In this document: positions 1 to 64,000 of the stretch, piece after piece | Numbering within the stretch: position 1 is the first letter of the stretch | Layout: every line of letters starts with the position of its first letter | Virus record (IMG/VR): IMGVR_UViG_3300009502_000023 | Span: 37,731-101,730 of that record | Reading direction: 5' to 3' (one strand) | DNA length: 64,000 nt | DNA from: a virus | Taxonomy: Duplodnaviria; Heunggongvirae; Uroviricota; Caudoviricetes | Program-made: the position numbers and the translations under genes | The notes under the pieces: model-generated | What the model was told of the DNA's origin: nothing | Database searches by the model: none | The model's input: only the letters and a program-made list of their open reading frames with translations

Positions 1-139
1 TCATTTTTACATTTTTCACATGTCATACTAATCATCCTTTTTAATTTATTCGGAAGATATAACAGGTTCGATTTATTATTAGATGTGAACTTAAAAAGAA
101 CGTTATAGAATAAATTAAAATTACCGGAGAAAATATCAA

Positions 140-316
140 TGAAAACTCTCTTATCTATCGTGTTACTGTTATCACTTGGTTTTGTATCTGGTTGTGTAAT
201 GTATCCTGTACCGGCTAGAACATATTATGTTGAACCGGTACGATATTATGAACCAGTTTATTATGTTCCTGGACCAACTATCTATGTACATGATGGTTAT
301 TATCATTACAGGTAAA
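140..316 (+). CDS. small putative lipoprotein (58 aa, not in ORF track)
   Basis: ATG at 140; N-term hydrophobic signal MKTLLSIVLLLSLGFVSGC with lipobox-like VSGC; Tyr/Pro/Val-rich mature part; GAATAAATTAAAA motif 20 nt upstream. Confidence 0.35.
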
Positions 317-331
317 TAAAGGAAGGTTTTT

Positions 332-1024
332 GTGCGTTTACTTATCTTGTCGGATATACATTCAAATTTAGAAGCTCTATTAGCAGTTCTAAAACATGTA
401 AAAGAAGAAGCAGAAGAGACTTATGATAAAATTGCTTGCTGTGGTGATCTTGTTGGTTATGGTTCAAATCCAAATGAAGTAGTTGAGTGGGCAATTAACG
501 AGAAGAAGAATGGTGGAATCTTTGTTATGGGAAACCACGATCAATCGATCTCAGGTGATTCAGATACTAGAGAATATAATCCTAGTGCTCGTTGGGCAAT
601 TCAGATTCAAAGAAAGATGGTTACTGAACCAAATAAAATTTTTCTTAGATCATTACAACATAGAATAGAATTTGAAAAGATAATGTTCATTCATGGTAGT
701 CCTTCTTATTGGGAAGATTATATTCACGATGAACATGATGCCAGAATGAATTTTCAATATATCAGAGGTAACATTTGTTTTATTGGACACACTCACTATC
801 CGGCGGTTTATCGTGATGAAAAAGGTATTCCGAAAATTGTAAATGTTGGATCTGTTGGACAACCAAGAGATGGTGATGCAAGAGCATGTTATGTTATTTT
901 TGATACTATTACTAGAGAAATTATAACTAACAGATGCAAGTATGATGTTGATTCTGTTCAGAAAAAAATGAGAACAATTGATATGCCTAGTCATTTAGTT
1001 GATAGATTAGAAAAGGGAAAATAA
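332..1024 (+). CDS. calcineurin-like metallophosphoesterase (YfcE/MJ0936-type phosphodiesterase)
   Basis: GTG start after AAGGAAGG RBS; motifs LSDIHSN (DxH), GDLVGYG (GD), GNHD, GHTH typical of MPP superfamily. Confidence 0.8.
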   Translation: MRLLILSDIHSNLEALLAVLKHVKEEAEETYDKIACCGDLVGYGSNPNEVVEWAINEKKNGGIFVMGNHDQSISGDSDTREYNPSARWAIQIQRKMVTEPNKIFLRSLQHRIEFEKIMFIHGSPSYWEDYIHDEHDARMNFQYIRGNICFIGHTHYPAVYRDEKGIPKIVNVGSVGQPRDGDARACYVIFDTITREIITNRCKYDVDSVQKKMRTIDMPSHLVDRLEKGK

Positions 1025-1121
1025 TGCCTGAACAAGTTGTAATTTTTGTAATGATTTTCTTTATCGGTGCTATTATCTGTGTTCTGTGGAAAACTATTCA
1101 GCAGTTTATTAAAGGTTAAAT

Positions 1122-1394
1122 ATGTTAAGCAAACATAAATTTATAAAATTATATCGTAAGTTACGTCGAAAGATGTATTTTAGATATAACAGTGAAAGCA
1201 ATAGAAAATTGGCTAGAAAATTAGTTAAGAAGTATATTGATAAATACATATGGAATAACTATAAAGTAACCGAGATTATTTGTGATCAAAGAAATAATAA
1301 TTCGGCACTTATAGATTCTCGTAGATTGATTGTTGATGTATATGCTGTTAAACTATTATGCCCCGAAAAAATAAATTTGACTTTTAAGGTATAA
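1122..1394 (+). CDS. hypothetical small basic protein
   Basis: ORF 90 aa, K/R-rich, co-directional, no recognisable motif. Confidence 0.35.
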   Translation: MLSKHKFIKLYRKLRRKMYFRYNSESNRKLARKLVKKYIDKYIWNNYKVTEIICDQRNNNSALIDSRRLIVDVYAVKLLCPEKINLTFKV

Positions 1395-1395
1395 A

Positions 1396-1641
1396 ATGGC
1401 AACCACCAAACCAGTATGGCGACTTCCTTATACTTATCCAAAACAGCAAGTTTCAGAAATGCTTAAAGAAATTTTCGATGGAACATCAACTTTAAAAAGT
1501 GATATGCGTCGAGAAATTCTTATTCAAGCAAAAGAATGTGGATTGATTGAATATCATTGGCCTGATAATGATGTTCATAATATGCCATTTGCTTCTATTG
1601 CTCATATCCCACAACCAGAAATACAGCGAGGAAAGCATTAG
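1396..1641 (+). CDS. hypothetical protein
   Basis: ORF 81 aa tightly following previous stop. Confidence 0.4.
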   Translation: MATTKPVWRLPYTYPKQQVSEMLKEIFDGTSTLKSDMRREILIQAKECGLIEYHWPDNDVHNMPFASIAHIPQPEIQRGKH

Positions 1642-1696
1642 TTATTGGGTGTGGATCGATTTGAACTTGAATAAATTATAAAATGGAGAATATTAT

Positions 1697-2572
1697 ATGA
1701 TAACATGTCCAATATGTGAACGAGAATTTTATCAAATGACAACTTCACATATAGTTCATCATAATTTAACATCCGATCAATTTAAAGAAATGTATCCTGA
1801 ATTTAAAATGTCTTCTCAAGAATATATTGATAAAATAACCGAAAAGAATAGAATTCGAGGTGAACAAAAGAGATTAAATAATGAAACATTATATTATCAA
1901 AATCCAAAACGCTGTTTAATATGTAATACAATCTTATCATATCATAAAAGTAATCAAAATATAAAAGGGTATTGTAGTAGATTATGTTCAGCAAAGACAA
2001 CTAACCACTCAGAGGAAACAAAACAAAAAATTTCAGAAGGAATGAACAGAAAATTTCAGTTGACAGGTAAATCGTTAAAAACAAAAATAAGTTATTGTAA
2101 AAATTGCAATACTGAAATGATTGGTATTTCGAAATTATATTGTTCTGATAAATGCCGAAAAGAACATTTACTGCCATTATGGCGAGAGAACGGAAGAATT
2201 CACGGATTGAAATCAGCAACTAAAAGATCACTTAGATCTAAAAATGAAATTGAGTTATATAGTCTTTTGAGTAATAATTATGTATGCACTCATAACGAAC
2301 CATTTTTTGGTGGTTGGGATGCTGATATAATTATACATGATTTGAAATTGGCAATCTTATGGAATGGACAATGGCATTATAGTCAAGTTATGCCGGGTCA
2401 TCATCTTTTACAGGTTCAAAATCGAGATATACATAAACTAAAATTGATTGATCAATTTGGATATAAATATATCATAGTTAAAGATTATGATAATAGAATG
2501 TCACCATTAAAAGCATATACTACAATATTAGATTTGATCAACAAGAATACTTTCAATGTAACTGTTTCATGA
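1697..2572 (+). CDS. homing-endonuclease-like protein (C2H2 Zn finger + NUMOD3-like HSEETKQKIS repeat + PD-(D/E)xK-like C-terminal domain)
   Basis: CPICEREF...HIVHH zinc finger; HSEETKQKISEGMN repeat; C-term WDADIIIHDLKLAILWNG; inserted between two phosphoesterase genes; GAATAAATTATAAAA motif upstream. Confidence 0.55.
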   Translation: MITCPICEREFYQMTTSHIVHHNLTSDQFKEMYPEFKMSSQEYIDKITEKNRIRGEQKRLNNETLYYQNPKRCLICNTILSYHKSNQNIKGYCSRLCSAKTTNHSEETKQKISEGMNRKFQLTGKSLKTKISYCKNCNTEMIGISKLYCSDKCRKEHLLPLWRENGRIHGLKSATKRSLRSKNEIELYSLLSNNYVCTHNEPFFGGWDADIIIHDLKLAILWNGQWHYSQVMPGHHLLQVQNRDIHKLKLIDQFGYKYIIVKDYDNRMSPLKAYTTILDLINKNTFNVTVS

Positions 2573-2588
2573 ACAAGAAAGGTGTCAA

Positions 2589-3284
2589 ATGAGTTCGGTT
2601 TGGATTACTGGAGATACACATGGAGAGCATCAGTTAGATCGTCTATCCAGTAAAAACTTTCCTGATGGAAAAGAACTAACCAAGGATGACTATCTAATCG
2701 TTGCTGGTGATTTTGGTCTTGTGTTTAGTAATAATCCACTAGATCACACTGAAAGATATTGGACAGCATGGTTAAACTCGAAACGATGGACAACTTTGTT
2801 TGTCGATGGAAACCATGAGAATCATGCTAGATTAGCAAAGTTGCCAACAAAAGAAATGTTTGGTGGGACTGTTGGTATTGTAAGTGATTCAATATTTCAT
2901 CTTAGACGAGGTGAAATATATACAATACATAATAAGAAATTCTTTTGTTTTGGTGGTGCTTTCAGTCGTGATAGAGGACATAGGGTTTTAAATAAGACAT
3001 ACTGGGAAGAGGAAGTTCCTTCTTCTGAGGAAATGTCTTATGCTGTTCAGAATTTAGACAAACACAATAACGAAGTAGATTTTATTATAACTCATACTAT
3101 CCCAAATGAAATTATGTCATCATTAGGATATGATAGATGGGATGCAATAGATTCTACTCGTAATTTTTTAAGTTTCATTGCATCGACTGTTAAGTTCGAA
3201 AGAATGTATAGCGGTCACATGCACGAAGATAAGGATATCTCAAAGTATTCTATCTTGTGGGACAGAATTATCAAAATCGTTTAA
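2589..3284 (+). CDS. Ser/Thr-phosphatase-like metallophosphatase (lambda PPase-type)
   Basis: motifs GDTHGE, AGDFG, GNHE, GHMHE. Confidence 0.75.
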   Translation: MSSVWITGDTHGEHQLDRLSSKNFPDGKELTKDDYLIVAGDFGLVFSNNPLDHTERYWTAWLNSKRWTTLFVDGNHENHARLAKLPTKEMFGGTVGIVSDSIFHLRRGEIYTIHNKKFFCFGGAFSRDRGHRVLNKTYWEEEVPSSEEMSYAVQNLDKHNNEVDFIITHTIPNEIMSSLGYDRWDAIDSTRNFLSFIASTVKFERMYSGHMHEDKDISKYSILWDRIIKIV

Positions 3285-3313
3285 ACTGTAAAACTGAAAC
3301 GTGAAGGAAAGTT

Positions 3314-4537
3314 ATGAAGAAGTTCGATCTTAGAAAGTTGTTGGATGGTATCACTTATGAACCGCAGTTGAATTTGATTGCGACGATGTTTAGTGATGTT
3401 GACAGATATAATCTTCCGGTCACTAAACATCTTTTCAATATCGATAATAAATATTACTTGCTTGCAGAAAATAATTATGCTAAGGTTGTTGTTGGGCCTG
3501 ATTATAATTTTATCTTTCTAAAGCAAGATCGGTTTGGTTTGACTACTGGATTCTTTCAGAGATGGGGTAAGACAAAAGATGATAATCCAGATTTTGCACC
3601 CATTGGTCCAGAAATTCTTGATATTGAAATTAGTGTAAATGGTTGTCCGAATGCTTGTCCGTTCTGTTATAAGAATAACAAGAATGTTCCACCAACCAAT
3701 ATGACATTAGATACGTTTAAATCCATTATTAATAAAATGCCTCGAGTATTAACCCAAGTTGCTTTTGGTATTACTGGAGTCAAAACAAATCCTGATTTCC
3801 TTCCTATGATGAAGTATTGTCGTGAAGTTGGGATTCTTCCAAACTTTACATTGAGCGGAATTGATCTTGATGATACTATGGCAGATGAATTATCACAGGT
3901 TGCTGGTGCTCTTGCTGTGAGTGCTTATGCATCTGATAAGAATGTTTGCTATGATACTGTAAAGAAATTTACTGATCGAGGAATGAGTCAAGTTAATATT
4001 CATTTGATGGTCAGTCAACAGACATTGCCTTTTGTAAAAGAGGTTTTAGCTGATCGATTGACTGATCCACGACTCGAGAACATGCATGCAATTGTATTCC
4101 TTGGTGTTAAACCTAAAGGTCGAGCTAAGAATGAATATACTCCATTGACTCTTCAAGAGTATGGTGATATCGTTCAGTACTCATTGAAAGCAGGATTTAA
4201 TTTTGGATTTGATTCATGTTCAGCTCCAAAATTTGAATCTGTAATTAAAGATACTGCTATTGATATTGAACCAGTTATTAAAGATCAATTGATTGAGTCT
4301 AGTGAATCCTGTGAGAGTTCATTATTCTCAAGTTATATCAATACTGCTGGCGAGTATTGGCATTGTTCTTTTGCTGAGAATGAGGATGGTCAGAATTTTG
4401 TAGATGTTACCAAGGCAAAGGACTTCATTGTCGATGTCTGGTATTCTGATACAGTTAAGAAATTCAGAGAGAATTCAATCAATACAATGGTTGGTGGATG
4501 TCGTCGTTGTACAGTATTCCCATCGATCAACCCATAG
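3314..4537 (+). CDS. radical SAM enzyme, function unknown (possibly linked to nucleotide/7-deazaguanine modification)
   Basis: CPNACPFC = CxxxCxxC 4Fe-4S/AdoMet cluster motif near N-terminus; 407 aa. Confidence 0.6.
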   Translation: MKKFDLRKLLDGITYEPQLNLIATMFSDVDRYNLPVTKHLFNIDNKYYLLAENNYAKVVVGPDYNFIFLKQDRFGLTTGFFQRWGKTKDDNPDFAPIGPEILDIEISVNGCPNACPFCYKNNKNVPPTNMTLDTFKSIINKMPRVLTQVAFGITGVKTNPDFLPMMKYCREVGILPNFTLSGIDLDDTMADELSQVAGALAVSAYASDKNVCYDTVKKFTDRGMSQVNIHLMVSQQTLPFVKEVLADRLTDPRLENMHAIVFLGVKPKGRAKNEYTPLTLQEYGDIVQYSLKAGFNFGFDSCSAPKFESVIKDTAIDIEPVIKDQLIESSESCESSLFSSYINTAGEYWHCSFAENEDGQNFVDVTKAKDFIVDVWYSDTVKKFRENSINTMVGGCRRCTVFPSINP

Positions 4538-4543
4538 ATATGT

Positions 4544-4588
4544 GGTTGGGTCTTCATTTTAATTAATGAAGACCCAACCTTCTTTTTA
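4544..4588 (+). terminator. rho-independent terminator
   Basis: 13-bp perfect stem GGTTGGGTCTTCA/TGAAGACCCAACC with loop TTTTAATTAA followed by TTCTTTTT. Confidence 0.55.
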
Positions 4589-4601
4589 AGGAGTCATAAA
4601 A

Positions 4602-4892
4602 ATGAATAAGAAAGATACACCATTACAATGTAGAATCGAAGAAGATTGTTTAGTTATTCGTATTGGAATATCCACGCTGGTTTTTGCTGCCGGTGAAGCT
4701 TTAGATGGTTGTAAGATTATAGATGAAGCTCAGTGGGCAAAAGATGTTGTTTGTGAAATGAATAATGAAAATGAAATCGGTGAAACTATTGTAACAGATA
4801 TGATTGATAGAGCAACAAATATGGCTCTTGATAACGGAAGTGAAGCAGTTGATTATGAATTGCAAGGACATCAAATTGACAAGGAAGATTAA
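4602..4892 (+). CDS. hypothetical acidic protein
   Basis: ORF 96 aa after AAGGAG RBS; translationally coupled (TAATG) to next gene. Confidence 0.45.
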   Translation: MNKKDTPLQCRIEEDCLVIRIGISTLVFAAGEALDGCKIIDEAQWAKDVVCEMNNENEIGETIVTDMIDRATNMALDNGSEAVDYELQGHQIDKED

Positions 4893-5371
4893 TGAAAACA
4901 AGAACTAGTTTGGTTAGTAACTCAAGTAGCAGTAGTTTTATTTTGGTAGGAATTCCTATCGATATAGATCAATTGAATGCCACTCATATCATCCCACACT
5001 TTACAGATAAAAATAAGGTCACTCTTAGTACTGTAGTAATGGGAAAATATCTAGGTGAAGGACAAGATGTATTTTGTTTGACTGATCCTGGTCAATTAGC
5101 ATTTATTAAAGATAATCCTGAATTTTTTGGAAATGTATTTATCAAATGTTTATATGTGTATGATCCGTGTGAAAGCAACATGCACACACTGAAAGAGTTA
5201 ATTGATGCTGTTGGACCAGATGCTGTAAAGATGGTAGTTACTGGTGGCACAGCAGATCAAAGCAGTAGCTGGTCTCTTGATGCAATGCTTGAAAATTATA
5301 CAGATGAACTTACTGAGAAAACAAAGAAAGATGTTGCAGAAACGTATAGAAAGAAATATAATCCAAAATGA
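4892..5371 (+). CDS. leader-family protein 1 (N-terminal MKTRTSLVSNSSSSSF leader + unique 140-aa body)
   Basis: ORF 159 aa; shares 16-aa N-terminus with 6 other ORFs; TAATG overlap with upstream gene. Confidence 0.65.
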   Translation: MKTRTSLVSNSSSSSFILVGIPIDIDQLNATHIIPHFTDKNKVTLSTVVMGKYLGEGQDVFCLTDPGQLAFIKDNPEFFGNVFIKCLYVYDPCESNMHTLKELIDAVGPDAVKMVVTGGTADQSSSWSLDAMLENYTDELTEKTKKDVAETYRKKYNPK

Positions 5372-5727
5372 AAACAAGAAATAGTTTAGTATCTAATAGT
5401 TCATCATCAAGTTTCATTATTGCATATAAACGGGGCGAGAAGTGTAAACATTGTGGTCGAAGCGATCCTGATCTTGAACAAATTATTAGAAGTAAAAGTA
5501 GCGAAAATAGTAACTATGAAGTATACGCTACTGGTAAAGATGAAATTATCAAACAAATGAAAACAGGATATGATGGAAATCCTGCCGAGATGACTGAACT
5601 ATTTGATAAGATTAATAAACTTGATGATGATTATACTGTTATTTATTTCAGTATGAGTCATCATGATTTTGAGTTTATTGATGATGTTACTTCAGCGGGT
5701 CAATTACTTTATAGAGGTGAAAGTTGA
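5368..5727 (+). CDS. leader-family protein 2 (MKTRNSLVSNSSSSSF leader; body with CKHCGRSDPD)
   Basis: ORF 119 aa; ATGA overlap with upstream gene. Confidence 0.65.
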   Translation: MKTRNSLVSNSSSSSFIIAYKRGEKCKHCGRSDPDLEQIIRSKSSENSNYEVYATGKDEIIKQMKTGYDGNPAEMTELFDKINKLDDDYTVIYFSMSHHDFEFIDDVTSAGQLLYRGES

Positions 5728-6290
5728 AAACAAGAACTAGTTTAGTTAGTAATTCAAGTTCGTCTAGTTTTATTATTCATTTTAAGAGCATGTGGGCAAA
5801 ACCAGAAGATAGGAATCTTCGTCTTTTAACTAAAGATGAAGAAAATATTCTTAAAGAGAATGGATATAAACTTTGTGAATGTGGTCATCCATCTCATCTT
5901 GAGAATAGATCAGATATTAATTGGATTACAAATAAAAAACAGTTAACAAAAGCTTATGTAGCTAGTTATGCTAAGTCTATTACTTGTAATCAGAATGATG
6001 AAATCTATTTTCTGTTAAAGAATAATATTCCTTTTACTGCAACTGCACATTATGGGCATGAAACTTATATTTATCCTAGAAATTCAAAATATTTGTTTTT
6101 ATTCAACAATCCTGGATGTGATGCTGAAACATATCATCAAAGAGATACTGAGAAACAATTATCTCTATTAGTAAAAGATCATTTAAAATATCCAGTAGCT
6201 GAAAAAATTTTAGTTTCAAAGTTTATTAAGAAAGAAGAAAAATGGGAAAAAGAGTTTAAGGAGGAACACGAAAATGAAGATAAGGAATAG
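5724..6290 (+). CDS. leader-family protein 3 (MKTRTSLVSNSSSSSF leader)
   Basis: ORF 188 aa; TTG start overlapping previous TGA, GAGGTGA RBS. Confidence 0.6.
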   Translation: MKTRTSLVSNSSSSSFIIHFKSMWAKPEDRNLRLLTKDEENILKENGYKLCECGHPSHLENRSDINWITNKKQLTKAYVASYAKSITCNQNDEIYFLLKNNIPFTATAHYGHETYIYPRNSKYLFLFNNPGCDAETYHQRDTEKQLSLLVKDHLKYPVAEKILVSKFIKKEEKWEKEFKEEHENEDKE

Positions 6291-6903
6291 TTTAGTAAGT
6301 AATAGTTCATCGAGTAGTTTTATTTGCAGTCGTCCTATCTTTGAAGTTGCAAGTGATATGTGGAAGGCAATTACTTCAGATGATTGGGATGAAGACAGAA
6401 CACAATCAGATGCTCGTTATAAGAACCTTCTTCCTCTGATTGAAAAGATCTGTAAAGATTCAGATGTTCAATCTGGAAAGTATGGTATCTCTATGCCTTC
6501 TTGTAATTATGATACTGAGATCTTAGTTGTTGATGGTAAGTGTCATATCAACACGTGTAATAATCATGATTGGTCTGGGATTGAAGGATTAGATTATGTA
6601 CCAGAAGATTGGGATCAACCAGAAGAAACTTTTGGAGAAAAATTTTCTGGCGAACGAAAAGAACGACCAAAGATTGAAATTCCATCTGGTACTTTCTTCT
6701 ATACCATTGCTCATGGTGGATCACTTCTTAGATCGAGTAATAAAACGATAAAAGGCAAGAAACTTATCTGTAAAAAGTGTCAAGACAAATGGGGTATGCA
6801 GAATTTAGATGCATGGGATCATTCTGGATACAACTACGAAGATCCTGATGGCAACTACTATTGTCCAGAACACTTCATAAAATTAGTAGTAATGCCGAAA
6901 TAA
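6274..6903 (+). CDS. leader-family protein 4 (MKIRNSLVSNSSSSSF leader; Cys-rich body)
   Basis: ORF 209 aa; 17-nt overlap with previous gene. Confidence 0.65.
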   Translation: MKIRNSLVSNSSSSSFICSRPIFEVASDMWKAITSDDWDEDRTQSDARYKNLLPLIEKICKDSDVQSGKYGISMPSCNYDTEILVVDGKCHINTCNNHDWSGIEGLDYVPEDWDQPEETFGEKFSGERKERPKIEIPSGTFFYTIAHGGSLLRSSNKTIKGKKLICKKCQDKWGMQNLDAWDHSGYNYEDPDGNYYCPEHFIKLVVMPK

Positions 6904-6957
6904 TAAGTTCCTGTTGGAATTTAGAATCCAAGTAAAGAAGGTGTCGTAGTATAAATA

Positions 6958-7683
6958 TTACGATACTTTCTTTATTCCTTTTTTTAAGTCATCGCATATC
7001 AAAAATTCTTTAGTTAAAGAGTATTTACATATATGTAATGAATTTTGATACATACTGGAAAGATCGAAATTTATCTTGTTGTTCAATCTACCTTTTACAT
7101 TCACAGTAAATTGAATCTTTGATTTTGGATTGATTCTTGAAACGACTTGTTCGAGTTCGTGTTTCAATCCGGTTCTTAGTAAATCAATATTACTTCCATG
7201 TTTTAGGTGACCAATCAGATGAACACCTTTTGGACTAGTAATCAATGTTTCATAATAACTAGTTCCAAGATCGTCTATCTTATCAGTTTCTAATTCATGT
7301 TCTAAGATCTTCAAAGCATACTGACAATGTTTCATTGAAAGATTTGGTCCAACATCTATGTCTACAATCCAATACTTTGTAAGTTCTGGATGAGTAACAT
7401 ATACAACATTAGTTCTTCCTGTAATTAGTTTTTCAAAGTTAGAACTAGTTAGTTGTATTGAAGATCCTTTTTGATTTCTGATCATGACCGTTTGATCATC
7501 AATCTTCATTAGAAATGCAACGTTTCTTCCATTTATCCATTTTAGCATCTTGTCTTTTACTGATAAGTAGTACTCATAAATTTGTTTCTCGGTTAAACCA
7601 TGAGGATAGAATTTATTTTTAATAATTATATCAGATGGATGAGTTGGAAAAGATTCGTTTAAAAACGCATTAATAATTCTCAT
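6958..7683 (-). CDS. archaeo-eukaryotic primase-polymerase (LigD Pol-domain-like)
   Basis: N-terminal LTEKQIYEYY...GRNVAF resembles LigD-Pol N-terminus; motif I IVDIDV (DxD), motif II SPKGVHLIGH (SGxKGxH-like); only - strand gene in a 60-kb + block. Confidence 0.6.
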   Translation of the reverse strand: MRIINAFLNESFPTHPSDIIIKNKFYPHGLTEKQIYEYYLSVKDKMLKWINGRNVAFLMKIDDQTVMIRNQKGSSIQLTSSNFEKLITGRTNVVYVTHPELTKYWIVDIDVGPNLSMKHCQYALKILEHELETDKIDDLGTSYYETLITSPKGVHLIGHLKHGSNIDLLRTGLKHELEQVVSRINPKSKIQFTVNVKGRLNNKINFDLSSMYQNSLHICKYSLTKEFLICDDLKKGIKKVS

Positions 7684-7907
7684 ATAATTTATTCAGTTCG
7701 TTGACCAACATTGAATAAAAACTGATTACCATATATATTAATTTATGGTAAACCACTCTATTCAAACTTTTTTTGAAATAGATGGTTTTAAAAGATTGTA
7801 TTTTATGTAAGTTCTTGACTCATTTTTTCTTCTGATGATTTATTAATAGTTAACTGATTAAAAAGGAGTTTTAAAACGATGTGTAAATATTAGGAGGAAT
7901 TTAAAGA
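7684..7907. promoter_or_regulatory. divergent AT-rich intergenic region, candidate bidirectional early promoter region
   Basis: 224 bp between divergently transcribed genes; contains TTGACT ... TATTAAT-like elements and AGGAGG RBS for 7908 gene; motif assignment tentative. Confidence 0.2.
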
Positions 7908-8126
7908 ATGTCAAAAATAAGTGTGATATATGACTCATCTCAAGAAATTGAACAGATTGTTAAAGAAGTAGAACAGCATATAGATATGAAGAAAGATGAA
8001 TCAGAAATATATGCTCTCGTTCAAAAAATCATTCAGACAGCTTTTGAAGAAGGTAGAAAATTTCAGAAGCAAATATCAATTAATTCATCCGTTAAAGACA
8101 GTATTATGAGCAAGACAGATATATGA
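7908..8126 (+). CDS. hypothetical protein
   Basis: ORF 72 aa with AGGAGG RBS. Confidence 0.4.
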   Translation: MSKISVIYDSSQEIEQIVKEVEQHIDMKKDESEIYALVQKIIQTAFEEGRKFQKQISINSSVKDSIMSKTDI

Positions 8127-9001
8127 ATACCGAAGATCCAGTAATCTTAGACAAGATTAAGAAATTATTAAATTTAGCAAATCCCAATAACAATGGATCC
8201 GAAGGTGAGATACAGTCGGCATTTACTTTGGCTCAGAAACTTCTCAAAAAACATCATTTGACGATGAGTCAAATAACAGCATATGATGACGATACAACAT
8301 CTGAAGCTGGTATGTTTGATGTTATAGAATCTGAAGCAGCAAAGTTTGCAGCTAATATCTTACCCCGATGGATGGAAACGTTATTAAGATCTGTTAATAC
8401 TATTACTGAAACGAAAACTCTGATTAAGCGATCATCAAGAACAGGTAGTACTTATGGAAACTTAAGTATTGTATTTGTTGGTGACACTATAGATGTTGAA
8501 ACTTCAGTAGAATTATTTCTCTTTCTAAAAGACTCGGTGTCTAAGTTATCTACTGCTCATTCAAACGAGTATGAAAAGAAACACAAATATTGGCGTTCAT
8601 TTGCTGATGGTTGTGCAACTAAAATCTTAGAACGAGCTCAAGAAGTAGAAAAGAAATATTCTGATAAATTCGAAAGAACTCTTGCTGATTTGGATATTTC
8701 TAATAGGGAATTAACTGAAGAAGATGAAGAGGAGCTAGAAGAGATAGATGATGAAATAGAAGATCAGATCAATTCTGAGAATTTCAGTATAGAGTTATAC
8801 AAGAAGTACGAAGATTGTAAAGTTAATAAGATTCTGGAGTACATTGAAAACATCGATGCAGAAGAAGAGAAATCTTCATCTAAAACTGCACGAACAGAGG
8901 TTAACTCATATCAAATGGGTCAAACCGCCGGCGAAACAATACCGCTGTCTATCTCTAAGAAGATAGCTACGGGGAACAAGAGGAAAACTCACCATGCCTA
9001 A
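8123..9001 (+). CDS. hypothetical protein with highly acidic C-terminal region
   Basis: ORF 292 aa, ATGA overlap with upstream gene. Confidence 0.5.
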   Translation: MNTEDPVILDKIKKLLNLANPNNNGSEGEIQSAFTLAQKLLKKHHLTMSQITAYDDDTTSEAGMFDVIESEAAKFAANILPRWMETLLRSVNTITETKTLIKRSSRTGSTYGNLSIVFVGDTIDVETSVELFLFLKDSVSKLSTAHSNEYEKKHKYWRSFADGCATKILERAQEVEKKYSDKFERTLADLDISNRELTEEDEEELEEIDDEIEDQINSENFSIELYKKYEDCKVNKILEYIENIDAEEEKSSSKTARTEVNSYQMGQTAGETIPLSISKKIATGNKRKTHHA

Positions 9002-9641
9002 GTCCACTGATGCTGATGTTCTGAAGTCTCTGGTTGGAAATACCACTGGTCTCACTGCTACTGCAATTGCACATATTCTTGGTCATTCTAAAGCAGCAGC
9101 CATTAAGGATCTGCTTACTTCGATGGTATCTAGCGGCGCACTCGAGATTGATTCGTCTGGTCGTTATGAAGTCTATAAGACAGCTGCTAAGAAGGTAGCT
9201 AAAGTTGAGCCCAAGAAAGAAGTTGTAACTGTAGTTGATTCTGAGAAGGTTGCTGAGAAACTTCCTGCTGCTCAGGATCGTGATCTGCAGGGTTATCATG
9301 TTGATACGGTTAAGATCAAGGACAAGATGATGAAGCGCGTCACCACTCCGGATGGTAAGAAGATTCGTATGGAGAATGATGAGAAGCTCTTCGTCGTAAA
9401 TAACGAACCCAAGTATGTCGTAAAGACTGCTGAAGACGTTATTACTTGCATTCGTAAGTATGCCCTTGATAATAATCTGACTGTGTTCACGGTTGACGAT
9501 ATCAAGCAGAATCGCAAAATCTCAAACGATAAAGATGTGATGATCAAGGATGATCATATTATCTTCATGACGATCAAGAAACATAATAAGGCTGCTACCA
9601 AGAAACATGTTTCTAAGTATTCGTTCTATACGATTCTCTAA
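8994..9641 (+). CDS. GC-rich, codon-distinct gene; putative winged-helix DNA-binding protein with K/E-rich linker
   Basis: ORF 215 aa; local GC and CTG/AAG/GCT codon usage clearly above neighbours; N-term predicted HTH-like; followed by strong terminator. Confidence 0.55.
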   Translation: MPKSTDADVLKSLVGNTTGLTATAIAHILGHSKAAAIKDLLTSMVSSGALEIDSSGRYEVYKTAAKKVAKVEPKKEVVTVVDSEKVAEKLPAAQDRDLQGYHVDTVKIKDKMMKRVTTPDGKKIRMENDEKLFVVNNEPKYVVKTAEDVITCIRKYALDNNLTVFTVDDIKQNRKISNDKDVMIKDDHIIFMTIKKHNKAATKKHVSKYSFYTIL

Positions 9642-9674
9642 TCTAAGAATTAATTAACATTAATTAAATAGCTG

Positions 9675-9716
9675 TGGGTCCGGTTATGCACCAGGTATAA
9701 CCGGACCCATTTTAAA
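9675..9716 (+). terminator. rho-independent terminator
   Basis: 13-bp perfect stem TGGGTCCGGTTAT/ATAACCGGACCCA, 9-nt loop, then TTTTAAA. Confidence 0.6.
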
Positions 9717-9730
9717 TCCAGAGGAAAACC

Positions 9731-11548
9731 ATGTTAGACGTACCTGTTGGTCCAAAACTTATTTTTCATCTTCGTAAAGTATTAACTGAAAATCCTGAAT
9801 TGACAAATCTTTTACCATCGTTTGGTTGTGGTCGTATTGCTTCTAATGGAACTTATTATCCAACACACAAAATTAAGTTTAGAACTGATCCGGCCAATGA
9901 TGCTTTCACATACGATTATAATTCTGAACCAACTATCAGAATCTGTGATCTGTCACCTAAACATATCACCAATAAAAGTATTTACAGATCTTCTAATAAT
10001 AGTTCTGATGATGTTAGTAAATATTATCATAGGAATATGTATAATTCTAATTGGACCGGTCAATATAACGCAAAGAGACTCGGTATCAATGTAGATCGTA
10101 GTATTAAAGTTAAGGGATACGTACTTAATTTTAATGATATGCGAACTGCTATCAAAGAGAGTTTCTCCAACTACAGATATGATTCTATTATTGATTGTTT
10201 GTGGGAAATTTATTATATTGGTGAAAGAAATTGTGTTTTGGGTATTTCTGCTAATACTGGTATTCTGTATATCAGAAAGCAGACACTTTCTAAAATGTTA
10301 TTATCAAACAACGACGAAGCAATTCAGCGAGGTCTTAAGAATCTGTTGAAATGTTTTAATTTTACATTGCAGAAATATGAAAGTCTTAATATTCGAAATT
10401 ATGTTGAAGATATGACTCAACTAATTGAGAATGATGTAATTAATAAAGTCGTTAATACAAATGAGTTCTCTAGACGCTATTATGATAATGCTGGCCCCAA
10501 CGCAGCAAGTCAGAAAAGATTTATGGAAGATATTAAACACCACATTGATGAATCGATCAAAACATCTCTTCGTGGTTCTATCTTTGGTGTGAATGAGAAA
10601 TATTCATACTCAGATATTCTGAGTAATATTATCAATAAGCACAAAACTATCGAAAAAAGTATTTTTGATGATGGTTTTGCTAAAGGAATGCGTATTGGAA
10701 TGAAACTGGAAATGATTGGCTGGGTTCCGGTCAATATTAACTTTCCAGATAATTCAAACTCTACTGATGTGTGGTGGGCGAATGATGTCAATATTGTTCC
10801 TTCTACTTTTATCTTTAGGGAAGAACGTTATGAAATTCCTGAGGATAAAAGAAAAGCAAAAATTACAAAATTGTTCATCAACCAGAATGGTATAATGAGA
10901 TGTCAGGGCGAACATCCCAATGTAAGCGGAAGTAAAGTTTGCATGGGTGATCTCACCATTGATTACTCAAAGTCTGTTTCTGACATTCAAGATGCTTTGG
11001 ATAGAGCCAAATCATTATTGGATATTATCAATTATGATTCTGCATATTCTAGTAGAGATCGAGACGAATTACTTAAGTGTTCTACTAAAGTTCGTTCTCT
11101 ATCTACTCGTGATATAGAAAATGGTATTCCCAAAAAGACAGAACTTAAAATTAAAGAAGTTAATTTCTCTGATAATGATGATGAGGAAGAAGTTGAAGAG
11201 ACTGCTACTGCAGTGGATGATTCTGAAACAGTAATTGTTCATAATGAGGAAGTTATTGCTTCTCTTATTGATGATATTGAACCAGATGATCCAAATCGGC
11301 AGGGTGCTCGTCAACAAGTTCCTAACCATGTAGAAGACGATGAGAATGAAGAACAGATTCAAGTTCAAACTCACGTAATATCAAACAATGTAGACACGAT
11401 TGAACAAATTCGAGTTGTAGAAGAAACTGGTGAAAGACGTCCGGTTGTATTCTATACAACATCTGGTGATGCTGTAATAATTCAAGCTCCATCAGAACAC
11501 GCTGTTGATAGTCATGAATTAGTACTTGGAGATATCAATCTACTGTAG
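9731..11548 (+). CDS. large hypothetical protein containing a UBC/E2-like active-site motif (HPNVSGSKVCMGDL) and acidic C-terminus
   Basis: ORF 605 aa; HPN-x6-C(M)GDL at about nt 10912-10950 matches E2 HPNxxxxGx(I/V)C(L/M)xxL signature; immediately upstream of E1 and JAB genes. Confidence 0.5.
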   Translation: MLDVPVGPKLIFHLRKVLTENPELTNLLPSFGCGRIASNGTYYPTHKIKFRTDPANDAFTYDYNSEPTIRICDLSPKHITNKSIYRSSNNSSDDVSKYYHRNMYNSNWTGQYNAKRLGINVDRSIKVKGYVLNFNDMRTAIKESFSNYRYDSIIDCLWEIYYIGERNCVLGISANTGILYIRKQTLSKMLLSNNDEAIQRGLKNLLKCFNFTLQKYESLNIRNYVEDMTQLIENDVINKVVNTNEFSRRYYDNAGPNAASQKRFMEDIKHHIDESIKTSLRGSIFGVNEKYSYSDILSNIINKHKTIEKSIFDDGFAKGMRIGMKLEMIGWVPVNINFPDNSNSTDVWWANDVNIVPSTFIFREERYEIPEDKRKAKITKLFINQNGIMRCQGEHPNVSGSKVCMGDLTIDYSKSVSDIQDALDRAKSLLDIINYDSAYSSRDRDELLKCSTKVRSLSTRDIENGIPKKTELKIKEVNFSDNDDEEEVEETATAVDDSETVIVHNEEVIASLIDDIEPDDPNRQGARQQVPNHVEDDENEEQIQVQTHVISNNVDTIEQIRVVEETGERRPVVFYTTSGDAVIIQAPSEHAVDSHELVLGDINLL

Positions 11549-11560
11549 GGTTAAAACAAC

Positions 11561-12313
11561 ATGAGTAATAGTAATCTAGAACGAGAGATGTTTAATCGGC
11601 AGCAAGATATCGAATTGTACAAATTCGAGTTTGCTATCATAATTGGTGTTGGTGGAATTGGGAGTTGGGTTGCTTTGAACATGGCATTAACAGGTAATGT
11701 TACTAACATGTTTTTAATTGACCCAGATACGATTGAAAGCAGTAATTTGAATAGAACACCATTCAGATTCTGTGATATCGGTCAACCCAAGGTTGTCGCT
11801 CTAAAGTATTTGATTTTAGAACGACGAGCTGTAAATATTGAAATCTATCAGCAAAAAACAAATGCTGCATTAGCTACAGAAATTGCAGATAAGACTATTA
11901 AGGTTGATCGGTATGCATCTCGAACTAATAAGAAACAAATATCAAACAATGGTGTGATTGTTGATTGTCGAGATGATGTCTATACAGACATGTATGATTT
12001 TCCATACAAGTATTATAAAGTGGGTTATGATGGTTTATCGATAACGATTGATGGAAATCCCAGGAACACAGCAGTCTGGGGTCGAGCCAATGGTTATCGT
12101 CATACGCCATCATTTATTTGTCCTGCACAACTTGCAGCTAACTTGGTAGTTACTGATATTCTGACAATGAAAGATTCTGATGAAACAAATGAGAATGAAA
12201 CAGATACTGTTGAAAATGTAAACGCATTTGATAATAGTGGAAGATTAAACAAAGTCGTAACCTTTGATGTTAAAGATCTCGTCGAGATGATTTACCACAA
12301 GGTTAATCCGTAG
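11561..12313 (+). CDS. ThiF/MoeB/E1-family adenylyltransferase
   Basis: IIIGVGGIGSWVALNMA Rossmann GxGxxG; DPDTIESSNLNRTPF (D.D.VE.SNLNRQ-like); DCRDD (DCTDN-like) motif. Confidence 0.7.
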   Translation: MSNSNLEREMFNRQQDIELYKFEFAIIIGVGGIGSWVALNMALTGNVTNMFLIDPDTIESSNLNRTPFRFCDIGQPKVVALKYLILERRAVNIEIYQQKTNAALATEIADKTIKVDRYASRTNKKQISNNGVIVDCRDDVYTDMYDFPYKYYKVGYDGLSITIDGNPRNTAVWGRANGYRHTPSFICPAQLAANLVVTDILTMKDSDETNENETDTVENVNAFDNSGRLNKVVTFDVKDLVEMIYHKVNP

Positions 12314-12330
12314 TCACAAGGAAATAGTTA

Positions 12331-13341
12331 ATGAGCGTGAAAGAACTTAGCTTTGAAGACGACGGAGAAGATTCTGTCGGCACAGAAGTGAAAGAAGGAA
12401 TACAAACTGTTAAATCAGGAGCAGAAAAGGGAACTTGGATTAACCAAAAACGAGTTCCCCTGACTCTTCCGTTAGTTTGTTTGATTCCCCATAAAATATT
12501 AATTGTAATTCGAAGTGTTGAAAAAATGATCATTAGTTCTGGAATGGGAACAATGGAAGTTGGAATGTTCCTTAACGGAAAAATGAATGAACAGGGTAAG
12601 TTGGTTCTGTCTGAAGATTTTTATATTCCCCAGCAAAAGGTTGGTGGGGCAAGTATTGATTTTCAGGAAGAACCACCTGATCTAAAATGGAATGGTGTAA
12701 TTCATCGTCACCCTGATGGATGTAAGAGCTTCAGTGGTACCGATGGAACTTATATTAATGCAAATTTTGAGTTTTCATTGTTGTATGTATGTAATGAAAT
12801 TACCCTTGGCATCTATAATTTTGACAATAACGGATTCAGATTTCAGGTTCCTTTAAAGACCGAGATCATGTATCCGATTATGGAACTGCAAGATAAGGAT
12901 GCAATCTTAGCTAAGATTACTAAGGTTCAGTATCCTTCTTCTACATCATCTGTGGTGGTTCAGCGTGGTTATGGTGGCGTACACCAGAATCATACTGGAA
13001 ATCCTCTTTGGTCAGACCGGAGAGATTTTAGACACCGAACATTACTTGCGGAAGATAATCAAATGGACTTTGATTCTTTCTTCCAACAAGAGGATAATCG
13101 AATTGTTGGGGATGATACTATCATCACTGATGATACGATTGAAGATGATAATGAAGAACTCTGCATTTGTAAAAAGTGTGGAGAAGTTCAGTGGATTGAG
13201 GACTATCCTCATTGCTGTGAAAGCTGTGAAGAGTTCCTTTCTGAAGATCAGGTTGAACTTGTCTCCACTCAGGATGTTCGTTGTTATGATGAACAGACCA
13301 GAGATAAGATTATACTGCTTCTTCAAGAGAAACAGGCATAG
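12331..13341 (+). CDS. JAB/MPN (JAMM) metalloprotease with C-terminal acidic region and zinc ribbon
   Basis: HRHPDGCKSFSGTD = HxHx7Sx2D JAMM motif at about 12703-12744; C-term CICKKCGEV...CCESCEEF. Confidence 0.65.
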   Translation: MSVKELSFEDDGEDSVGTEVKEGIQTVKSGAEKGTWINQKRVPLTLPLVCLIPHKILIVIRSVEKMIISSGMGTMEVGMFLNGKMNEQGKLVLSEDFYIPQQKVGGASIDFQEEPPDLKWNGVIHRHPDGCKSFSGTDGTYINANFEFSLLYVCNEITLGIYNFDNNGFRFQVPLKTEIMYPIMELQDKDAILAKITKVQYPSSTSSVVVQRGYGGVHQNHTGNPLWSDRRDFRHRTLLAEDNQMDFDSFFQQEDNRIVGDDTIITDDTIEDDNEELCICKKCGEVQWIEDYPHCCESCEEFLSEDQVELVSTQDVRCYDEQTRDKIILLLQEKQA

Positions 13342-13348
13342 ATACAAA

Positions 13349-13385
13349 CTTCTACCATCAGAACAAAATAAACTGATGGTAGAAG
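13349..13385 (+). terminator. stem-loop (13-bp stem) after JAB gene, possible terminator/processing site before tRNA
   Basis: CTTCTACCATCAG/CTGATGGTAGAAG inverted repeat; no clear T-run. Confidence 0.35.
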
Positions 13386-13390
13386 CAGTT

Positions 13391-13464
13391 GCACGCATAG
13401 TTCAATGGTAGAACTGGAGATTTCCAATCTTCAAATGTGGGTTCAATTCCCACTGCGTGCTCCA
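13391..13464 (+). tRNA. tRNA-Gly (anticodon UCC), CCA encoded
   Basis: manual fold: acceptor GCACGCA/TGCGTGC, D-arm GTTC-AATGGTA-GAAC, anticodon stem GGAGA/TCTTC with loop TTTCCAA, T-arm GTGGG-TTCAATT-CCCAC, discriminator T, CCA. Confidence 0.85.
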
Positions 13465-13481
13465 ATTAAACCGGTGTATGA

Positions 13482-14552
13482 ATGAATAAGTTATGTGAAT
13501 GCGGTTGCGGAAAAGAAGTAATTAGTGATAAACATAGATTTATCCATGGACACAGTACCAAAGGAAGAAAAGATCTTTATATTAAACGAGCAAAAAATTT
13601 TAAAGAAAAACACGGAGTGGAATATCCGGGCCAACTGGAGAGCGTTCAGAATAAATCTAAACAAACATGTTTAAAAAAATATGGTAAAGAATATACATTC
13701 CAAACCAAATGTGTTAAAGATAAGATTAAGAAAAAATGCTTAGAGAACCTGGGTGTAGAAAATCCAAGTCAATCAGAAATTATTAAAGAGAAAAAAATAC
13801 AAACATATCTAGAAAGTCTAAATGTAGAAAACCCAAGTCAATCAGATATCATTAAAAAGAAAAAAAGTCAAACAAATTTAGAACATTGTGGTTTTGAAAA
13901 TCCAATGCAATCACAAAATGTTCAAGAAAAATCAAAACAGACAAATATAAATCATCGCGGTGTTGAATATCCGATGCAATCAGATGATGTTCAAGAAAAA
14001 TCAAAACAGACAAATATAAAGAATCGGGGCGTTGAATATCCATTTCGGTCAAAAGAAGTTCAGGAAAAATATAAACGGACATGTGTATATAACTATGGTG
14101 TTGATAATTTTGCAAGGACACCACAATTTAAAGAAATGGCTCGTATCAATAGTATCAGAATGATAGAAAATCAATTAGTTAATGGTGAACCAATGTGTCC
14201 GTTTATTGGTGATCATGAAAGACTATTTTTAAATGAACTTCAACACCACGTAACATATAAAATCATTCGAAATGATATTTCTTTTAGATATATTAAAGGT
14301 AGATTTCCCGATGGTCATATCTCAGAATTAAAACTTTTTATTCAGTTTGATGAGAGAGTTCATTTTGAAAATAAAGAAATGACCATATATAAAGAAGATG
14401 ATACAGATTGTACTCTTCAATTAGCATCTCTTGGTTATATTGTTTTTAGAGTATCTGAAAAACAATGGAATGAAAATAAAGAACAAGTTATCAATCAATT
14501 TAAAGGACTACTAGAATGTCTAAGAGAGCAGCAGTTGGCGACGCCCATTTAA
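13482..14552 (+). CDS. homing-endonuclease-like protein (CxCGCG Zn-ribbon + repeats + PD-(D/E)xK-like FPDGHISELK C-terminus)
   Basis: MNKLCECGCGKEV...GHS N-terminus shared with 5 paralogs; repeated K.Q.YLE.LGVENP.QS modules; 37-nt overlap with sbcD start. Confidence 0.6.
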   Translation: MNKLCECGCGKEVISDKHRFIHGHSTKGRKDLYIKRAKNFKEKHGVEYPGQLESVQNKSKQTCLKKYGKEYTFQTKCVKDKIKKKCLENLGVENPSQSEIIKEKKIQTYLESLNVENPSQSDIIKKKKSQTNLEHCGFENPMQSQNVQEKSKQTNINHRGVEYPMQSDDVQEKSKQTNIKNRGVEYPFRSKEVQEKYKRTCVYNYGVDNFARTPQFKEMARINSIRMIENQLVNGEPMCPFIGDHERLFLNELQHHVTYKIIRNDISFRYIKGRFPDGHISELKLFIQFDERVHFENKEMTIYKEDDTDCTLQLASLGYIVFRVSEKQWNENKEQVINQFKGLLECLREQQLATPI

Positions 14553-15544
14553 GCGGATTTCAATCTGATACGTTGGATAAAAAAGGTTTACCTAAACGTT
14601 TAGGTTTCATTATAAAGTCATTAGACTTTATAGTTGATTTTTGCAATCAAAAGAATATTTTTGATTTTGATTTTTTAGGCGATCTTGTAAATGATAAAAG
14701 TATTATTTATACCGTAGCACAAGATGCTTTTAAAGATTTTCTTGTTAGACGGAAGAATTGCAGATTCAGAATCATTAGTGGTAACCATGATCTATCCTCT
14801 ACTGGTGATTTGCAAAAAAGTGCAATATCTGTATTCTCGGAATATCCTAACGTGAAATGTTTTGTTGGCGGACCGGAAGTAATTGATAATATCACTTACA
14901 TTCCTTTCACCGAGAAATTTTTAGAAACAATTAAAATATCACCACCATCTGATATTTTAATCACACATCTTGGCTTGAATGAAGCACATCTTCAATCCGG
15001 GTTGTCTAAAGTTGATAAGATTTCAATTAAAGATTTATCTAAATTTAAATTAGCTTTGATGGGGCACTATCATCGCCCACAGGATTTTAGCAATGGAACT
15101 ACTCATGTGTGGTACGCGGGATCTTTAACGAATAAAGATTGGAACGATAAGAATGAGCAGAAAAGATTTCTTATCTATGATACTGAAACACTAGAAGTAG
15201 AATCTGTTCCTATTGATTGTGGTATTCCTCAATTTATTGAGTTGACTATCAATAATGAAACTGATAAGATAGAAATCTTAAAGCAAGCAGAAATTGCAAA
15301 AAATAATGGAAACAATGTTCGTATTAAAAATAAATCAGAAACAGTAATTAAAGATGAAGTATCTGGTGGCGTTTTAGTTCTTGAACAGCATGATGTGGAT
15401 ATTACCGATAGAGGTATTACCATATCAATGACCAAAGAAGAACAACTTAAGAAATATCTTTCGATTAAAGAAATTCCTGAAGTTGAATGCCCAGAATATT
15501 TGTCTCTGATTGCAAAGTATGATTTATTACACAAGGATGAATAA
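14516..15544 (+). CDS. sbcD: SbcD/Mre11-like nuclease (T4 gp47-like)
   Basis: motifs GDAHL, GDLVND, GNHD, GHYH of Mre11 phosphoesterase; directly upstream of SbcC-like gene. Confidence 0.8.
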   Translation: MSKRAAVGDAHLSGFQSDTLDKKGLPKRLGFIIKSLDFIVDFCNQKNIFDFDFLGDLVNDKSIIYTVAQDAFKDFLVRRKNCRFRIISGNHDLSSTGDLQKSAISVFSEYPNVKCFVGGPEVIDNITYIPFTEKFLETIKISPPSDILITHLGLNEAHLQSGLSKVDKISIKDLSKFKLALMGHYHRPQDFSNGTTHVWYAGSLTNKDWNDKNEQKRFLIYDTETLEVESVPIDCGIPQFIELTINNETDKIEILKQAEIAKNNGNNVRIKNKSETVIKDEVSGGVLVLEQHDVDITDRGITISMTKEEQLKKYLSIKEIPEVECPEYLSLIAKYDLLHKDE

Positions 15545-18132
15545 TGCAAGACATTTATATTGAAAAGATTCGTCTTAAGAATGTTAGATGTCACCATGAA
15601 ATGGAAATGGATTTTCCTGTAGATAGTTTTACCTTGATACTAGGAAAAAATGGAGCTGGAAAATCCACAATTCCAAAAGCCGTATGTATGGCATTATATG
15701 GTGATGATGGTTCTGTTAAAGGTGATAGATTATCCATATCTGATATGGTTAATGATAAGGTCAAGAAAGATCTTGAAATTGTTTTAAATTTCAGAGTTGT
15801 TGAAGGTGAACGAACCGATAACTATGAAATTCAACTTTACCAGGAACATAAGAAATATCATAATAAATTCTTTCTGTTAAAAAATGGAGTTGATATTTCT
15901 GGTAAGACAAAAACCGAAACATATGAAGCAATTGAACATCTTATTTATCCTCGTGATGTTTTCATGAATACCGTATACTTCACGCAGCAGGTAAAAGACT
16001 TCTTTACAGCGTTAACTAATTCTGAACAGAAGATGATATTCGATGCTATCTTATCAACTCAAGATTATCGTCTATACTATAACAATGCAGATAAAGCATT
16101 AAAGCAACTTACTGCGGAATATAATTCTGCTGATTCTATGTTATCTGGTATGCTTGCTGCAGTTGATATTAAGAAACAATCTATTACACAATTTCTTGCC
16201 AGTAAACAAAAGGCAGTTGATAATAATGCAGTCATTCTTTCTGATTTGACTCAGAAGAAAATCAATAAAGAGAATGAACTTCAAGTTCAGCAAGATGAAA
16301 AAGAAACTAACAATTTTGACCAGGTTAAAATTGATAGTTTAAATAGTAATCTTTATAAGTTACAGTCTGAACGAGATGCTATTCAATTGACTATTGATAC
16401 AGCAATTAAGAAGTTAAATACACAACAAGAGTTAGATGTATCAACAAAGAAATCTGAACTTCTTGATATCAAAGCTAAAGCCAGAGTAGAAATTAGTGAT
16501 AAGTTTAATAAAGAAATTGCCAGTCTAAATACTCAGTTAAATGTGATTCTCACATCAATTTCTGAAACTGAGAAATTATATGATACTTCTTCATTGTTTA
16601 AAGATCATAGTTCTTTTAATCTTGAAAAGCAAAAAGAGATTAATTTTGTAAATAAAGAACTTGGCGGATTAGATTCTTTATTCTCTACTCATATTATCGA
16701 AGATGAAAAAAGAGAAAGACTCAGAATCATAGAATCTAATATTCAAGATATTAAGGATAAAGCATCTAGAATTAAAGAGAATGTTGCTACTCTAAAATCT
16801 AAAATTTCTGGTTTAGAGAAAACCATTAATGAAGATGAATCTAAACTAAATGAACCAACACCGATATGTTCAAAGTGTCGAAGACCATTTCATGGTTCAG
16901 ATGGTGTTACTACAATTAAAGAATCTATTGAAGTTCTGAAAAAAGAAGTAGCTGATTTAAATTCTAAGATTCAAATTCATATACCAGAGATGGATTCTCT
17001 TAGAACTAATTATCAAGAAACTGCTGCTCTCAAGGATTCAACCAATACATCTTACAATGAAAAGATTCAAGAAGTTATCAATAAGAAAACATCTCAATCA
17101 GAAACTTTAATTCGTAAACGAGAGTTGATTCAATTGGAGATTATTGATCATAAGAATCAGATTGATTCTCGGGTTCAAGAAATGTTAGCTAAGAAAGAAG
17201 TTGCAACTACTGAACTTAAGAAGAAACAGATTCTTATTGAAAATCAAATCTCTGGTATTGATAAAACATTAGAAACTAAATTGGGTGTCATAGAACATAA
17301 TTATACAAAAGATATGGAATCCATTACACAAGAACATATTAAAAAGTATGATATTCTTCGTGAAAAGTGCAACTTGGATTTTAATAATCAAGTAATAACA
17401 TTAGATCTTCAAATAACCAATATCAGTACGGAGCTAGTAACACTTGATATTCAGCGCAAGAAGATGGTCGAAATAAATGCTGCTATCCAAACTTTAAACG
17501 CTGAATTAAAAATGTGCATGGAACGAATTATTGAGTGTCAAAATTTCGTATATGATGATACTCAAATTCAAAAACTAAGTTCTGATATTACTGATAACGA
17601 AGCGATTTTGAAAAATTTAGTAGACAAGAAAAAAGGAATTCAAAGAGAGATTAAGATTCTTGAATTTTGGAAAGAATCATTCTCTGATACCGGTATTAAG
17701 AGTATGTTGATTGATATGGCAATTCCTCATATGAATGAGTCCGTTGCTATTGCTCTAGAGAAGATTGTACCTGGTGTTTTCACAGTTTCTTTTGATACTT
17801 TGAAGATGACCAAATCGGGTGACGTCAGAGATAAATTCAATGTCAACATTCTTCATAATATTAAAGGTACGAATAGTCATAAGAAATTATCTGGTGGCGA
17901 AAAGAGAATAGTTGATTTATCCTGTATGGAAGCACTAAAATCTTTAGCTGAAAGATTATACGGGAAGAGAATTCACAATTCATTTTATGATGAAGCGTTG
18001 GATTCTTTAGATGATGATAGCTGTCAAGCATTTGGACAGGCAATCAGAATCTTATCCGCAGGAAAGAATATTACTTTAATTGCACATAAAGCTGCTGAAA
18101 ATGTTGAACCTGATAGAGTGTTCACACTGTAA
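15544..18132 (+). CDS. sbcC: SbcC/Rad50-like SMC ATPase (T4 gp46-like)
   Basis: Walker A GKNGAGKST, long coiled coil with CSKCRRPF zinc hook, signature LSGGEKR, Walker B FYDEALDSLDDD. Confidence 0.85.
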   Translation: MQDIYIEKIRLKNVRCHHEMEMDFPVDSFTLILGKNGAGKSTIPKAVCMALYGDDGSVKGDRLSISDMVNDKVKKDLEIVLNFRVVEGERTDNYEIQLYQEHKKYHNKFFLLKNGVDISGKTKTETYEAIEHLIYPRDVFMNTVYFTQQVKDFFTALTNSEQKMIFDAILSTQDYRLYYNNADKALKQLTAEYNSADSMLSGMLAAVDIKKQSITQFLASKQKAVDNNAVILSDLTQKKINKENELQVQQDEKETNNFDQVKIDSLNSNLYKLQSERDAIQLTIDTAIKKLNTQQELDVSTKKSELLDIKAKARVEISDKFNKEIASLNTQLNVILTSISETEKLYDTSSLFKDHSSFNLEKQKEINFVNKELGGLDSLFSTHIIEDEKRERLRIIESNIQDIKDKASRIKENVATLKSKISGLEKTINEDESKLNEPTPICSKCRRPFHGSDGVTTIKESIEVLKKEVADLNSKIQIHIPEMDSLRTNYQETAALKDSTNTSYNEKIQEVINKKTSQSETLIRKRELIQLEIIDHKNQIDSRVQEMLAKKEVATTELKKKQILIENQISGIDKTLETKLGVIEHNYTKDMESITQEHIKKYDILREKCNLDFNNQVITLDLQITNISTELVTLDIQRKKMVEINAAIQTLNAELKMCMERIIECQNFVYDDTQIQKLSSDITDNEAILKNLVDKKKGIQREIKILEFWKESFSDTGIKSMLIDMAIPHMNESVAIALEKIVPGVFTVSFDTLKMTKSGDVRDKFNVNILHNIKGTNSHKKLSGGEKRIVDLSCMEALKSLAERLYGKRIHNSFYDEALDSLDDDSCQAFGQAIRILSAGKNITLIAHKAAENVEPDRVFTL

Positions 18133-18144
18133 ACCGGAGAGAGA

Positions 18145-18402
18145 ATGAACAAGATGAAGAAAAGCAAGAAAAGTAAAAAAAGTAATGGGATTTTTGGTTT
18201 GATTGATGATATTGGTGATTCGCTTCTTGCCGCTGATATTTCAATTAAAATCAATGATCATGAAATTTCTAAAGATAAGAAAAATAATTTATCTTATGTT
18301 GTAGTTAAAAACAATATCAGAACTGCTATTTCTTATCATGATAAACGATTTGGGTTTGCAAGAATTCCTGTTGAGAATTCTTCTAATACAGAAAATAAAT
18401 AA
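18145..18402 (+). CDS. hypothetical lysine-rich protein
   Basis: ORF 85 aa. Confidence 0.35.
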   Translation: MNKMKKSKKSKKSNGIFGLIDDIGDSLLAADISIKINDHEISKDKKNNLSYVVVKNNIRTAISYHDKRFGFARIPVENSSNTENK

Positions 18403-18902
18403 TGTCACCCACATCATTAGTTATAAAATCCGCAAGTTTGATGTATCTGATGGATTTTGATGGAACGCTTGTTGGCAGTGATACCTGGGGTGGTTTTTTA
18501 AACAACGCCAAGTTATGTTTCAACAAGCTCCATTTTAATCCTGATTCATTGGACATTAGATGGTCTATACTGACAGCTAGACCAAAAATGGATAGATTTT
18601 TAATAAAGATGGTTTGTGGATATCATCAGATGAACCCAAATCAAATTTTTACAGGTCCAACATTTCGATATACTTTTAAGAGTCATTCTGAAGAAGCTAA
18701 GTATAAAGAGACAGTTATTAAAGGAATTTTAGACGATAAAATTAAAGTCGATTATACCGATGAAAAAGTTGACAAAATATTTTACATTGACAACAATGAT
18801 AAAATTACAATTCCTTTAAATCAAAATAGAGGCGAGTATAGATATCTTGCAATTAGTGTTTCTGATTTTATAACAAAAAATTTTTACGAAGTAATCTTAT
18901 AA
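18402..18902 (+). CDS. HAD-superfamily hydrolase-like protein
   Basis: YLMDFDGTLV = HAD motif I DxDGT. Confidence 0.5.
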   Translation: MSPTSLVIKSASLMYLMDFDGTLVGSDTWGGFLNNAKLCFNKLHFNPDSLDIRWSILTARPKMDRFLIKMVCGYHQMNPNQIFTGPTFRYTFKSHSEEAKYKETVIKGILDDKIKVDYTDEKVDKIFYIDNNDKITIPLNQNRGEYRYLAISVSDFITKNFYEVIL

Positions 18903-18911
18903 AGGAGAATC

Positions 18912-19328
18912 ATGACCCCACAAAAGACTCCCGTTCGAATCAACATCCAGCAATCTAATCAAAAGACAATTATTACATATGATATGAAAGTTGATAACAA
19001 TATTCGATCAATCGCAAGACGCGGACATGATATTGCTAAAACATTTAGAAGTATTGGTATTGTGTTTAAAAGAATCATTCCTGCATCTACTGATATATCG
19101 GTAAGAAAACAATTCAAGCTTCCTGTAGATTCTGATTTGATTTGTGTCGAACTGAAATACAACACTGACAAATCTGATTCAGATAAACTACTATTGATTA
19201 ATGATATTAAAGATCAACTTATGAATTTAAATTCTTATTCTGTGGTTAATGAAGGTATTTACAAATATGATTTATCAACACAGGTTTATAGATTATTACT
19301 AAAGATTAATGAAAATGTATCAAAATGA
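18912..19328 (+). CDS. hypothetical protein
   Basis: ORF 138 aa with AAGGAG RBS. Confidence 0.4.
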   Translation: MTPQKTPVRINIQQSNQKTIITYDMKVDNNIRSIARRGHDIAKTFRSIGIVFKRIIPASTDISVRKQFKLPVDSDLICVELKYNTDKSDSDKLLLINDIKDQLMNLNSYSVVNEGIYKYDLSTQVYRLLLKINENVSK

Positions 19329-19867
19329 ACAATGAATTGATAATCGTTGGATGTGGAACTATAGGCGCATCATTGTCATTAAATCTAGCAAGAAAAAAAT
19401 TGATTTCTAAATTAACAATTTATGATTTTGATGTTGTTAGTTTTGGTTCTGAGAAATCAATTTATCCTTTTAATTCGTGCGCTTCTGGGTTATCAAAAGT
19501 TGAAAATATAAAATTTAGATGTAAAAAAATTAATCCTGATTTAGATATTGTTGTAAATGAAGAGCGAGTATTAAAACCTATAGTTACAGATCAATTTATT
19601 ATTGATTGTCGTGATTGTAAAACACCCAATTTAAATTCTAAAATTCGATTATCACTAGATGGTAGTATTCTGTATATTGATAGTAGAAAAAAGATTCCAG
19701 AAACTAAAAATTATTATAGATACTATTATAGCAGAAATCCAGAATTTATAGAAACAGCAAATCAAATTATCATTAATTATTTGGTTAACGATGAATATAC
19801 ATGTAATCAGTTGAGAGTATATAATACTGAAACGTCTGAATATCATATCTTGCCAACGGAGAATTGA
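19325..19867 (+). CDS. short ThiF/E1-like adenylyltransferase paralog
   Basis: IIVGCGTIGASLSLNLA GxGxxG; LTIYDFDVV; DCRDC motif, paralogous to DCRDD of the 11561 gene. Confidence 0.5.
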   Translation: MNNELIIVGCGTIGASLSLNLARKKLISKLTIYDFDVVSFGSEKSIYPFNSCASGLSKVENIKFRCKKINPDLDIVVNEERVLKPIVTDQFIIDCRDCKTPNLNSKIRLSLDGSILYIDSRKKIPETKNYYRYYYSRNPEFIETANQIIINYLVNDEYTCNQLRVYNTETSEYHILPTEN

Positions 19868-20148
19868 AAATGCCAGAATGTCTAATAAAAAATAGATTTA
19901 TTAACTTACAGAAATTCTCTACTGATTTGATTACTCATACGGGAAATAATTTAGAAAAACAAACATTTGTGGTTGGTATTCCATCTAGAGAGAGTATTAC
20001 CATTAAAGCTAATAGTATTGATGATTTAGTTATCAAACTTGCAAAATTATCAAGATGTCTGCCACACCATAGTTGTTTCATGACCTATACATTCGAAGCA
20101 AATTTGAATGTTAATCTTACAATTCTTCCGGTGACAGATGCAGCATGA
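19864..20148 (+). CDS. hypothetical 94-aa protein between E1-like and E2-like genes (candidate Ubl partner, unproven)
   Basis: size and position only; ends ...PVTDAA not GG. Confidence 0.35.
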   Translation: MKMPECLIKNRFINLQKFSTDLITHTGNNLEKQTFVVGIPSRESITIKANSIDDLVIKLAKLSRCLPHHSCFMTYTFEANLNVNLTILPVTDAA

Positions 20149-20770
20149 TCAAGAGATTAAGAAAATTCTGTACCAGCATAATTATGATTTTTCAAATATA
20201 AATTTCAAAACCAACTTAAATAATACTATCGATCAAATCGAACATGAACTAATTTACAAATCGATTGGTTCAGAATCTGCTGAAAAGATCATATGCGATT
20301 TGCGTAAACTTAAACAATTTTCAGAACGGAACGTTTTAAAAAATGGAATTCTTAAAGAAGAATTGGATCAATTAAAAAACAATCAGTATACAATAGAAAA
20401 TGATTCTGTTACTTGCCATAAATTTATTGGCTGTAAATCAATCAGAGAATCCAGAACTATTCATCAGTTGAACCAAAATCAGATGAAACAGTTGGTTGAT
20501 CATGGTTATGGAATAAAATCTTTTAAAGTATTGATAGATATACAAATAAAAGATTTGACATGCTGTGGCAAACATCCAAATTTGAGTAAAACTAATACCT
20601 TCTGTTGGGATGAGAATTTAAGGGGTCTTGATTTTACAAATGATAATCTAGGTATAATTGAGGGAATGCTATCTTCATTTAATTTAGATTCTTGTTTTAT
20701 ACAACCGGATGAACGACAATTTTTAATTGACATAGCTCGATCGGGAAATCAAAAATGTTTTCATTTATAG
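20138..20770 (+). CDS. hypothetical protein with UBC/E2-like motif HPNLSKTNTFCWDENL
   Basis: HPN-x7-C-x-D spacing identical to E2 HPNINSNGSICLDIL; adjacent to E1-like gene. Confidence 0.4.
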   Translation: MQHDQEIKKILYQHNYDFSNINFKTNLNNTIDQIEHELIYKSIGSESAEKIICDLRKLKQFSERNVLKNGILKEELDQLKNNQYTIENDSVTCHKFIGCKSIRESRTIHQLNQNQMKQLVDHGYGIKSFKVLIDIQIKDLTCCGKHPNLSKTNTFCWDENLRGLDFTNDNLGIIEGMLSSFNLDSCFIQPDERQFLIDIARSGNQKCFHL

Positions 20771-20794
20771 TGTTCTGATATCGGAGAAATAATA

Positions 20795-21322
20795 ATGACA
20801 AAAAAGAAAAAAAATCCATTTACTTATATATGTAACGATTTATTACCCGGTACTGATTATTCATTTCATCATTTGATTGAATTGGGTGTTTTATACGGAT
20901 ATACCTATGATGAAGTGATGAAAGCATTATTTACAGAAATTCAAAAGAAGAATCCTAGAATTGTTTTGGGATTTAACAAGAATGCTTTCTTGAATCCAAA
21001 AAATAGATCTAATAAAAAAGTAATTGAACCTATAAAAACAGAAACAGAAATAATTGCTGAAGCAGTTATCAAGAAAAATAAAGAATTTATTCAGAAATGG
21101 ATAGAGACTGAATTTGATAAAAAGCTAGAATCACTGGTTCAGAAATATGTGGTATCTGAGTTTAAGGAAGAAGTTCTTCCGGTTCTTATCGACCGCATCG
21201 ATGGTAAGTTTAAAAACATTCAAGAATCACATACAAAATCTATTAAGGTAGAAGTTATTCAAATTCTATCTGATATGATTATCAAAGCAGCTCAAGAGGA
21301 GATTCCAAGTAATGAAGATTAA
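20795..21322 (+). CDS. hypothetical protein
   Basis: ORF 175 aa. Confidence 0.45.
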   Translation: MTKKKKNPFTYICNDLLPGTDYSFHHLIELGVLYGYTYDEVMKALFTEIQKKNPRIVLGFNKNAFLNPKNRSNKKVIEPIKTETEIIAEAVIKKNKEFIQKWIETEFDKKLESLVQKYVVSEFKEEVLPVLIDRIDGKFKNIQESHTKSIKVEVIQILSDMIIKAAQEEIPSNED

Positions 21323-24161
21323 TTTCTTTAACGTAGATGAGTTTTGTGAAACGATCCCAGAGATTACTACTAATAAAATCTATGCAAAGAGAGGTTTTCA
21401 TCCAAATGGTCTTTTCTCTGAAAAGTTCTTTGGACCGGTAAGGACTTGTACTTGTGGTTGTGGTATTTATTGGGGTCGGTCTAAGATTGGTGAACTCTGT
21501 AGTCAGTGTGGAGTTGAGATTGGGTATTCGAGTTTGAGAAGAAAGAAGTTTGCAAAGATTGCTCTTCCCTTCCCGGCTCTTAATCCAATTATGTACTATC
21601 TTATTCTAAAAGCTGGTAAAGCTACTATTGGAAATGTTATTCATGATATGATTTTCAATGATACTACGATGGGTTATTATTTCGATACTGATTCTAGAAA
21701 GTATATTCAGGTTAAGAAACCAAGCATTGAGAGTGAGACACCTATAATTCCAGAAGGAACAATTCTGTATTCTGGAGCTAATGGTATCTATGAACTAATT
21801 AAGTTTGAATCTGAAAGAATGATGGAAACAAATACGACGTGGAAGTTTATTAATACAAATATTAGTAAATTTTTTATGTCGAATGTTATTGTATGTCCTC
21901 CCGAGTTTAGACCAGTGTCGAAAACTAAAGACGTACAAATGCGTGATAAGATGAATGAGTTCTATATGACTATTCTGAATAATAGTTTGATGGTCAAGAA
22001 TGATGTGACCACTTATGAAAATTCAGAAATTCATATGACCAACTTTAGAAATCAACAGAGATATATCTTCAATTTCTATGAATATATTTTCTCAAAGTTT
22101 TCTAAGAAGTCTGGACTAATCAGAGGTTCTATTCTTGGTAAGAGAATTGACTTTTCAGCTCGTGCTGTAATTAGTCCTGAACCAAAATTACTTCTTGATG
22201 AATGTTCTCTTCCTTATATTATAGCATTAGAATTATTTAAGCTTCCTATTGTAAATCGATTGTTGGAGATGAAAAATTACGGAGATCGTAAATTCGTAAG
22301 ATATGATCCAACTATTGATTATGTTAATGATTGTATTAAGTTGAAAGACCTTGCTTTACTTGATATTGTCAGAGAAATAACAGCAGGAAAATTGGTATGC
22401 TTAAATCGTCAACCAACTTTGCATCGAATGGGTTTGTTGTCATTTAAGATTCTTATCAATACAGACCATGTAATTAAGATTCATCCGATGGCGTGCGAAC
22501 CATATAATGCAGACTTTGATGGCGATCAGATGGCTGCATATATTTCTCTATATCCTGAATCTGAAGCTGAAAATAAAGAGAAGATGTTTATCTTAGCTAA
22601 CTTAGTATCTCCATCTACAGGTAAGATGATTCTTGGTGCAAATCAAGATATTTTGCTTGGGTTGTACTTAATGACTAAACCAGATGAAACTAAGAAAGTT
22701 ACTTATAAAAATATCGAAACTTATGAGGGTCGAGTTAAGTTTAATAGTATCTTCCCTGATAATTTTCCGTTTTTGAATAGGACGATTAATAAGAAGGAAC
22801 TGCATGTTCTCTTGAATATTTTAGTTCAGGTTTATCCTCCTGAGACTGTTAAGAATATTCTTGATAATATGAAGAATATGGGATTCTATGAAACTACAAC
22901 TCGGGGTACCACATTCTCGTTGAAAAACTTGAGTGGTGAAGGTATCCATGATGTAATTTCTGGTATTGTGGATGATCCAACAAAGACACCACAAGAAAAA
23001 TTCCATCTTCTTGCTGATCATCCCCTAAAGAAACAAATTCAAGAAGATTTCCCCTACAAGGATTTTATTGAATCTGGATCACGTGGTTCCTGGGAACAGG
23101 CAAATCAATTGATCTTCTGTAGAGGTTATATGTCTAACTCAAAGGGCGAGATGGTGGAAACACCGATTAAGAATAATCTCGTTCATGGTTTGACAAAAGA
23201 TGAGTTCTTTACATCCTGTTATGGATCTCGCAAGGCATTACTTGATGTAGCTCTTAATACTGCAGTATCTGGATATTTGACTCGCAAATTAGTTTATTGT
23301 ACTATTAATCTTGAACTTGATGAAAAGAAAGATGATTGTGGTACAACCGATTACTTCGAAGTTAAGATTCCAGAATTAATGACTGATGATAAGTTCAACG
23401 AGTTGGTTGCTGGCATTCCTGATCTCATTGAACGAAAGATTATGAAAGATCATCTTAAACACAAGTATGAAGAGATGGACCCAATTAAACTTACCAGAAG
23501 TTTAATTCATCGTTATATGACTGTTACATCAGAAACTGGTGAAACTATATTGAAGTTGATTGATGAAGATAATTATCATACCTTGTTTGGTAAGACAGTT
23601 AAGCTTCGTTCACCAATCTTCTGTAAGTCAGCTAGAATTTGTAAGACATGTTATGGTAAGATGAGTGATAAGGTTCATTCAAAGTATGTTGGTGTGTTAG
23701 CAGCTCAAGCCCTTGGCGAAGTTGCAACTCAGCTTACTCTTCGGACTTTCCACACTGGTGGTGTTGCGAAGGTGAGCAAAGATAAAGATTCATCACACCA
23801 AGATATCATTAGTGACTTGACAGTAGTTAATAGATTGCTGCATGGATCGGCTAGTGGTTCCTACTCTGAATTGATCTTGAAATTGTTCTCGGTTTATTTG
23901 AGACATAAGGTATTACTGTTGATTAATTTTGAATTGGTAGTCAGCCAACTCATGCGCATAGGAAACATGAGATGGAGATTGCACCCAAATCGAGATACTG
24001 AAAATTATCAATTGGTTTCGGTTGAGAATGTACCTTCTAGGGAGAGTTTCCTTCTGGCATTAGCATTCTCGAAGCCGTATAATTATATCGTTAGTGGTAT
24101 TCTTGGTAATAGTCAAACGACCGATGGTATTCTCGAGAAGATGTTAATTAATCGAATTTAG
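21312..24161 (+). CDS. rpoC: RNA polymerase beta-prime-like subunit (compact, single polypeptide)
   Basis: N-term Zn ribbon CTCGCG...CSQCG; universal catalytic NADFDGDQMA at about 22507-22536. Confidence 0.85.
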   Translation: MKINFFNVDEFCETIPEITTNKIYAKRGFHPNGLFSEKFFGPVRTCTCGCGIYWGRSKIGELCSQCGVEIGYSSLRRKKFAKIALPFPALNPIMYYLILKAGKATIGNVIHDMIFNDTTMGYYFDTDSRKYIQVKKPSIESETPIIPEGTILYSGANGIYELIKFESERMMETNTTWKFINTNISKFFMSNVIVCPPEFRPVSKTKDVQMRDKMNEFYMTILNNSLMVKNDVTTYENSEIHMTNFRNQQRYIFNFYEYIFSKFSKKSGLIRGSILGKRIDFSARAVISPEPKLLLDECSLPYIIALELFKLPIVNRLLEMKNYGDRKFVRYDPTIDYVNDCIKLKDLALLDIVREITAGKLVCLNRQPTLHRMGLLSFKILINTDHVIKIHPMACEPYNADFDGDQMAAYISLYPESEAENKEKMFILANLVSPSTGKMILGANQDILLGLYLMTKPDETKKVTYKNIETYEGRVKFNSIFPDNFPFLNRTINKKELHVLLNILVQVYPPETVKNILDNMKNMGFYETTTRGTTFSLKNLSGEGIHDVISGIVDDPTKTPQEKFHLLADHPLKKQIQEDFPYKDFIESGSRGSWEQANQLIFCRGYMSNSKGEMVETPIKNNLVHGLTKDEFFTSCYGSRKALLDVALNTAVSGYLTRKLVYCTINLELDEKKDDCGTTDYFEVKIPELMTDDKFNELVAGIPDLIERKIMKDHLKHKYEEMDPIKLTRSLIHRYMTVTSETGETILKLIDEDNYHTLFGKTVKLRSPIFCKSARICKTCYGKMSDKVHSKYVGVLAAQALGEVATQLTLRTFHTGGVAKVSKDKDSSHQDIISDLTVVNRLLHGSASGSYSELILKLFSVYLRHKVLLLINFELVVSQLMRIGNMRWRLHPNRDTENYQLVSVENVPSRESFLLALAFSKPYNYIVSGILGNSQTTDGILEKMLINRI

Positions 24162-24170
24162 CTTAAAATG

Positions 24171-24198
24171 GGGCGGGACCACAAACCGCCCTTCTTTC
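24171..24198 (+). terminator. short GC hairpin terminator
   Basis: GGGCGG ... CCGCCC followed by TTCTTT. Confidence 0.4.
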
Positions 24199-24219
24199 AG
24201 AATGATTTTATAGGTAATT

Positions 24220-25164
24220 ATGAATAAGTTGTGTAAGTGTGGTTGTGGTCAAAAAACAGTATTTAATAAAAATTCTAAACAATTTAATATGTTTATCAAA
24301 GGACACAGTAATAAAGGAAAAATTCATTCTGCTGAAACTAGAAATAAAATATCAGTTCGATTATCTGGTAAAGTACCATGGAATAAAGGTGCGCCTGCAT
24401 CAGAAGAATCTAAACTTAAAAATTCTATGGCTCACATCGGGAGAGAACATTCAGAAGAATCAAAAAGAAAAATATCTGAAAATAATGCTAAAACCATGTT
24501 GGGAAAGAACTGGTCTAAAGAAGTAAAACAAAAAATTAGAGAATCTAGATTGGGTAAAAAAGCATCTGCAGAAACTCGATTAAAAATGAGAGAGTGGCAA
24601 CTTGGAAAAATTATTCCAGAAATATCTAAAGAGAAAATAAAAGAAACATGGAATAATAAAAGCAAAACGGAATTAGATATTATAAAACAAAAAAGACAAC
24701 ATACGTTATTATATAATTATGGATTTGATAATTTTTCTAAAACACCACAATTTAAAGAAATGGCAAGAATTGCATCTATTAAAATGGTCGAAAACCAAAT
24801 AGCCAGTGGGGAACCACTATCTCCTAAAATTGGACCACAAGAACGATCATTTCTAAATGAACTCCAACAGTATACCTTGTATAAAATTATTCGAAACGAT
24901 TCTTCTTTTAGATATATTAAAGGTAGATTTCCAGATGGACATATATTAGAATTAAAACTTTTCATTCAATTCGATGAACGATTTCATTTCTCCGATATTG
25001 CTTGTAAAATCTATAAACAAGATGATATAGATTGTACTCTTCAACTTGCTTCTCTCGGTTATATCATTTTTCGAGTTTCAGAGAAACAATGGAAAGAAAA
25101 CAAAGAGAAAACAATTTCTGATTTCAAAAACTTTTTGGTACTGTTAGATCAAGGAAGAAACTAA
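24220..25164 (+). CDS. homing-endonuclease-like protein (Zn-ribbon + NUMOD3 repeats HSAETRNKIS/HSEESKRKIS + PD-(D/E)xK-like C-term) inserted between RNAP subunit genes
   Basis: MNKLCKCGCG N-term; multiple NUMOD3-like repeats; C-term FPDGHILELKLFIQFDE nearly identical to 13482 paralog. Confidence 0.6.
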   Translation: MNKLCKCGCGQKTVFNKNSKQFNMFIKGHSNKGKIHSAETRNKISVRLSGKVPWNKGAPASEESKLKNSMAHIGREHSEESKRKISENNAKTMLGKNWSKEVKQKIRESRLGKKASAETRLKMREWQLGKIIPEISKEKIKETWNNKSKTELDIIKQKRQHTLLYNYGFDNFSKTPQFKEMARIASIKMVENQIASGEPLSPKIGPQERSFLNELQQYTLYKIIRNDSSFRYIKGRFPDGHILELKLFIQFDERFHFSDIACKIYKQDDIDCTLQLASLGYIIFRVSEKQWKENKEKTISDFKNFLVLLDQGRN

Positions 25165-25177
25165 AGGGAGATATCAC

Positions 25178-28100
25178 ATGCTTCGAGTTCCCGCATACGA
25201 GTTACAGAATATCAATGTGTATAATTTTAGAAACCATGAATGGAATGAAGAAACCATAATCGATAATATCAACAAGATGCTTGTTTGTGGTGAAGATTAT
25301 GGTTTGCGAATCAAGTCAGTAGTTATTAAAAATAAAGAAGAAAAAGAAACATCCGAAGTTAAAAGAACCAAGAGTAAGATTCTTGATATCTCTCTTGCAT
25401 ATACTAATGAAGAAGGAACCGAGGATGTTGATCTGAGTTATGATCTTCCTTGGTTGTTACAAAATCACTTTTTCATTAGTGGCAACTGGAAAGTTTGTGT
25501 ATACCAGTTGTTTGATAAGCCTGTTATTAAACGTCCAGGTATTATCAAAATTCGCACCAATATTCAATCGATCATGCTTGAAAAGAAAACAGGAACAAGA
25601 CGTAAATTTTCTTATGAGATTAGTCTTTTTGGAAAGAAGTTTGCTTTTGCTAAGCTTCTTATTGCTTATTTGGGAATTGAGCAAACTAAGGCTCGGTTTA
25701 CTCTGAATGAGAATAATGAGTATACCGGTCCTGTAATCAATGAGGATATTGATCTTTTGATCAAAGATATTACTGCAGTACTCAATGATGTTTCTCTTGA
25801 TAAGGCTAGACTTTTGGAAACATATTTTCCAAGAAAAGTGGATGCTAAAATTATTGAGGATGTTCTTTTGATTACTAAGATTGATATCTTTAGTAAGAAG
25901 TATTTTAATACCGATAATGTCATTGAAGAATTTCTCTTCACTATTCAAAATGATATTAGCGATGATTCCAATTATGCTAATAAGAGAATTCGATTTGTTG
26001 AGCAGGTTGTATACGTCCATCTTGCAAAGGATTTCTATAATCTAATTAACTCTATTCGAAAGAATAGAAAGTTGAAGTTCTCTGTTAACTCTAAATCTAT
26101 TTTGTCAAATGTCAATGTATCTAACATTGTACAGTTTGATAATAGTTTGAATCCACTTTCAGAACTAGCTATGTTGTCAAGAACATCATTGTCTGGTCCT
26201 GGTGGTTTTGAAAAAGCTAATGTCCCACAGTCATTGAGAGAGATTCATCCCTCCATGTTGTATTTGATTGATCCATCAGATACTGCAGATCGTGAAGGCT
26301 GTGGTACAATTCAATATCTTATTCCTAATACGGAATTCAATCAGGATGGTACATTCTTTTCTAGAGGTAAGAAGGTTATTAATTCTGTCTCTGAAAGTTT
26401 TGTTCCGTTCCTTGAGCATGATGACGCAACTCGGTTACAGATGTCTTCGAGTCAGCAGCGGCATGCAATTATGTTAAAGAAATTCGATAACGCACTAATC
26501 CAGAGTGGTGTTGAAGGAATGTATACTGATCAGACCTCTTTCTTATTTAAAGCAAAGAGAAATGGTAAAGTCATTTATCTTGATGATAATATCATTTGTG
26601 TTCAGTATGATAATAAAACCTGTGAAGCATTTCATATTGGATATCGAAAACTGTATATCTCTACAGTAGATTTCTATAAGGTTTATTACAACATTGGTGA
26701 TACCTTCTCTAAGAATGATATCATTGCAGAATCCAATTATCTTAGAAATGGTAATATTACACTTGGAAAAAATTGTTTGGTAGCTATCATGCCTTGGTAT
26801 GGTTATAATTATGAAGATGGTATTATTATCTCTCAGAAAGTTGCTGAAGAGGATTATTTTACCAGTGTTCATTATGTTGACCTGATTATTGAACTAGCAC
26901 CAAATAAAGTATTGATGAATCAGGGAACAGATTATACCAATTATAAACCACTTCCTGAAATCGGTCAAGTTCTTCATCGCGGTGACTCATATGCAAAAAT
27001 TAAAGCTATCGACACCGATGGTTTTGATGATGTGATGTTTGAACCAGTAACAGAAGAATGTGTGACCGAAGATTGTAAGATTGTGGATATTAAGATCTAT
27101 GCGAATAAATGGAATAAGAATTTTCCACAGTATGATCTGTTTATTCAGGAACTAATTAAAACACAGAAGTCAAAGAAGACCGATATTATCAAGAAATTAT
27201 CTAGTCATCTTACTAAAGAAGAACTGGATAAACTTACAGATACTCTCGAGATTCATCAGACCGAAAAGAATAATTATAAGATCAAGGGTGAGTATATTGA
27301 TGGTGTCAGAATTGAAATTACTGCTGTTTATGAAAGAAAAGTAACAGTCGGTGACAAGTTAGGAAATCGGCATGGGAATAAGGGTGTGATTTCTAAGATT
27401 GCACCTATTGAAGAAATGCCAGTATTACCTGATGGTCGTAAAGCTGATATTATCATTAATCCTCTTGGTATTATTTCTCGTATGAATATTGGTCAGGTCT
27501 ATGAGGCACATCTTGGTATGGCACTTATGGATTTGAAGAAGATAGTTCGAGAGATGCATAATGAGAAGAAAACTCAAAAAGAAATTTACGAATATATCTT
27601 GGGATTCATTAAGATAATCGATATGACAGAGAACGGTAATTATTATCAACAGATGAAGACGATCTTTGATAGTTTACCGATTCAGAGTTTTATTGATAGT
27701 CTTGATAATTTCTTTGTTATTCAGCCACCATTTGAATCTATTCAATGGGTTCAATTAAATAAAGCAATGGAATATACTAAGACCGCATTTGAGATTACTG
27801 TGTTTGATCCAATCTCTGGAGCGAACATTCAGAATCCAATCAATTGTGGTTATATGTATTTCATGAAACTTAACCATATTGCTCAGGATAAAATGTCATA
27901 TCGTGGCATTGGACCCTATTCAGCTAAGACATCTCAACCCCTAGGTGGTAAATCTAGAAAAGGTGGACAGCGTCTTGGTGAAATGGAAATTTGGGCAGTG
28001 ATTGGTCATGGTGCTGAAAAGAATCTTAATGAATTCATTTCTGTTAAATCAGATTCAATCAAACTCAGAAATAAATACATTTCAGAATGTATGTGTAACA

Positions 28101-28465
28101 GTGATCTATTACTAGATTCTGATGATGATGAGGTTCCGCAGTCACTAAGATTGCTTCAGACAAATCTAAAATCAATTGGTTTGGATTATGCTTTGTTTGA
28201 GGGCGAGAATAAATTCTTACCTGAACTAGATGAGGATGATGGAGATGAAACAGAAAAAGCAATTGAAAATCTTAAACAGGTTTTATCTTCTGAGAATGCT
28301 CGTGAAGACATTCCTGTTATAGAAGGTATTGGTGATGGAACTACAACAATTGAAATTGGAACAGCTGTAGATGAGAAGAAAATCATTTATGATGATACTT
28401 TGGTAGATCAGTTTCCAATGGATGAAGAATTACTGGAAGGAATTTCTAACGATGACAACGAATAA
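25178..28465 (+). CDS. rpoB: RNA polymerase beta-like subunit (compact, single polypeptide)
   Basis: RHGNKGVISKI and GGQRLGEMEIWAVIGHGA beta-subunit signature motifs. Confidence 0.85.
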   Translation: MLRVPAYELQNINVYNFRNHEWNEETIIDNINKMLVCGEDYGLRIKSVVIKNKEEKETSEVKRTKSKILDISLAYTNEEGTEDVDLSYDLPWLLQNHFFISGNWKVCVYQLFDKPVIKRPGIIKIRTNIQSIMLEKKTGTRRKFSYEISLFGKKFAFAKLLIAYLGIEQTKARFTLNENNEYTGPVINEDIDLLIKDITAVLNDVSLDKARLLETYFPRKVDAKIIEDVLLITKIDIFSKKYFNTDNVIEEFLFTIQNDISDDSNYANKRIRFVEQVVYVHLAKDFYNLINSIRKNRKLKFSVNSKSILSNVNVSNIVQFDNSLNPLSELAMLSRTSLSGPGGFEKANVPQSLREIHPSMLYLIDPSDTADREGCGTIQYLIPNTEFNQDGTFFSRGKKVINSVSESFVPFLEHDDATRLQMSSSQQRHAIMLKKFDNALIQSGVEGMYTDQTSFLFKAKRNGKVIYLDDNIICVQYDNKTCEAFHIGYRKLYISTVDFYKVYYNIGDTFSKNDIIAESNYLRNGNITLGKNCLVAIMPWYGYNYEDGIIISQKVAEEDYFTSVHYVDLIIELAPNKVLMNQGTDYTNYKPLPEIGQVLHRGDSYAKIKAIDTDGFDDVMFEPVTEECVTEDCKIVDIKIYANKWNKNFPQYDLFIQELIKTQKSKKTDIIKKLSSHLTKEELDKLTDTLEIHQTEKNNYKIKGEYIDGVRIEITAVYERKVTVGDKLGNRHGNKGVISKIAPIEEMPVLPDGRKADIIINPLGIISRMNIGQVYEAHLGMALMDLKKIVREMHNEKKTQKEIYEYILGFIKIIDMTENGNYYQQMKTIFDSLPIQSFIDSLDNFFVIQPPFESIQWVQLNKAMEYTKTAFEITVFDPISGANIQNPINCGYMYFMKLNHIAQDKMSYRGIGPYSAKTSQPLGGKSRKGGQRLGEMEIWAVIGHGAEKNLNEFISVKSDSIKLRNKYISECMCNSDLLLDSDDDEVPQSLRLLQTNLKSIGLDYALFEGENKFLPELDEDDGDETEKAIENLKQVLSSENAREDIPVIEGIGDGTTTIEIGTAVDEKKIIYDDTLVDQFPMDEELLEGISNDDNE

Positions 28466-29102
28466 AAAACTTGATGACGCAACAAATGCCGAGATAATGT
28501 CTTGTTCCGATAAAGATGTGATTAAACACGAATTGGAACTAAAGTATCCCGGTGCTGTTGATCATGTTAAAGCTATATTGAAATTGATTGGAGATGATCC
28601 AGACCGTGAAGGTTTGCGTGATACTCCTTATAGAGTTGTAAAAAGTTGGCTTGAACTATACAATTATGATTCAAATTTAGATAATATAATGGGTACCTTT
28701 TTTGAAGAGGAAATTGGTGATCAAACAGATGAGATGGTAATATGTAAAAATATATCTTTCTTTTCTACTTGTGAGCATCATATGATACCTTTTAGTGGAT
28801 TAATAAGTATAGGATATTTACCAACCAATAAAGTAATCGGTGTTTCTAAAATGGTAAGATTGGTAGAACATTTTGCAAGAAGACTTCAAATTCAAGAAAA
28901 ATTGGGCAGTCAAATTGCAGATAGTATGATGCAATACTTAAATCCGCAGGGTGTTGGTGTGATCATTACAGCCAAGCATCTATGCATGTCTGCTAGAGGT
29001 GTAAAAAATCAAACTTCATCGATGACCACATCATCTATGAGAGGAAAATTTAAAACACAATCACAGACGAGAACTGAGTTTTTATCATTAATTAAAGATT
29101 AA
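28422..29102 (+). CDS. folE: GTP cyclohydrolase I (probable true start ATG 28452)
   Basis: CEHHMIPF active-site motif and overall FolE-like sequence. Confidence 0.85.
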   Translation: MKNYWKEFLTMTTNKKLDDATNAEIMSCSDKDVIKHELELKYPGAVDHVKAILKLIGDDPDREGLRDTPYRVVKSWLELYNYDSNLDNIMGTFFEEEIGDQTDEMVICKNISFFSTCEHHMIPFSGLISIGYLPTNKVIGVSKMVRLVEHFARRLQIQEKLGSQIADSMMQYLNPQGVGVIITAKHLCMSARGVKNQTSSMTTSSMRGKFKTQSQTRTEFLSLIKD

Positions 29103-29180
29103 TTTTATTGAATTGTTAAAAGAAGGTAAAAACTAAAAGTTATCATAATTGATACTACAACTCAAAAAGGAAACATTCCC

Positions 29181-29933
29181 ATGTCTGAACGTAATCTGAA
29201 CGAGATGCTGAATACCGATGAAGTCACCGAGACAGCTGAAGCTACTGCTCTGGCTACTGCTGGTCGTCCACCCAAGACGTCCAAGGTTGAACCTGTTGTT
29301 GCTCCTGTTGCAGTAGTTACTCCTGAAGTTACTGAACCAGTTGCTGCGGGTGTAGTTGCTACCGGAAGCTTTGTTAGTTTGAATGATTATCTTACCACTC
29401 ATCGTGCGAAGATCACAAATGCTGCTATTACGAGCCTTTCTGGTTTCTCTCGAGTTCCTGCTGGTAAGTATATGATGTTCTGTACTAACACCGAAGATAA
29501 TGCTGATCTAGTTCTTTTTGAGAAGCCCGGTACTCTTTGGATGGAACAAGGTGCAATTCCTGATGCTATCAAGGTTGAGAGCAGTGGTATTGTTATCAAG
29601 TGTCCTAATAGTCGCTACTATATTGGTAAGAACAATGTGACCAAGATCACAACGAACGCAACCAATAGTGTTGAGAATATTAAGGTTTATAGTCGCAGCA
29701 AGACTGCAGATGATATTCGTGTGTCCGATGAAACGGTCACTCAGAGCACTGCAGATGCTGATACTGTGAAGTTGCATGTGAAGAAGGTTAGTCCTCGTCT
29801 TTATAATGCAATCAAGGATATGACCACCAAGGATGAGATCAAGGCTGGAATCCAAGACTTCATGAGTAAGATCTACGACTTAAATCATCTTATAAAAATT
29901 GAGAAGGAACTTCTTTACACGCTTAGTCTGTAA
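29181..29933 (+). CDS. GC-rich codon-distinct gene, unknown (probably very highly expressed; N-terminal Ala/Pro/Val/Thr-rich linker)
   Basis: ORF 250 aa; CTG/GCT/GGT/AAG-rich codon usage unlike neighbours; strong terminator downstream. Confidence 0.55.
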   Translation: MSERNLNEMLNTDEVTETAEATALATAGRPPKTSKVEPVVAPVAVVTPEVTEPVAAGVVATGSFVSLNDYLTTHRAKITNAAITSLSGFSRVPAGKYMMFCTNTEDNADLVLFEKPGTLWMEQGAIPDAIKVESSGIVIKCPNSRYYIGKNNVTKITTNATNSVENIKVYSRSKTADDIRVSDETVTQSTADADTVKLHVKKVSPRLYNAIKDMTTKDEIKAGIQDFMSKIYDLNHLIKIEKELLYTLSL

Positions 29934-29944
29934 TTGAATAATAT

Positions 29945-29988
29945 TCGTTGACAGATAATTTAATCGTTATCTGTCAACGATTTTCTTT
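29945..29988 (+). terminator. rho-independent terminator
   Basis: 13-bp stem CGTTGACAGATAA/TTATCTGTCAACG, loop TTTAATCG, then ATTTTCTTTT. Confidence 0.6.
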
Positions 29989-29991
29989 TCA

Positions 29992-30011
29992 GTATGAATA
30001 AATTATAAAGT
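29992..30011 (+). promoter_or_regulatory. conserved 20-nt element TATGAATAAATTATAAAGTT (candidate promoter), identical copy at 51290
   Basis: exact 20/20 match at two loci, each just downstream of a terminator and upstream of an RHH-endonuclease pair; contains TATAAA. Confidence 0.35.
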
Positions 30012-30031
30012 TATTATTTAGGATGTGTGGT

Positions 30032-30202
30032 ATGAAATCAATGATAATAGACGAAGATCTTCATCGAATATTAAAAGTACTTTCAGCAGAAAAAGTTAGA
30101 TCAATTAGAAGTTTAATTTGTGAAGCTTTGATTGATTTATTTCGAAAGTATAATAAAGAAATTTCAAAAAATTTAGAGACTTATCATGAACGAAATACAT
30201 AA
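30032..30202 (+). CDS. small ribbon-helix-helix-like protein (56 aa, not in ORF track)
   Basis: MKSMIIDEDLHRILKVLSAEKVRSIRSLICEALIDLF resembles CopG/RHH fold; paralog at 51333. Confidence 0.45.
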   Translation: MKSMIIDEDLHRILKVLSAEKVRSIRSLICEALIDLFRKYNKEISKNLETYHERNT

Positions 30203-31022
30203 ATTATGCGAGTGCGGTTGTGGAAAAGAAGTAAAATTATCATCTAGTAGATTTTGTAGTGGTCATAATATGATCGGGGTGATAAAATCAAAAGAAACAC
30301 TTCTAAAAATAGCAAACTCAAATAGAGGACAAAAACGTTCTTTAGAAACAAAAGAAAAAATATCTAATTCGCATAAAGGAAAAAAACATTCGTCAGAAAC
30401 AATAGTAAAAATAGCAAACTCAAATAGAGGACAAAAACGTTCTATAGAAACAAAAGAAAAAATATCTAATACTAGTAAAGGAAGAGTAATGCCCCCTATA
30501 ACAGAAGAAACAAGAAAGAGAAGATCTATTTCTGCAACAGGAAGAATGCTCTCATTAGAAACAAAAGAAAAAATATCCAAAGCACATATAGGAAAAAGAT
30601 GTTCACCTGAACATATATTGAATATGAGTATTGCTCAAATGAAACGAGTAGAAAAACAATTATTTAATGGTGGACCAATGTATCCTTGTATGGGGAATAA
30701 TGAAACACAAATTCTTGATTGTTTTCAAACAGAATCAGGAGAGAGGATTCTAAGAAACGATCATGATTTATTTCTAAAATCGGGCAAATTTCCAGATGGT
30801 TATATTAAAAAATATAATCTGTGTATTGATATTCTTGAACCACACCATTTTAAACCAAATGGTGAATTAAGTGACAAAGATCAAAAACGAGAATTAAGAA
30901 TAGCTTTACATCTCGGTTGTATGATATATTATGTTCCAGAACAAGAATTTCTTTTTAATCAAAATAAAGAGATTCATCGATTCAAAGATTTTCTATTAAC
31001 ACTAGATGAGGATCGAAACTAA
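30186..31022 (+). CDS. homing-endonuclease-like protein, variant subfamily (Zn-ribbon + NUMOD3 repeats; C-terminal nuclease motif degenerate)
   Basis: MNEIHKLCECGCGKEV; repeats GQKRSLETKEKISNSHKGKKHSSETIVKIA; C-term FPDGYIKKYNL lacks the ELK of paralogs; sister of 51457 gene. Confidence 0.55.
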   Translation: MNEIHKLCECGCGKEVKLSSSRFCSGHNMIGVIKSKETLLKIANSNRGQKRSLETKEKISNSHKGKKHSSETIVKIANSNRGQKRSIETKEKISNTSKGRVMPPITEETRKRRSISATGRMLSLETKEKISKAHIGKRCSPEHILNMSIAQMKRVEKQLFNGGPMYPCMGNNETQILDCFQTESGERILRNDHDLFLKSGKFPDGYIKKYNLCIDILEPHHFKPNGELSDKDQKRELRIALHLGCMIYYVPEQEFLFNQNKEIHRFKDFLLTLDEDRN

Positions 31023-31731
31023 AGTGATTAATTTAAACTGTTCTCTTTTACTCAAAGATCTTTATAGCTATGATATTCATTCTGCTTATCCTAGTATTCT
31101 TCAAAAACAACATTATGATTTTAAAGAAACTAATCTAGAAAATAAAACGGAAAGATCCATTTTTATAGGTAAAGAACAAATTGGAAATATTGACTTGTCT
31201 GAGTTTCTAATCGAATCGGTTGATAGTTTGATTAAATATTATCTTCAAGAGAATAATGTTGGGGATGAAGATATTATCACAATTCAACGAGATGGTTGTA
31301 TTATTAAAAAGATGTTGGATAATGATGATGAGTTTATTAAATTAGAATTAAGAGAATTGATTGATTTTTTGATTATGGCACCAGACAGAAAGAAATATCT
31401 TTTCTTAGCAAATGGAAAGATCACGATCAAAGGTCTAGCTCATTACTATGAAGAACTAGATAGTATTTACCAAAGATTTGCTAACTTTACTTTTTATGAT
31501 AAGTCCATATTGTTTGAACAAATGGATGACATCAAACAAGAGATATTGAAAACAGAGAATAAGAAACTGTTTTTAATTCCAAGAGAAAATTCTTTTATAG
31601 TATTAACTCATAAGGGTGATATTACAGTTAAAGATCCAGATTTTGTAGACCTAGATTCAATCAACAGAATTAAGTATTACAATCATTACTTTGCTGATTT
31701 CTTGAGATCAATATATTTAGAATGTTATTAG
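31006..31731 (+). CDS. hypothetical protein
   Basis: ORF 241 aa. Confidence 0.45.
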   Translation: MRIETKVINLNCSLLLKDLYSYDIHSAYPSILQKQHYDFKETNLENKTERSIFIGKEQIGNIDLSEFLIESVDSLIKYYLQENNVGDEDIITIQRDGCIIKKMLDNDDEFIKLELRELIDFLIMAPDRKKYLFLANGKITIKGLAHYYEELDSIYQRFANFTFYDKSILFEQMDDIKQEILKTENKKLFLIPRENSFIVLTHKGDITVKDPDFVDLDSINRIKYYNHYFADFLRSIYLECY

Positions 31732-31740
31732 GAGAAAACA

Positions 31741-32001
31741 ATGTCAGGAAACAATTTAACTAAAGAAGATATTGAAGAATATGGTAGAGTACTTAAACCA
31801 GAACCAAGAATAAAGAAAACAGATTTTTTAGATACTGTTGTTAAAGAAATACGAAATACCAAAACAGAAAATGAAACTAAATTAATTCTTGCTAATCTCG
31901 TAATGAGTTCAATGATGGATTCATATATAAGAAACGAATGTGTGAATTATTGTGATAGACACGCACCAAGATCTAATATTGAGGTATACACACATGAGTG
32001 A
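31741..32001 (+). CDS. hypothetical protein
   Basis: ORF 86 aa with GGAG RBS. Confidence 0.35.
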   Translation: MSGNNLTKEDIEEYGRVLKPEPRIKKTDFLDTVVKEIRNTKTENETKLILANLVMSSMMDSYIRNECVNYCDRHAPRSNIEVYTHE

Positions 32002-32491
32002 AGACAATACAAATATGTTCGGCGAAACAATTTCAGAAGAAGATTCTCAAATTATTGATTTCATTAATGAACGAGAACTCTACTATGAGACAATGGCTCG
32101 TAATGAGATCATGTTAGAAGTAGAAAAAAAATTTGGGAACAAAGGTAAAGAAGTTCTATCACAGCTCAATGAAGATGTTTCAGTTTTACCAGAAAATCTT
32201 GAATGCCCAGAATGTGGTAAAATTTCAAAAGAAGTGATGGATAGCGCAGAACAACAACTCAAGTTGATTGAAGTTGCATTTGATTCTGAGTTTGATGCAG
32301 TGGTGAAATATGTAATGTTTCATAATAACGAAACATTACATATCAGTCTTGATTTAATGAAAGAAGCAATTGAGAGATTCTCTAGTTATAAACTTGGAGA
32401 AATTCCATATGATGTAATGCAAAAAGTTAAAATCAAAATTCTGTTTGACGGAATTCAAGAGGGGTGGTTGATAGATGAAATCTTTGAGTAA
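31952..32491 (+). CDS. hypothetical acidic protein (contains CPECG zinc-ribbon-like pair)
   Basis: ORF 179 aa. Confidence 0.4.
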   Translation: MIDTHQDLILRYTHMSEDNTNMFGETISEEDSQIIDFINERELYYETMARNEIMLEVEKKFGNKGKEVLSQLNEDVSVLPENLECPECGKISKEVMDSAEQQLKLIEVAFDSEFDAVVKYVMFHNNETLHISLDLMKEAIERFSSYKLGEIPYDVMQKVKIKILFDGIQEGWLIDEIFE

Positions 32492-33095
32492 ACGTTGTTT
32501 GAATCTTGGATCCGGCAAAGTTGATTTTGACCGGTATAAAGATTACATGACAACAGTTCATGTAGATCAGAGCTATATTGAAAGTGGATCAGTACCACTT
32601 GATGTAATTGTACAAAATTTTTATGATATAGAAAAAGAAAAAACTTCAAAACAATATTTGTGTAAATCTAATATTTTCGATTTCATTGATTCATTTCCAT
32701 ATAAGTTCGATATTGTCTTTGCTGAGAGAATTTTTGAACATATGGATTATACCGGTGGTGAGATTGGTCGATTGTTAGAAGGTATTAATGTTTTAACAAA
32801 CAAGGATGCTGAATTAACAATCGTTGTTCCGAATGCTATTCTTATTTCTAATATTCTTTCTGATATAGAAAAGAATTATGAGAAAATGGGATATGTAGAA
32901 ATTCTTAATAAAATGTTAATTGTTAATACAGAAAACCACAACTTTCGTCATGATCCTCATTGTTCTAGTTGGACACCAACAACTGCAAAATTCTATATTG
33001 AATCCGAGGGAACTTGGAAAATTAGTTTTATAGAAGAACAAATACAATTTGCTGGTCGAGATATTTACATGAGAATACTTTGTTATAAAACTTAA
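32475..33095 (+). CDS. class I SAM-dependent methyltransferase-like protein
   Basis: LNLGSGK (motif I) and DIVFAERIFEHM (Methyltransf_11-like motif II). Confidence 0.45.
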   Translation: MKSLSKRCLNLGSGKVDFDRYKDYMTTVHVDQSYIESGSVPLDVIVQNFYDIEKEKTSKQYLCKSNIFDFIDSFPYKFDIVFAERIFEHMDYTGGEIGRLLEGINVLTNKDAELTIVVPNAILISNILSDIEKNYEKMGYVEILNKMLIVNTENHNFRHDPHCSSWTPTTAKFYIESEGTWKISFIEEQIQFAGRDIYMRILCYKT

Positions 33096-33148
33096 GTAAT
33101 TGTGTAAGGATCTCTTTTTATATTAGAATAAATTAAAAGGAGATCCTC

Positions 33149-34225
33149 ATGATCGAGTGCAAAGAATGTGGAAAAGAATGTATTTCTGAATTTCATTTAG
33201 CTAAACATTTAGCAAGATATCCAATTAATCATTGTACTCCACAAGAGTATTATGATAAGTATATATTAAAAGATGATAATAATAAAAAGTGTCACCGTCG
33301 AACTTGTTTAAATCAGACATCTTTTAATGGTATTATTCATGGATATAATAAATACTGTTCACCTAGTTGTTGTAATAAAGAAAAAGCAACAGATCCTGAA
33401 TATAGATTGAAAAATAAAAATGCTCAGATTATAGCACAGAATAAACCAGAAGTAAAACAGAGAAGTAGAGATACAGCAAGTGCACAGTGGAAAGATCCCG
33501 ATGTAAGAAGACGAACATTATCTACGTATCAGCAAACTTTAAACAAACCAGGTATAAGAGAAAGATATTCAGAGGCATCAAAAAATAGATGGACTAATTC
33601 TGAATATAGAAATAAATATATACAATCAATGCAGAAACATTGGAAAAGTGAAGATTATAAAAAAGAATTTAAAAAAGCACATAACACAGAAGAAAGTAAA
33701 TTAAATCATTCGGTTGCAAGTAAGAAACTGTGGCAGAATCAACTATTTAGAGATAGGATGATTTCTTTTCTAAATAGTTCAGATCATAAAAAGTATATGA
33801 GTGATTTAGTTACTGTTAAAATGTTAAATGGAGAATGGAATCCTGGACATGGTTGCTATCATTGGGGGTACTGCTATTCTGAAAAGAATAACTCATTCAT
33901 GTTTCATAGATCAGGTACAGAACTCACTGCTTTTCAATTGTTGGATATAAACCCTTTAGTAAAATCATTCGATTATGAACCTTTAAGAATTAGTTATATT
34001 GATAAAGATGGAAATACAAAGTTTTGTATTCCTGATTTGATGATACATTATATAGATAATAGTTTGGAGTTGGTTGAAATAAAACCTGATGTTTTTGTCA
34101 ATGATGAAGACATTCAATTAAAACTTAAAGCTATGTCGGAGTATTGTATCAAAATTGGTATTAAATTTAGAGTGTGGTTAGAAAGTGAAATAGTAAACAG
34201 AAACACGAAACAGGAGATAGTTATC
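33149..34225 (+). CDS. homing-endonuclease-like protein (CKECGKEC Zn-ribbon, basic repeats, PD-(D/E)xK-like PDL...ELVEIKP) lacking its own stop codon
   Basis: ORF reads through in frame into the GC-rich gene starting 34226; AGAATAAATTAAAAGG motif and AAAGGAG RBS upstream. Confidence 0.5.
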
Positions 34226-34468
34226 ATGGCTACATATCAAGAGACGATGGATGCAATCAACACCAAGATCGATGCTTTCAAGGCCGCTGCTGCCACTGGC
34301 GTGGACAACAAGACTGCTGCCCTCCAAGCTCGCAAGTTGTCGATGGAACTTCGCGCTGATCTTCAGGGTTTCCGTAAGGCTAGTGTTGATAATGATCGCG
34401 CTAATACCAAGCACCGCGAGCCCAAGGCTGCAACAGCAACTGTTGCCGAACCTGCCGTTGTTGCCTAA
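34226..34468 (+). CDS. small (80 aa) Ala/Lys-rich GC-rich gene, probably very highly expressed
   Basis: own AGGAG RBS 9 nt upstream of ATG 34226; abrupt shift to GC-rich codon usage relative to upstream endonuclease body. Confidence 0.5.
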   Translation: MATYQETMDAINTKIDAFKAAAATGVDNKTAALQARKLSMELRADLQGFRKASVDNDRANTKHREPKAATATVAEPAVVA

Positions 34469-34540
34469 GTTACAGATCGAATAAAATAATAAGTAATAGT
34501 TAGTTTGATTATTTTTGTGGTGTCGGGTTATTTTCCACTA

Positions 34541-34610
34541 TATTATAAAAGTTTATCGTTACACCGTTACACCGATATTATAAAAAAGTTATTGTTACAC
34601 CGTTACACCG
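34541..34610. repeat. direct repeat x2 of about 34 nt (TATTATAAAA..GTTATyGTTACACCGTTACACCG), each containing tandem GTTACACCG
   Basis: copies at 34541-34574 and 34577-34610 in a 300-bp non-coding region. Confidence 0.55.
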
Positions 34611-34680
34611 GAAGTAACACACCAACCACAAGTAATCAAACTAACTATGAAACGTTATAAAATCAGATCGATTAAGAGGG

Positions 34681-34739
34681 TATCTGGGATTATACTAAGT
34701 CCCAGATATCCTTACTTTATTATACTTAAAAGTATAATA
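34681..34739 (+). promoter_or_regulatory. two adjacent perfect hairpins (9-bp stems) upstream of 34769 gene
   Basis: TATCTGGGA-10nt-TCCCAGATA (34681-34708) and TATTATACT-TAAA-AGTATAATA (34718-34739). Confidence 0.4.
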
Positions 34740-34768
34740 CAAAGAAGAAAAAGGATGAGTTAGGTATC

Positions 34769-34957
34769 ATGAATGGTGATAGAAATAACTTTGTTGACCC
34801 AAGTGACTATAATGATGAATACGACTATGAAGATCTCGAAGAGAAACATGGTCGTGGTGGTGTTGTAAAGTTTTCCAAGATTGATAATTCTGGAAAATAT
34901 GTTCCCGGGAAGAAAAAGGTAAAACATCGTCAATTGGCCGATGTGGAAGTATATTAG
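34769..34957 (+). CDS. hypothetical small acidic/basic protein
   Basis: ORF 62 aa. Confidence 0.35.
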   Translation: MNGDRNNFVDPSDYNDEYDYEDLEEKHGRGGVVKFSKIDNSGKYVPGKKKVKHRQLADVEVY

Positions 34958-34960
34958 ATA

Positions 34961-36007
34961 ATGAATAAGTTATGCGAATGTGGTTGTGGTATTGAAGTAA
35001 CCAATGAGAATAATAGGTTTTTAAAGGGACATAGTAGAAAAGGAAATAAAGAATCTTATATAAAACAAGCAAAAAATTACAAAGAAAAATATGGTGTTGA
35101 AAATCCATTTCAATTAGAACTAGTTAAAGATCAGATTAAACAAAAACATTTAGAAAATTTAGGTGTTGAAAATCCCAGTTATTCAAAAGAGATTAAAGAA
35201 AAGAAAACTAAAACAAGTTTAATAAGATATGGCTGTATGCACCCAATGCAATTTGAAAAATTTAAAGAGAAATCAAAGCAAACATGTAAAGAAAAGTTGG
35301 GTGTTGATTTTGCATTTCAATCAGAATCAGTCAAAGAAAAAATCAAACAAACCAGTTTTACAAAATTTGGTACTGATCATCCGATGAAATCAAAAGAAAT
35401 TCAAGATAAGAAAATTAAAACATTGATTGAAAATTTGGGATTTTCGAACCCAATGAAATCAGAAATATGCAAAAATAAAGCAAGAAAAACAAATATAGAA
35501 AAATTTGGCGTTTCGAATCCTAGTCAGTCTAAAATAGTTAAAGAACAGAAAAAACAAACATCAATAAAACATTGGGGTTTTGATAATTGGTCAAGAACAC
35601 CACAGGGAAGAAAACTACATCGAATTAATTCTATTAGAATGAGAGATGACCAATTAGCTAATGATGAACCAGCAATGCCGTGCGTTGGTATTGAAGAACG
35701 ACCATTTTTAAATACTCTTCAGCAATATACAAAATTTAATATCATTCGAAATGATAATTCTTTCAATCATGATGTTGGCAGATATCCAGATGGTCATATT
35801 CCCGAGTTAAAACTTTTCATTCAATTTGATGAAAAATTTCATTTTGAAAATAAAGAAATGACTATCTATAAAGAAGATGATCTAAATTGTACACTTGAAC
35901 TAGCATCTTTGGGATATATTGTTTTCAGAATTTCAGAAAAACAATGGAGAGAAAATAAAGAACACGTAATAGATCAATTTGAACTTATCATAACAGAACA
36001 CGAATGA
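34961..36007 (+). CDS. homing-endonuclease-like protein (Zn-ribbon + repeats + PD-(D/E)xK-like YPDGHIPELK) upstream of ligase
   Basis: MNKLCECGCGIEV; repeated K.Q.HLENLGVENP modules; C-term near-identical to 13482/24220 paralogs. Confidence 0.6.
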   Translation: MNKLCECGCGIEVTNENNRFLKGHSRKGNKESYIKQAKNYKEKYGVENPFQLELVKDQIKQKHLENLGVENPSYSKEIKEKKTKTSLIRYGCMHPMQFEKFKEKSKQTCKEKLGVDFAFQSESVKEKIKQTSFTKFGTDHPMKSKEIQDKKIKTLIENLGFSNPMKSEICKNKARKTNIEKFGVSNPSQSKIVKEQKKQTSIKHWGFDNWSRTPQGRKLHRINSIRMRDDQLANDEPAMPCVGIEERPFLNTLQQYTKFNIIRNDNSFNHDVGRYPDGHIPELKLFIQFDEKFHFENKEMTIYKEDDLNCTLELASLGYIVFRISEKQWRENKEHVIDQFELIITEHE

Positions 36008-36020
36008 AGGAATTTGAACA

Positions 36021-37892
36021 GTGAACAGAATACAGGATCTGAAAAAACAAATCGAATATCATTCAGATTTATATTATAACAAATCACAGCCGGAAATCAC
36101 TGATTTTGAATTTGATAATCTTGTAAGTGAATTAAACTCGATGGGTGGTTCGGTTGAAGTTGGTGCTCCAACATATGGTAAAAAGGTTACTCATAGCAGC
36201 AAGATGGGATCATTAGATAAAGATACTTCTTGTGATGTGATCATAGCTTGGGCTAACAAATATACTAATGGTAAAGTTGTTGTTGAACCGAAAATTGATG
36301 GTCTTGCTATTGAACTTACTTATATCAATGGAAATTTAAAACAAGCAGCAACCCGCGGAGATGGTAATGTTGGTCAAGATGTTACTGATAATGTTAGAAT
36401 GATTAGTTCAATTCCTAAAACATTATCTAATAAATTAACCGTCAAGGTTCGTGGTGAAATTCTGATGCTTCGATCTGTATTTAATGAATTTCTGAAATTG
36501 GGTGTTGAGGATTTATCAAATCCAAGAAATGCAGCATCTGGTTCATTGATGGTTAAAGATCCAGCAATTACCGGATCGAGGAACTTAAATTTCATTTGTT
36601 ATGATACTGTATCAAGCGAATCTTTTACAACCGAAGCAGATAAGCTTCAATGGATTCATACTAATCTTCCTGAGATCCAATTGATAGAATGGCATCTTGA
36701 AGATATTTCCAATTTTAAAACTATTTCTGAGAAGTGGGAAATCAACCGGTCTGTACTTAATTATGATATTGATGGTCTTGTAATTTCATTAAATAGTATT
36801 TCTGATCAAGAAGAAGCTGGTTGGACTGAGAAATGCCCAAGAGGAAAAATGGCATTTAAATTTAAACCAGAACAAAAGAATGCAAAAATATTATCTATTG
36901 ATTGGCAAGTTGGTCGGACTGGTCGTTTGACTCCTGTAGTTTATATTGAACCAACTGTAATTGGTGGTTCTATAAATTCTAAGGCGACACTACACAATGC
37001 AAAAATGTTTAATGATAAAAATATAGCTGTAAATGATACTGCTTTGATTGAAAGAGCTGGGGATGTCATTCCTCAGTTAATTAGAGTTGTTGAAAGAAAT
37101 TCTGATAGAGTGGTTCAGTCACTACCAACTATATGTCCTTCTTGCAAACATCCGGTGGTGTGGGATAAACGCGGAGTTAATATTTGGTGTTTGAATGCTG
37201 ACTGTCCTACTCGGTTTATAGAGTTGGTCATTCATTATATCAAAACACTTGATATTCTTGGTGTTGGGGAAGGAATTATTACTGCATTGTGTGATGCTGG
37301 GTATGTTAAAAAATTATCTGATCTATATGATGTTACATTAGAACAGATAAAGAGCGTAACCGGTGGTGATAAATCTTCAGAAAAAGTCTATAATGCAATT
37401 CATTCGAAGAAAGAAATACCGCTAGAAATTTTTCTTGATTCTTTGGGAATCAGTGGTTTAGGAACTTCTACTTCGAAAGATATAGCTAAAAAATTTAAAA
37501 CTTTACAATCAGTAAGAAATATCGGAAAGAGTCAATTACTCTCAATGGAAGGTATACAGGCTTTAACCGAGGCAAAAATTATTGATGGATTAGCAAATCG
37601 CTCGTATATTATAGATGAATTACTAAAGAGAATCAGTGTTATGAGTACAAAAGAATCAACTGGTTCGTTGGCTGGTAAATCGTTTTGTTTAACCGGATCA
37701 ATGTCAAAATCCAGAAAAGAAATAGAAAAAACGATCATGTCCAAAGGCGGAGAAGCAGAATCTGGAGTTAAAGCAGGATTAACTTATTTGGTTCAATCCG
37801 ACCCAACTAGTACCTCATCTAAGAGCGAGAAAGCACTGAAATTGGGTGTGGTGATAATTTCAGAAGATGATCTTTGGAGAATGATGGAGTGA
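36021..37892 (+). CDS. ligA: NAD-dependent DNA ligase
   Basis: adenylation motif EPKIDGLAIEL (KxDG), OB/Zn (CPSCKHPV...C..DC), HhH and C-terminal BRCT-like region. Confidence 0.85.
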   Translation: MNRIQDLKKQIEYHSDLYYNKSQPEITDFEFDNLVSELNSMGGSVEVGAPTYGKKVTHSSKMGSLDKDTSCDVIIAWANKYTNGKVVVEPKIDGLAIELTYINGNLKQAATRGDGNVGQDVTDNVRMISSIPKTLSNKLTVKVRGEILMLRSVFNEFLKLGVEDLSNPRNAASGSLMVKDPAITGSRNLNFICYDTVSSESFTTEADKLQWIHTNLPEIQLIEWHLEDISNFKTISEKWEINRSVLNYDIDGLVISLNSISDQEEAGWTEKCPRGKMAFKFKPEQKNAKILSIDWQVGRTGRLTPVVYIEPTVIGGSINSKATLHNAKMFNDKNIAVNDTALIERAGDVIPQLIRVVERNSDRVVQSLPTICPSCKHPVVWDKRGVNIWCLNADCPTRFIELVIHYIKTLDILGVGEGIITALCDAGYVKKLSDLYDVTLEQIKSVTGGDKSSEKVYNAIHSKKEIPLEIFLDSLGISGLGTSTSKDIAKKFKTLQSVRNIGKSQLLSMEGIQALTEAKIIDGLANRSYIIDELLKRISVMSTKESTGSLAGKSFCLTGSMSKSRKEIEKTIMSKGGEAESGVKAGLTYLVQSDPTSTSSKSEKALKLGVVIISEDDLWRMME

Positions 37893-38395
37893 AAAGAATG
37901 AACGACGACGAAGATGATATCCTTATTGAGATTAATGATGAGGATTATTACATTAAATCATTTAGGTTGGTTCCTGGCGGAATATCTCCTGAAGATAAGA
38001 AACTCATTATGAACAGTATGCTTCATGGTGATAGAGTATTCTTTGGTGGATTAAACGAAGGATCCCCAACCCCATTTAATGTAATAATTTTTAGCAGATA
38101 TGCTGGTGATAGTTATGTTGAAGAATATCTGGATTCTGAATTGGGTTATGATCCAGTTATGATTATCAGCATGCTTAAATGTGAAGATATTAATTCTCAG
38201 ACTTTTCTAAATCGTTTTGCTAATGTTCCTGGTACTCGTCTTGAAGGTGTTGCTAGGAAGACAGCATTGGATCGGTTAGAAAAATACTTCACAGAAAAGC
38301 CACAAGAGAAAACCGCAACTGAATTGATGAATGTTTTTAATCAAATGTCAACTGAGAAACTGGCGGAGTATTGTTACGCCCACGGACTAGCATGA
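37874..38395 (+). CDS. hypothetical acidic protein
   Basis: ORF 173 aa, ATGA-coupled to next gene. Confidence 0.45.
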   Translation: MENDGVKRMNDDEDDILIEINDEDYYIKSFRLVPGGISPEDKKLIMNSMLHGDRVFFGGLNEGSPTPFNVIIFSRYAGDSYVEEYLDSELGYDPVMIISMLKCEDINSQTFLNRFANVPGTRLEGVARKTALDRLEKYFTEKPQEKTATELMNVFNQMSTEKLAEYCYAHGLA

Positions 38396-39198
38396 AAACA
38401 AGAAATGGATTAGTTAGTAATAGTAGTTCGTCTTCTTTTGTTGTGGCGTTTCCTAAGAAACCCAAAACACCAGCAGACGTCTGGAATACTATGTTCTTTG
38501 GTAAAGATGGTGGTATATCTGTATACGAGCGTGATGGACTTTCGTATAGTCAAGTATCTACAGATGTATTCAATAGTCTTAAAGATAAACTTTTTAAGAG
38601 AGCTACTTTAAAAGATATCGTTGAGGAGTTTGAAAATCGTTATCATTATTATATCAATTCTTCAACCATTATGTTCGACGGACAAGAAACTGATAAACAC
38701 GGTGGTTGCTGGTCAGAAAAGATTGATAAGTATTGTGGTAGTGATCCTAAGTTACTAGAGGAACTACGTCAGGAAATTCTTAAGTCTGAGCAACTCTGTT
38801 GTGATCTTCGTGATGAGGAAACACAAATTCTAAAACGAGGACCCAAAGAAGTTCCTTACGCTTGGGGAGGTCATATAAATTACAGTACCAAGAAACCATA
38901 CACCAAGGAACAGATTAAAAGATATAAGAAGTATAGTGATGATGTCCATGAATTCAAACGATCTGATGAAGAGTATATTGCGTATGAGAAAAAGAGGAAC
39001 GAACACTGGCATGATGAAAAGAAAGATAAACTAAAGAAGAAATTAGCTACCGTTGATGCTAAAGCCTTTATGAGAGATAATGAAGGTAAGTTTATCTTCA
39101 TAGTTAGTTATAGTGATAATGACGGTGGTGATGGCAGTACAATGGAGCACGGAAACGTTTTCAAAAATGTTCCGCATATTCGTATCAGTCATCATTGA
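38392..39198 (+). CDS. leader-family protein 5 (MKTRNGLVSNSSSSSF leader; 250-aa charged body)
   Basis: ATG 38392 gives the conserved leader; ORF track start 38371 is an upstream in-frame extension. Confidence 0.65.
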   Translation: MKTRNGLVSNSSSSSFVVAFPKKPKTPADVWNTMFFGKDGGISVYERDGLSYSQVSTDVFNSLKDKLFKRATLKDIVEEFENRYHYYINSSTIMFDGQETDKHGGCWSEKIDKYCGSDPKLLEELRQEILKSEQLCCDLRDEETQILKRGPKEVPYAWGGHINYSTKKPYTKEQIKRYKKYSDDVHEFKRSDEEYIAYEKKRNEHWHDEKKDKLKKKLATVDAKAFMRDNEGKFIFIVSYSDNDGGDGSTMEHGNVFKNVPHIRISHH

Positions 39199-39206
39199 GT
39201 GGTTGT

Positions 39207-39238
39207 GGTGGGTGTAGATTTGATCGTCTACACCCACC
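39207..39238 (+). terminator. stem-loop (12-bp stem) after leader-family gene 5
   Basis: GGTGGGTGTAGA/TCTACACCCACC; no T-run, so weak terminator call. Confidence 0.35.
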
Positions 39239-39250
39239 AATGGAATAACT

Positions 39251-39616
39251 ATGAAAATAAGAGAAGAAATAAATGATCGTTCTAGTGATGAAGATAAACC
39301 AATTTTACTTTGGTTATTTGAACGATATCATATGGAAAGTCAATGGAGATTTGTTGCTCGGTGTACGCATATTCCTTATGGAACATACTCATATGAATCG
39401 CATAGGATGTGGAGTCCAACCCAAGAAGGAAAAAAATTATACTTCTACGGACAAATGTTAGAAGCATTTGAAAAGACCCAAGATGATTTTTCTGTTCTTG
39501 TAACCGCTAATAAACTTAAAGGTACCAGAACAAATTCAGGAATATGGGAAGATCAACTTGATTGTCGAATAGATAGTAATACAATGTTACTCAAAAAAAT
39601 AAAAGGAGAAAAATGA
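39251..39616 (+). CDS. hypothetical protein
   Basis: ORF 121 aa, ATGA-coupled to next gene. Confidence 0.45.
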   Translation: MKIREEINDRSSDEDKPILLWLFERYHMESQWRFVARCTHIPYGTYSYESHRMWSPTQEGKKLYFYGQMLEAFEKTQDDFSVLVTANKLKGTRTNSGIWEDQLDCRIDSNTMLLKKIKGEK

Positions 39617-39981
39617 AAACAAGGAATGGATTGGTTAGTAATTCTAGTTCAAGTTCTTTTCTTATCTACGGTGCAGAAATTACCGATGATATGAAAGAGA
39701 AGATCAAGAAACTTCTTACACCAAAAGAAAATGCTGAAGATGATGATAGTGATAGTCACTATGAATTATCAAAAGCATTTGAGTATGGCACAACAAAGTT
39801 CGGTGTAGACTACATTGTTGGTTGTGGTGGGGATAGTGCATATCTCGGTCTTAGTTGGGGTTCTGTTGACGATGATGAGACAGGAAAACAATTTAAAGAT
39901 AAGATTGAAAAAGCAATTGAATCTATTATCGGTGAGAAGATTAAGTGTTCAACTCATGATGAAGCATGGAATGATTGTTAA
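39613..39981 (+). CDS. leader-family protein 6 (MKTRNGLVSNSSSSSF leader)
   Basis: ORF 122 aa. Confidence 0.65.
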   Translation: MKTRNGLVSNSSSSSFLIYGAEITDDMKEKIKKLLTPKENAEDDDSDSHYELSKAFEYGTTKFGVDYIVGCGGDSAYLGLSWGSVDDDETGKQFKDKIEKAIESIIGEKIKCSTHDEAWNDC

Positions 39982-39995
39982 CAAAGGAAAAGAAA

Positions 39996-40223
39996 ATGAA
40001 GTGTGTCAAGCATGGTGATAAGGTTAGTCGTCTTTCTGAAGAGATGGCTTCCAAACGAGTCGATCAAGGTTGGAAGTATTGTTCTAAGTCTGATTTCAAG
40101 AAAGCAACTAATAAAGAGATAATTGAAAAACCTGTTGCGGTTAAAATCGAAGGACCAAAGAAGCAGAAGAAACAACGTCCTCAGAAGGATGATGCTATTG
40201 ATGCTGCAATTAATCGGAAGTAG
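39996..40223 (+). CDS. hypothetical small basic protein (start probably ATG 39996, MKCVKHG)
   Basis: ORF with GGAAAAGAAA RBS-like upstream. Confidence 0.4.
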   Translation: MKCVKHGDKVSRLSEEMASKRVDQGWKYCSKSDFKKATNKEIIEKPVAVKIEGPKKQKKQRPQKDDAIDAAINRK

Positions 40224-40276
40224 TCAAAGTTTAAGTTAATAGTAATCAGTTATTGGAAACAAACAAAGAGGTACAA

Positions 40277-41863
40277 ATGTTTACGTTTATCATCGGAATC
40301 ATTTTCATTCTCGCTGGGCTTATTGTCTCGGTTGTTGCTAGTGATCTGGATCGTATTATTCGAACTATTATCCTGGTCCTTACAGTTATCGTTGGTCTTA
40401 CATGCGTTGTCGGTTCTTCGACTTTGTATGTTAAGCCAAGCGAGGGTGGTATCATTGTTAAGAAATTCGGGTCGTCGTTGAAGGAAGGTCATATTATTGC
40501 AGTAAATGGTGAGCGAGGTGTTCAGGCTGAGGTTCTATCTCCTGGATGGAGCTTTGGTTGGTGGCCGTGGCTCTACGACTGCGAGAGTCTTCCTAACATG
40601 AATATCCCAGAAGGTAAAGTTGGTGTGGTTGTGGCAAATGATGGACAGCCACTTCCTGTCAATGAAATCTATGCGGATGCGTGGGAATCTCCAAACAAGA
40701 TGGTTGATGCTATGGAATTCTTAACCAAGGGTGGTAAGAAGGGTCCTCAGCTTACCGTACTTCCTCCTGGACAGTATCGGTTCAATCCAAAGTTGTTTGA
40801 TATTTCTATTGCTCCATGTGTAGATATTACTATTGGTGAAGTTGGTGTCGTTCGAGCAAATGCAGGTAATGTATATAAAAATACAAATACTGTATCTATC
40901 AGCGGTGTTCAACTTGTACCAAAGGGATATAAGGGCATCTGGAATGAAGCATTGCTTCCTGGGAAGTATTACCTTCACCCGAACGCGTATCAAGTAGTTC
41001 ATAAGGCTACCATTAAGAAGATGTATAGCTATACTGGTTCGGAAGGTACTGAGTCTCATTCAAAGGCTGATCGTCCTCACATTGATGCTTCGATTCAAAC
41101 TCGTTCTGTTGATGGATTTAATATTCCTGTTGACGTTCGTGTGTTGACAAGTGTTCGTGCGGAGAATGCACCTTGGGTTGTTGCTAAGTTCGGCAATCCA
41201 GATGCTATGTCTGCAGATGGTTATGAAACGATTGAAACTCTTTCAATTCTTCCTACCATCCGGACAATTCTTCGTAATGCAGCTCAGAATGAGGGTGCAA
41301 TGCAATTTGTCCAAAAGCGTTCAGAAGTTGAGAAAGCTGCATATATGCAGTTTACATCTGAAATGCTAAAGGATAAGATTGATGTCGAGGGTGTTTATCT
41401 TGCTGATATTCGGTTAGATTCAACACCTGAAGGCAAGGCACTCTTGAAGACTCAAACCGATAAGCAAATTGCTGATCAGCAAAAGGCAATGTATCAACAA
41501 CAGGTACTCGCAGAGAATGAAAGAGCCAAGCAGGTTACTGCAGCTAGTGCAGCTGACCAGCAAAAGCGTATTCAGGAATCTCTTGCTGGTATCGAGTTTG
41601 AGAAAAATGGTGCTGAAGCTGCCAGGAATAAAGCTATCGGCGAGGCATCTGCATATAAGGCGAAGGTTGAAGCTCTCGGTGGTGTAGAGAACTTTACCAA
41701 GCTTGAGATTACAAAGATGATGGTTGAAGCTATGAGTAAGACATGGAAGGGTGAAGTACCCAACATTGTCATTCTGGGTGGTGGAAATGGTTCTGGTCTG
41801 AATGATGTCATGACGGGAGTATTTTCACAGCAGATGCAGGCTCAAGCTACGCAGAAGAAGTAG
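40277..41863 (+). CDS. SPFH/band-7 (flotillin/YqiK-like) membrane protein, GC-rich codon usage
   Basis: N-terminal TM helix, SPFH-like core, C-terminal Ala/Glu/Gln-rich coiled-coil flotillin-type repeats; codon usage like 8994/29181 genes. Confidence 0.55.
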   Translation: MFTFIIGIIFILAGLIVSVVASDLDRIIRTIILVLTVIVGLTCVVGSSTLYVKPSEGGIIVKKFGSSLKEGHIIAVNGERGVQAEVLSPGWSFGWWPWLYDCESLPNMNIPEGKVGVVVANDGQPLPVNEIYADAWESPNKMVDAMEFLTKGGKKGPQLTVLPPGQYRFNPKLFDISIAPCVDITIGEVGVVRANAGNVYKNTNTVSISGVQLVPKGYKGIWNEALLPGKYYLHPNAYQVVHKATIKKMYSYTGSEGTESHSKADRPHIDASIQTRSVDGFNIPVDVRVLTSVRAENAPWVVAKFGNPDAMSADGYETIETLSILPTIRTILRNAAQNEGAMQFVQKRSEVEKAAYMQFTSEMLKDKIDVEGVYLADIRLDSTPEGKALLKTQTDKQIADQQKAMYQQQVLAENERAKQVTAASAADQQKRIQESLAGIEFEKNGAEAARNKAIGEASAYKAKVEALGGVENFTKLEITKMMVEAMSKTWKGEVPNIVILGGGNGSGLNDVMTGVFSQQMQAQATQKK

Positions 41864-41924
41864 GATTTAACTTGGGAGCAGTGATCTGAAATATGGTCAC
41901 TGCCCACTTTCACAAGGAATAATA

Positions 41925-42218
41925 ATGAGTGATGGATACTGTGCATCATTGGTAGTTGCTAAAGCATGTAATGATTATAATGATGCTAGAGATATATGGA
42001 TGAGAGAAACCTGTGAATTAAAAGGAATGAAAGTATCTTTTGAATACTGGAATTCACTTATCAATGAAGATGATAGATATAGACATAGAGAAAACCCATT
42101 TAGATTTGAGCAAAAAGAAAAGAATATAGAACACTTTAAATCTAAAATGGATCATGCATTAGAATTAAAAGAATTCGTTCAAAAGGTTTGTTGTCCTCAT
42201 TTAGAGGATTTGTATTAA
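41925..42218 (+). CDS. hypothetical protein
   Basis: ORF 97 aa. Confidence 0.4.
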   Translation: MSDGYCASLVVAKACNDYNDARDIWMRETCELKGMKVSFEYWNSLINEDDRYRHRENPFRFEQKEKNIEHFKSKMDHALELKEFVQKVCCPHLEDLY

Positions 42219-42239
42219 AGTTTATAAGGAGAAAATATC

Positions 42240-42545
42240 ATGGGTGAACTTATTCCTTTCCTGGCGGTAGCGATTATTATAATGGTTGGTGTGATTGCAT
42301 TGTACTGGAAGAAGATCATCAATGCTAAACTATCAAGTCACTCGATGGATAATGATCAGATAATCTTTCGACAAGTAATTGATATCAGTTCAACACAGGC
42401 AGATGAATTGATTCATAAGATATGTGCTGTTCAGCGTAAAGCAGCGGATGACAATGAATTTCAAAATGTAGATTTTAATGTTACTGATAAGATGATTCTT
42501 CGATTTGTGATTAAATCTTCTAAAACATCAGAGATCAAAACGTGA
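42240..42545 (+). CDS. hypothetical protein with N-terminal TM helix
   Basis: ORF 101 aa, AAGGAG RBS. Confidence 0.4.
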   Translation: MGELIPFLAVAIIIMVGVIALYWKKIINAKLSSHSMDNDQIIFRQVIDISSTQADELIHKICAVQRKAADDNEFQNVDFNVTDKMILRFVIKSSKTSEIKT

Positions 42546-43603
42546 TATTAAATAATGAAGTAAAAGTCATTAATCTGATGGAAGGTAGATTTGTTGAAGG
42601 ATCTGCCTTCGAAGCTTATAGCGTTGGTGGGCCAACAAGATTGTATACTATGGATAGAAATGTATGTGATATTACTTTAAAATCATTAAAAGACAAATTA
42701 ACTGATAGATATTGTTTTTATTTTCTGGTGGGTGATCAGAATAGTAACCCAATCCCAATTTATGTTGGTAAAAGTAAAGACTATATAAAACACAGAGCAA
42801 CTGATCATATAGAAAAAGATTATTGGACTAAACTTATTATCGTTACTGATTATTATTCTATGGATGAAACAATGAGTCTTAATCTTGAAGATACTTATAA
42901 AGAACTATTGAAAGTTAATCCATATTTTGACGTCAGAAGTATGAGTCAGCGAACAGTTTTACATTTGGACGATTCGAAATTAAAAAATTTAATTACCGCT
43001 ACTTTTAAGTTATTACTGCAAAGAGTTGAACCAATCCTGTGTAATAAAATGTTCATACATGATGATATTCGATCAAACACAATTGATATATCACCAGAAG
43101 ATCCAGAAGCAATGATATATAGTGACAGATTTATTCCAGACATAATGCATCGTTATCCTGATTGGTTAATCTTTAAAGATTCAGTTGGTAGAAAAATTAA
43201 TGTTGACGGTGTCGATAAAGTTGTTAAAAATATACTTTATTGTGTATTTAATCCGGCGAAGAATAAAAATCAGTGGGCTATTATTGCTGGATCAAAAATA
43301 CATATAAATGTAACAGAATTCATACAAAATGAAATTTTAATATCTAGATCAAAGGTATTTAAAACAGACAGGTATCTTCAAGACTGTTCAGATAATCCAC
43401 ATTTACGTCGCGTCCGAGAAGATATAGTGGATTTAAATATTACTGCAGTAAATAATATTGGTCATGGTGATCAAGCACACGGTCATGATTTATATGAACT
43501 ACATTCTAATTTACCATATCACTATTTGAGAAAGGATGGAAAATTATTTAAAGATACAATTACAAAATTACAAAATTGCATTAGTTGGATCCTACCAGAA
43601 TAG
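42542..43603 (+). CDS. hypothetical protein with possible GIY-YIG/T5orf172-like N-terminal motif
   Basis: YFLVGDQNSNPIPIYVGKSKDYIKHRATDH resembles GIY...YIG..R..H spacing; tentative. Confidence 0.35.
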   Translation: MILNNEVKVINLMEGRFVEGSAFEAYSVGGPTRLYTMDRNVCDITLKSLKDKLTDRYCFYFLVGDQNSNPIPIYVGKSKDYIKHRATDHIEKDYWTKLIIVTDYYSMDETMSLNLEDTYKELLKVNPYFDVRSMSQRTVLHLDDSKLKNLITATFKLLLQRVEPILCNKMFIHDDIRSNTIDISPEDPEAMIYSDRFIPDIMHRYPDWLIFKDSVGRKINVDGVDKVVKNILYCVFNPAKNKNQWAIIAGSKIHINVTEFIQNEILISRSKVFKTDRYLQDCSDNPHLRRVREDIVDLNITAVNNIGHGDQAHGHDLYELHSNLPYHYLRKDGKLFKDTITKLQNCISWILPE

Positions 43604-43612
43604 AAAGAAAAA

Positions 43613-44194
43613 ATGAAATACGTATCCATTGATATCGAAACAACCGGATTGAATCCTAATACCTGTTCAATCATTGAGTTTGGTGCTGTGATTGATGATC
43701 TGTCAAATCCCAAACCATTAAATGAATTACAGTCATTCCATCGATATATTGATTGTGCTGATTCAAATAAACTAATACGAGGTGAACCATATGCACTTTC
43801 AATGCATGGAGAAATCTTTAAACGATTAGCAGAACGAGATACTTTAAAATATGGATTTTGTTCTCCTGATCGTTTAACTGAAGAATTTTATAATTTCATT
43901 TTAGAAATATGTAAAAGTCGGTTTCCAATTACTGTAGCAGGTAAGAATTTTTCTGGATTTGATCTTCGATTTCTAAGGAAACTTAATAATTGGGAAAAAC
44001 TTATTAAAATTCATCATAGAGTTATTGATCCCGCAATTCTGTTCTGGGATCCTTCTGATGAGAAGTTACCAAATACAGAACTATGCAAGGTCAGAGCTGG
44101 TATACCGGGTGAAGTTGAACATACAGCAATCTCTGATTGTTTAGATATAATTCAACTTGTTCGTCGTGGAGCTTATAGGAAATGGAAAAATTAA
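43613..44194 (+). CDS. DEDDh 3'-5' exonuclease (DnaQ-like)
   Basis: Exo I motif VSIDIETTGL; Exo III-type H...D near C-terminus. Confidence 0.7.
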   Translation: MKYVSIDIETTGLNPNTCSIIEFGAVIDDLSNPKPLNELQSFHRYIDCADSNKLIRGEPYALSMHGEIFKRLAERDTLKYGFCSPDRLTEEFYNFILEICKSRFPITVAGKNFSGFDLRFLRKLNNWEKLIKIHHRVIDPAILFWDPSDEKLPNTELCKVRAGIPGEVEHTAISDCLDIIQLVRRGAYRKWKN

Positions 44195-44436
44195 TTGTTG
44201 AGTCGGTTCGAAAATGGCTGGGTGCTGGTGGTATCAAATTCTTCACTGATCTGAAAAAGAAATATGGAAGAATCGATGCTATCTTTATGGAAGATGGAAT
44301 TCCACACCCAGTACATTTTCGTGAAGGAATGCAGGTTAGAAATTTTCTTCGATCATTACCAGAGTGTAAAGACTGGACAGATCATCAGTTCGATGATAAC
44401 TGGGTGAGTATAATTGAAGAGGTTATAAAAACATGA
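44182..44436 (+). CDS. hypothetical protein
   Basis: ORF 84 aa. Confidence 0.4.
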   Translation: MEKLIVESVRKWLGAGGIKFFTDLKKKYGRIDAIFMEDGIPHPVHFREGMQVRNFLRSLPECKDWTDHQFDDNWVSIIEEVIKT

Positions 44437-44666
44437 CATTCTACGATGTTCTAGTTCAAGCATATGTTGGTAAAACTATCAAGAGTATAGTTCAACATAA
44501 TGCGCCAACATTTCTTAAAGAAGTTGCTGATTCATTTCAAGGTAAAAAAATAAATAGAGTATGGATAAATGTTACAGACATAGAAGATCAAAGAGTAATG
44601 TTTGAAGTAGAAGGTATAAATTATCCACTGGCTTTATACTTCCATGAAAATATTGAGTTAGAATAA
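44433..44666 (+). CDS. hypothetical protein
   Basis: ORF 77 aa. Confidence 0.4.
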   Translation: MTFYDVLVQAYVGKTIKSIVQHNAPTFLKEVADSFQGKKINRVWINVTDIEDQRVMFEVEGINYPLALYFHENIELE

Positions 44667-44858
44667 TTTTTCAAGTTCTTGAAAAAATAAAAAGGAGTAC
44701 ATGATGAAAATGAAGAAATGGTATGTGGAAACAAACAATACTCATTATGAATTTTCAGAATGGAAGAAAGCAGTTTCTTTTTTTAAAAATTGTTCTTCCA
44801 CATCTTTTTTGTATCGATCGAATGGAACATTGTTAGATTGTAAATAAGGAAACTTGAT

Positions 44859-46709
44859 ATGTGTGGTATTGTTGGATTCTATGCACGAGAAAGTGCAATT
44901 GATTATAAACATCTTGATACTCTATTCATGGGTGCTGAGAAACGCGGTCAGGATGGTTTTGGTTATGTCTTGATTAGAAAAGAAAATGGTAAACGAGTAT
45001 TCAAAGTTTCTTTTAAGAGTGCTGAACCATATTCTAAAATTAAAGATGCAGTCAAGAAAGATCTACAATGTTGTGGAATTCAGATTGGTGATTTGCTTAT
45101 CGCAATTGCTCGAGCTGCACCCGAGACAGAAGGTGAAACAAATGCTGATGATTTAGCAGAAACTATGCAACCGATTATTAATCATACCCATGGTTTATAT
45201 ATCGTACATAATGGTGCTGTGAGTAATAAGATCCACAGAGAATTACAGTTGAATTCTTCATTTACCGGATACAATTTTAAAACAAAGATTGATTCTGAAG
45301 CTATTGCTGCTGCTTATGTTTTGAAACAAAGAAATATGAAAGATGCTATGGAGTATCTTTCTGGTGGATTTGCTGCAATAGTGTATGATCAATTTAAGGA
45401 TATGGTTTATGTCATTAATGATTTTAAACCAATCGCCCACGGTTATGTTAAAGGTGTTGGTTTCTTTCTGCATAGTGATAATGATGTTCTGGGTGAAGTA
45501 ATCAAAAGTATTACATCCTGCGAAAGGGATGGAATATGTATGTGGGAAAACTTTTATCATCACTATTTAAGCGGTGGAAGAATTAAAGAGATTGATCTTG
45601 ATTCTGGTTTCATGAGAAACATCAAGTATTCTCCAAGATTCATTACTCCGAAATGGGATAGTAATCGAGGAATTAAAGTTCAACCAGAAAATAAAAGTAT
45701 CAAAGCTGAAATTTGTGCTATAGAAGATGCAAAAATTTACACGTGCATAACGGGTGGTGATGATAGTCTTTGTTTAGTTGCCGCTAGTGGTGGACTTGAT
45801 AGTTCAATGACATTGGCAACTTTAAAAATGGCTGGTTACAATAACATCATAGCTTGTCATTTCAATTATGGTCATCGAGGTAGTAAAGCAGAGTACATGG
45901 CGATTCAAGCTATCTGTATTGAGTTAGGTATTCCTCTACAGTACTTTGATTTATCTGGTAACTATAGAGCTATGGGTACCACATCAATGCTTACTGATAG
46001 TAATGCAAAAATTACTACTGGGACAGCTGATGGGTTAAAGCAACTAGAAGCTTGGGTTAACTTGAGAAATACTCAATTCTTAACTTGGATGGCAACGTAT
46101 GCTGAGTCTTTAGTAATGAAATTTAACTATAAGAAGGTTTACTTCCTTGGGGGTTTCTTAAATCTTTCTGAGTCTGGTCATTACCCAGATAATTCAGAAT
46201 ACTTTTTACAAACCTTCTTAGACCATCTTAAATATGGTTCTTTAATCGGACAAAGGATTATCCCTTTATATTGTCTAAGTAACATTATGAAGCACGAATT
46301 GTTTGTCATGATTAAAGCGTTTGGTTTGGAAAATGTATATCGTCATACAATCAGTTGTGATCGTCCGATGATTGAAACACCATCTTGTGATCATACTAGA
46401 ATAAATCATATTCCAAAGAATTCATTCGATGGAGTAGCTTGTAATTGTATGAAGGATGGAATGCCCGCTTGTGGAAGTGGACTGCTTAGTTACTGGGGTG
46501 CTAAGATGGTTGGTATGGATGATATGAAACTTCGTAATTTCTGTGAAGTAGATGATCCAGACTATCATGCTTATATTCCAGAACACATTAAATCAAAGTT
46601 TAATAAAACACCAGATATTAATACAATTATCAACAGGATTATTTTACCTGAAGATAAACTAAACAACTTAAGGAAACGTTTGAATGAAAACAAGAAACTC
46701 ATTAGTTAG
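44859..46709 (+). CDS. queC: glutamine amidotransferase (class II, Ntn Cys2) fused to QueC-like 7-cyano-7-deazaguanine synthase (Gat-QueC)
   Basis: MCGIVGF N-terminal nucleophile; PP-loop SGGLDS; FNYGHRG (QueC FDYGQRH); C-terminal Cys cluster. Confidence 0.75.
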   Translation: MCGIVGFYARESAIDYKHLDTLFMGAEKRGQDGFGYVLIRKENGKRVFKVSFKSAEPYSKIKDAVKKDLQCCGIQIGDLLIAIARAAPETEGETNADDLAETMQPIINHTHGLYIVHNGAVSNKIHRELQLNSSFTGYNFKTKIDSEAIAAAYVLKQRNMKDAMEYLSGGFAAIVYDQFKDMVYVINDFKPIAHGYVKGVGFFLHSDNDVLGEVIKSITSCERDGICMWENFYHHYLSGGRIKEIDLDSGFMRNIKYSPRFITPKWDSNRGIKVQPENKSIKAEICAIEDAKIYTCITGGDDSLCLVAASGGLDSSMTLATLKMAGYNNIIACHFNYGHRGSKAEYMAIQAICIELGIPLQYFDLSGNYRAMGTTSMLTDSNAKITTGTADGLKQLEAWVNLRNTQFLTWMATYAESLVMKFNYKKVYFLGGFLNLSESGHYPDNSEYFLQTFLDHLKYGSLIGQRIIPLYCLSNIMKHELFVMIKAFGLENVYRHTISCDRPMIETPSCDHTRINHIPKNSFDGVACNCMKDGMPACGSGLLSYWGAKMVGMDDMKLRNFCEVDDPDYHAYIPEHIKSKFNKTPDINTIINRIILPEDKLNNLRKRLNENKKLIS

Positions 46710-47004
46710 TAACTCGAGTTCAGCAAGTTTCGTTATTCTGTGGAAACGAATTCGAGATGATGGTGAAGTAGATCAAGATCTTGATAGTGTATTTCATGGT
46801 CTTGATTATGATCTGAGTGATGTTTCCAAAATCAAAGTCGCATCAACAATACTTGCTGATGGTATTGTTAAGACTAAGTTCTGGACAAGCATGATGAATA
46901 GTTATGCTGATTTTGGAATAGAAGCACTTGAACTTCATACTATGTTGTCAATGCAAAAGACTAAATTTATTTTGATTACTGCTGAAGTTGATTCAGATGA
47001 TTAA
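46684..47004 (+). CDS. leader-family protein 7 (MKTRNSLVSNSSSASF leader)
   Basis: ORF 106 aa overlapping Gat-QueC 3' end by 26 nt in another frame. Confidence 0.6.
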   Translation: MKTRNSLVSNSSSASFVILWKRIRDDGEVDQDLDSVFHGLDYDLSDVSKIKVASTILADGIVKTKFWTSMMNSYADFGIEALELHTMLSMQKTKFILITAEVDSDD

Positions 47005-47016
47005 AGGATATATACT

Positions 47017-47304
47017 ATGGAAGAACTAGATACTAATTTATACGATGTTCTTTTTTACTGGAATGCTGGTGAAACTTCAAAAGAATGTAAACAATACTGT
47101 GCTGAAACTCTTTGTAATATTCTTAATTTCACACCACCATTATCTGTAAAACTAATTTATGAATCTATCAAGAATGGTAAAACATTATTGTTAACTACAA
47201 GGAATGTTGATAAAGCAATTATGGTTAGAGATACATTATTGTCGATGCATATGAAATGTGAGATATGTGCATATGATGTGTTTAAGAACAAAGGAACTAA
47301 ATGA
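47017..47304 (+). CDS. hypothetical protein
   Basis: ORF 95 aa. Confidence 0.4.
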   Translation: MEELDTNLYDVLFYWNAGETSKECKQYCAETLCNILNFTPPLSVKLIYESIKNGKTLLLTTRNVDKAIMVRDTLLSMHMKCEICAYDVFKNKGTK

Positions 47305-47534
47305 GCGATGAATTAAAATTTGTACAAAAATTACAAGAGTGTGTTAAAGAATGGAAACAGAAATCAAATCAGACTAGAGATGATCATGATACTGCTGCAT
47401 TCTATAATCCCGGATTAAAGAAATTTTTAAAAGATCATCAAGCAGAAATGAATATTCTTTCTACTATGTCATTTGAACGACCATTTATGAGTTGGATGAA
47501 ATCTTATCTACTTTCAGAGAAGAAGGAAGATTGA
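47301..47534 (+). CDS. hypothetical protein
   Basis: ORF 77 aa. Confidence 0.4.
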   Translation: MSDELKFVQKLQECVKEWKQKSNQTRDDHDTAAFYNPGLKKFLKDHQAEMNILSTMSFERPFMSWMKSYLLSEKKED

Positions 47535-47543
47535 TTGAACTAA

Positions 47544-47590
47544 CTACCAGTTTAGTTAATCAAACAACTAAACTGGTAGTATAGTTTTAA
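47544..47590 (+). terminator. rho-independent terminator
   Basis: 14-bp perfect stem CTACCAGTTTAGTT/AACTAAACTGGTAG then TATAGTTTTA. Confidence 0.55.
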
Positions 47591-47603
47591 AGGAGATTAA
47601 AGT

Positions 47604-48845
47604 GTGAGTGAGTTTGAATTAAGTCCAGATCAAAAATCTGCAATCGATACTCTGATGAGTTGGAGAGAAAAACCAGAAGATGGATTTATTACGTTTGGTG
47701 GATATGCCGGGTGTGGTAAGACAACAATCTTATCACATCTTCGTATGTTGCTTCCAACAAATATTAGAATCGCATTTTGTGCATACACCGGCAAGGCTGC
47801 TAGTGTATTAAAATCTAAATTAATTAAATGCGGCATCAATAATTTTCCAAACGATAGTATCAGTACCATCCATTCATTGATCTATGAACCACCGACAGAT
47901 GATGAGAATAATCCTGATCCCGAATTACGATGGATTCTTAAAGAACAGTTAGATTGTGATCTTATAATCGTAGATGAAGCTAGTATGGTTTCTGAAGTAA
48001 TCTATGAGCATTTAATGTCTTTCAATATTCCGATCATCTTTGCTGGTGATCATGGACAATTACCACCTATCGAAGGTACTTTGAATTTAATGGCAAACCC
48101 ATATATTAAACTGGAAAAGGTTCATAGATTTGCTGAACAGAATCCACTAACAAAGATTTCATTACTTGCTAGATTAGAGGGTTATATTCCCCACGGCAAG
48201 TATGGTGATTTTGTTACTAAGGTTCCAAAGAAACATTCTATGGTTACTGACTTCATAAATAATTGTGGTAATTTTGATAGTACTGCAATACTATGCGGAT
48301 TTAATAAGACCAGAGTTGAATTAAATCAAAAGATAAGAACCTGGACAAAACGAGAAGGAAAGATTCCTCTTCCCGGTGAACGAGTTATTTGTCTAAGAAA
48401 TAATGCTAACGCTTCTAGATGTCCAATCTACAACGGTGTTGGTGGAACCATTTTAGAAATTTCTAATCGAACAGATTTCTTACATTCTAAGATATCTATC
48501 GATGGAGAAGATAAAAACTATATTGGAAAAATCTCAAAGAATATCTTTAATAATCCAAATCCTGATATGAGTTCAGAATGGATTATGGAAGAGCCGGAAG
48601 ATGACGATGTAGATAATATTCAAAGATTTTTTAAGCAAAATCAATACTCGAAGAAACCAAGAAGGAAATATCTTGATTGCTTTGATTTTGGTTATTGCAT
48701 GACGGTTCATAAAAGTCAAGGTTCTGAATGGGATAGGGTGATGCTAATTGAGCAACCTTGTCAACATTGGTCTGGTGAGTTATGGAACAGATGGCTCTAT
48801 ACTGCTGTGACCAGATCTAAATCGGAACTTCTAATCGTGAGGTAA
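47604..48845 (+). CDS. Dda/RecD-like superfamily-1 DNA helicase
   Basis: Walker A GGYAGCGKTT, Walker B IIVDEASMV, motif V/VI CMTVHKSQGSEWDRV. Confidence 0.8.
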   Translation: MSEFELSPDQKSAIDTLMSWREKPEDGFITFGGYAGCGKTTILSHLRMLLPTNIRIAFCAYTGKAASVLKSKLIKCGINNFPNDSISTIHSLIYEPPTDDENNPDPELRWILKEQLDCDLIIVDEASMVSEVIYEHLMSFNIPIIFAGDHGQLPPIEGTLNLMANPYIKLEKVHRFAEQNPLTKISLLARLEGYIPHGKYGDFVTKVPKKHSMVTDFINNCGNFDSTAILCGFNKTRVELNQKIRTWTKREGKIPLPGERVICLRNNANASRCPIYNGVGGTILEISNRTDFLHSKISIDGEDKNYIGKISKNIFNNPNPDMSSEWIMEEPEDDDVDNIQRFFKQNQYSKKPRRKYLDCFDFGYCMTVHKSQGSEWDRVMLIEQPCQHWSGELWNRWLYTAVTRSKSELLIVR

Positions 48846-48848
48846 AGT

Positions 48849-49445
48849 GTGAAAGTTGAAATTCTAACTCATAATATCTATCCGGATCCTATGGTTATCC
48901 ATTGTAAGGAAATGTATCCCGACTGGAAAATCATAGAACACAACACTGCTGATTTTAAAAGATTAATTAAGAAATTGATTAAAGAAAGAAACATTTTACT
49001 TAAAATGTATATTGTTCAATTTAGGATTACATGTCCTATTTTTGTATACTATCAGATTAAAGAACTTGTTCCATCTTGGTCTACCGATGTAATTCTTACA
49101 ACACCCGATAACATAATATTTGAATCTTCTGATACTCTTAGTTCGATCGAAGAGACTAACTTAGTTTGTTTATTTAGAAAGATTCAAGTCTATATTAAAG
49201 ATATGAAACCAGAGAAAGTAAAATACTTTTTACCTTTATCTAGTAGTGTTAAAGTTTCACTTTCTTTAGACATTCTTCAAATATACAGTTTGTTATCCAA
49301 ACTAATGCAAATAGAAGAAGATAAGAAAATTAAAGAACTTGTAATTCTTTTACAAAACCGTCTTTTCGAAAATAATAGTTTGATCTTTAATGATCAATTA
49401 CTTTCTGTGTTTGGTGTTGATAAGGAACAGCCATGTTTGAAATAA
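48849..49445 (+). CDS. hypothetical protein
   Basis: ORF 198 aa. Confidence 0.45.
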   Translation: MKVEILTHNIYPDPMVIHCKEMYPDWKIIEHNTADFKRLIKKLIKERNILLKMYIVQFRITCPIFVYYQIKELVPSWSTDVILTTPDNIIFESSDTLSSIEETNLVCLFRKIQVYIKDMKPEKVKYFLPLSSSVKVSLSLDILQIYSLLSKLMQIEEDKKIKELVILLQNRLFENNSLIFNDQLLSVFGVDKEQPCLK

Positions 49446-50308
49446 AATTCGATGCTGTCAATGAAAAGATCCTTGTAGATTATTTGCGTTTGATGATTAT
49501 TGATAATCCGACTATTTTGAACAACATTGTGGAACCAGCGGTCAACGGATTGATTAGCGATACTAATGTTCCCCAAGTAATTAAAAATAAGATTAGTGAG
49601 GGTTTTCCACAATCTGATATAAAAAATCTATTTACAGCAACTATGAGTGATTTTATCACTGAATTGTTTGAGCATGATTATGGTGATCAATATATTAATG
49701 AGATGATTAATCGTCATTTTGAAACTGATGAAATTAAACAAAATATTGATAGACAAATTGGTGGTGCTATTGATTCTATAAATACTGAAGCACTAGTAGA
49801 AACAGCAATTACAGAACATGTTAACGGTATGGATATCGACGATGGTCTTACTGAATCTGTTCAAGAAGCTGTTGATGAAGAAGTCGAACAAGTAGTTAAC
49901 ATGCGGAATTCTGAATTTGTTCGGGTGGTTGAATCCAGTATTTCTGAAATGCTCGAAGAACCACAGATTCAAGAAAATATTACTAATGCGGTTGATGAAA
50001 AATTAACTGATATATTGATAGCTAAACTTGATAATACCACTATTATAACTGATACAATTTCTAATAAACTTAATCAAGTATTTACTCCTGAAGTAATTAG
50101 TACTATGATTAATGAACATTTAGTTAAGAATCATTTCATCATTCAACAAATAATTACTGAACATGGAAAAGAGAAAAAGATTGAACCACAAAATGAATTC
50201 GATGTAATTGAAATTAAAGTATTTAAGGATCAAACCGAAAAAGTTATGTGGTTATTGAATTGTTTAGATAAAGAAATTTTCTCAGTTAAACAAGCAGGAG
50301 CAGAATAA
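49433..50308 (+). CDS. hypothetical highly acidic protein
   Basis: ORF 291 aa. Confidence 0.45.
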   Translation: MFEIKFDAVNEKILVDYLRLMIIDNPTILNNIVEPAVNGLISDTNVPQVIKNKISEGFPQSDIKNLFTATMSDFITELFEHDYGDQYINEMINRHFETDEIKQNIDRQIGGAIDSINTEALVETAITEHVNGMDIDDGLTESVQEAVDEEVEQVVNMRNSEFVRVVESSISEMLEEPQIQENITNAVDEKLTDILIAKLDNTTIITDTISNKLNQVFTPEVISTMINEHLVKNHFIIQQIITEHGKEKKIEPQNEFDVIEIKVFKDQTEKVMWLLNCLDKEIFSVKQAGAE

Positions 50309-50310
50309 CA

Positions 50311-51234
50311 ATGAACGAAGTAGTTACAACTGAAATTCAGAATCCCGCATTGGTTCGTTTGGTTGATGTTACTCAGAGTGTACGAGTTGTAGATATGAAT
50401 TATATCTTCAACTATACACGAGTAAAGAATCCTGATTCGGTCGACACGAATTATTTTGCATTACATTATAAGGAGCAACAGCAAGAAACTTGGTCTAGCT
50501 GTCGCAACTTGCTTTCTGATAAGTTTACTGCAGCAAAGACTGATATGGTTATTGCTCAGATTCGAGAGAGTCTTGGCGGAGATGTTCAGAGTGAACGTCA
50601 CTATCGTAGTGATACATCTGTTCGGAGTACATTCACACTGAGTGGGTTCCAGATTGATGTTACTGATGAACCGGATATTGATCTTGTGTTGTTTAAGTTG
50701 ATTACGAATATCAGTGCTGAAGTTAGTGTGTTGACGTCATCTAATCTAACTTTTAATTTAACGAATGGTTTTTCTGGTAATCATGCTCTCCAGTTGGGAT
50801 TTGGTGTGTTGAAAACTATCCGAAACAATAATACAGATAATAACAGAGTTGTGCCTATTAATAATATCTTTATTTTGAATAAGCACACGATTCGTCTTAT
50901 TCATGATAATAGACTGAGTATTACAATTGCTGATGTTACAAATATACAGAACCAGATTGTAACCCAAATTAATAACTTCAAACGAGTTCCTTTTACATCG
51001 ATGTCTAATGATGACTTGTTGAAGATTGTTCCTAAGAAATTCGGAAAGAAGTTTTCTGTTCTGTATGAGGTTCTTCCTGAAAATCTTCGAAGTTATTATT
51101 ATGTATCATATCTTCTTTCTTTTCTTTTAGATGAAGAAAAGAAAATCGATCTTGAAATTAAATTAAGAGAATATATTACTAGAAAGATTGATATTCTTAT
51201 TCGGCATATTGATTCTGGTTCTGTTCCTGTTTAA
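50311..51234 (+). CDS. hypothetical protein
   Basis: ORF 307 aa. Confidence 0.45.
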   Translation: MNEVVTTEIQNPALVRLVDVTQSVRVVDMNYIFNYTRVKNPDSVDTNYFALHYKEQQQETWSSCRNLLSDKFTAAKTDMVIAQIRESLGGDVQSERHYRSDTSVRSTFTLSGFQIDVTDEPDIDLVLFKLITNISAEVSVLTSSNLTFNLTNGFSGNHALQLGFGVLKTIRNNNTDNNRVVPINNIFILNKHTIRLIHDNRLSITIADVTNIQNQIVTQINNFKRVPFTSMSNDDLLKIVPKKFGKKFSVLYEVLPENLRSYYYVSYLLSFLLDEEKKIDLEIKLREYITRKIDILIRHIDSGSVPV

Positions 51235-51243
51235 ACAATTCAT

Positions 51244-51278
51244 AAAAAAAGAACTAACGAAAGTTAGTTCTTTTTTTG
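51244..51278. terminator. bidirectional-type rho-independent terminator
   Basis: AAAAAAAGAACTAAC-GAAA-GTTAGTTCTTTTTTT. Confidence 0.55.
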
Positions 51279-51289
51279 CCGAAAAATCT

Positions 51290-51309
51290 TATGAATAAAT
51301 TATAAAGTT
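51290..51309 (+). promoter_or_regulatory. second copy of conserved 20-nt element TATGAATAAATTATAAAGTT
   Basis: identical to 29992-30011. Confidence 0.35.
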
Positions 51310-51332
51310 GGAAATTTGGAAAGGATGCCAAT

Positions 51333-51464
51333 ATGAAAAGTTTTATGATTAATGATGAAGATTTACATACTCAATTAAAACTTCTTGCTGCTAAATCTAA
51401 GAAAAGTATAATCGAACTATTAGAAGAAGCTATAAAACTTGTGTTGGAGAAATATCATGAATAG
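51333..51464 (+). CDS. small ribbon-helix-helix-like protein (43 aa, not in ORF track)
   Basis: MKSFMINDEDLHTQLKLLAAKSKKSIIELLEEAIKLV; paralog of 30032 ORF. Confidence 0.45.
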   Translation: MKSFMINDEDLHTQLKLLAAKSKKSIIELLEEAIKLVLEKYHE

Positions 51465-52176
51465 ACTTTGTGAATGCGGGTGTGGAAAAGAAGTTACTAA
51501 TGAAATAAATCGATTTATTTTTGGTCATGCTAATAGAGGCAAAACATTTATGATAGATGAAAAAACAAGACAAAAAATGTCAGAATCCCATACTGGTAAC
51601 AGACACTCAGCAGAAACAAAACAAAAGATGATAAATAATCATAGCCGACCACATCTTGGAAAAACACTTTCATCAGATACAATTAGTAAAATGTCTAAAT
51701 CTCATACTGGTAAGTATCATTCAAATGAAACTAGATTAAAAATGTCTATTAATAATGGAATGAAAGGAAAGAAACATACATTCGAAACAAGAATTAAGAT
51801 GAGTCTTGGCACAATAAAATATCTTGAAAATAATCATTATGGACCAAGACGAGGAAGAAATGAAAATCAAATTATTAATCAACTTCAAAAAGAAACCAAA
51901 ATAAATCTATTACAAAATGATTTTTCGATAGCGCATAAAATATCAAAATTTGCAGATGCTTATTCTCCTAAATATAATCTTGTTATAGAAGTATTAGAAC
52001 AAAGACATTTTGTTGGTGGAAAATTAACAGATTATGATAATGAAAGAGAATTAATTATATCTTCTAGATTGGGTTGTATGATATATTATATCATTGAACA
52101 GAAGTTTCTTTCTAACTCAGAAGAAGAAATTCAAAGATTTAAAAACTTTTTAACTGTATTGGATGAGAACAAATAA
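51457..52176 (+). CDS. homing-endonuclease-like protein, variant subfamily (start probably ATG 51457, MNRLCECGCGKEV)
   Basis: Zn-ribbon, NUMOD3 repeats (HSAETKQKMI, HSNETRLKMS); C-term LGCMIYYIIEQKF..IQRFKNFLTVLDE sister to 30186 gene. Confidence 0.55.
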   Translation: MNRLCECGCGKEVTNEINRFIFGHANRGKTFMIDEKTRQKMSESHTGNRHSAETKQKMINNHSRPHLGKTLSSDTISKMSKSHTGKYHSNETRLKMSINNGMKGKKHTFETRIKMSLGTIKYLENNHYGPRRGRNENQIINQLQKETKINLLQNDFSIAHKISKFADAYSPKYNLVIEVLEQRHFVGGKLTDYDNERELIISSRLGCMIYYIIEQKFLSNSEEEIQRFKNFLTVLDENK

Positions 52177-52201
52177 ATATAGTATTTAAGGAGTTTATTT
52201 C

Positions 52202-53533
52202 ATGGTAAATACCAAAGGCACGAATACTCATTTTGATATTGAATTTCAGGGCGATAATGATAAAATAAGTCAATCTTTAACTAATCATTATTCGACTATC
52301 AGAATTATCAATTCTGTTAAATCTATCTGGCCGGTTTTTCAACTTTACTTTATATGTGATAATCAATTATTTATTGAACAGAATATTTATGGCACAACAG
52401 ATATTACTTGTAAAATTTGGTATACCGGTCATGATGGGGAGAGACGTGGATCACCGGTTGAATATAAACTGATCATACTTGAATCTAAAATTGATCTTCC
52501 CGCTAAAGATCAAAAACCCGGAACGATAACTAGTCAGCAAGAACAACAAAGAATTCTTATAATGGTAACTTGCTTAGCTAAACCGGCGTATGAAGCAATG
52601 ACTCAATTTGTAAATAAGTTATGGGAAGATCCAGATGGATTAACAGGTACACAAAAAACACCTCTAGATATAGTCAAAGAAATATTAACTGATAATAATA
52701 TAGAATCTAGAATTTTTGATAATGGAAAGAATACAGATACTATTCAACAAATGATTATACCACCAATGACAGTTAGATCCGCGGTTGATTATATTAATCA
52801 AAACTATGGAATATTTTCTGGACCAGTTTTTAGATATGCAAATTATTCTGGTCAATTTTTATTATGGGATTTGAGTCAAATGTATTCACACCATAAAGAT
52901 TGTCCTTGGGTTAAGATGCACAAGTCTCCATCTCATTTTGATGATCCAACTACCTTTGATGAAATAAACAAACTAGCATCAAATACAACTGACGAATTTA
53001 TTATTTATGATTCTACAGAATCTATTCATCATTCGAATGCGAATCTTATTCGTTATGGATACGATAATATTTATATTTTTCATCCACATGAAGATATTGC
53101 TGTATTTCAAAAAAGAAATTTAGATGAGATTATTACTGATTATGGAATGTGGCACAAATCAGATCAAATGAAATATCATCCTGATTTAAGAAATCGTAAA
53201 ATGTATTATACCGATATGGTTGGGCATGAAATTGGTTCTGGATATGATGGTGAATATAATGATAATGTACTGACTCAAGACATGGCAACTAATTTTCAGA
53301 ATACTGCTGCAGTAAGAATACAACTATACAGAAATATAAAATTTCATCTGCTCCAAAAGGTTGGAGAAGTTTTATTTCTAGAACCATATTCTGAACATGA
53401 AAAATTTAGAGGAAGTAACTATCGAGGCGGTTATTTAATTTCAGACAGTGAGATTGTTTTTACAAGAGACAATGATAATATTATTTGTACCGCCACGCTG
53501 ACTGCATACCGGACATCACAAAGTTATGACTAA
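52202..53533 (+). CDS. hypothetical protein (possibly virion/structural)
   Basis: ORF 443 aa with AAGGAG RBS. Confidence 0.5.
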   Translation: MVNTKGTNTHFDIEFQGDNDKISQSLTNHYSTIRIINSVKSIWPVFQLYFICDNQLFIEQNIYGTTDITCKIWYTGHDGERRGSPVEYKLIILESKIDLPAKDQKPGTITSQQEQQRILIMVTCLAKPAYEAMTQFVNKLWEDPDGLTGTQKTPLDIVKEILTDNNIESRIFDNGKNTDTIQQMIIPPMTVRSAVDYINQNYGIFSGPVFRYANYSGQFLLWDLSQMYSHHKDCPWVKMHKSPSHFDDPTTFDEINKLASNTTDEFIIYDSTESIHHSNANLIRYGYDNIYIFHPHEDIAVFQKRNLDEIITDYGMWHKSDQMKYHPDLRNRKMYYTDMVGHEIGSGYDGEYNDNVLTQDMATNFQNTAAVRIQLYRNIKFHLLQKVGEVLFLEPYSEHEKFRGSNYRGGYLISDSEIVFTRDNDNIICTATLTAYRTSQSYD

Positions 53534-54542
53534 ATATAGTATGTGTAAATGTGGTTGTGGTAGAGAAGTAACTAATGAGAAGAATAAGTTTTTAAACGGG
53601 CATTGTTGGCGAGGAAAAAAATTATCAAAAGAACACAAAGAACAAATTTCTAAAACACATAATTTAGAAGAAGTTAAAGAAAAAACCAAACAAACATGTT
53701 TGAATAAATTTGGCGAGATTACTAATCTGGTATGTAGAGAAACTAAAGATAAAATTAAACAAACATGTTTAGAAAAATATGGAGTTGAAAGTTCAAATCA
53801 ATCAGAAGAAATTAAAGAAAAAAAGAAACACGCATGTTTAGAAAAATACGGTGTAGAATACCCATTGCAATCTAAAGAAATTCATGATAAATTTAAATAC
53901 ACAATGATAGAAAAATATGGAGTTGAATATACTTTACAATCAGAAGAATTAAAAGAAAAAATTAAACAAACATGTTTAGATGTTTATGGGGCTGAAGATC
54001 CAAACCAGTTAGAAGAAATCAAAGAAAAAATTAAACAAACATGTTTAAAACATTTTGGTGTCGAATGTCATTTACAATCAGAAAAAATAAAAGATCAAAT
54101 TAAACAAACATGTTTAGAAAAATATGGTGTTGATAACTATTCTAAAACATTTGAATTTAGAAAATTTGCAAGAGAACAAATGATTTCTTTTGTTGAATCC
54201 GGATTAAAAGATGGACAAGTTTTTTCACCAACAAAAGGTCGAAATGAAAAAGATTTTATATCAAAACTTCAATATGACGTATCTTATTTTATAGATAATG
54301 ATGCAAGAATTATTGGATATTTTCCAGATGGTTACATAAAAGAACTTAAGTTAGTTATTGAATTTGATGAACCGTGGCATAATAGAACATGGTCAAAGAA
54401 ACATGATATTCAGAAAGATGAAGATTATCAAAAAATAGGATTAAGAATATTTCGAGTTTCTGAACGAAACTGGATTGATAATAAAGAAAAAGTTATATCA
54501 GATTTTAAAATATTCATAAAGGAGATTTCAGAAAATGGCTAA
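53526..54542 (+). CDS. homing-endonuclease-like protein (Zn-ribbon + KQTCLEKYGVE repeats + FPDGYIKELK nuclease motif) abutting terminase gene
   Basis: MTKYSMCKCGCGREV; six K.KQTCL.KYGVE.P.QS repeats; overlaps terL start by 8 nt. Confidence 0.6.
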   Translation: MTKYSMCKCGCGREVTNEKNKFLNGHCWRGKKLSKEHKEQISKTHNLEEVKEKTKQTCLNKFGEITNLVCRETKDKIKQTCLEKYGVESSNQSEEIKEKKKHACLEKYGVEYPLQSKEIHDKFKYTMIEKYGVEYTLQSEELKEKIKQTCLDVYGAEDPNQLEEIKEKIKQTCLKHFGVECHLQSEKIKDQIKQTCLEKYGVDNYSKTFEFRKFAREQMISFVESGLKDGQVFSPTKGRNEKDFISKLQYDVSYFIDNDARIIGYFPDGYIKELKLVIEFDEPWHNRTWSKKHDIQKDEDYQKIGLRIFRVSERNWIDNKEKVISDFKIFIKEISENG

Positions 54543-56307
54543 ACAATTAACTCAACTTCAGCAGCAGCGTCTAACTGAATATTTTAAATGTAAAAATAAT
54601 CCAGTATACTTCATGGAGACATATATTAAGTTGGCTGCTGCTGGTGGTGATATTACAGTAAAACTATATGATAGACAGAAAGATTTTGTTGAAGATTTAA
54701 TTAACAAACACCATTTGGTAGCATGCAAATCAAGACAGACTGGTGTATCAACAATAGCACAGATGTATATTGTCCATACTATGTGTTTCTATAAGAATGT
54801 AACCGTTGGTATTGTTTCTAAATCTGGAAAAGAAAGTACTGACTTTTGTCGACACGTAATGAGTATGATTCATAGCTTACCAGAATGGATTAGACCCGGG
54901 TTTGTTAAAGATACTGAACAAACATTCATTCTTGATAATGGCTGCAAATTATATGCCGATCAAGTAAACGAATCTAATCCAGAAGGATTACTCCGCGGTA
55001 AATCGATGTGTATCTTAGTTGTAGATGAGGCGTCATTCATTCCAAAAATTGATGATGCATACACAAGTATTGCACCAACTCTATTTAAAGCACAAAAGAC
55101 AGCTAAAGAAAATGGTGTTCCTTATGGAACAATTGTTATCTCTACTCCTAATAAGACTGTAGGCAAAGGTAAATGGTATTATCAATTATGGACTAAAGCA
55201 ATTAATGGTGATTCTATCTTCCATCCATTTAAACTGCACTGGAAGATGATTAAAGAATTTGCTGATGATCCAGATTGGTATAAGACCCAGTGTCAGTTAT
55301 TAGAAAATATCCACTGGAAGATTGCTCAAGAATTAGACATGCAGTTTGTAGCATCCCAGAATTCATTCTTGCCCGCAGAAACAATCGAAGCGTTAAATGC
55401 ATGTCATACTGAACCAATAAGTAAAATTAAATTACTTGGTCATGATCTATATCAATTTGAAGAAGCTAAACGAGATAAATTCTATTTGATTGGAATTGAT
55501 ACAGCTTCAGCATCCGGTGCAGATAATAGTACGATTGTGGTATTTGACTATGAAACATTTACTCAAACTGCGGAATTTAGAAGTAAGCTTCGAGTTGATG
55601 AATTCTGTAAGATCATATCATTGGTTACTAGAATTTATCCCAACAATTTAATTGTGCCTGAAGCAAATTCTTATGGCAATCAAGTCTGTGAATACTTAAC
55701 TAAAAGTGGAACATTCTATAACATATATCAGAGTAAAATTAAAACAAACACCCACACCAACCAAACACACGCAACACCTATTAAAGCACGATTCAAATAT
55801 GGTTTGACAACAGGACCACAAAATAGACCACTGATGATCGATTCTCTTTATACATATGTTGTAGAGGATCCGGCAAGAATTAAATCAGAAAGATTAGCAT
55901 TAGAATTACTTGGTCTGGTTGATAATGGTAATGGAAAGATCATGGCAGATGATGGAGAAAAGGATGACTTAGCATTAGCAACATCATTCTGTTCTTTTGT
56001 TAGAACATATGATCCACCATTAAATGTTTCAAGAGATATGCAAAACCAAACAGTATTAGAAGATATGGCTGAAGTATCCGGATGGAATGATGAAAAAGGA
56101 AGAGGAGCAACATCACCAGAGTTGGCTGATATAAGATCTTTAGATTCAACTGATAAAATAGAAGTTCTTGAACATACTAATAAGTTGATTAATAAGTATG
56201 TTAAATCAAACATGCTAAAACTTTTAGATACTAATACTAATGGTAATGTTATTGATATTTTACAAATGTTAGATCACCACAATGAAAAAAACCAGAAACC
56301 ATTCTGA
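54535..56307 (+). CDS. terL: terminase large subunit (T4 gp17-like)
   Basis: Walker A variant KSRQTGVST, Walker B ILVVDEASFI, RNaseH-like nuclease aspartates IGIDTASASGADNS. Confidence 0.8.
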   Translation: MAKQLTQLQQQRLTEYFKCKNNPVYFMETYIKLAAAGGDITVKLYDRQKDFVEDLINKHHLVACKSRQTGVSTIAQMYIVHTMCFYKNVTVGIVSKSGKESTDFCRHVMSMIHSLPEWIRPGFVKDTEQTFILDNGCKLYADQVNESNPEGLLRGKSMCILVVDEASFIPKIDDAYTSIAPTLFKAQKTAKENGVPYGTIVISTPNKTVGKGKWYYQLWTKAINGDSIFHPFKLHWKMIKEFADDPDWYKTQCQLLENIHWKIAQELDMQFVASQNSFLPAETIEALNACHTEPISKIKLLGHDLYQFEEAKRDKFYLIGIDTASASGADNSTIVVFDYETFTQTAEFRSKLRVDEFCKIISLVTRIYPNNLIVPEANSYGNQVCEYLTKSGTFYNIYQSKIKTNTHTNQTHATPIKARFKYGLTTGPQNRPLMIDSLYTYVVEDPARIKSERLALELLGLVDNGNGKIMADDGEKDDLALATSFCSFVRTYDPPLNVSRDMQNQTVLEDMAEVSGWNDEKGRGATSPELADIRSLDSTDKIEVLEHTNKLINKYVKSNMLKLLDTNTNGNVIDILQMLDHHNEKNQKPF

Positions 56308-56335
56308 ACAAAATTAAAATATATCAGGAGTTAAT

Positions 56336-57274
56336 ATGGATGATTTAAAACAGATAGTTATCAATAAATATCTGTTCCGTGCTCTTTCTTCAGCTGGTTA
56401 TGAACATGTGGGCGAAGTCGGAGAGAAATCAATTTATACAAATGATGAAATTAAAAGAAAGTTTATTGAAACGATTTCATCACAAGATACATTTAAACCA
56501 ATTTTAGATACTGTTATCAAATTAATTGAATTAGATATTGTTGTTCCTACCAATATAAAACATGGATTGTTAGATAAGATTATATATTTGTTTTCTAGAA
56601 ATAAGAAACGATTTGCGCAATCAAATTTTTCAATGGCATTTTTTGACCGTGAATCAGGTAAAATCTTTTGCTTGGTTGAAAATATTGATAGTATAGATTA
56701 TTGGAATAAATCTGAATTATTATCTCTAATTCTTTTACATGAATTTCAGCACATGACTGCAACTTTTTTTCCAACATCTTTTATTAGACTAAATAGTAAA
56801 TCATTGATTACTTATTATAAAAGATTTTATGAACTTTTTTTTAGAGTAGATGTTCCTGATAAGAATGTTTTTAAAATAGTTAACTGGGTTCATAATAAAT
56901 TAGAAACTACATCAGGAAGAGCAACACTCACAAGTAATTCTATAACAGAATATCATAATCTAATGTGGAATATGTTGAGACCTAGTTATACAAATGTTAG
57001 TCAACTAGAATTGGACTTACATAGATTTTTTAAAGTATTGATTATTTATCTTCATAGCTATACTGATTATGCGAGAGCTCTTGAATCTAGAGATATCGAT
57101 TGTATTTCTATTTACTTATCATTACGAGATGCATATAAAAGTTTAAAAATAATGAATCGGGTTGACTCATTATGTATACAAGAACTTTTAGCTCCGAGTG
57201 AAGTAATCTGTATCGAAAGTGAATACAATACTCAGAGTAGACATTTTAAGCTAATAACCCAGATTAAGAAGTAA
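56336..57274 (+). CDS. hypothetical protein
   Basis: ORF 312 aa. Confidence 0.5.
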   Translation: MDDLKQIVINKYLFRALSSAGYEHVGEVGEKSIYTNDEIKRKFIETISSQDTFKPILDTVIKLIELDIVVPTNIKHGLLDKIIYLFSRNKKRFAQSNFSMAFFDRESGKIFCLVENIDSIDYWNKSELLSLILLHEFQHMTATFFPTSFIRLNSKSLITYYKRFYELFFRVDVPDKNVFKIVNWVHNKLETTSGRATLTSNSITEYHNLMWNMLRPSYTNVSQLELDLHRFFKVLIIYLHSYTDYARALESRDIDCISIYLSLRDAYKSLKIMNRVDSLCIQELLAPSEVICIESEYNTQSRHFKLITQIKK

Positions 57275-57278
57275 AACC

Positions 57279-60200
57279 ATGGCAAATAGCGGACCAACAA
57301 CTGAACCAAATGAAGTACAGTTCATTGAGATGAATAAGAATCTTGAACGAATATCTGGTCGGTTTGAAAGACAAGAAACTGTAAATAAAGAACAGATGAA
57401 AAGTCTTGAAAACACATTAACAAAATCAATAAATAACCTAGGTAAATTTACAGCTCAGTCTGTTAAAGATGTTGCTCGTGCTGTTCATCAAGAAGTTAAT
57501 CTCGGTTCAAGAGAATCAGTACAGCGAGGTGGTGGTGCAGCCGGTGGATTAGTTGGTGTTGTTGCGATGAAAGCTATCCAAGATAGTAAAGTAGCTCAGA
57601 ATACAATTGCAGTTTTAAAAGATAAACTTTCTAAAAAATTTTCTAGAAAGAAAGGACCATATCGAATTTCTGATGAAGTGTATGATCAGGGTGATGAGAA
57701 TCTTCCTAAAGCAGCTACTGGTGGATTTGTTAAAAGAACCGGAAAAGCTATTGTTCATGCTGGTGAAAAGATTACCCGAAAATCCACAGTTGATGCACAT
57801 CTTCAAACATTACAAATGATTCAATCTTCACTTCAATCAATTCAAGCTACTCAAGTAGAAATGGTTTCATCTTTAAATAGTGTACAGATGTCTCTTACAG
57901 ATCCATCTGCTGCTGGTGGATTCTTTAAATCTGTTGGTGATACCGCTAAGGTTTTAATACCTTTGTTTGGTGGTGGGATGTATAAGAATGATATTAAGAA
58001 AAGTGGTAATCCATTTGCTACAATGACAGATGCGCTGTTAGAGATATATAGATGGCAGAGACTTTATGGTGAATTATCAAAGAGACAGTTGAATGAGTTA
58101 ATCAAAGCTAGTGGTGGCGAACAGCAAGATGTATATGGTAAACGTGGCGTTCTATTTGAATTTATGATCAAGAACAGAACCAAGATTCTTGATAAATTGG
58201 CTGCACACATTAAGAAAAAAGAGGGAGAGGGAAAGAAACCAATCTTTGCTAAAGCTGCTAAAGGAGTAATGGGTAGTTGGATTGGTAAAGCTTTGATGCA
58301 GGATCCCGAAATGTTTGAAATGGCGAACCGGGAGGCTGCTTTGGCTCATGGATCAAAAATGCTTAAACCTGGAAAACAACAGGGCCCTGAACAAAGTCTA
58401 GGACAAAAAATTGGATCATGGACTATCTTTGGTCAAAAAGAAACTGTTGCAAATCATAAGTTAATGAAGAAATCATTCGGATCTGAATTCACACATGAAT
58501 CTCTTCATGAAAGACCCGAAACTGCAGATATCTATGGCAGAGCAGATCAAGCGGGAGTTAATCTTGGAAGTCTTGGAAAATTAAGAGCAGAAAGAGATAA
58601 GCTTTTATCCAAGACAATAAAAGATCCAAAAGCTTCAGCTGCCAGAGATGCAAGAGTCGCTGCGATTAACAAACATCTTGAGAAAAGTGCCAAATCTGTT
58701 TGGGCGAAGGTGATGGAAGCTGAGAAAGCTAGTAATGGTGGTGGACAGAAAGCGACGCAAAATAATGTAAAATCTAGTGAATATACAAAGACAGGTAAAG
58801 ATAATTTTGCAGAGACAGCTACAGGCAAACAGGGTTCATCTATTTTCTGGTTACAGAAGATCTATAATTTATTAAAAACTGGCAGTATAGGTAAGAGCAA
58901 AGAAAATGTTACATCAAATCATACTCCTACTGTTAATCTGTTTAAACCTTCTGGTGAAGGTAAAGCTAAAATTAAAAGAAAAGGTAAATTTAAAGATATA
59001 ACTCCAGAAGATTCATTATCTAAAATATCTGAATCAACTTCTACAATTGCTGATTTGTCAAAAAAGACTGAATCAAGATCTGCTACTCAAGCAAAGGATG
59101 CTAAGAAATCAGCTATATGGGATAAAGTAAAAGAAAAAGGTAAAGGTGGAATTAGTAAAGTATTTGAATTTGTTAATAGTATCAGTGGTATGTTGTTTAG
59201 TATTGTTCCTTTAATTGGTGCGATGGTAGCATTTCCGAAAGCAACAGTAGCAACTCTAAAATGGGCAATTTCTTCACCGCTTGATAATATTTCTAAACTT
59301 CTGGTAATGTTTAGTAAGTTTAGTAAATTGTTTACACTTACAAGTTTGTGGGGTGGTCTTAAAGCTCTTTATCATCTTCCTAAAACTTTAAAAAGTATGT
59401 TTGGTGTTGTTAAAGGTGTATTCAATGTTTTCAAATCTGCTGGTTCATTATTTAAAGGTCTTAGTGCAGTTGGTAAAGTTGCTGGTAAAGGAATTGGTAA
59501 AGGAATCATGGGTGCAGCAGGTAAAGCCTTTGCGAAAAAAATTCCTGGTGTTGGCGCAATACTTGGTATAATGTTCGGTATTAATAGATTTAGAAAAGGC
59601 GATATCATTGGCGGTATTGGAGAAATTGCATCTGGTATAGCTTCAATATTTCCTGGTCCAGGAACTGTAATCAGTTTACTTATTGATGGACTTCTTATAG
59701 CTAAAGATATACATGAAGAAAAAACGGGACAAAGTATGAATGCGCAAATAGGAGATATAGCATTACATAGTATTCCTGGTATTGGTTCTATAATGTATAT
59801 GTTCGAGGGTGTTAAAAAATGGAAAAATGGAGATAAGAAAGGTGCTTTGATAGATTTTGCATCTGGTTTTGGAGCTATAATTCCTGGTGTGGGTCCATTA
59901 ATTCATGGAATTGCTAGTTGGTTAACAGATTATAAAGATGTATCTAAAGAAAAGAAAGATGCATCTACTACTACTAAAGCTAAACAAGAAGGAGAATCTA
60001 ATGTATTAGCTTCAGCAGGAGGACCATTTAAACCAATAACAAGCAGTAGCAGATCATTTGATGCAGCAACAGAAAAAAATAAACTGTGGGCAGAAAGTAA
60101 TAAATCAAGACAAACCAATGATTATATTGGTGCTGCTAGAGAAGTTACTACTGCAAGTGGACAACGTATTACTTTATCCCCAGGTGATATCGCTACAGTC

Positions 60201-60497
60201 AAAAAAGGTCAACCATCTATTGCAGAGAGAAATGTATCTAATAATCTTGCTGAAGGAGCCAGACAAAATGCAGTTAGTGAACAGCTTAATAATTCAGCAG
60301 CAACTGTTAGAGCATCAAAACAACTTGGTGGATCTATAGCTAGATCTTCTGAAGCAAGTACTAACAATATCAATAATGTTGTGAATAAGGTTACAAAAGT
60401 AAGTACTAATAATACTAGTAGTGGTGGCGGTGGCGGTCCGACCAAGCTTCCTCTCTGGCAAGATCTAAGTTTTCTCCTAGCAGGAACTAATATTTAA
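57279..60497 (+). CDS. large (1072 aa) putative virion protein with coiled-coil N-half and Gly-rich amphipathic/hydrophobic repeats (tape-measure- or ejection/pore-like)
   Basis: GKGIGKGIMGAAGKAFAKKIPGVGAILGIMFG and repeated GxGxI motifs; follows terminase. Confidence 0.5.
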   Translation: MANSGPTTEPNEVQFIEMNKNLERISGRFERQETVNKEQMKSLENTLTKSINNLGKFTAQSVKDVARAVHQEVNLGSRESVQRGGGAAGGLVGVVAMKAIQDSKVAQNTIAVLKDKLSKKFSRKKGPYRISDEVYDQGDENLPKAATGGFVKRTGKAIVHAGEKITRKSTVDAHLQTLQMIQSSLQSIQATQVEMVSSLNSVQMSLTDPSAAGGFFKSVGDTAKVLIPLFGGGMYKNDIKKSGNPFATMTDALLEIYRWQRLYGELSKRQLNELIKASGGEQQDVYGKRGVLFEFMIKNRTKILDKLAAHIKKKEGEGKKPIFAKAAKGVMGSWIGKALMQDPEMFEMANREAALAHGSKMLKPGKQQGPEQSLGQKIGSWTIFGQKETVANHKLMKKSFGSEFTHESLHERPETADIYGRADQAGVNLGSLGKLRAERDKLLSKTIKDPKASAARDARVAAINKHLEKSAKSVWAKVMEAEKASNGGGQKATQNNVKSSEYTKTGKDNFAETATGKQGSSIFWLQKIYNLLKTGSIGKSKENVTSNHTPTVNLFKPSGEGKAKIKRKGKFKDITPEDSLSKISESTSTIADLSKKTESRSATQAKDAKKSAIWDKVKEKGKGGISKVFEFVNSISGMLFSIVPLIGAMVAFPKATVATLKWAISSPLDNISKLLVMFSKFSKLFTLTSLWGGLKALYHLPKTLKSMFGVVKGVFNVFKSAGSLFKGLSAVGKVAGKGIGKGIMGAAGKAFAKKIPGVGAILGIMFGINRFRKGDIIGGIGEIASGIASIFPGPGTVISLLIDGLLIAKDIHEEKTGQSMNAQIGDIALHSIPGIGSIMYMFEGVKKWKNGDKKGALIDFASGFGAIIPGVGPLIHGIASWLTDYKDVSKEKKDASTTTKAKQEGESNVLASAGGPFKPITSSSRSFDAATEKNKLWAESNKSRQTNDYIGAAREVTTASGQRITLSPGDIATVKKGQPSIAERNVSNNLAEGARQNAVSEQLNNSAATVRASKQLGGSIARSSEASTNNINNVVNKVTKVSTNNTSSGGGGGPTKLPLWQDLSFLLAGTNI

Positions 60498-60509
60498 AGG
60501 AATTTATTT

Positions 60510-61691
60510 ATGTCAATAACACCATTAAGAAGTTCGAATATCACCCTACCAGATATTCTTGGGTGGCCCGGTGCTGTTTCTGGTGAACCAGATGGAAGTC
60601 CCGGTGGGCAAACCATGACTGAGCAAATGATGCGATCTATGCCACTATGTTATTTAGAACCAATGAAACAACATGGAGAACTAGGTTTAGAAATTTTTAC
60701 GTTACAACCAGCATGGGATGATTTTGAAAATTACTTAAATGCAAATGAGGTTGATGTTGGTAGAAATAATAAACAACTAGTTGCTATGTATCAAGATTTA
60801 AGTCCAATGTCAGAAACGTACACAAATACTTATTCACCATCAGCATTACTAAGCGGATTAACAGAGGGTTTATCTGGAACCGCCGGTGAGTTAATGTATC
60901 TCACAGGGAAGAACATTGAGCAAAATATTGCATCAGCAGCAGAAAGTGAAAATAAAACACTAAGTACTATTGCCGGTGGTGCTCAAGATTTATTAAAATC
61001 TGCAGAAGGATTGGCCGCAGGAGTAATTGGAGAATCTTCTGCTGCTCAAATGAGACATGCATTGTTATCTGGACAGAAGATTGATTTTCCTATGATGTGG
61101 AAAGGTTCATCTTTTTCAGCTAGTTACGATTTAAGTATTAGATTGTATAATCCTTCTCCTGCGTCGGATTACTATTATGGAAATTTAATTCTTGGACCGT
61201 TAGCAGCTTTGATGGCGCTCGTATTACCAAAAACAGCAATCGATCTTACTCATCCTGCTGGGATGCAAGATCTAACTTATCAATGGCCATTTTTATTAAG
61301 ATTTACTATTCCCGGTTTAGTTAAATTAGATTCGTGTTATATTTCAAGTATGAATGTTGTTAAGGGCGGTGACGTAAATGATAGAGCATGGAATAACAGA
61401 CCAAATGTAGTAGACATCAGATTAACTATTAGTCCATTGTATAATACAATGTTAATGACAACTGAAATACCATCGAAGAGTAATCAACCAACATTACTTG
61501 GAGAATTAACAAATTTGTATCAAAGAAAACAAGAAATTGAACCAAGTACAATTGGATCTCCATCTGAATTTATATCCGAGACAGAGCCTATAATAAATAA
61601 CTCTCCATTTCAAGGTCAACAAACTCCAACTTCTAGCAGATTCAATTTATCTCCGGCAGAAGAATCAGCAGCTAACAATGGCAGGATATAA
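60510..61691 (+). CDS. hypothetical protein (virion module)
   Basis: ORF 393 aa. Confidence 0.5.
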   Translation: MSITPLRSSNITLPDILGWPGAVSGEPDGSPGGQTMTEQMMRSMPLCYLEPMKQHGELGLEIFTLQPAWDDFENYLNANEVDVGRNNKQLVAMYQDLSPMSETYTNTYSPSALLSGLTEGLSGTAGELMYLTGKNIEQNIASAAESENKTLSTIAGGAQDLLKSAEGLAAGVIGESSAAQMRHALLSGQKIDFPMMWKGSSFSASYDLSIRLYNPSPASDYYYGNLILGPLAALMALVLPKTAIDLTHPAGMQDLTYQWPFLLRFTIPGLVKLDSCYISSMNVVKGGDVNDRAWNNRPNVVDIRLTISPLYNTMLMTTEIPSKSNQPTLLGELTNLYQRKQEIEPSTIGSPSEFISETEPIINNSPFQGQQTPTSSRFNLSPAEESAANNGRI

Positions 61692-61773
61692 ACAGTATTA
61701 TACTATATATATTAATTATTGAAGAGAATAAGTTATTCTCTGTCATTTCTAAACGTTCAAAAAGGAGTATAGT

Positions 61774-62196
61774 ATGAAGAAGAATCAATTGGTTATCGGG
61801 ATGCTGTTGATTGTTGGAATGATGTTGTGTCTTACTGGTTGCAGCAATGCACCAAGTGATTCATTGATCAAGAAAGTATATTTGTCTGAATATAAGACAG
61901 GAACCTTCGTTGATCCTGAATTGACGCCAGCTGCTCTGGTTAGTTATAAAATCATCGGCACTGAGTTGACCAGCAATGAGCAGGAAACATTTTATAATGT
62001 TACTGTTGAAGGAATCTTTCATAAAACGCTAACCGAGGATGAAATCAAGTCTCTCAATAAGCGGGGTAAAGGAAATGCATTTAAAACATATGATTCCGTC
62101 GATCGAATCAAGATCACATTCGTGAAACGTCGCGGCGAGTGGTTTAATGAAATGGAAAAATATCCAACGCACATCAAGCAAGAATTCGGCAGGTAA
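61774..62196 (+). CDS. lipoprotein
   Basis: signal peptide MKKNQLVIGMLLIVGMMLCLTGC with lipobox LTGC; AAAGGAG RBS. Confidence 0.65.
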   Translation: MKKNQLVIGMLLIVGMMLCLTGCSNAPSDSLIKKVYLSEYKTGTFVDPELTPAALVSYKIIGTELTSNEQETFYNVTVEGIFHKTLTEDEIKSLNKRGKGNAFKTYDSVDRIKITFVKRRGEWFNEMEKYPTHIKQEFGR

Positions 62197-62208
62197 TTCA
62201 AATTCTTG

Positions 62209-62245
62209 GGTAGTATAGAGTAATATCTATACTACCTATTTTTTT
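62209..62245. terminator. rho-independent terminator between convergent transcription units
   Basis: 11-bp stem GGTAGTATAGA/TCTATACTACC then TATTTTTTT. Confidence 0.55.
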
Positions 62246-62256
62246 CGTTGATTTTT

Positions 62257-63408
62257 CTACAATACATTCCTTAGATAAAACACAAGATAATAAGCTACGA
62301 AATTTCTAGATATTGCTTGTGACTGTATAGATAATTTATCATACCAAGTATGTAATCCTAATAATTTAATAATTCCCGAATGAATATTTGCTATTGATTT
62401 TTTAAAGTATACCTCCTGTTTGGTTACTTTAATACTCATCAACTTTTGAACATAATCTAAAAACTCAGTACTTTTTATATATGAAATATCTTTAGTATCT
62501 TTCAGAAGTAAATACAATGCAGTTTCAATATCATCTTTAAATTGTGGAGTAGCTAATTTCTGTGAATACTCTATAGATAATTTCTTATTAAACTTTAGTA
62601 ACTGTGATGCATTTAGTGCTGCTGTTGTATCGACTTTACCATAGATACATATGTCTGAAGCGATTTGTGAAATAAAGTTCTTTAGTTTGATTTCATGTGA
62701 CTGATCAACATTCTGCGATCCGTCTTCTTTTTCGTTAGAAATATTACCTCTTTCATACTCTTCGTAATATGCTTTAGCAAAACTTCTCATAGATTGCATG
62801 ATAGTAGTTTTCAATGAATAGATCATCTTAAATAATCCAGCTGCGTTATCAGTCATAAGATTATTCAAATGAGTTTTCATTACGTTTACAGAATAATACA
62901 TAATCGCATTTGGAATCGTTTTCTGTTTTACAAACATATGATTCTTTGATAATGATTCTAATGCAGATTGAAATGCTGGTTTATTACAAAATGACTTTCT
63001 TGATCCTGCTGGCGTAGTCATTTTATGAAAACTATTCGTATAATAACGCAAACTAAATAAATGAAATGCTGCCTGCGCTGCTGCAAAATCTTTCTTCTTT
63101 AGAAATTCTTGTATGATAATAATTAATAACGTAGTATATGGATCGTGTAAGAGCTGGAACTTTCCACTATAGGAGAATACTGTTAGATACTTTTCTTTAG
63201 AATACTTTCTTAGATCTTTTTCATTCGTATGAGTCATATATAAAAGTTCTCGATAGATATCTGCAATTTTGGGATAATAACAATTCTCTACCATATTCGA
63301 AAACTCCACACTGATCTTATTTAATATGAATCTGTGTAATTCTGGTAGATTAATTTCAGCTACTACTTCATTTGTTTTTACAGAATGGATCTTTGTTAGT
63401 GTATTCAT
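62257..63408 (-). CDS. hypothetical protein
   Basis: ORF 383 aa on - strand, ATGA-coupled to upstream - strand ORF. Confidence 0.5.
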   Translation of the reverse strand: MNTLTKIHSVKTNEVVAEINLPELHRFILNKISVEFSNMVENCYYPKIADIYRELLYMTHTNEKDLRKYSKEKYLTVFSYSGKFQLLHDPYTTLLIIIIQEFLKKKDFAAAQAAFHLFSLRYYTNSFHKMTTPAGSRKSFCNKPAFQSALESLSKNHMFVKQKTIPNAIMYYSVNVMKTHLNNLMTDNAAGLFKMIYSLKTTIMQSMRSFAKAYYEEYERGNISNEKEDGSQNVDQSHEIKLKNFISQIASDICIYGKVDTTAALNASQLLKFNKKLSIEYSQKLATPQFKDDIETALYLLLKDTKDISYIKSTEFLDYVQKLMSIKVTKQEVYFKKSIANIHSGIIKLLGLHTWYDKLSIQSQAISRNFVAYYLVFYLRNVL

Positions 63409-64000
63409 GATTGTACAATGTCAATGTTAATTGTGTCTGCGGTGAATCCTACGTAGTTTGGTGTATAATCCATTAACTGTGCTTGTGTTAAATCTTTATC
63501 AATATCATATTTAAACCGAATATCAATTTCTGGAGAAAGAACTTCACAGAAAGCTACACCAGAAACCCCATTAACAACCTGACCAATTTCTGCTCTGCTC
63601 AACTCTTTTTGCGTGCCCATATATGGAGAGAAATACTGAACTAAAGTATCCTTAATATTTTGTTTCAATGTATTTTGAGATATTGTTACTAGCGGATCTT
63701 GTTCTACTGATAAATTTATTTGTAAAGGAATACTAAAACTCTGAACATCTATCCACTCAGATCCTGAATATACAATTACTTTTGGTTCTCTAGAAGAATC
63801 TAATTCATCCATCACTCGGACATATGTTCCTCTGGTTGGTGCAGTTAGATACCACACATCTGAACCACCCGGTCCAATACCAACATATAATTGAGCTATA
63901 GAATTTACATAGCTGGATGATGATTGGGTTTCATATCCGGGTACTATTCCATTTACAATGTATAGATTAGAAGAAGCAGAACTACTAGAACTAGAACTAG
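63405..64000 (-). CDS. hypothetical protein, 5' end outside window (Ser-rich stretch near window edge; possibly tail/fiber-like)
   Basis: reading frame stays open from 63998 back through the annotated GTG at 63857; track start is an internal codon. Confidence 0.45.
   Translation of the reverse strand, partial: SSSSSSSASSNLYIVNGIVPGYETQSSSSYVNSIAQLYVGIGPGGSDVWYLTAPTRGTYVRVMDELDSSREPKVIVYSGSEWIDVQSFSIPLQINLSVEQDPLVTISQNTLKQNIKDTLVQYFSPYMGTQKELSRAEIGQVVNGVSGVAFCEVLSPEIDIRFKYDIDKDLTQAQLMDYTPNYVGFTADTINIDIVQS

What the first reader, a model, noticed from the sequence alone, without database searches (positions are those of the whole stretch)
33149..34468. Endonuclease ORF has no stop codon and runs in frame into a small GC-rich gene with its own RBS
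The homing-endonuclease-like ORF starting at 33149 stays open to 34468. At 34226 an AGGAG-ATG initiates an 80-aa Ala/Lys-rich protein, and codon usage switches abruptly to GC-rich. The mobile endonuclease appears inserted flush against a probably highly expressed gene and borrows its stop. This produces a potential endonuclease-cargo fusion, unless the endonuclease is already a pseudogene.
Basis: seen in the sequence. Interest (0 to 1): 0.5.

Follow-up and report, generated by a model that had tools for sequence, protein, structure and literature searches.

The report
Stop-less homing endonuclease fused to histone-like gene
A selfish endonuclease gene inserted just upstream of a conserved, strongly codon-optimised histone-H1-like (Hc1) gene of an uncultured large phage has lost its own stop codon through a 47-base frameshifting gap, so it now reads in frame into that gene; this is a tidy but ordinary accident of mobile-element decay.

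Summary
ORF 33149-34468 (439 aa) has no in-frame stop. An AGGAG (34212-34216) and ATG (34226) start an 80-aa gene in the same frame, and GC jumps from about 0.29 to 0.53.

Comparison with related metagenomic phages explains it. Eight related lineages have the small gene as a stand-alone 74-84 aa gene directly after the same upstream gene, with no endonuclease. One lineage (L008) carries a 63%-identical endonuclease at the same site, with its own TAA stop 28 nt before the small gene. Against L008, the window has a single 47-nt gap (47 = 3x15+2) in the variable C-terminal tail. The TAA aligned to the L008 stop is still present (34194-34196), but in the +1 frame. The ORF then crosses the native 5'UTR (34192-34225, 11 codons from Val350 to Ile360), which matches an endonuclease-free relative, and enters the small gene.

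The endonuclease is a zinc-finger, repeat and TnsA-like PD-(D/E)XK protein, and its ribosome-binding site is buried in a conserved hairpin. The small protein belongs to the Hc1 family (PF07432). Its GC-rich codon bias is also found in endonuclease-free relatives, so it is a resident gene, not cargo.

Whether a 51-kDa fusion protein is made or matters is untested. Interest is modest.

The parts
32475..33095 (+). Conserved upstream gene (206 aa, unknown function), the left anchor of the insertion site. In endonuclease-free relatives, its stop is followed 28-91 nt later by the small gene.
   Evidence: ORF list. tblastn synteny in L001, L003, L005, L008, L022, L024, L026, L029, L035. No Pfam or PHROG hit.
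33096..34191 (+). Inserted homing-endonuclease cassette (boundaries approximate). It is absent from 8 related lineages and present, 63% identical at protein level, at the same site in the L008 lineage.
   Evidence: Gene maps and sequences of relatives. DNA alignments. Synteny table.
33100..33152 (+). RNA hairpin that pairs the endonuclease's Shine-Dalgarno (AGGAG 33138-33142) and start codon (33149). The main stem is 33107-33120 / 33134-33147.
   Evidence: MFE -18.2 kcal/mol, z -4.1, 0 of 200 shuffles as good. The L008 counterpart folds the same way (-17.8 kcal/mol, z -4.6). Inverted repeat I2.
33149..34190 (+). Endonuclease coding sequence proper (aa 1-347, with Ile348 at 34190-34192). It has N-terminal Cys/His zinc-finger modules and mid-region basic repeats resembling those of annotated MobD homing endonucleases. 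The TnsA-like PD-(D/E)XK nuclease domain covers aa 268-343 (33950-34177).
   Evidence: Pfam PF08722, 38.4 bits against a cut-off of 26.5. tblastn hits to mobD and other annotated homing endonucleases over aa 83-170. E / PD / ExK motif conserved in P0009 and aligned to a solved TnsA N-terminal domain. 2122 homologues.
34191..34196 (+). Vestigial tandem stops, TAG (34191) and TAA (34194), in the +1 frame. The TAA aligns with the stop codon of the intact L008 endonuclease.
   Evidence: Stop map. Alignments showing a single 47-nt gap followed by AGTAAA in both sequences.
34192..34225 (+). Native 5'UTR of the small gene, with Shine-Dalgarno AGGAG at 34212-34216. Here it is read through as 11 codons, V-N-R-N-T-K-Q-E-I-V-I (Val350 at 34193-34195 to Ile360), preceded by the last base of Ile348.
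   Evidence: Identical to the UTR of endonuclease-free L024 apart from a 12-nt tandem duplication there, and near-identical to L003. Unstructured (z +0.7).
34226..34468 (+). Resident 80-aa Hc1-family (histone H1-like) gene with extreme GC3 and codon bias. Its stop ends the 439-aa ORF.
   Evidence: Pfam PF07432 at 21.5 bits (cut-off 23.5) for this copy; 7 of 9 family members match, best E 2e-9. Stand-alone homologues of 77-98 aa. AF2 model is a two-helix hairpin, pLDDT 79. Codon statistics.
34676..34713 (+). Terminator-like hairpin (16 pairs) followed by a T-rich tract. It probably ends the transcript that carries the small gene.
   Evidence: Terminator scan. The hairpin is kept with changes on both arms in L003, L024 and L005.

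Best explanation
A free-standing homing-endonuclease gene is inserted in the short spacer between two conserved genes of an uncultured large phage, directly upstream of a resident Hc1-like gene whose strong codon bias suggests high expression. The endonuclease combines zinc fingers, basic repeats and a TnsA-like PD-(D/E)XK nuclease domain.

In this lineage a net 47-nt (non-multiple-of-3) loss in the endonuclease's variable C-terminal tail put its stop codon out of frame; the remnant is TAG/TAA at 34191-34196. Translation that starts at 33149 therefore has to continue through 11 codons of the Hc1 gene's native 5'UTR and, by a roughly 1-in-2 chance, in frame through the whole Hc1 gene to its stop. 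The predicted product is a 51-kDa endonuclease-Hc1 chimera.

The 80-aa Hc1-like protein is still made on its own from its intact, unstructured Shine-Dalgarno and ATG. The endonuclease start, by contrast, is masked by a conserved hairpin, so the chimera, if made, should be rare.

Shown here: the insertion polymorphism, the gap and the out-of-frame stop, the intact nuclease motifs, the conserved UTR and the codon bias. Inferred: that the gap is a deletion in this lineage, that the hairpin represses translation, that both products are made, and that the fusion is a neutral accident rather than an adaptation.
For: - Insertion. Eight lineages (L001, L003, L005, L022, L024, L026, L029, L035) have the upstream gene followed after 28-91 nt by the small gene, with no endonuclease. 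Only the window and the L008 lineage carry it.
- Stop loss. Window and L008 DNA align along the whole gene, with one 47-nt gap just after the shared GAAATA (Glu-Ile). The following AGTAAA contains L008's stop, which is in the +1 frame in the window.
- The extension is atypical for the family. In 67 of the best homologues (of 2122 found), the C-terminus lies a median of 3 residues beyond the position of query Ile348 (maximum 43, none 80 or more). Here it lies 91 residues beyond.
- Native UTR. Window 34192-34225 equals the UTR of endonuclease-free L024, which also has no in-frame stop.
- The endonuclease is intact. Pfam PF08722 scores above its cut-off, the E/PD/ExK motif is conserved, and dN/dS is 0.22 against L008, similar to ligase (0.26) and the upstream gene (0.22).
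- Independent expression signals. The small gene's translation start region is unstructured, while the endonuclease's SD and AUG lie in a hairpin that is conserved in L008. RBS-sequestering hairpins are an established control for T4 I-TevI/II/III, segB and Aeh1 mobE (PMC2988022).
- Resident, codon-biased gene. It has the top GC3 of 56 ORFs, and its GC of 0.49-0.56 is conserved in endonuclease-free relatives.
- Not an assembly quirk. The DNA is identical in JGI and Logan assemblies.
Against: - Only one close homologue (L008 lineage, 63% identity) polarises the tail. The 47 nt could be an insertion in L008, or the sum of several indels.
- The TAA at 34194 also aligns with the stop of the upstream gene in endonuclease-free L024. 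It may therefore belong to the resident genome rather than to the endonuclease.
- No expression data exist. Hairpin repression and internal initiation are inferred from sequence alone.
- The assemblies may derive from the same or related samples, so independent confirmation is limited.
- Homing itself (site-specific cleavage of the empty allele) is not shown.
Confidence: 0.78

Rival explanations
1. The endonuclease is already defunct or never translated, with stop loss as the first visible step of homing-endonuclease degeneration. In that case only the 80-aa Hc1-like protein exists and the 439-aa ORF is an annotation artefact.
For: The start site is buried in a strong hairpin. Stop loss is confined to one lineage with no variants. 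The linker is raw UTR sequence, identical to a non-coding allele. The invasion, degeneration and loss cycle of homing endonuclease genes is established knowledge.
Against: There are no internal stops or frameshifts over 348 codons. The catalytic E/PD/ExK motif and the whole domain are intact. dN/dS is 0.22, though that mostly reflects history before the indel. The same hairpin is present in the intact L008 copy, so it looks like regulation rather than decay.
Confidence: 0.3
2. The fusion is adaptive. The endonuclease has captured the Hc1 module as a new DNA-binding or oligomerisation domain, so one ORF yields two products: a rare chimera and abundant free Hc1.
For: The fusion is in frame and uninterrupted, and it was assembled identically from more than one data source. 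Domain shuffling of phage homing-endonuclease domains into functional chimeric nucleases is documented (Odn of phage ICP1, PMC8263062). Nested in-frame products are known in T4 (gene 49, cited in PMC2988022).
Against: It is found in a single lineage. The closest endonuclease-bearing relative keeps a separate stop. None of the 67 tabulated homologues has a comparable extension. The linker shows no change from the non-coding UTR. Given a frameshift, an in-frame outcome has about a 50% chance.
Confidence: 0.1
3. A sequencing or assembly error removed the stop codon or created the junction.
For: The source is metagenomic. The junction lies next to short A-runs (GAAA, AAAC).
Against: The DNA is identical over 7.3 kb and 4.9 kb in assemblies made by different pipelines. 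The difference from the intact homologue is 47 nt, not a homopolymer slip, and GAAATA before the gap is shared with L008 and read as Glu-Ile there.
Confidence: 0.04
4. The GC-rich small gene is recently acquired foreign DNA (cargo) carried in with the endonuclease.
For: There is an abrupt GC step from 0.29 to 0.53 exactly at the ATG.
Against: The same gene, with the same elevated GC (0.49-0.56 against 0.26-0.34 background), occupies the same position in eight endonuclease-free lineages. Other genes in the window also show raised GC3 (0.35-0.43), forming a continuum. The bias lies in synonymous codon choice (AAG, CGC, GCC, TTC), which is typical of translational selection.
Confidence: 0.02

Closest known systems
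Free-standing homing endonuclease genes of T4-like phages (seg and mob genes, e.g. segB, mobE)
   Same: Inserted in short spacers between conserved phage genes. Present or absent at the same site among related genomes. Modular 'beads on a string' architecture, including repeats similar to those of MobD. Ribosome-binding site sequestered in an RNA hairpin (PMC2988022).
   Different: The nuclease domain is TnsA-like PD-(D/E)XK, not GIY-YIG or HNH. No promoter was identified inside the hairpin. The gene has no stop of its own and runs in frame into the downstream host gene. Homing activity is untested.
Tn7 TnsA endonuclease (Pfam PF08722, TnsA-like N-terminal domain)
   Same: Scores above the family cut-off (38.4 against 26.5 bits). 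The E / PD / ExK catalytic motif aligns with a solved TnsA N-terminal domain.
   Different: No TnsB, TnsC or other transposition genes or transposon ends were seen among the adjacent genes examined. It is fused to zinc fingers and homing-endonuclease-type repeats. It behaves as a single-gene insertion in phage genomes.
Chlamydial histone H1-like protein Hc1 (PF07432) and phage Hc1-like proteins ('moraphages', PMC12619734)
   Same: The small protein's family matches PF07432 (7 of 9 members, best E 2e-9). The predicted fold is a helical hairpin. Hc1-family genes have been reported in large aquatic phages.
   Different: This copy scores just below the Pfam cut-off (21.5 against 23.5 bits). It lacks the long Lys/Ala-rich basic tail of chlamydial Hc1; its tail is Ala/Pro/Val-rich and its net charge is about +2. 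DNA binding is untested. The host phage encodes RNA polymerase beta and beta', unlike the moraphages.
Chimeric homing-endonuclease-derived nuclease Odn of Vibrio phage ICP1 (PMC8263062)
   Same: A homing-endonuclease-type nuclease domain joined to a DNA-binding module of different origin, produced by recombination in a phage genome.
   Different: Odn is experimentally functional and selected. Here the join is a simple stop bypass onto an entire resident gene, seen in one lineage, with no evidence of function.
Nested in-frame gene pairs with internal initiation in phage T4 (e.g. gene 49; own knowledge and reference list of PMC2988022)
   Same: One reading frame, two start sites and a shared C-terminus and stop.
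   Different: In T4 the arrangement is conserved and regulated. Here the long form arose secondarily by joining two unrelated genes.

Membership tests
Free-standing homing endonuclease gene (functional class) | Encodes a nuclease of a catalytic family known among homing endonucleases. PD-(D/E)XK is one of the six to seven recognised families (PMC6083498). | tested here: met
   PF08722 at 38.4 bits, above the 26.5 cut-off. The E/PD/ExK motif is conserved in P0009 and aligned to a solved TnsA domain.
Free-standing homing endonuclease gene (functional class) | Presence/absence polymorphism at one fixed site between conserved genes in related genomes. | tested here: met
   Present in 2 of 10 lineages that share the upstream-gene/small-gene synteny, and at the same position in both.
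Free-standing homing endonuclease gene (functional class) | Site-specific cleavage of the endonuclease-free allele and gene conversion (homing). | not testable with these tools
   This needs cleavage assays or co-infection crosses. No co-conversion signal was detectable in flank identities.
TnsA of Tn7-like transposons | TnsA-like nuclease domain with catalytic E, D and K residues. | tested here: met
TnsA of Tn7-like transposons | Works with the adjacent TnsB transposase (and TnsC) within a transposon bounded by end repeats. | tested here: not met
   The neighbours are phage genes: a gene of unknown function, the Hc1-like gene, a DUF7487 endonuclease and NAD ligase. No transposase was seen among them. 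The window was not scanned systematically for TnsB or TnsC. The gene is not filed as TnsA.
Hc1 histone H1-like family (PF07432) | Match to the Pfam model at or above the gathering score. | tested here: inconclusive
   The window protein scores 21.5 bits against a 23.5 cut-off (E 2e-4). Seven of 9 aligned orthologues match at E <= 0.01 (best 2e-9). The L008 orthologue and P0007 carry precomputed PF07432 hits.
Hc1 histone H1-like family (PF07432) | Strongly basic Lys/Ala-rich C-terminal DNA-binding tail, as in chlamydial Hc1 (own knowledge). | tested here: not met
   The tail is REPKAATATVAEPAVVA. The whole protein has 12 K+R against 10 D+E, pI 9.2.
Hairpin-regulated homing endonuclease genes (T4 I-TevI, segB, Aeh1 mobE type) | Stable RNA hairpin sequestering the Shine-Dalgarno sequence and start codon. 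| tested here: met
   dG -18.2 kcal/mol, z -4.1, conserved in L008 (z -4.6).
Hairpin-regulated homing endonuclease genes (T4 I-TevI, segB, Aeh1 mobE type) | A late promoter inside the hairpin, so that late transcripts lack the 5' arm. | tested here: inconclusive
   The loop motif TATTAGAATAAAT is conserved between the window and L008, but it is not recurrent in the window (19 matches against 14.2 expected). The promoters of this phage, which has its own RNA polymerase, are unknown.
Intein (in-frame endonuclease insertion removed by protein splicing) | Hint/splicing domains flanking the endonuclease, inserted within a host protein. | tested here: not met
   No Hint or intein Pfam match. The host gene is complete downstream of the junction, and the junction is former UTR.

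The most novel reading that the evidence does not exclude
The read-through may be more than decay. It could be a one-step natural domain capture, in which rare ribosomes that escape the start-site hairpin make a TnsA-like nuclease tethered to an Hc1 histone-like module. That module could co-assemble with the abundant free Hc1 protein on DNA. This would change where the nuclease acts, for example on Hc1-coated host or rival-phage DNA, giving a nested two-product gene.
Probability: 0.08. Interest if true: 0.55.

Novelty: new variant of a known kind. Interest (0 to 1): 0.3.

Why it matters
The locus is a clean, datable example of how a selfish endonuclease gene and a resident phage gene can become one reading frame in a single indel. 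That is the kind of raw material from which chimeric nucleases (such as Odn of ICP1) can arise.

It is also an annotation trap. Gene callers report one 439-aa 'TnsA-like' protein and lose the Hc1-like gene: the database entry P0008 carries only PF08722.

It gives comparative evidence of mobility for a large family (2122 homologues) of zinc-finger, repeat and TnsA-like nuclease proteins. In phage records, relatives of this family are annotated as 'head completion protein' or 'Holliday junction resolvase'. I found no paper describing them as free-standing homing endonucleases.

Finally, it adds an Hc1-family gene with the strongest codon bias in the window, in a phage lineage that encodes its own RNA polymerase.

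Tried and rejected
- Megablast of the locus against GenBank phages found no match. tblastn of the small protein against phages found none either, so the lineage is uncultured.
- Scanning IMG/VR for relatives of the endonuclease found none.
- The sigma-70 promoter scan was not above shuffles (18 against 13.3 +/- 3.5). The conserved hairpin-loop motif is not a recurrent promoter-like motif.
- Rfam gave nothing for the locus or for the structured element downstream.
- PDB sequence search with the whole endonuclease was uninformative. A small profile gave only a weak TnsA hit (E 0.09).
- Foldseek of the two-helix small-protein model against viral structures gave no significant match. The AFDB50 library was unavailable.
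- I tested for a recombination or co-conversion mosaic around the insertion by flank identities and found no clear signal.
- I considered a single extra A in GAAA as the cause of the frameshift. I rejected it because GAAATA is shared with L008, where it is read as the conserved Glu-Ile, and because the family conserves a hydrophobic residue there.
- I considered recent horizontal transfer as the cause of the GC step. I rejected it because endonuclease-free relatives carry the same GC-rich gene.
- I considered an alternative genetic code. I rejected it because neighbouring genes and relatives end normally at TAA, TAG or TGA.

Full report
**1.

ORF 33149..34468 is open for 439 codons. Its only in-frame stop is TAA 34466-34468. 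AGGAG (34212-34216), a 9-nt spacer and ATG 34226 lie in the same frame and begin an 80-aa protein (24% Ala, 9% Lys, pI 9.2).

GC rises from 0.26-0.36 to 0.52-0.55 exactly over 34220-34460. GC3 is 0.19 in the endonuclease part and 0.50 in the small gene. That is the highest of 56 ORFs in the window (mean 0.24, sd 0.07). Synonymous choices are clearly shifted: AAG 7/7 against 33% elsewhere, CGC 4/5 against 3%, GCC 6/19 against 5%.

**2. What the two halves are**

The first 359 residues carry N-terminal Cys/His zinc-finger modules. They also carry a basic repeat region that tblastn matches to annotated MobD and other homing endonucleases of T4-like phages. The C-terminal domain is TnsA-like PD-(D/E)XK (PF08722, 38.4 bits against a cut-off of 26.5, residues 268-343).

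The E / PD / ExK motif is conserved in the closest homologue. It aligns, weakly (E 0.09), with a solved TnsA N-terminal domain.

An exhaustive profile-free search finds 2122 homologues of this architecture.

The 80-aa part belongs to the Hc1 histone-H1-like family. This copy scores 21.5 bits, just under the 23.5 cut-off, but 7 of 9 aligned orthologues match PF07432 (best E 2e-9). AlphaFold2 predicts a two-helix hairpin (residues 4-24 and 29-62, pLDDT 79) with a disordered Ala/Pro-rich tail. Hc1-family genes have been noted in another lineage of large aquatic phages (PMC12619734).

**3. Relatives without the endonuclease**

The small protein has seven database homologues, all stand-alone genes of 77-98 aa. 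Their contigs are syntenic with the window: RNA polymerase beta, GTP cyclohydrolase I, several small genes, a 202-209-aa gene, the small gene, and then NAD ligase.

A metagenome scan added more contigs. In all, eight distinct lineages (L001, L003, L005, L022, L024, L026, L029, L035) have the small gene 28-91 nt after the 206-aa gene's homologue, with no endonuclease. The endonuclease is therefore an insertion and the small gene is resident.

The small gene's high GC (0.49-0.56 against 0.26-0.34 background) is the same in these endonuclease-free genomes. So the composition step is an old property of the gene. Codon bias of this kind is consistent with very high expression. It is not a sign of recent import.

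**4. A relative with the endonuclease and its own stop**

One other lineage (L008, L009, L010, L040) carries a 365-aa homologue (P0009, 63% identical) at exactly the same site. It has its own TAA, followed 28 nt later by its Hc1-like gene.

Global DNA alignment of the two cassettes is collinear from the shared upstream hairpin to the Hc1 gene, with one conspicuous difference. After the shared GAAATA (Glu-Ile, 34187-34192), L008 has 47 nt that the window lacks. Both then continue with AGTAAA, which contains L008's stop codon.

Because 47 = 3x15+2, the corresponding TAA in the window (34194-34196), and a TAG just before it (34191-34193), lie in the +1 frame. The endonuclease frame therefore runs on.

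Among 67 of the best family members, the C-terminus lies a median of 3 residues past the position of Ile348 (maximum 43, none 80 or more). The 91-residue extension here is unique.

**5. The bridge is former UTR**

Window 34192-34225 is identical to the sequence that follows the upstream gene's stop in endonuclease-free L024 (…cagTAAacagaaacac[aaacagaaacac]gaaacaggagatagttatcATG). The only difference is a 12-nt tandem duplication in L024. It is nearly identical to the L003 UTR.

Those UTRs have no in-frame stop for 20-34 codons either.

From 34190 the three frames end at 34466 (in frame), 34191 (the vestigial stop) and 34357. Once the tail was frameshifted, an in-frame fusion was thus a 1-in-2 outcome.

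One caveat applies. The same TAA also aligns with the upstream gene's stop in L024. It may therefore have belonged to the resident genome and been used by the inserted gene from the start.

**6. Error is unlikely**

The JGI contig (sample 3300022555) and the Logan contig (run SRR5754711) are 100% identical to the window over 7.3 and 4.9 kb. The 439-aa protein is on record from JGI, Logan and ENA. The difference from the intact homologue is a 47-nt block, not a homopolymer slip. I could not check the reads, or whether the samples are independent.

**7. Expression logic (inferred)**

The endonuclease's Shine-Dalgarno sequence (33138-33142) and AUG are paired in a hairpin spanning 33100-33152 (-18.2 kcal/mol, z -4.1). 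L008 has an equivalent hairpin (z -4.6). This is the arrangement that limits translation of T4 I-TevI/II/III, segB and Aeh1 mobE (PMC2988022). I found no promoter inside it.

The small gene's initiation region is unstructured (z +0.7) and conserved in all relatives. A conserved terminator-like hairpin follows at 34676-34713.

The likely outcome is abundant 8.5-kDa Hc1-like protein from internal initiation. Whenever the endonuclease is translated at all, a scarce 51-kDa endonuclease-Hc1 chimera should also be made.

**8. Is the endonuclease alive?**

It has no internal lesions, and its catalytic motif is intact. dN/dS against L008 is 0.22 (dS about 1.2, near saturation). That is like ligase (0.26) and the upstream gene (0.22), but this mostly reflects history before the indel. 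Pseudogene status, neutral read-through and adaptive fusion cannot be separated with sequence alone.

I favour a recent, neutral or mildly deleterious accident. The fusion is seen in a single lineage, the linker is unchanged UTR, and the nearest endonuclease-bearing relative keeps a separate stop.

**9. Comparison with what is known**

It works like a T4-type free-standing homing endonuclease: intergenic insertion, presence/absence polymorphism, modular architecture and RBS hairpin. Its nuclease domain, however, is TnsA-like PD-(D/E)XK.

It is not a Tn7 TnsA, because no transposition partners were seen among its neighbours. It is not an intein, because it has no Hint domain and the host gene is complete.

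The stop bypass onto a resident gene is a variant I did not find described. The nearest concepts are homing-endonuclease domain shuffling (Odn, PMC8263062) and T4 nested genes.

**10. Verdict**

It is now explained mechanistically. It is of modest interest as an evolutionary snapshot and as an annotation pitfall.

Noticed in passing
window 34485-34665: The spacer after the small gene is strongly structured (34469-34730: -72 kcal/mol, z -7.3). A long-range stem encloses the conserved boxes GTGGTGTCGGG (34517-34527) and CCACCAACCAC and a variable core with two 28-nt direct repeats (34547-34574, 34583-34610). The stem is kept with compensatory changes in L003, L024 and L005 (6 of 24 pairs). The element is absent from L001 and L008. 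There is no Rfam match. It is a candidate small RNA, processing site or mini mobile element.
   Followed up: partly
window 13482-14552, 24220-25164, 30186-31022, 34961-36007, 51439-52176, 53526-54542: Six paralogous DUF7487 / NUMOD3-type free-standing homing-endonuclease genes are wedged between core genes, several overlapping their neighbours by 8-37 nt. One lies between RNA polymerase beta' and beta, and one lies just before NAD ligase. Three of them (30186-31022, 51439-52176, 53526-54542) are among the five lowest-GC3 ORFs in the window (0.13-0.15). Relatives lack some of them.
   Followed up: partly
window 30032-30202: A 56-aa ribbon-helix-helix antitoxin-like ORF (precomputed Pfam Antitox_RHH / RH3_dom, weak hits) overlaps by 17 nt the start of the homing endonuclease at 30186. 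The same pairing occurs in L001, L003 and L008. It mirrors the antitoxin and homing-endonuclease association reported for 'moraphages' (PMC12619734).
   Followed up: partly
window 21312-24161 and 25178-28465: These are full-length bacterial-type RNA polymerase beta' (949 aa) and beta (1095 aa) genes in a phage-like, all-plus-strand gene array. The best GenBank phage matches are only about 27% identical, and there are no DNA matches, so the window comes from an undescribed large-phage lineage (contig of at least 101 kb).
   Followed up: partly
window 8994-9641, 29181-29933, 40253-41863, 61774-62196: These are the other genes with raised GC3 (0.35-0.43 against a mean of 0.24), probably the most highly expressed. 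One is an SPFH/Band 7 protein (40253-41863). The others have no family match.
   Followed up: partly
window 13391-13464: tRNA-Gly(UCC) lies immediately upstream of the homing-endonuclease paralogue at 13482.
   Followed up: no
L016 2995-4676: In a distant IMG/VR phage contig, a 65-aa Hc1-like gene is followed 62 nt later by a 473-aa homing-endonuclease-like gene. That gene shares the same N-terminal zinc-finger module (36% identity over residues 1-97) but has a different C-terminal part. Hc1-like genes may be recurrent neighbours of such elements.
   Followed up: no
L024 98-141 versus window 34192-34225: The endonuclease-free relative L024 has a 12-nt tandem duplication (AAACAGAAACAC) in the small gene's 5'UTR. 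There the upstream gene's stop (cagTAA) occupies the position of the window's out-of-frame TAA. This hints that the endonuclease originally inserted right at the end of the upstream gene.
   Followed up: partly

Follow-up and report, generated by a model that had tools for sequence, protein, structure and literature searches.

The second of three tag-gene loci in the window, by which we mean the whole analysed stretch of 64,000 nucleotides from a Caudoviricetes virus, holds two genes, numbered 5 and 6 below, that both begin with the sequence MKTRNGLVSNSSSSSF and lie 415 bp apart with a single ORF (39251-39616) between them. An earlier note on this DNA had recognised them as members of a family defined by a shared leader. 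This view holds: a six-frame scan of the window for the leader, here called the tag, with up to 7 substitutions allowed in its 16 positions, returned exactly seven matches, all on the plus strand, at 4892, 5368, 5724, 6274, 38392, 39613 and 46684 (Table 1). Seven times the 10-residue invariant core of the tag starts at residue 1 of an ORF, a recurrence that is far beyond chance.

Table 1. Tag-family genes of the window, the radical-SAM gene and the surroundings of genes 5 and 6
Feature	Position	Strand	Remarks
Radical-SAM enzyme, SPASM/twitch-like C-terminal domain	3314..4537	+	predicted partner of the tag family
Tag-family gene 1	4892..5371	+	159 aa; first of the array adjoining the radical-SAM gene
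Tag-family gene 2	5368..5727	+	119 aa; ATGA overlap with gene 1
Tag-family gene 3	5724..6290	+	188 aa; TTG start; TTGA overlap with gene 2
Tag-family gene 4	6274..6903	+	209 aa
NAD-dependent DNA ligase	36021..37892	+	synteny anchor for comparison with relative L057
Conserved hypothetical gene 5' of gene 5	37898..38395	+	TGA stop within the ATGA of gene 5
Tag-family gene 5	38392..39198	+	268 aa; N-terminus MKTRNGLVSNSSSSSF then FVVAFPKKP; C-terminus ...DGGDGSTMEHGNVFKNVPHIRISHH
Gene 5 tag-coding segment, 16 codons	38392..38439	+	stop of the upstream gene within its ATGA
RNA hairpin, strong, no T-run	39199..39252	+	in the 52-nt gap 3' of gene 5
Conserved hypothetical gene between genes 5 and 6	39251..39616	+	121 aa; TGA stop within the ATGA of gene 6
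Shine-Dalgarno-like AAGGAG	39603..39608	+	4 nt before the gene 6 ATG; read from sequence
Tag-family gene 6	39613..39981	+	122 aa; MKTRNGLVSNSSSSSF then LIYG; conserved YxGxSW...DDETGKQFK...KCSTHxEAW
Tag-family gene 7	46684..47004	+	106 aa; overlaps the end of a GATase-QueC-like gene by 26 nt

As noted earlier, genes 5 and 6 each start within the stop codon of the preceding gene. Homologs of both preceding ORFs are present in relative L062 with 45% (5' of gene 5) and 64% (5' of gene 6) identity, in the same order and with the same 4-nt overlaps, and we therefore regard both as real genes. The first of them likely starts at ATG 37898, the longest ORF running from TTG 37874; the second has no match in Pfam or PHROG. 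Overlap with the preceding ORF is found for all seven window copies (1, 4, 4, 17, 4, 4 and 26 nt), and the ATGA arrangement is a property of the family because its Met-Lys start is invariant (ATG AAR; K2 in 151 of 151 members). The suggestion that genes 5 and 6 ride on upstream translation cannot be judged from an overlap that Met-Lys forces, and gene 6 has an AAGGAG of its own. The hairpin behind gene 5 is stable (-27.9 kcal/mol, z -4.2, 0 of 200 shuffles folding as well) and is not called by a terminator scan; promoter and terminator scanning of 35900-40400 gave nothing above the shuffled expectation. Neither the locus by blastn nor gene 5 by tblastn matched any of 50,697 phage records, and distant gene-5-type members in phages RB43 and KP15 were picked up by a motif scan.

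The tag and the proteins that carry it

The tag has the consensus M-K-x-R-x-G-[F/L]-V-S-N-S-S-S-S-S-F, comprises 16 residues and always stands at residue 1. Among 151 members from 40+ loci, M1, K2, R4, N10, S11 and S12 are conserved in 100% and S9, S15 and F16 in about 99%, and a short hydrophobic strand follows directly in all members. At position 7 all seven window copies have leucine, compared with phenylalanine in 94% of the family; G6 is replaced by serine in five of the seven and in 7% of the family. The 48-nt leaders of the window copies are only 58-85% identical, and codons of both the AGY and the TCN family are used at each serine position. The leaders of genes 5 and 6 match in 41 of 48 nt, the longest exact run being 11 nt. 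This low nucleotide identity and the switches between serine codon families indicate that the tag is maintained by selection on its amino-acid sequence. At the variable tag positions, copies from the same genome are more similar (0.64) than copies from different genomes (0.53; 0 of 300 permutations), with little extra at the level of codon identity (0.46 within, 0.40 between genomes). This likeness, together with L7 in every window copy, would fit co-adaptation of the tags to one shared partner.

Behind the tag the proteins differ. The bodies of the 151 members form 64 BLAST clusters; the tag-bearing ORFs have a median length of 126 aa and reach 269 aa, the shortest being truncated ORFs of at least 19 aa. 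No homology was found by BLASTP among the bodies of the window proteins, and hhalign comparison of the gene-5 and gene-6 family profiles with the tag removed gave no signal (E 0.3). Since the leaders have diverged and the bodies have no detectable homology, we found neither of the two outcomes that the earlier note had named as speaking against its reading, namely nucleotide-identical recent leader copies and bodies homologous to each other. Each body family keeps its tag: gene 5 has 85 metagenomic homologs, of which all full-length ones carry the tag and a C-terminal EHG...SHH motif, with N10-S14 and F16 invariant along with D242, E252, H253 and H268, and all 20 homologs of gene 6 carry the tag.

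Database matches are few. Gene 5 matches phrog_7397 (1.3e-16), best over profile positions 52-170 of 170, gene 6 does not match it, and the first 23 positions of the profile match the tag of another paralog; this functionally unannotated entry covers the gene-5-type body alone and misses both the tag superfamily and the link to the enzyme described below. Beyond it, Pfam, PHROGs and NCBIfam gave nothing for the seven window proteins, both neighbouring ORFs and 10 representatives of other subfamilies. A DUF3885 match in one homolog only was judged incidental. Sequence searches of the PDB with three profiles were also negative, and the tag family is absent from Pfam, NCBIfam and PDB. A profile covering the tag and a portion of the bodies of genes 5 and 6 retrieved more than 16,000 protein clusters at 50% identity; a tag-only profile returned short fragments and nothing else from a 5.8-billion-protein set. 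A literature search for the tag motif string or a link between phage radical-SAM enzymes and the tag found nothing relevant. Genes 5 and 6 belong, on the outcome of these searches, to a family of small phage proteins that is very large and so far undescribed.

AlphaFold2 models gene 5 with a pLDDT of 93.5, residues 1-10 below 50 and a strand at 13-20. For gene 6 the pLDDT is 68, with residues 1-16 below 50 and a beta-alpha-alpha-beta-beta-alpha-beta topology. Low confidence at the N-termini of otherwise folded models would fit an exposed handle. Because residues 13-20 form a core strand in the gene-5 model, part of the conserved segment is predicted to be structural rather than a free leader.

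The radical-SAM gene and its linkage to tag genes

The most informative feature of the window, the radical-SAM gene, had not been connected with the family in the earlier note. One 96-aa ORF separates it from the array of genes 1-4; this small ORF is not conserved among loci and has no family match. The encoded protein matches Radical_SAM and SPASM in Pfam, both weakly (SPASM with 18-22 bits, around the cut-off), and PqqE, MftC and the W-cofactor maturase in NCBIfam, again weakly. It has the CX3CX2C motif (C111, C115, C118), and four C-terminal cysteines (C302, C333, C351 and C399) are kept in 38-39 of 39 orthologs. The radical-SAM core, the four cysteines and the weak likeness to SPASM maturases indicate an enzyme of the protein or peptide maturase type, its similarity to characterised maturases being far below family cut-offs, so that the substrate class is a prediction only. 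No PqqD-like RiPP recognition element (RRE) was found by Pfam in the enzyme or among the adjoining small ORFs, a search at the sequence level that a cryptic RRE could escape.

An IMG/VR search with a two-sequence alignment yielded 38 non-redundant viral loci with orthologs of 35-60% identity. Tag genes adjoin the enzyme gene in 35 of them, with 1-11 per locus, the nearest one being no more than 500 bp away in 28 loci and no more than 2.5 kb away in 34. All except one of 156 tag genes are on the strand of the enzyme. Besides these two partners, no gene family was seen at more than 5 of the roughly 40 loci; a Metallophos gene, considered as a further partner, occurs in just 4, and no leader protease or exporter recurs. 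In the opposite direction, starting from tag proteins, the enzyme was found within 10 kb in L001, L057, L059 and L060 and not in L061. At L009 and at three MAG loci, the enzyme is present and the flank retrieved contains no tag gene. Among loci from genome bins, the pair is present in 6 of 9, at 25-60% GC, with some bins labelled as Asgard archaea.

In isolates, Vibrio phage D479 has the enzyme and five tag genes, and RB43 and KP15 have the enzyme and two tag genes on the same strand about 20 kb away. The enzyme is KP15_135 in KP15 and its RB43 ortholog is encoded at 92881-93762; the tag proteins are KP15_102 and KP15_97 in KP15 and RB43ORF121c and ORF116c in RB43. Given this distance, and with three window copies 34-43 kb from the radical-SAM gene, adjacency to the enzyme is not obligatory. 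Among the 50,697 phage records, the enzyme occurs in 172 and the two tag proteins of KP15 in 175 and 174, with essentially the same distribution over genera; this co-occurrence is not independent evidence because the isolate phages with both partners are close relatives. The surroundings of the KP15 tag genes are putative middle promoters and genes of the early/middle type, and those of the window lie beside ligase and helicase genes, not late genes.

A possible common handle and other readings of the tag

Since tag genes nearly always lie beside this radical-SAM enzyme, we infer from the gene association that the tag is probably its recognition or modification site. Each protein is built of three parts, the near-invariant tag, the short hydrophobic strand and a body that differs completely between subfamilies; the tag would be a common handle recognised by a dedicated enzyme. 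The enzyme would probably modify the tag within the invariant N-S-S or the serine run, and its chemistry could start with hydrogen abstraction from a serine or a neighbouring residue. Formylglycine formation, epimerisation and cross-linking are precedents for radical-SAM chemistry. This would amount to RiPP-like logic, one maturase with many substrates sharing a leader, in which the substrates are folded proteins of 80-270 residues, which could perhaps act as early/middle effectors in host takeover or counter-defence. The explanation as a whole, a shared tag handled by a dedicated radical-SAM enzyme and locus 2 as a fragment of an array, seems to us evenly poised between right and wrong. Somewhat more tentatively, T4-type and other large phages as well as uncultivated viruses (some of them archaea-binned contigs) might possess a two-part system in which one enzyme modifies a universal tag carried, in each lineage, by dozens of small proteins of unrelated structure.

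If the enzyme does act on the tag, radical-SAM enzymes would have a new class of substrates, namely folded proteins that bear a universal handle at the N-terminus. Phages would then alter a whole group of small proteins of their own by chemical modification; such a system, which gives the entire effector repertoire the same chemical feature, would parallel RiPP maturation at the level of proteins. As both partners are present in the tractable E. coli phage RB43 and in KP15-group Klebsiella phages, the proposal is directly testable. The invariant tag also offers a simple annotation handle for thousands of 'hypothetical' phage genes.

RiPP systems in which one maturase serves many precursors include the prochlorosins with ProcM, and radical-SAM/SPASM enzymes act in sactipeptide, SCIFF, PQQ and mycofactocin maturation. 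As in such systems, a radical-SAM enzyme whose C-terminal domain is of the auxiliary-cluster type adjoins tandem genes with a shared N-terminal segment and differing downstream parts, the maturase gene standing beside the putative precursor genes and on their strand in 35 of 38 viral loci, and several paralogs occur per genome, some distant from the enzyme. In contrast to RiPPs, the conserved segment has just 16 residues, the carriers are phages, the searches revealed neither an RRE nor a leader protease or exporter, and the invariant serine run points to the tag as the place where the chemistry would occur. The variable part is not a short core peptide; it is a folded protein of 80-250 residues, conserved as orthologous subfamilies, and the median length of 126 aa and the gene-5 body with its pLDDT of 93.5 are not those of a short-precursor RiPP.

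A second comparison is offered by anSME/AtsB, a radical-SAM/SPASM enzyme that acts on the full-length sulfatase, where it recognises a short linear motif close to the N-terminus and oxidises a serine or cysteine in it. The combination of such an enzyme with a short linear N-terminal motif on a full-length protein is alike, its action here being predicted. However, the sulfatase formylglycine motif (C/S)-x-(P/A)-x-R is absent from the tag, the enzyme has no significant similarity to anSME models and has four conserved C-terminal cysteines instead of the full SPASM set, and its putative substrates, instead of forming one enzyme family, are numerous small proteins unrelated to each other. Two further motifs were considered and rejected. 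The glycyl-radical domain motif R-V-x-G-[FWY] differs in spacing from R-x-G-F of the tag, in which G6 is not invariant. A Sec, Tat or lipoprotein signal peptide does not agree with the polar Asn/Ser run after K2 and R4 and with only 2-4 hydrophobic residues after F16, where at least 10 are needed.

Alternatively, all these proteins could form one very divergent superfamily in which the tag is a built-in part of the structure or of the catalytic machinery. In one version, a short propeptide (residues 1-10) would be followed by a serine-rich loop and the first core strand, and these would join with His/Glu residues near the C-terminus in a ligand-binding or active site. On this view the radical-SAM enzyme would belong to the same pathway, for example by making the ligand, and would leave the tag unmodified. 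The gene-5 model places residues 13-20 as a confident core strand beside the C-terminal strands, the invariant residues of the gene-5 family (N10-S14, F16, D242, E252, H253, H268) resemble an enzyme site, the C-terminus of several other subfamilies is likewise a strand and, behind it, His, Glu or Gly and an aromatic residue (STHDEAW, SMSHHD, TIAHGG, IIHSEEGY), and the hydrophobic strand directly after the tag is common to all members. Against this, the gene-5 and gene-6 profiles share nothing once the tag is removed, the invariant C-terminal residues are not the same between subfamilies, and the tag is conserved far above any body residue across 64 clusters, which would be unusual for an active-site motif in an otherwise free fold. 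We consider this alternative unlikely.

Rather less probable still is a targeting or assembly signal that is read by something else, the neighbouring enzyme being merely co-regulated; such a signal might be a capsid-targeting sequence (CTS), might direct degradation or localisation, or might be a strand-forming motif through which all tagged proteins co-assemble. The internal proteins IPI-III of phage T4 carry a short conserved N-terminal CTS on hypervariable bodies and are encoded in plastic regions. The tag genes share this architecture, a short conserved N-terminal peptide starting MKT on unrelated small proteins in plastic regions of T4-type genomes, and both the predicted flexibility of the tag and its greater likeness within than between genomes would suit a signal. 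Yet the T4 CTS has about 10 residues and ends in L/I-x-E, whereas no Glu occurs at positions 1-16 of the 151-member consensus, so that the tag lacks the prohead-protease site that defines the CTS. In addition, tag genes stand in early/middle-type (KP15) and ligase/helicase (window) surroundings, outside a late context, and are linked to a radical-SAM gene rather than to head-morphogenesis genes. A signal read by another factor would also leave unexplained why this gene is the sole conserved neighbour across very different phages.

Origin of the three loci

The tag genes probably formed an ancestral array beside the radical-SAM gene that was split by rearrangement, with locus 2 being passed on vertically since. 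In relative L057 a single block holds the ligase gene and, after it, the radical-SAM gene with seven tag genes, and in relative L002 a gene-5-type member stands inside the array beside the radical-SAM gene. As the tag genes thus form a single array in these relatives, the three loci of the window look like a broken-up old array and locus 2 like a fragment of it rather than a separate acquisition.

The earlier note had instead proposed repeated cassette acquisition, or leader-mediated recombination, by which leaders would have been shuffled onto unrelated bodies. We consider this very improbable: unrelated bodies, dispersed loci, a 5' start of the ATGAAAACAAG type in every copy with exact shared runs of 7-19 nt, and the within-genome likeness of the tags, which old gene conversion could also have produced, would agree with it, but the diverged leader nucleotides and serine codon-family switches argue against recent exchange, the tag is already present on every body subfamily in many other, distant phages, and in relatives these subfamilies lie together in an uninterrupted array by the radical-SAM gene. 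Locus 2 itself keeps its gene order in L062, and this synteny indicates that it is inherited vertically.

Unrelated protein bodies behind one invariant N-terminal tag

We show that genes 5 and 6 are members of a huge protein family whose bodies are unrelated and whose common mark is an invariant N-terminal tag. A six-frame scan of the window for MKTRNGLVSNSSSSSF, allowing up to 7 substitutions, returned exactly seven matches, all on the + strand and each at the start of an ORF. Among 151 members from related loci the tag always begins at residue 1, and M1, K2, R4, N10, S11 and S12 are invariant. It is also present in every full-length metagenomic homolog of gene 5 (85 homologs; body motifs FVVAFPKKP...SYSDNDG...MEHG.IF...PH.RISHH, with D242, E252, H253 and H268 invariant) and of gene 6 (20 homologs; YIGxSW..V.DDETGKQFK...KCSTHxEAW). 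A profile comprising the tag plus parts of two bodies, not the tag alone, matched 16,158 of 1.84 billion clusters (50%-identity representatives) at E <= 0.001 and 2,260 at E <= 1e-10. Of the members tested, none is matched by a Pfam or NCBIfam model, a PDB sequence search gave no tag-family match, and the sole library match among the members tested was that of gene 5 to phrog_7397 (function unknown). Full-text literature searches for the motif and for links between phage radical-SAM enzymes and the tag found nothing.

Pairwise BLASTP among the window copies gave no convincing body homology. When the family profiles of genes 5 and 6 were compared with hhalign, only positions 1–18 aligned (probability 98.6), and removal of the tag left nothing (E 0.3); homologous bodies, which would have counted against the earlier note's reading, are not detected. 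The tag itself is kept by selection at the protein level. The 48-nt leaders of the seven window copies are 58–85% identical (41/48 nt for genes 5 and 6, whose longest exact match is 11 nt), and both AGY and TCN codons are used at each of Ser positions 9 and 11–15. Therefore, the copies are not recent nucleotide duplicates or conversions, and the identical leaders that would have spoken for recent duplication are not found.

Features of the window
Feature	Position	Strand	Description
Calcineurin-like metallophosphoesterase genes	332-1024; 2589-3284		upstream of enzyme
Radical-SAM enzyme	3314-4537		407 aa; Cys-rich C-terminal domain; directly upstream of four-gene tag array
Genes 1-4	starts 4892, 5368, 5724 (TTG), 6274	+	tag family
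Rpb1 and Rpb2 ORFs	21312-24161; 25178-28465		large ORFs
TnsA-like ORF	33149-34468		439 aa
Repeat ORF	34961-36007		348 aa; just 5' of ligase
Ligase	36021-37892
ORF preceding gene 5	37898-38395
Gene 5	38392-39198	+	268 aa; tag family
Hairpin	39199-39252		3' of gene 5
ORF preceding gene 6	39251-39616		sole ORF between genes 5 and 6
Gene 6	39613-39981	+	122 aa; tag family
ORF after gene 6	39975-40223
Amidotransferase/QueC-like fusion	44859-46709		616 aa
Gene 7	start 46684	+	tag family
Large terminase	54535-56307		T4-type

Linkage of the tag family to one radical-SAM subfamily

The tag family is tightly and widely linked to one radical-SAM subfamily with a maturase-type auxiliary domain. The window enzyme matches Radical_SAM and, weakly, SPASM in Pfam; its NCBIfam matches (PqqE, MftC, tungsten-cofactor maturase and WgkB) are weak and all far below cut-offs. 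Cysteines conserved among 39 orthologs comprise CX3CX2C, C302, C333, C351 and C399, and the C-terminal ones would be enough for one auxiliary cluster. On L001, a 522-kb NCBI contig, a gene 5 homolog lies in a run of three tag genes with an enzyme ortholog (60% identical) on the 5' side. Searching IMG/VR with an alignment of these two enzymes yielded 44 loci, 38 of them non-redundant. Tag genes, between 1 and 11, occur in 35 of the 38; in 28 loci no more than 500 bp, and in 34 no more than 2.5 kb, separate the enzyme gene from the nearest one, and 155 of 156 tag genes share the enzyme's strand. When every ORF of 70 aa or longer at the enzyme loci was clustered, no family besides the enzyme and the tag subfamilies recurred at more than 5 of the roughly 40 loci. 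The reverse route, through tag proteins, led to an enzyme within 10 kb in 4/5 loci. A metallophosphoesterase gene is found at only 4 of some 40 loci and so probably lies outside the module, although a homolog is similarly placed in the related locus L002.

A scan of GTDB genomes added 9 enzyme loci of 25–60% GC, 6 of them with adjacent tag genes, in bins labelled Asgard archaea, Thermoplasmata, Planctomycetes, Treponema and others. On the very long (793-kb) contig JAHPZA010000009.1 of a GTDB MAG labelled Promethearchaeota, and so assigned to an Asgard archaeon, a tag-family gene (MKFRYGFVSNSSSMSF...) is convergent to the radical-SAM ortholog (10001-11485 of locus L053); five tag genes at another locus, labelled Heimdallarchaeota, show the lineage-specific variant MKFRLGF(V/I)SNSSS..(Y/F). 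The module may thus occur in archaeal viruses, proviruses or cells.

Enzyme orthologs were found in 172 of 50,697 phage records, almost all of enterobacterial T4-type phages, namely the KP15 group (Slopekvirus), RB43 (Pseudotevenvirus) and their relatives on Klebsiella, Enterobacter, Cronobacter and Citrobacter. One further carrier is Vibrio phage D479, whose five tag genes lie at most 11 kb from the enzyme. RB43 (RB43ORF121c, ORF116c) and KP15 (KP15_102, KP15_97) each carry two tag genes about 20 kb from the enzyme on the same strand, one protein of each pair being gene-5-type and ending ...LEHGQIFRNLEHTMKSHH. The two tag proteins are present in 175 and 174 records and are distributed over the same genera as the enzyme, a co-occurrence that represents one lineage of close relatives, not many independent tests. 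The relation of enzyme and tag is directly testable in RB43, KP15 and D479.

We give about even chances to the enzyme recognizing and modifying the tag, probably in the invariant Asn-Ser-Ser or the Ser run. SPASM enzymes are known to oxidize Ser or Cys to formylglycine, to epimerize residues and to form C-C, C-O or C-S cross-links in peptides and proteins. The arrangement is similar to that of radical-SAM maturases with leader-bearing substrates, but here the substrates would be folded phage proteins. At tag positions 3, 5, 6 and 7, similarity is 0.64 within versus 0.53 between genomes, a value that none of 300 label permutations reached; where residues are identical, codons agree barely more often within (0.46) than between genomes (0.40). 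Position 7 is Leu in 7/7 window copies (TTA five times, TTG twice) and Phe in 94% of the family. This likeness fits co-adaptation of all tags to one common partner; alternatively, it could stem from old gene conversion followed by synonymous drift.

Against modification by the enzyme count that no RRE, protease or exporter was found, that adjacency of enzyme and tag genes is not obligatory, and that part of the conserved segment is predicted to form a core strand (residues 13–20) of gene 5. The gene 5 model (pLDDT 93.5; residues 1–10 below 50) further has a long helical insert and C-terminal strands at 234–241 and 262–266; that of gene 6 is weaker (pLDDT 68; residues 1–16 below 50) and beta-alpha-alpha-beta-beta-alpha-beta. 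With such a strand, the tag might instead be a structural or catalytic motif intrinsic to one divergent superfamily, which we consider unlikely. Slightly less credible still is that another factor reads the tag as a targeting or assembly signal, comparable to the T4 CTS, whose protease site and late-gene context are both missing here.

Locus 2 and the dispersal of the tag genes

Two leader genes separated by one gene, each with an ATGA start, had been described in the earlier note, and the scan and ORF layout confirm them. In both, the TGA is the stop of the preceding ORF, and gene 6 has its own AAGGAG four bases 5' of the ATG. The related locus L062 has the same order and 4-nt overlaps, with homologs of the ORF preceding gene 5 (45%) and of gene 5 (65% identity), then one extra gene, then homologs of the ORF preceding gene 6 (64%), gene 6 (62%) and the ORF after it (76%). 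L062 thereby shows that the preceding ORFs are real genes and that locus 2 in its present form is stably inherited. Met-Lys is encoded by ATG AAR, so that every member begins with ATGA (or GTGA/TTGA), and each of the seven window copies shares 1–26 nt with the ORF before it; the overlap is therefore hardly informative on locus 2 in particular. Gene 7 begins 26 nt 5' of the stop of the amidotransferase/QueC-like fusion gene. The 52-nt gap 3' of gene 5 is filled by a perfect, GC-rich hairpin of 12–14 bp (-27.9 kcal/mol, z -4.2, no T-run after it), which may serve RNA stability or processing instead of termination.

In the related locus L057, NAD-ligase, a 70-aa ORF, the radical-SAM gene, a gene 5 ortholog and another six tag genes form a single block (enzyme 57% and gene 5 ortholog 54% identical to the window), and in L002 a gene-5-type member lies within the array adjoining the enzyme. 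In the window, an unrelated gene separates ligase from gene 5, and a further one stands between genes 5 and 6; the enzyme and four tag genes are 32 kb upstream, and the seventh copy is further on. The simplest reading is one ancestral array split by rearrangement and insertions. The synteny comparison that the earlier note had proposed thus finds locus 2 kept in L062 and contiguous arrays beside the enzyme in L057 and L002. Its observation is confirmed and its interpretation holds in part; recent leader-mediated recombination as the cause of dispersal is not supported by the leader nucleotide data. Ancient events of this kind are possible; dispersal by its cassette or recombination model seems improbable.

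Shortened tag ORFs (tag, then early stop) lie directly beside the radical-SAM gene in the related loci L018 (5811) and L012 (12269), which suggests that array members are still decaying and being turned over. L057 also encodes a 962-aa protein (2475-5363) with a weak Cas12f/TnpB-type domain match, just downstream of a DEAD/Cas3-like helicase (1-2371).

Other features of the genome

The ORFs with Rpb1 and Rpb2 domains resemble the beta' and beta subunits of a multisubunit RNA polymerase and share the genome with a T4-type large terminase; near full-length RNA polymerase subunits are unusual in a phage. The fusion of a glutamine amidotransferase domain to a QueC-like PP-loop domain suggests a 7-deazaguanine-type modification pathway. 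The repeat ORF consists mostly of about seven tandem repeats of ~30 residues (K..G(V/F).NP(M/F/S)(Q/K)S..(I/V)K.K). The ORF whose N-terminal domain is like that of a TnsA endonuclease (Pfam 2.5e-9) is possibly a mobile or homing element.

What the first reader, a model, noticed from the sequence alone, without database searches (positions are those of the whole stretch)
44859..46709. Gat-QueC fusion plus FolE (28422-29102) and a radical SAM enzyme (3314-4537): genome DNA probably carries a 7-deazaguanine modification
The window encodes GTP cyclohydrolase I, the first step of the preQ0 pathway. It also encodes a class-II glutamine amidotransferase fused to a QueC-like PP-loop enzyme (SGGLDS, YGHRG). 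Gat-QueC fusions are the enzymes linked to 2'-deoxy-7-amido-7-deazaguanine in phage DNA. That modification is an anti-restriction mark. QueD, QueE and the DpdA transglycosylase are not recognisable in this window. The 407-aa radical SAM protein could substitute for QueE or belong to a different pathway.
Basis: partly seen in the sequence, partly recalled or inferred. Interest (0 to 1): 0.65.

Follow-up and report, generated by a model that had tools for sequence, protein, structure and literature searches.

The report
Divergent phage Gat-QueC; no DpdA found
An uncultured large freshwater phage encodes GTP cyclohydrolase I and an unusual long form of the archaeosine-type enzyme Gat-QueC, so it almost certainly makes a 7-deazaguanine base, but the enzyme that would put that base into DNA (DpdA) was not found in the about 94 kb of its genome that could be read.

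Summary
Window 44859-46709 encodes a 616-aa Ntn-glutaminase fused to a QueC domain. Window 28422-29102 encodes FolE, and 3314-4537 encodes a radical SAM/SPASM-like protein.

- Gat-QueC is experimentally tied to dG+ (2'-deoxyarchaeosine) in phages 9g and Vid5, not to dADG.
- The 407-aa radical SAM is not QueE-like and never accompanies the fusion gene in relatives.
- A different, uncharacterised radical SAM family ("rSAM-350") does accompany the fusion gene. With QueD, it lies just upstream of the readable part of the genome in an 83%-identical relative.
- No DpdA of any known subfamily was found in about 94 kb of this phage. None was found in about 2 Mb of neighbourhoods from its RNA-polymerase-encoding relatives ("group A").
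- More distant members of the same long Gat-QueC clade ("group B") sit in compact FolE-QueD-rSAM-Gat-QueC-DpdA clusters. This ties the clade to DNA 7-deazaguanine modification.

The protein is a new variant. It is 25-27% identical to validated Gat-QueC, and has a remodelled zinc site, a linker insert and a C-terminal extension. DNA modification, most likely dG+ or a derivative, is plausible but unproven because the genome is incomplete.

The parts
44859..46709 (+). Long-form Gat-QueC (616 aa). Ntn class-II glutaminase (about aa 1-226), family-specific linker insert (about aa 227-300, partly disordered), QueC-like PP-loop ATP-pyrophosphatase (about aa 301-545), family-specific helical C-terminal extension (about aa 546-616).
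   Evidence: Pfam and NCBIfam. Alignments A1 and A2. PDB profile search with QueC 3BL5 as best hit, E 1e-12. AF2 model and Foldseek. 120 homologs at 30-70% identity.
44859..45536 (+). Glutamine amidotransferase (Ntn) domain with the Cys2 nucleophile, conserved in at least 90% of family members.
   Evidence: Foldseek matches to GlmS, AsnB and PurF; the isolated GlmS glutaminase domain 1xff gives TM 0.74.
45759..46493 (+). QueC-like domain. SGGLDS P-loop; Y337, R403 and Y442 equivalent to the essential E. coli QueC residues Y35, R99 and Y131; YPDN instead of YPDC; three conserved Cys (C500, C530, C538) in place of the four-Cys zinc motif.
   Evidence: Alignment A1 read against the QueC signature in PMC13329287. 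PDB profile alignment to 3BL5.
28422..29102 (+). GTP cyclohydrolase I (FolE). It overlaps the 3' end of the RNA polymerase beta gene by 44 nt. This adjacency is conserved in related phages.
   Evidence: Conserved RNAP-beta-FolE adjacency in L014, L015/L019, L018, L020-L024 and L038.
3314..4537 (+). Radical SAM/SPASM-like protein named in the finding. Examined and NOT linked to the pathway.

Best explanation
The 616-aa protein belongs to a distinct 'long' clade of Gat-QueC enzymes in the phage 7-deazaguanine pathway.

Shown here:
- It has an intact Ntn glutaminase (Cys2) fused to a QueC-type ATP-pyrophosphatase.
- The QueC domain keeps the P-loop and the three substrate-pocket residues known to be essential in E. 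coli QueC.
- The same genome encodes FolE.
- A close relative (83% aa identity in the anchoring protein, syntenic) encodes QueD and a pathway-associated radical SAM (rSAM-350), immediately upstream of the part of this genome that could be read.
- More distant members of the same clade sit in compact clusters with FolE, QueD, rSAM-350 and/or QueE, and DpdA.

Inferred mechanism:
1. FolE converts GTP to H2NTP, and QueD makes CPH4.
2. A radical SAM enzyme (host QueE, or possibly rSAM-350) makes 7-carboxy-7-deazaguanine (CDG).
3. The QueC domain adenylates the carboxylate. Ammonia channelled from the glutaminase domain converts it through the amide and nitrile to the formamidine. This yields preQ0 and then archaeosine base (G+), as shown for 9g Gat-QueC.
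4. A guanine transglycosylase then exchanges G in phage DNA, giving dG+ (not dADG) as an anti-restriction mark.

The last step is the weak one, because no DpdA has been seen in this phage or its RNAP-encoding relatives.
For: Domain calls and motifs. QueC is the best solved-structure relative by sequence profile, and the PP-loop half matches it by fold. FolE scores 226.8 bits.

Family-level linkage:
- FolE lies within 10 kb of the fusion in 17 of 28 related viral loci.
- DpdA lies within 10 kb in 8 loci, with QueD in 7 of them and QueE in 3.
- rSAM-350 lies within 10 kb in 13 of 28 loci.
- QueD lies within 10 kb of rSAM-350 in 50 of 79 loci.

Close relative L058 carries QueD (PTPS, 80.4 bits) and rSAM-350 (273 bits to the family profile) 2-8 kb upstream of the region syntenic with this phage's contig.

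Experimental literature: 9g Gat-QueC plus DpdA gives dG+ in E. coli, even in a queC deletion strain (PMC6884629). Vid5 DNA contains dG+ (PMC8306585).
Against: No DpdA/TGT of any subfamily was found in about 94 kb of the phage's own genome:
- Pfam PF01702 and PF20314.
- Precomputed Pfam annotation for the upstream loci.
- DpdA1, group B DpdA and DpdA3 HMMs.
- HHalign, maximum probability 1.2% and 5.4% against DpdA3.
- A catalytic-motif scan.

No DpdA-like family was found in about 2 Mb of group A neighbourhoods. Family-level HHalign gave at most 1.2% for all families, while QueD and QueE families scored 100% and 99.9%.

Other points against:
- No canonical QueE was found in this lineage.
- The protein is only 25-27% identical to validated Gat-QueC.
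- It lacks the fourth zinc-ligand Cys.
- Its score is below the NCBIfam QueC cutoff (73.5 against 150.3).
- In Xanthomonas jumbo phages a Gat-QueC-like gene sits beside a deacetylase and a glycosyltransferase, not deazaguanine genes.
Confidence: 0.55

Rival explanations
1. The phage makes a 7-deazaguanine base, but it does not reach DNA through a known DpdA. Possibilities are an unrecognised transglycosylase family, a nucleotide-level route (phosphoribosylation as in toyocamycin biosynthesis, then incorporation by the polymerase), or a further tailored base made with rSAM-350.
For: DpdA is absent from every sampled group A neighbourhood, although FolE, QueD, rSAM-350 and Gat-QueC are all retained. 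rSAM-350 is embedded in clusters even where canonical QueE is present (L030, L039, L157, L158), which suggests an extra chemical step. The controls show that single-sequence queries would miss a new DpdA subfamily: a single DpdA3 sequence scored 0.3% against DpdA1/B.
Against: Only +-10 kb around three anchor genes was sampled in genomes of 100-277 kb. Group B members of the same clade use an ordinary DpdA. No phosphoribosyltransferase or nucleoside transferase was seen. PMC10516641 reports that all known 7-deazaguanine phages encode a DpdA.
Confidence: 0.2
2. The base is made for RNA or for the host. The phage boosts preQ0/G+ supply for tRNA modification (queuosine or archaeosine-like) or manipulates host Q metabolism, and its DNA is unmodified.
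For: No DpdA was found (calls as above). Archaeal Gat-QueC acts in tRNA G+ formation (PMC6884629).
Against: No TGT was found either. 9g Gat-QueC did not complement tRNA-Q synthesis in E. coli. Bacterial tRNAs do not carry G+. Relatives in the same clade couple the enzyme to DpdA.
Confidence: 0.1
3. The QueC-like domain ligates a 7-deazaguanine carboxylate to a protein amine (deazaguanylation, as in Cap9 and QatC) rather than making a free base. It may be connected with the neighbouring E1/E2/JAB-like genes.
For: Foldseek matches Cap9 (9nto, TM 0.64). QueC-family enzymes catalyse protein deazaguanylation (PMC13329287; 10.1101/2025.04.06.647259). In L019, L031 and L040 the fusion gene is contiguous with E2-like, ThiF and JAMM-like genes.
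Against: A conserved glutaminase nucleophile argues for ammonia transfer, not protein ligation. There is no Cap10/TGT-like, CD-NTase or QatABD partner. The adjacency may be plain synteny, since the genes are 30 kb apart in the window.
Confidence: 0.05
4. The protein is not a deazaguanine enzyme at all. It is an AsnB-like or sugar/other amidotransferase that merely shares the Ntn-glutaminase plus PP-loop architecture.
For: Asparagine synthetase B has the same architecture and appears among the fold and profile hits. The Xanthomonas jumbo-phage homolog sits next to a deacetylase and a glycosyltransferase. Hutinet 2019 warns that singleton phage 'QueC' proteins may be unrelated PP-loop enzymes.
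Against: The PP-loop half aligns end to end with QueC and not with the AsnB synthetase domain. QueC-specific pocket residues are conserved. FolE, QueD and DpdA co-occur across the clade. The AsnB model scores 46.7 against a cutoff of 267.
Confidence: 0.05
5. One reading: the DNA carries dADG (2'-deoxy-7-amido-7-deazaguanine).
For: ADG is the intermediate of the QueC reaction. A remodelled zinc site could in principle stall the reaction at the amide.
Against: Every experimentally tested Gat-QueC phage carries dG+. dADG phages use QueC* with DpdA3, or DpdA alone. No DpdA3 was found.
Confidence: 0.05

Closest known systems
Phage Gat-QueC of Enterobacteria phage 9g and Pantoea phage Vid5 (Queuovirinae-type dG+ pathway)
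   Same: Ntn glutaminase with Cys2 fused to a QueC PP-loop domain. SGGxDS motif. The YPDN variant of the YPDC motif. Invariant Y, RN and K pocket residues. FolE in the same genome. Distant clade members are clustered with QueD and DpdA.
   Different: Only 25-27% identity (33-36% over the QueC domain alone). About 140 aa longer, with a conserved linker insert ('EIDLDSG') and an 80-aa helical C-terminal extension. The zinc motif CGPC becomes CGSG, leaving three conserved Cys. The Tyr after the first Cys is lost. The gene is not in an operon with QueE, QueD, FolE and DpdA: FolE is 16 kb away, and no DpdA or QueE was seen. The clade associates with a radical SAM family that is absent from 9g-type clusters.
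Canonical QueC (7-cyano-7-deazaguanine synthase; PDB 3BL5; TIGR00364)
   Same: Fold, P-loop, and equivalents of the essential residues Y35, R99 and Y131. It is the best solved-structure relative of the PP-loop domain by sequence profile.
   Different: Below the equivalog cutoff (73.5 against 150.3 bits). YxQxHxxE is replaced by YGHRGxxxE. YPDC is replaced by YPDN. The four-Cys zinc motif is incomplete. The domain is fused to a glutaminase.
Archaeal Gat-QueC (tRNA archaeosine synthase alternative to ArcS and QueF-L)
   Same: The same two-domain architecture and presumably the same chemistry (amidation of the preQ0 nitrile to a formamidine).
   Different: The archaeal enzyme acts on preQ0 in tRNA after arcTGT. 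Here the host is a phage with no TGT-family gene seen.
Cap9 / QatC (QueC-family protein deazaguanylases of type IV CBASS and Qat defence)
   Same: QueC fold and P-loop. Cap9 is a structural match (TM 0.64).
   Different: Those enzymes have no glutaminase domain, work with TGT-like Cap10 or with QatABD partners, and are host defence proteins rather than phage proteins.
Asparagine synthetase B family (Ntn glutaminase plus PP-loop synthetase)
   Same: Overall two-domain logic and an ammonia-channelling mechanism.
   Different: The synthetase domain belongs to a different PP-loop subfamily. AsnB models score far below their cutoffs.

Membership tests
Gat-QueC (glutaminase-QueC fusion, G+ synthase; Hutinet 2019) | N-terminal class-II (Ntn) glutamine amidotransferase with a Cys nucleophile directly after Met1 | tested here: met
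   MCGI... start. Cys2 is conserved in at least 90% of 25 aligned sequences. Pfam GATase_6/7. Fold match to GlmS, AsnB and PurF.
Gat-QueC (glutaminase-QueC fusion, G+ synthase; Hutinet 2019) | C-terminal QueC domain with the SGGxDS P-loop | tested here: met
   SGGLDS at aa 310-315, invariant. PF06508 scores 85.2 bits. The 3BL5 alignment covers residues 2-195 of 219.
Gat-QueC (glutaminase-QueC fusion, G+ synthase; Hutinet 2019) | QueC substrate-pocket residues essential in E. coli (Y35, R99, Y131) | tested here: met
   Y337 and R403 are invariant and Y442 is conserved in at least 90% of sequences in A1/A2. The residues are defined in PMC13329287. The YPDN variant is shared with 9g and Vid5 Gat-QueC.
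Gat-QueC (glutaminase-QueC fusion, G+ synthase; Hutinet 2019) | Four-Cys zinc motif C(x)8CxxCxxC | tested here: not met
   Only C500, C530 and C538 are invariant. The final CGPC motif of 9g, Vid5 and R7M reads CGSG in this clade.
Gat-QueC (glutaminase-QueC fusion, G+ synthase; Hutinet 2019) | Gene clustered with folE, queD, queE and dpdA | tested here: inconclusive
   In the window only FolE is present, 16 kb away. Compact clusters with DpdA exist for clade members at 35% identity or less. QueD is in a close relative.
Gat-QueC (glutaminase-QueC fusion, G+ synthase; Hutinet 2019) | Converts CDG/preQ0 to G+, and gives dG+ in DNA together with DpdA | not testable with these tools
   Needs enzymology or LC-MS/MS. 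Shown only for 9g and inferred for Vid5.
Canonical QueC (NCBIfam TIGR00364 equivalog) | Score at or above the curated equivalog cutoff | tested here: not met
   73.5 bits against a cutoff of 150.3.
Phage 7-deazaguanine DNA-modification system | DpdA-family guanine transglycosylase (bDpdA, DpdA1-4), the stated signature of all known cases | tested here: inconclusive
   Not found in about 94 kb of the phage's own genome or about 2 MB of relatives' neighbourhoods. Contig bases 1-10347 and probably at least 60 kb more are unseen. Singleton ORFs could hide a new subfamily, as the control shows.
Phage 7-deazaguanine DNA-modification system | preQ0 pathway genes FolE, QueD and QueE | tested here: inconclusive
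   FolE is present. QueD is absent from the visible genome but present in the 83%-identical relative L058 and in 50 of 79 rSAM-350 loci. Canonical QueE was not found in this lineage.
QueE (7-carboxy-7-deazaguanine synthase), for ORF 3314-4537 | Homology to QueE beyond the generic radical-SAM core, and linkage to pathway genes | tested here: not met
   No hit to the QueE HMM at E<10. HHalign gives 9.1%. The best NCBIfam hits are SPASM maturases far below their cutoffs. No homolog in the 28 family loci. 7.5 bits to rSAM-350.
Cap9/QatC protein deazaguanylases | Stand-alone QueC-like enzyme with a TGT-like Cap10 plus CD-NTase, or with QatA/B/D partners | tested here: not met
   No such partners appear in the Pfam scans. 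The glutaminase fusion is absent from those families. There is structural similarity only.
Asparagine synthetase B | Score at or above the TIGR01536 cutoff, and an AsnB-type synthetase domain | tested here: not met
   46.7 bits against a cutoff of 267.1. The PDB AsnB hits are driven by the glutaminase half: human ASNS matches only profile positions 97-178, and E. coli AsnB 1ct9 matches 96-288, ending near the P-loop.

The most novel reading that the evidence does not exclude
A large, uncultured clade of phages that encode their own RNA polymerase (contigs of 60-277 kb) keeps FolE, QueD, a long Gat-QueC and a previously undescribed radical SAM/SPASM-like enzyme (rSAM-350), but has no DpdA. These phages would either install a 7-deazaguanine through an unknown enzyme or a nucleotide-level route, or make a new rSAM-tailored archaeosine-type base. 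That would break the current rule that DpdA marks every phage 7-deazaguanine system.
Probability: 0.2. Interest if true: 0.8.

Novelty: new variant of a known kind. Interest (0 to 1): 0.5.

Why it matters
7-Deazaguanine DNA modifications are a major anti-restriction and anti-CRISPR strategy of phages. So far they are known almost only from cultured siphoviruses with compact operons. The current view is that DpdA is their universal signature and that Gat-QueC means dG+.

This window belongs to an abundant uncultured freshwater lineage of large phages that encode their own RNA polymerase. In this lineage the pathway genes are scattered, the Gat-QueC is structurally remodelled, and a new radical SAM family travels with it. 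No DpdA has been seen yet.

If a DpdA turns up, the finding extends dG+-type modification to a new phage group. If it does not, it points to a new way of getting deazapurines into nucleic acid, or to a new derivative.

It also gives concrete enzymes (long Gat-QueC, rSAM-350) that can be tested in the established E. coli dpdA co-expression assay.

Tried and rejected
1. Near-identical DNA search in deposited phages found no match. No cultured close relative exists; RNAP beta is at most 35% identical to any deposited phage.
2. X605, Y336 and p353 as cryptic DpdA: rejected. HHalign gives at most 0.6%. Y336 carries a JAMM motif and X605 an E2-like HPN...C motif instead.
3. A 390-aa family upstream of the fusion in L014, L042 and L020-L024 as DpdA or QueE: rejected. 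It is also absent from the window.
4. Amidohydro_2 protein upstream (L052:2999-3997) as the CDG decarboxylase DpdL: rejected, because DpdL is a QueD paralog.
5. Window radical SAM as a member of rSAM-350: rejected.
6. IMG/VR scan with the upstream 407-aa protein found nothing. A JGI pattern scan found nothing. A DpdA alignment was too diverse for pattern scanning. A narrow DpdA alignment recovered only its own seeds. An rSAM single-protein scan found nothing.
Walking was done through two homology searches instead.
8. The first HHalign positive control was circular, since phiST DpdA3 was in the target alignment. It was redone properly.
9. denV-anchored neighbourhoods in relatives added no pathway genes.
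10. Recent literature (2024-2026) has no description of this lineage or of rSAM-350.
Full report
**What is there**

The three ORFs named in the finding exist at exactly the stated coordinates, all on the + strand.

- **Fusion protein (44859-46709, 616 aa).** It starts MCGI..., so the Ntn-glutaminase nucleophile Cys2 is present. It matches Pfam GATase_7/GATase_6 over aa 97-207 and QueC (PF06508) over aa 305-512, at 85.2 bits against a gathering score of 22.
- **FolE (28422-29102).** The assignment is unambiguous: 226.8 bits, above all three NCBIfam FolE cutoffs.
- **Radical SAM (3314-4537).** It has a CX3CX2C motif and a weak SPASM-like C-terminus. Its Pfam score (29.0) sits just under the gathering score of 29.5. 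It belongs to PHROG 7293, of unknown function.

**What the genome is**

The window has no near-identical match among deposited phages. Its content is that of a large virulent phage:
- GC is about 32-35% and almost all genes lie on the + strand.
- It encodes a two-subunit RNA polymerase: beta' at 21312-24161 and beta at 25178-28465.
- It also encodes an NAD-dependent ligase, Mre11/SbcC-like proteins, an SF1 helicase, a large terminase and many homing endonucleases.

The same genes occur on metagenomic contigs from stratified freshwater lakes. One is ENA ERZ27245625 k141_508313 (91.7 kb), whose position 37,731 corresponds to window base 1. A protein from that contig is also recorded on a 101,730-bp contig. 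Since 101,730 - 37,730 = 64,000, the window is very probably the last 64 kb of that contig.

**Is it really a Gat-QueC, and what do Gat-QueC enzymes make?**

- The closest deposited relatives are the Gat-QueC proteins of Vid5, 9g, JenP2, R7M and Microbacterium phages, at only 25-27% identity (33-36% over the QueC domain alone).
- A profile of five annotated phage Gat-QueC proteins scores the window protein at 162 bits.
- A profile of the window protein's own family finds QueC (PDB 3BL5) as its best solved relative. The alignment covers essentially the whole QueC domain (E 1e-12). The asparagine synthetase hits are driven by the glutaminase half.
- An AlphaFold2 model built on 20 family members is confident (pLDDT 84.5, pTM 0.82). 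Foldseek matches GlmS, AsnB and PurF for the N-terminal half, and QueC (3BL5, 2PG3) and Cap9 for the PP-loop half.

I compared the alignment with the refined QueC catalytic signature published in 2026 (PMC13329287).

| QueC feature | In the window protein and its clade |
|---|---|
| P-loop SGGxDS | Kept (SGGLDS) |
| Essential residues Y35, R99, Y131 | Kept as Y337, R403, Y442 |
| YPDC motif | YPDN, exactly as in 9g and Vid5 Gat-QueC |
| Zinc motif C(x)8CxxCxxC | Remodelled: only C500, C530 and C538 are conserved, and the final CGPC reads CGSG |

The clade also has a conserved linker insert and a helical C-terminal extension of about 80 aa that 9g-type proteins lack.

On chemistry, the literature is clear:
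- Vid5, which has Gat-QueC, carries dG+ at 7.55% of its G positions (PMC8306585).
- dADG belongs to QueC*/DpdA3 phages such as CP220, or to phages with DpdA only (PMC10516641).

**The family and its neighbourhoods**

The protein has at least 120 homologs of about 550-620 aa in metagenomes, at 30-70% identity. Several are interrupted by inteins, and several lie on contigs of 100-236 kb. I fetched 28 related viral loci with 10-kb flanks and screened them with profiles built from reference operons of 9g, Vid5, R7M and Nicole72. The loci split in two.

| | Group B | Group A (includes the window) |
|---|---|---|
| Identity to the window protein | At most 35% | At least 38% for most; two RNAP-linked loci (L023, L036) are at 33-35% |
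| Loci | L027-L030, L033-L035, L039, L043 | 15 IMG/VR loci: L017-L024, L026, L031, L032, L036, L038, L040, L042, plus the JGI locus L014 |
| Layout | Compact clusters with FolE, QueD, and QueE and/or another radical SAM; in 8 of the 9 loci a DpdA lies about 1-3 kb from the fusion gene | RNA-polymerase-encoding lineage; FolE is conserved directly downstream of RNAP beta; no DpdA within +-10 kb of the fusion gene |

The clade as a whole therefore belongs to the DNA 7-deazaguanine pathway, but the window's own sub-lineage lacks the compact operon.

**The radical SAM question**

The window's 407-aa radical SAM is not linked to the pathway:
- It does not hit a QueE profile.
- HHalign against QueE gives 9% probability, which is core similarity only.
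- It has no match in the PDB by sequence.
- It has no homolog in any of the 28 family loci.

A different radical SAM/SPASM-like family of about 350 aa ("rSAM-350", alignment A8) is the one that travels with the fusion:
- It lies within 10 kb of the long Gat-QueC in 13 of 28 loci.
- It is absent from every characterised cluster (9g, Vid5, R7M, Nicole72, phiST, MA9V-3, BSP7).
- It scores far below every curated NCBIfam cutoff. The weak similarities are to SPASM maturases, MoaA and viperin.
- In 79 further viral loci that carry it, QueD lies within 10 kb in 50, canonical QueE in 4 and DpdA in 2.
- In L027-L029 and L033 it occupies the QueE position in clusters that otherwise look complete. In L030, L039, L035, L025, L157 and L158 it coexists with QueE.

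It is therefore either a QueE analogue or an extra tailoring enzyme. The window's radical SAM is not a member of this family (7.5 bits).

**Looking for DpdA, QueD and QueE in this phage**

- **Within the window.** Pfam scans of 53 ORFs of at least 100 aa found no TGT (PF01702), DUF6610 (the DpdA4 model), PTPS or QueE.
- **Profile searches.** Profiles for DpdA1 plus group B DpdA, and a dedicated DpdA3 profile, found nothing in any ORF of at least 40 aa in the window and its flanks. The DpdA3 profile used phiST CGPG_00065, MA9V-3 and BSP7, each of which sits next to FolE, QueD and QueE.
- **HHalign.** Every window ORF of at least 100 aa scored at most 1.2% against DpdA and at most 5.4% against DpdA3.
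- **Control.** A three-sequence DpdA3 alignment finds DpdA1/B at 77% probability, but a single DpdA3 sequence scores only 0.3%. Singleton ORFs could therefore hide a novel subfamily.
- **Walking upstream.** Two homology searches and contig look-ups added contig positions 10,348-37,730. These hold small early-type genes, denV, an AAA_33 kinase, an Amidohydro_2 protein, PAAR and RlaP, but no pathway genes.
- **A close relative.** A JGI scan anchored on the most upstream sizeable protein recovered L058, from Ga0209777_10000245 (94.7 kb; 83% aa identity; syntenic). Directly upstream of the syntenic part it encodes, in order: rSAM-350 (273 bits to the family profile), GyrB-like and intein-containing GyrA-like topoisomerase subunits, QueD (PTPS, 80.4 bits) and a helicase. 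By inference the unseen first 10.3 kb of this phage's contig encodes the same block. The orientation of L058 within its contig implies at least 60 kb more genome upstream.
- **Family-level test.** I clustered all ORFs from about 130 loci into families and ran each family alignment against the profiles. This recognised QueD (100%), QueE (99.9%) and the rSAM-350 core (96%). None of the 49 families tested (those found in at least 8 loci) resembled DpdA or DpdA3 (at most 1.2%).
- **Neighbouring families.** Pfam on the most conserved unannotated neighbours showed topoisomerase, helicase, ThiF, a weak Prok-E2_D hit and WYL. No other base-exchange or salvage enzyme was found.
- **Motif scan.** A scan for the DpdA1/B catalytic signature found nothing in the phage's own genome, while 7 of 9 positive controls carry it.

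**Synthesis**

Shown:
- The fusion is a structurally intact, divergent Gat-QueC.
- FolE is encoded in the same genome.
- The lineage carries QueD and a pathway-associated radical SAM.
- Distant clade members use an ordinary DpdA.

Inferred:
- The phage makes preQ0/G+-type base from GTP, with CDG coming from host QueE or from rSAM-350.

Not shown:
- That the base enters DNA.

My estimates are:

| Reading | Probability |
|---|---|
| 7-deazaguanine (most likely dG+) DNA modification through a DpdA not yet seen | about 0.55 |
| DpdA-independent or novel route, or a novel derivative | about 0.20 |
| RNA- or host-directed role | about 0.10 |
| Protein deazaguanylation | about 0.05 |
| Non-deazaguanine amidotransferase | about 0.05 |
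| dADG specifically | about 0.05 |

**Novelty and interest**

The finding is not a new kind of system, but it is a clear new variant:
- a long, remodelled Gat-QueC clade;
- in an uncultured lineage of large phages that encode their own RNA polymerase;
- with dispersed pathway genes;
- with a new co-travelling radical SAM family;
- and with no DpdA seen so far.

That combination would interest specialists in deazapurine modification, and it can be tested directly in the existing E. coli co-expression assay. The main weakness is that the genome is incomplete. Interest: 0.5.

Noticed in passing
window 8994-13341 and 19325-19867; L019 (=L015) 6465-12294; L031 860-4885; L096 11801-18641: Apparent phage-encoded ubiquitin-like conjugation module. 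X605 (9731-11548) has an invariant E2-like 'HPNV...C' motif, and the 861-aa protein in the corresponding position of relatives (no direct similarity to X605 detected) gives a weak Prok-E2_D hit. ThiF1 (11561-12313) is E1-like (PDB profile hits to Uba1, MccB and MoeB, E 1e-14). Y336 (12331-13341) carries a complete JAMM motif (E95, H125-x-H127, S135-x2-D138). A second ThiF-like gene lies at 19325-19867. In three relatives these genes are contiguous with the Gat-QueC gene. No ubiquitin-like substrate was identified.
   Followed up: partly
L058:53-1111; L017:2271-3350; L027:7320-8396; L080-L158 (alignment A8): An uncharacterised radical SAM/SPASM-like family (about 350 aa; invariant CX3CX2C plus C293, C332, C335). 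It co-localises with long Gat-QueC in 13 of 28 loci and with QueD in 50 of 79 loci, and is absent from all experimentally studied 7-deazaguanine clusters. It may be a QueE analogue or a new tailoring enzyme.
   Followed up: partly
window 13482-14552, 24220-25164, 30186-31022, 34961-36007, 51439-52176, 53526-54542; L031 4885-7881; L032 9659-12994; L058 2975-5272: A heavy load of selfish elements. There are three DUF7487+DUF559 and three NUMOD3 homing endonucleases in the window, one of them between RNAP beta' and beta. Gat-QueC homologs (998-aa forms) and a topoisomerase subunit carry inteins. In L032 a homing endonuclease splits the Gat-QueC gene.
   Followed up: partly
window 21312-24161, 25178-28465, 28422-29102: Two-subunit RNA polymerase (beta' and beta, at most 35% identical to any deposited phage). 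FolE overlaps the end of the beta gene by 44 nt. The RNAP-beta-FolE adjacency is conserved across the lineage, which hints at co-expression of transcription and base-modification functions.
   Followed up: partly
L010 (Xanthomonas phage PhiXhv-15) 8695-11929: In 228-kb Xanthomonas and Erwinia jumbo phages a Gat-QueC-like gene (26% identical) sits next to an LmbE-like deacetylase and a glycosyltransferase, not deazaguanine genes. This subgroup may have a different, sugar-related function.
   Followed up: no
L052 1471-1932 and 2999-3997 (upstream of the window); L159 5154-6668: An AAA_33/KTI12-type kinase and an Amidohydro_2 (PF04909) protein form a pair conserved in a 66%-related phage. In this phage a homing endonuclease lies between them. 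It is not DpdL, and its function is unknown.
   Followed up: partly
window 13391-13464: A single tRNA-Gly (anticodon TCC) lies between the JAMM-like gene and a homing endonuclease.
   Followed up: no
window 1-64000: Uniformly positive GC skew (0.11-0.19 in every 8-kb bin), with nearly all genes on the + strand and GC of 31-35%.
   Followed up: no
window 33149-34468, 40253-41863; L052 7541-7807: Other unusual cargo: a TnsA-like endonuclease domain fused to an Hc1 histone-like tail, a 536-aa SPFH/Band-7 protein, and a PAAR-motif protein upstream of the window.
   Followed up: no
window 332-1024, 2589-3284, 14516-15544: Three calcineurin-like metallophosphoesterases. One is the Mre11-like partner of the SbcC-like ATPase at 15544-18132. 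In most relatives QueD sits between, or next to, these two repair genes, but not here.
   Followed up: partly
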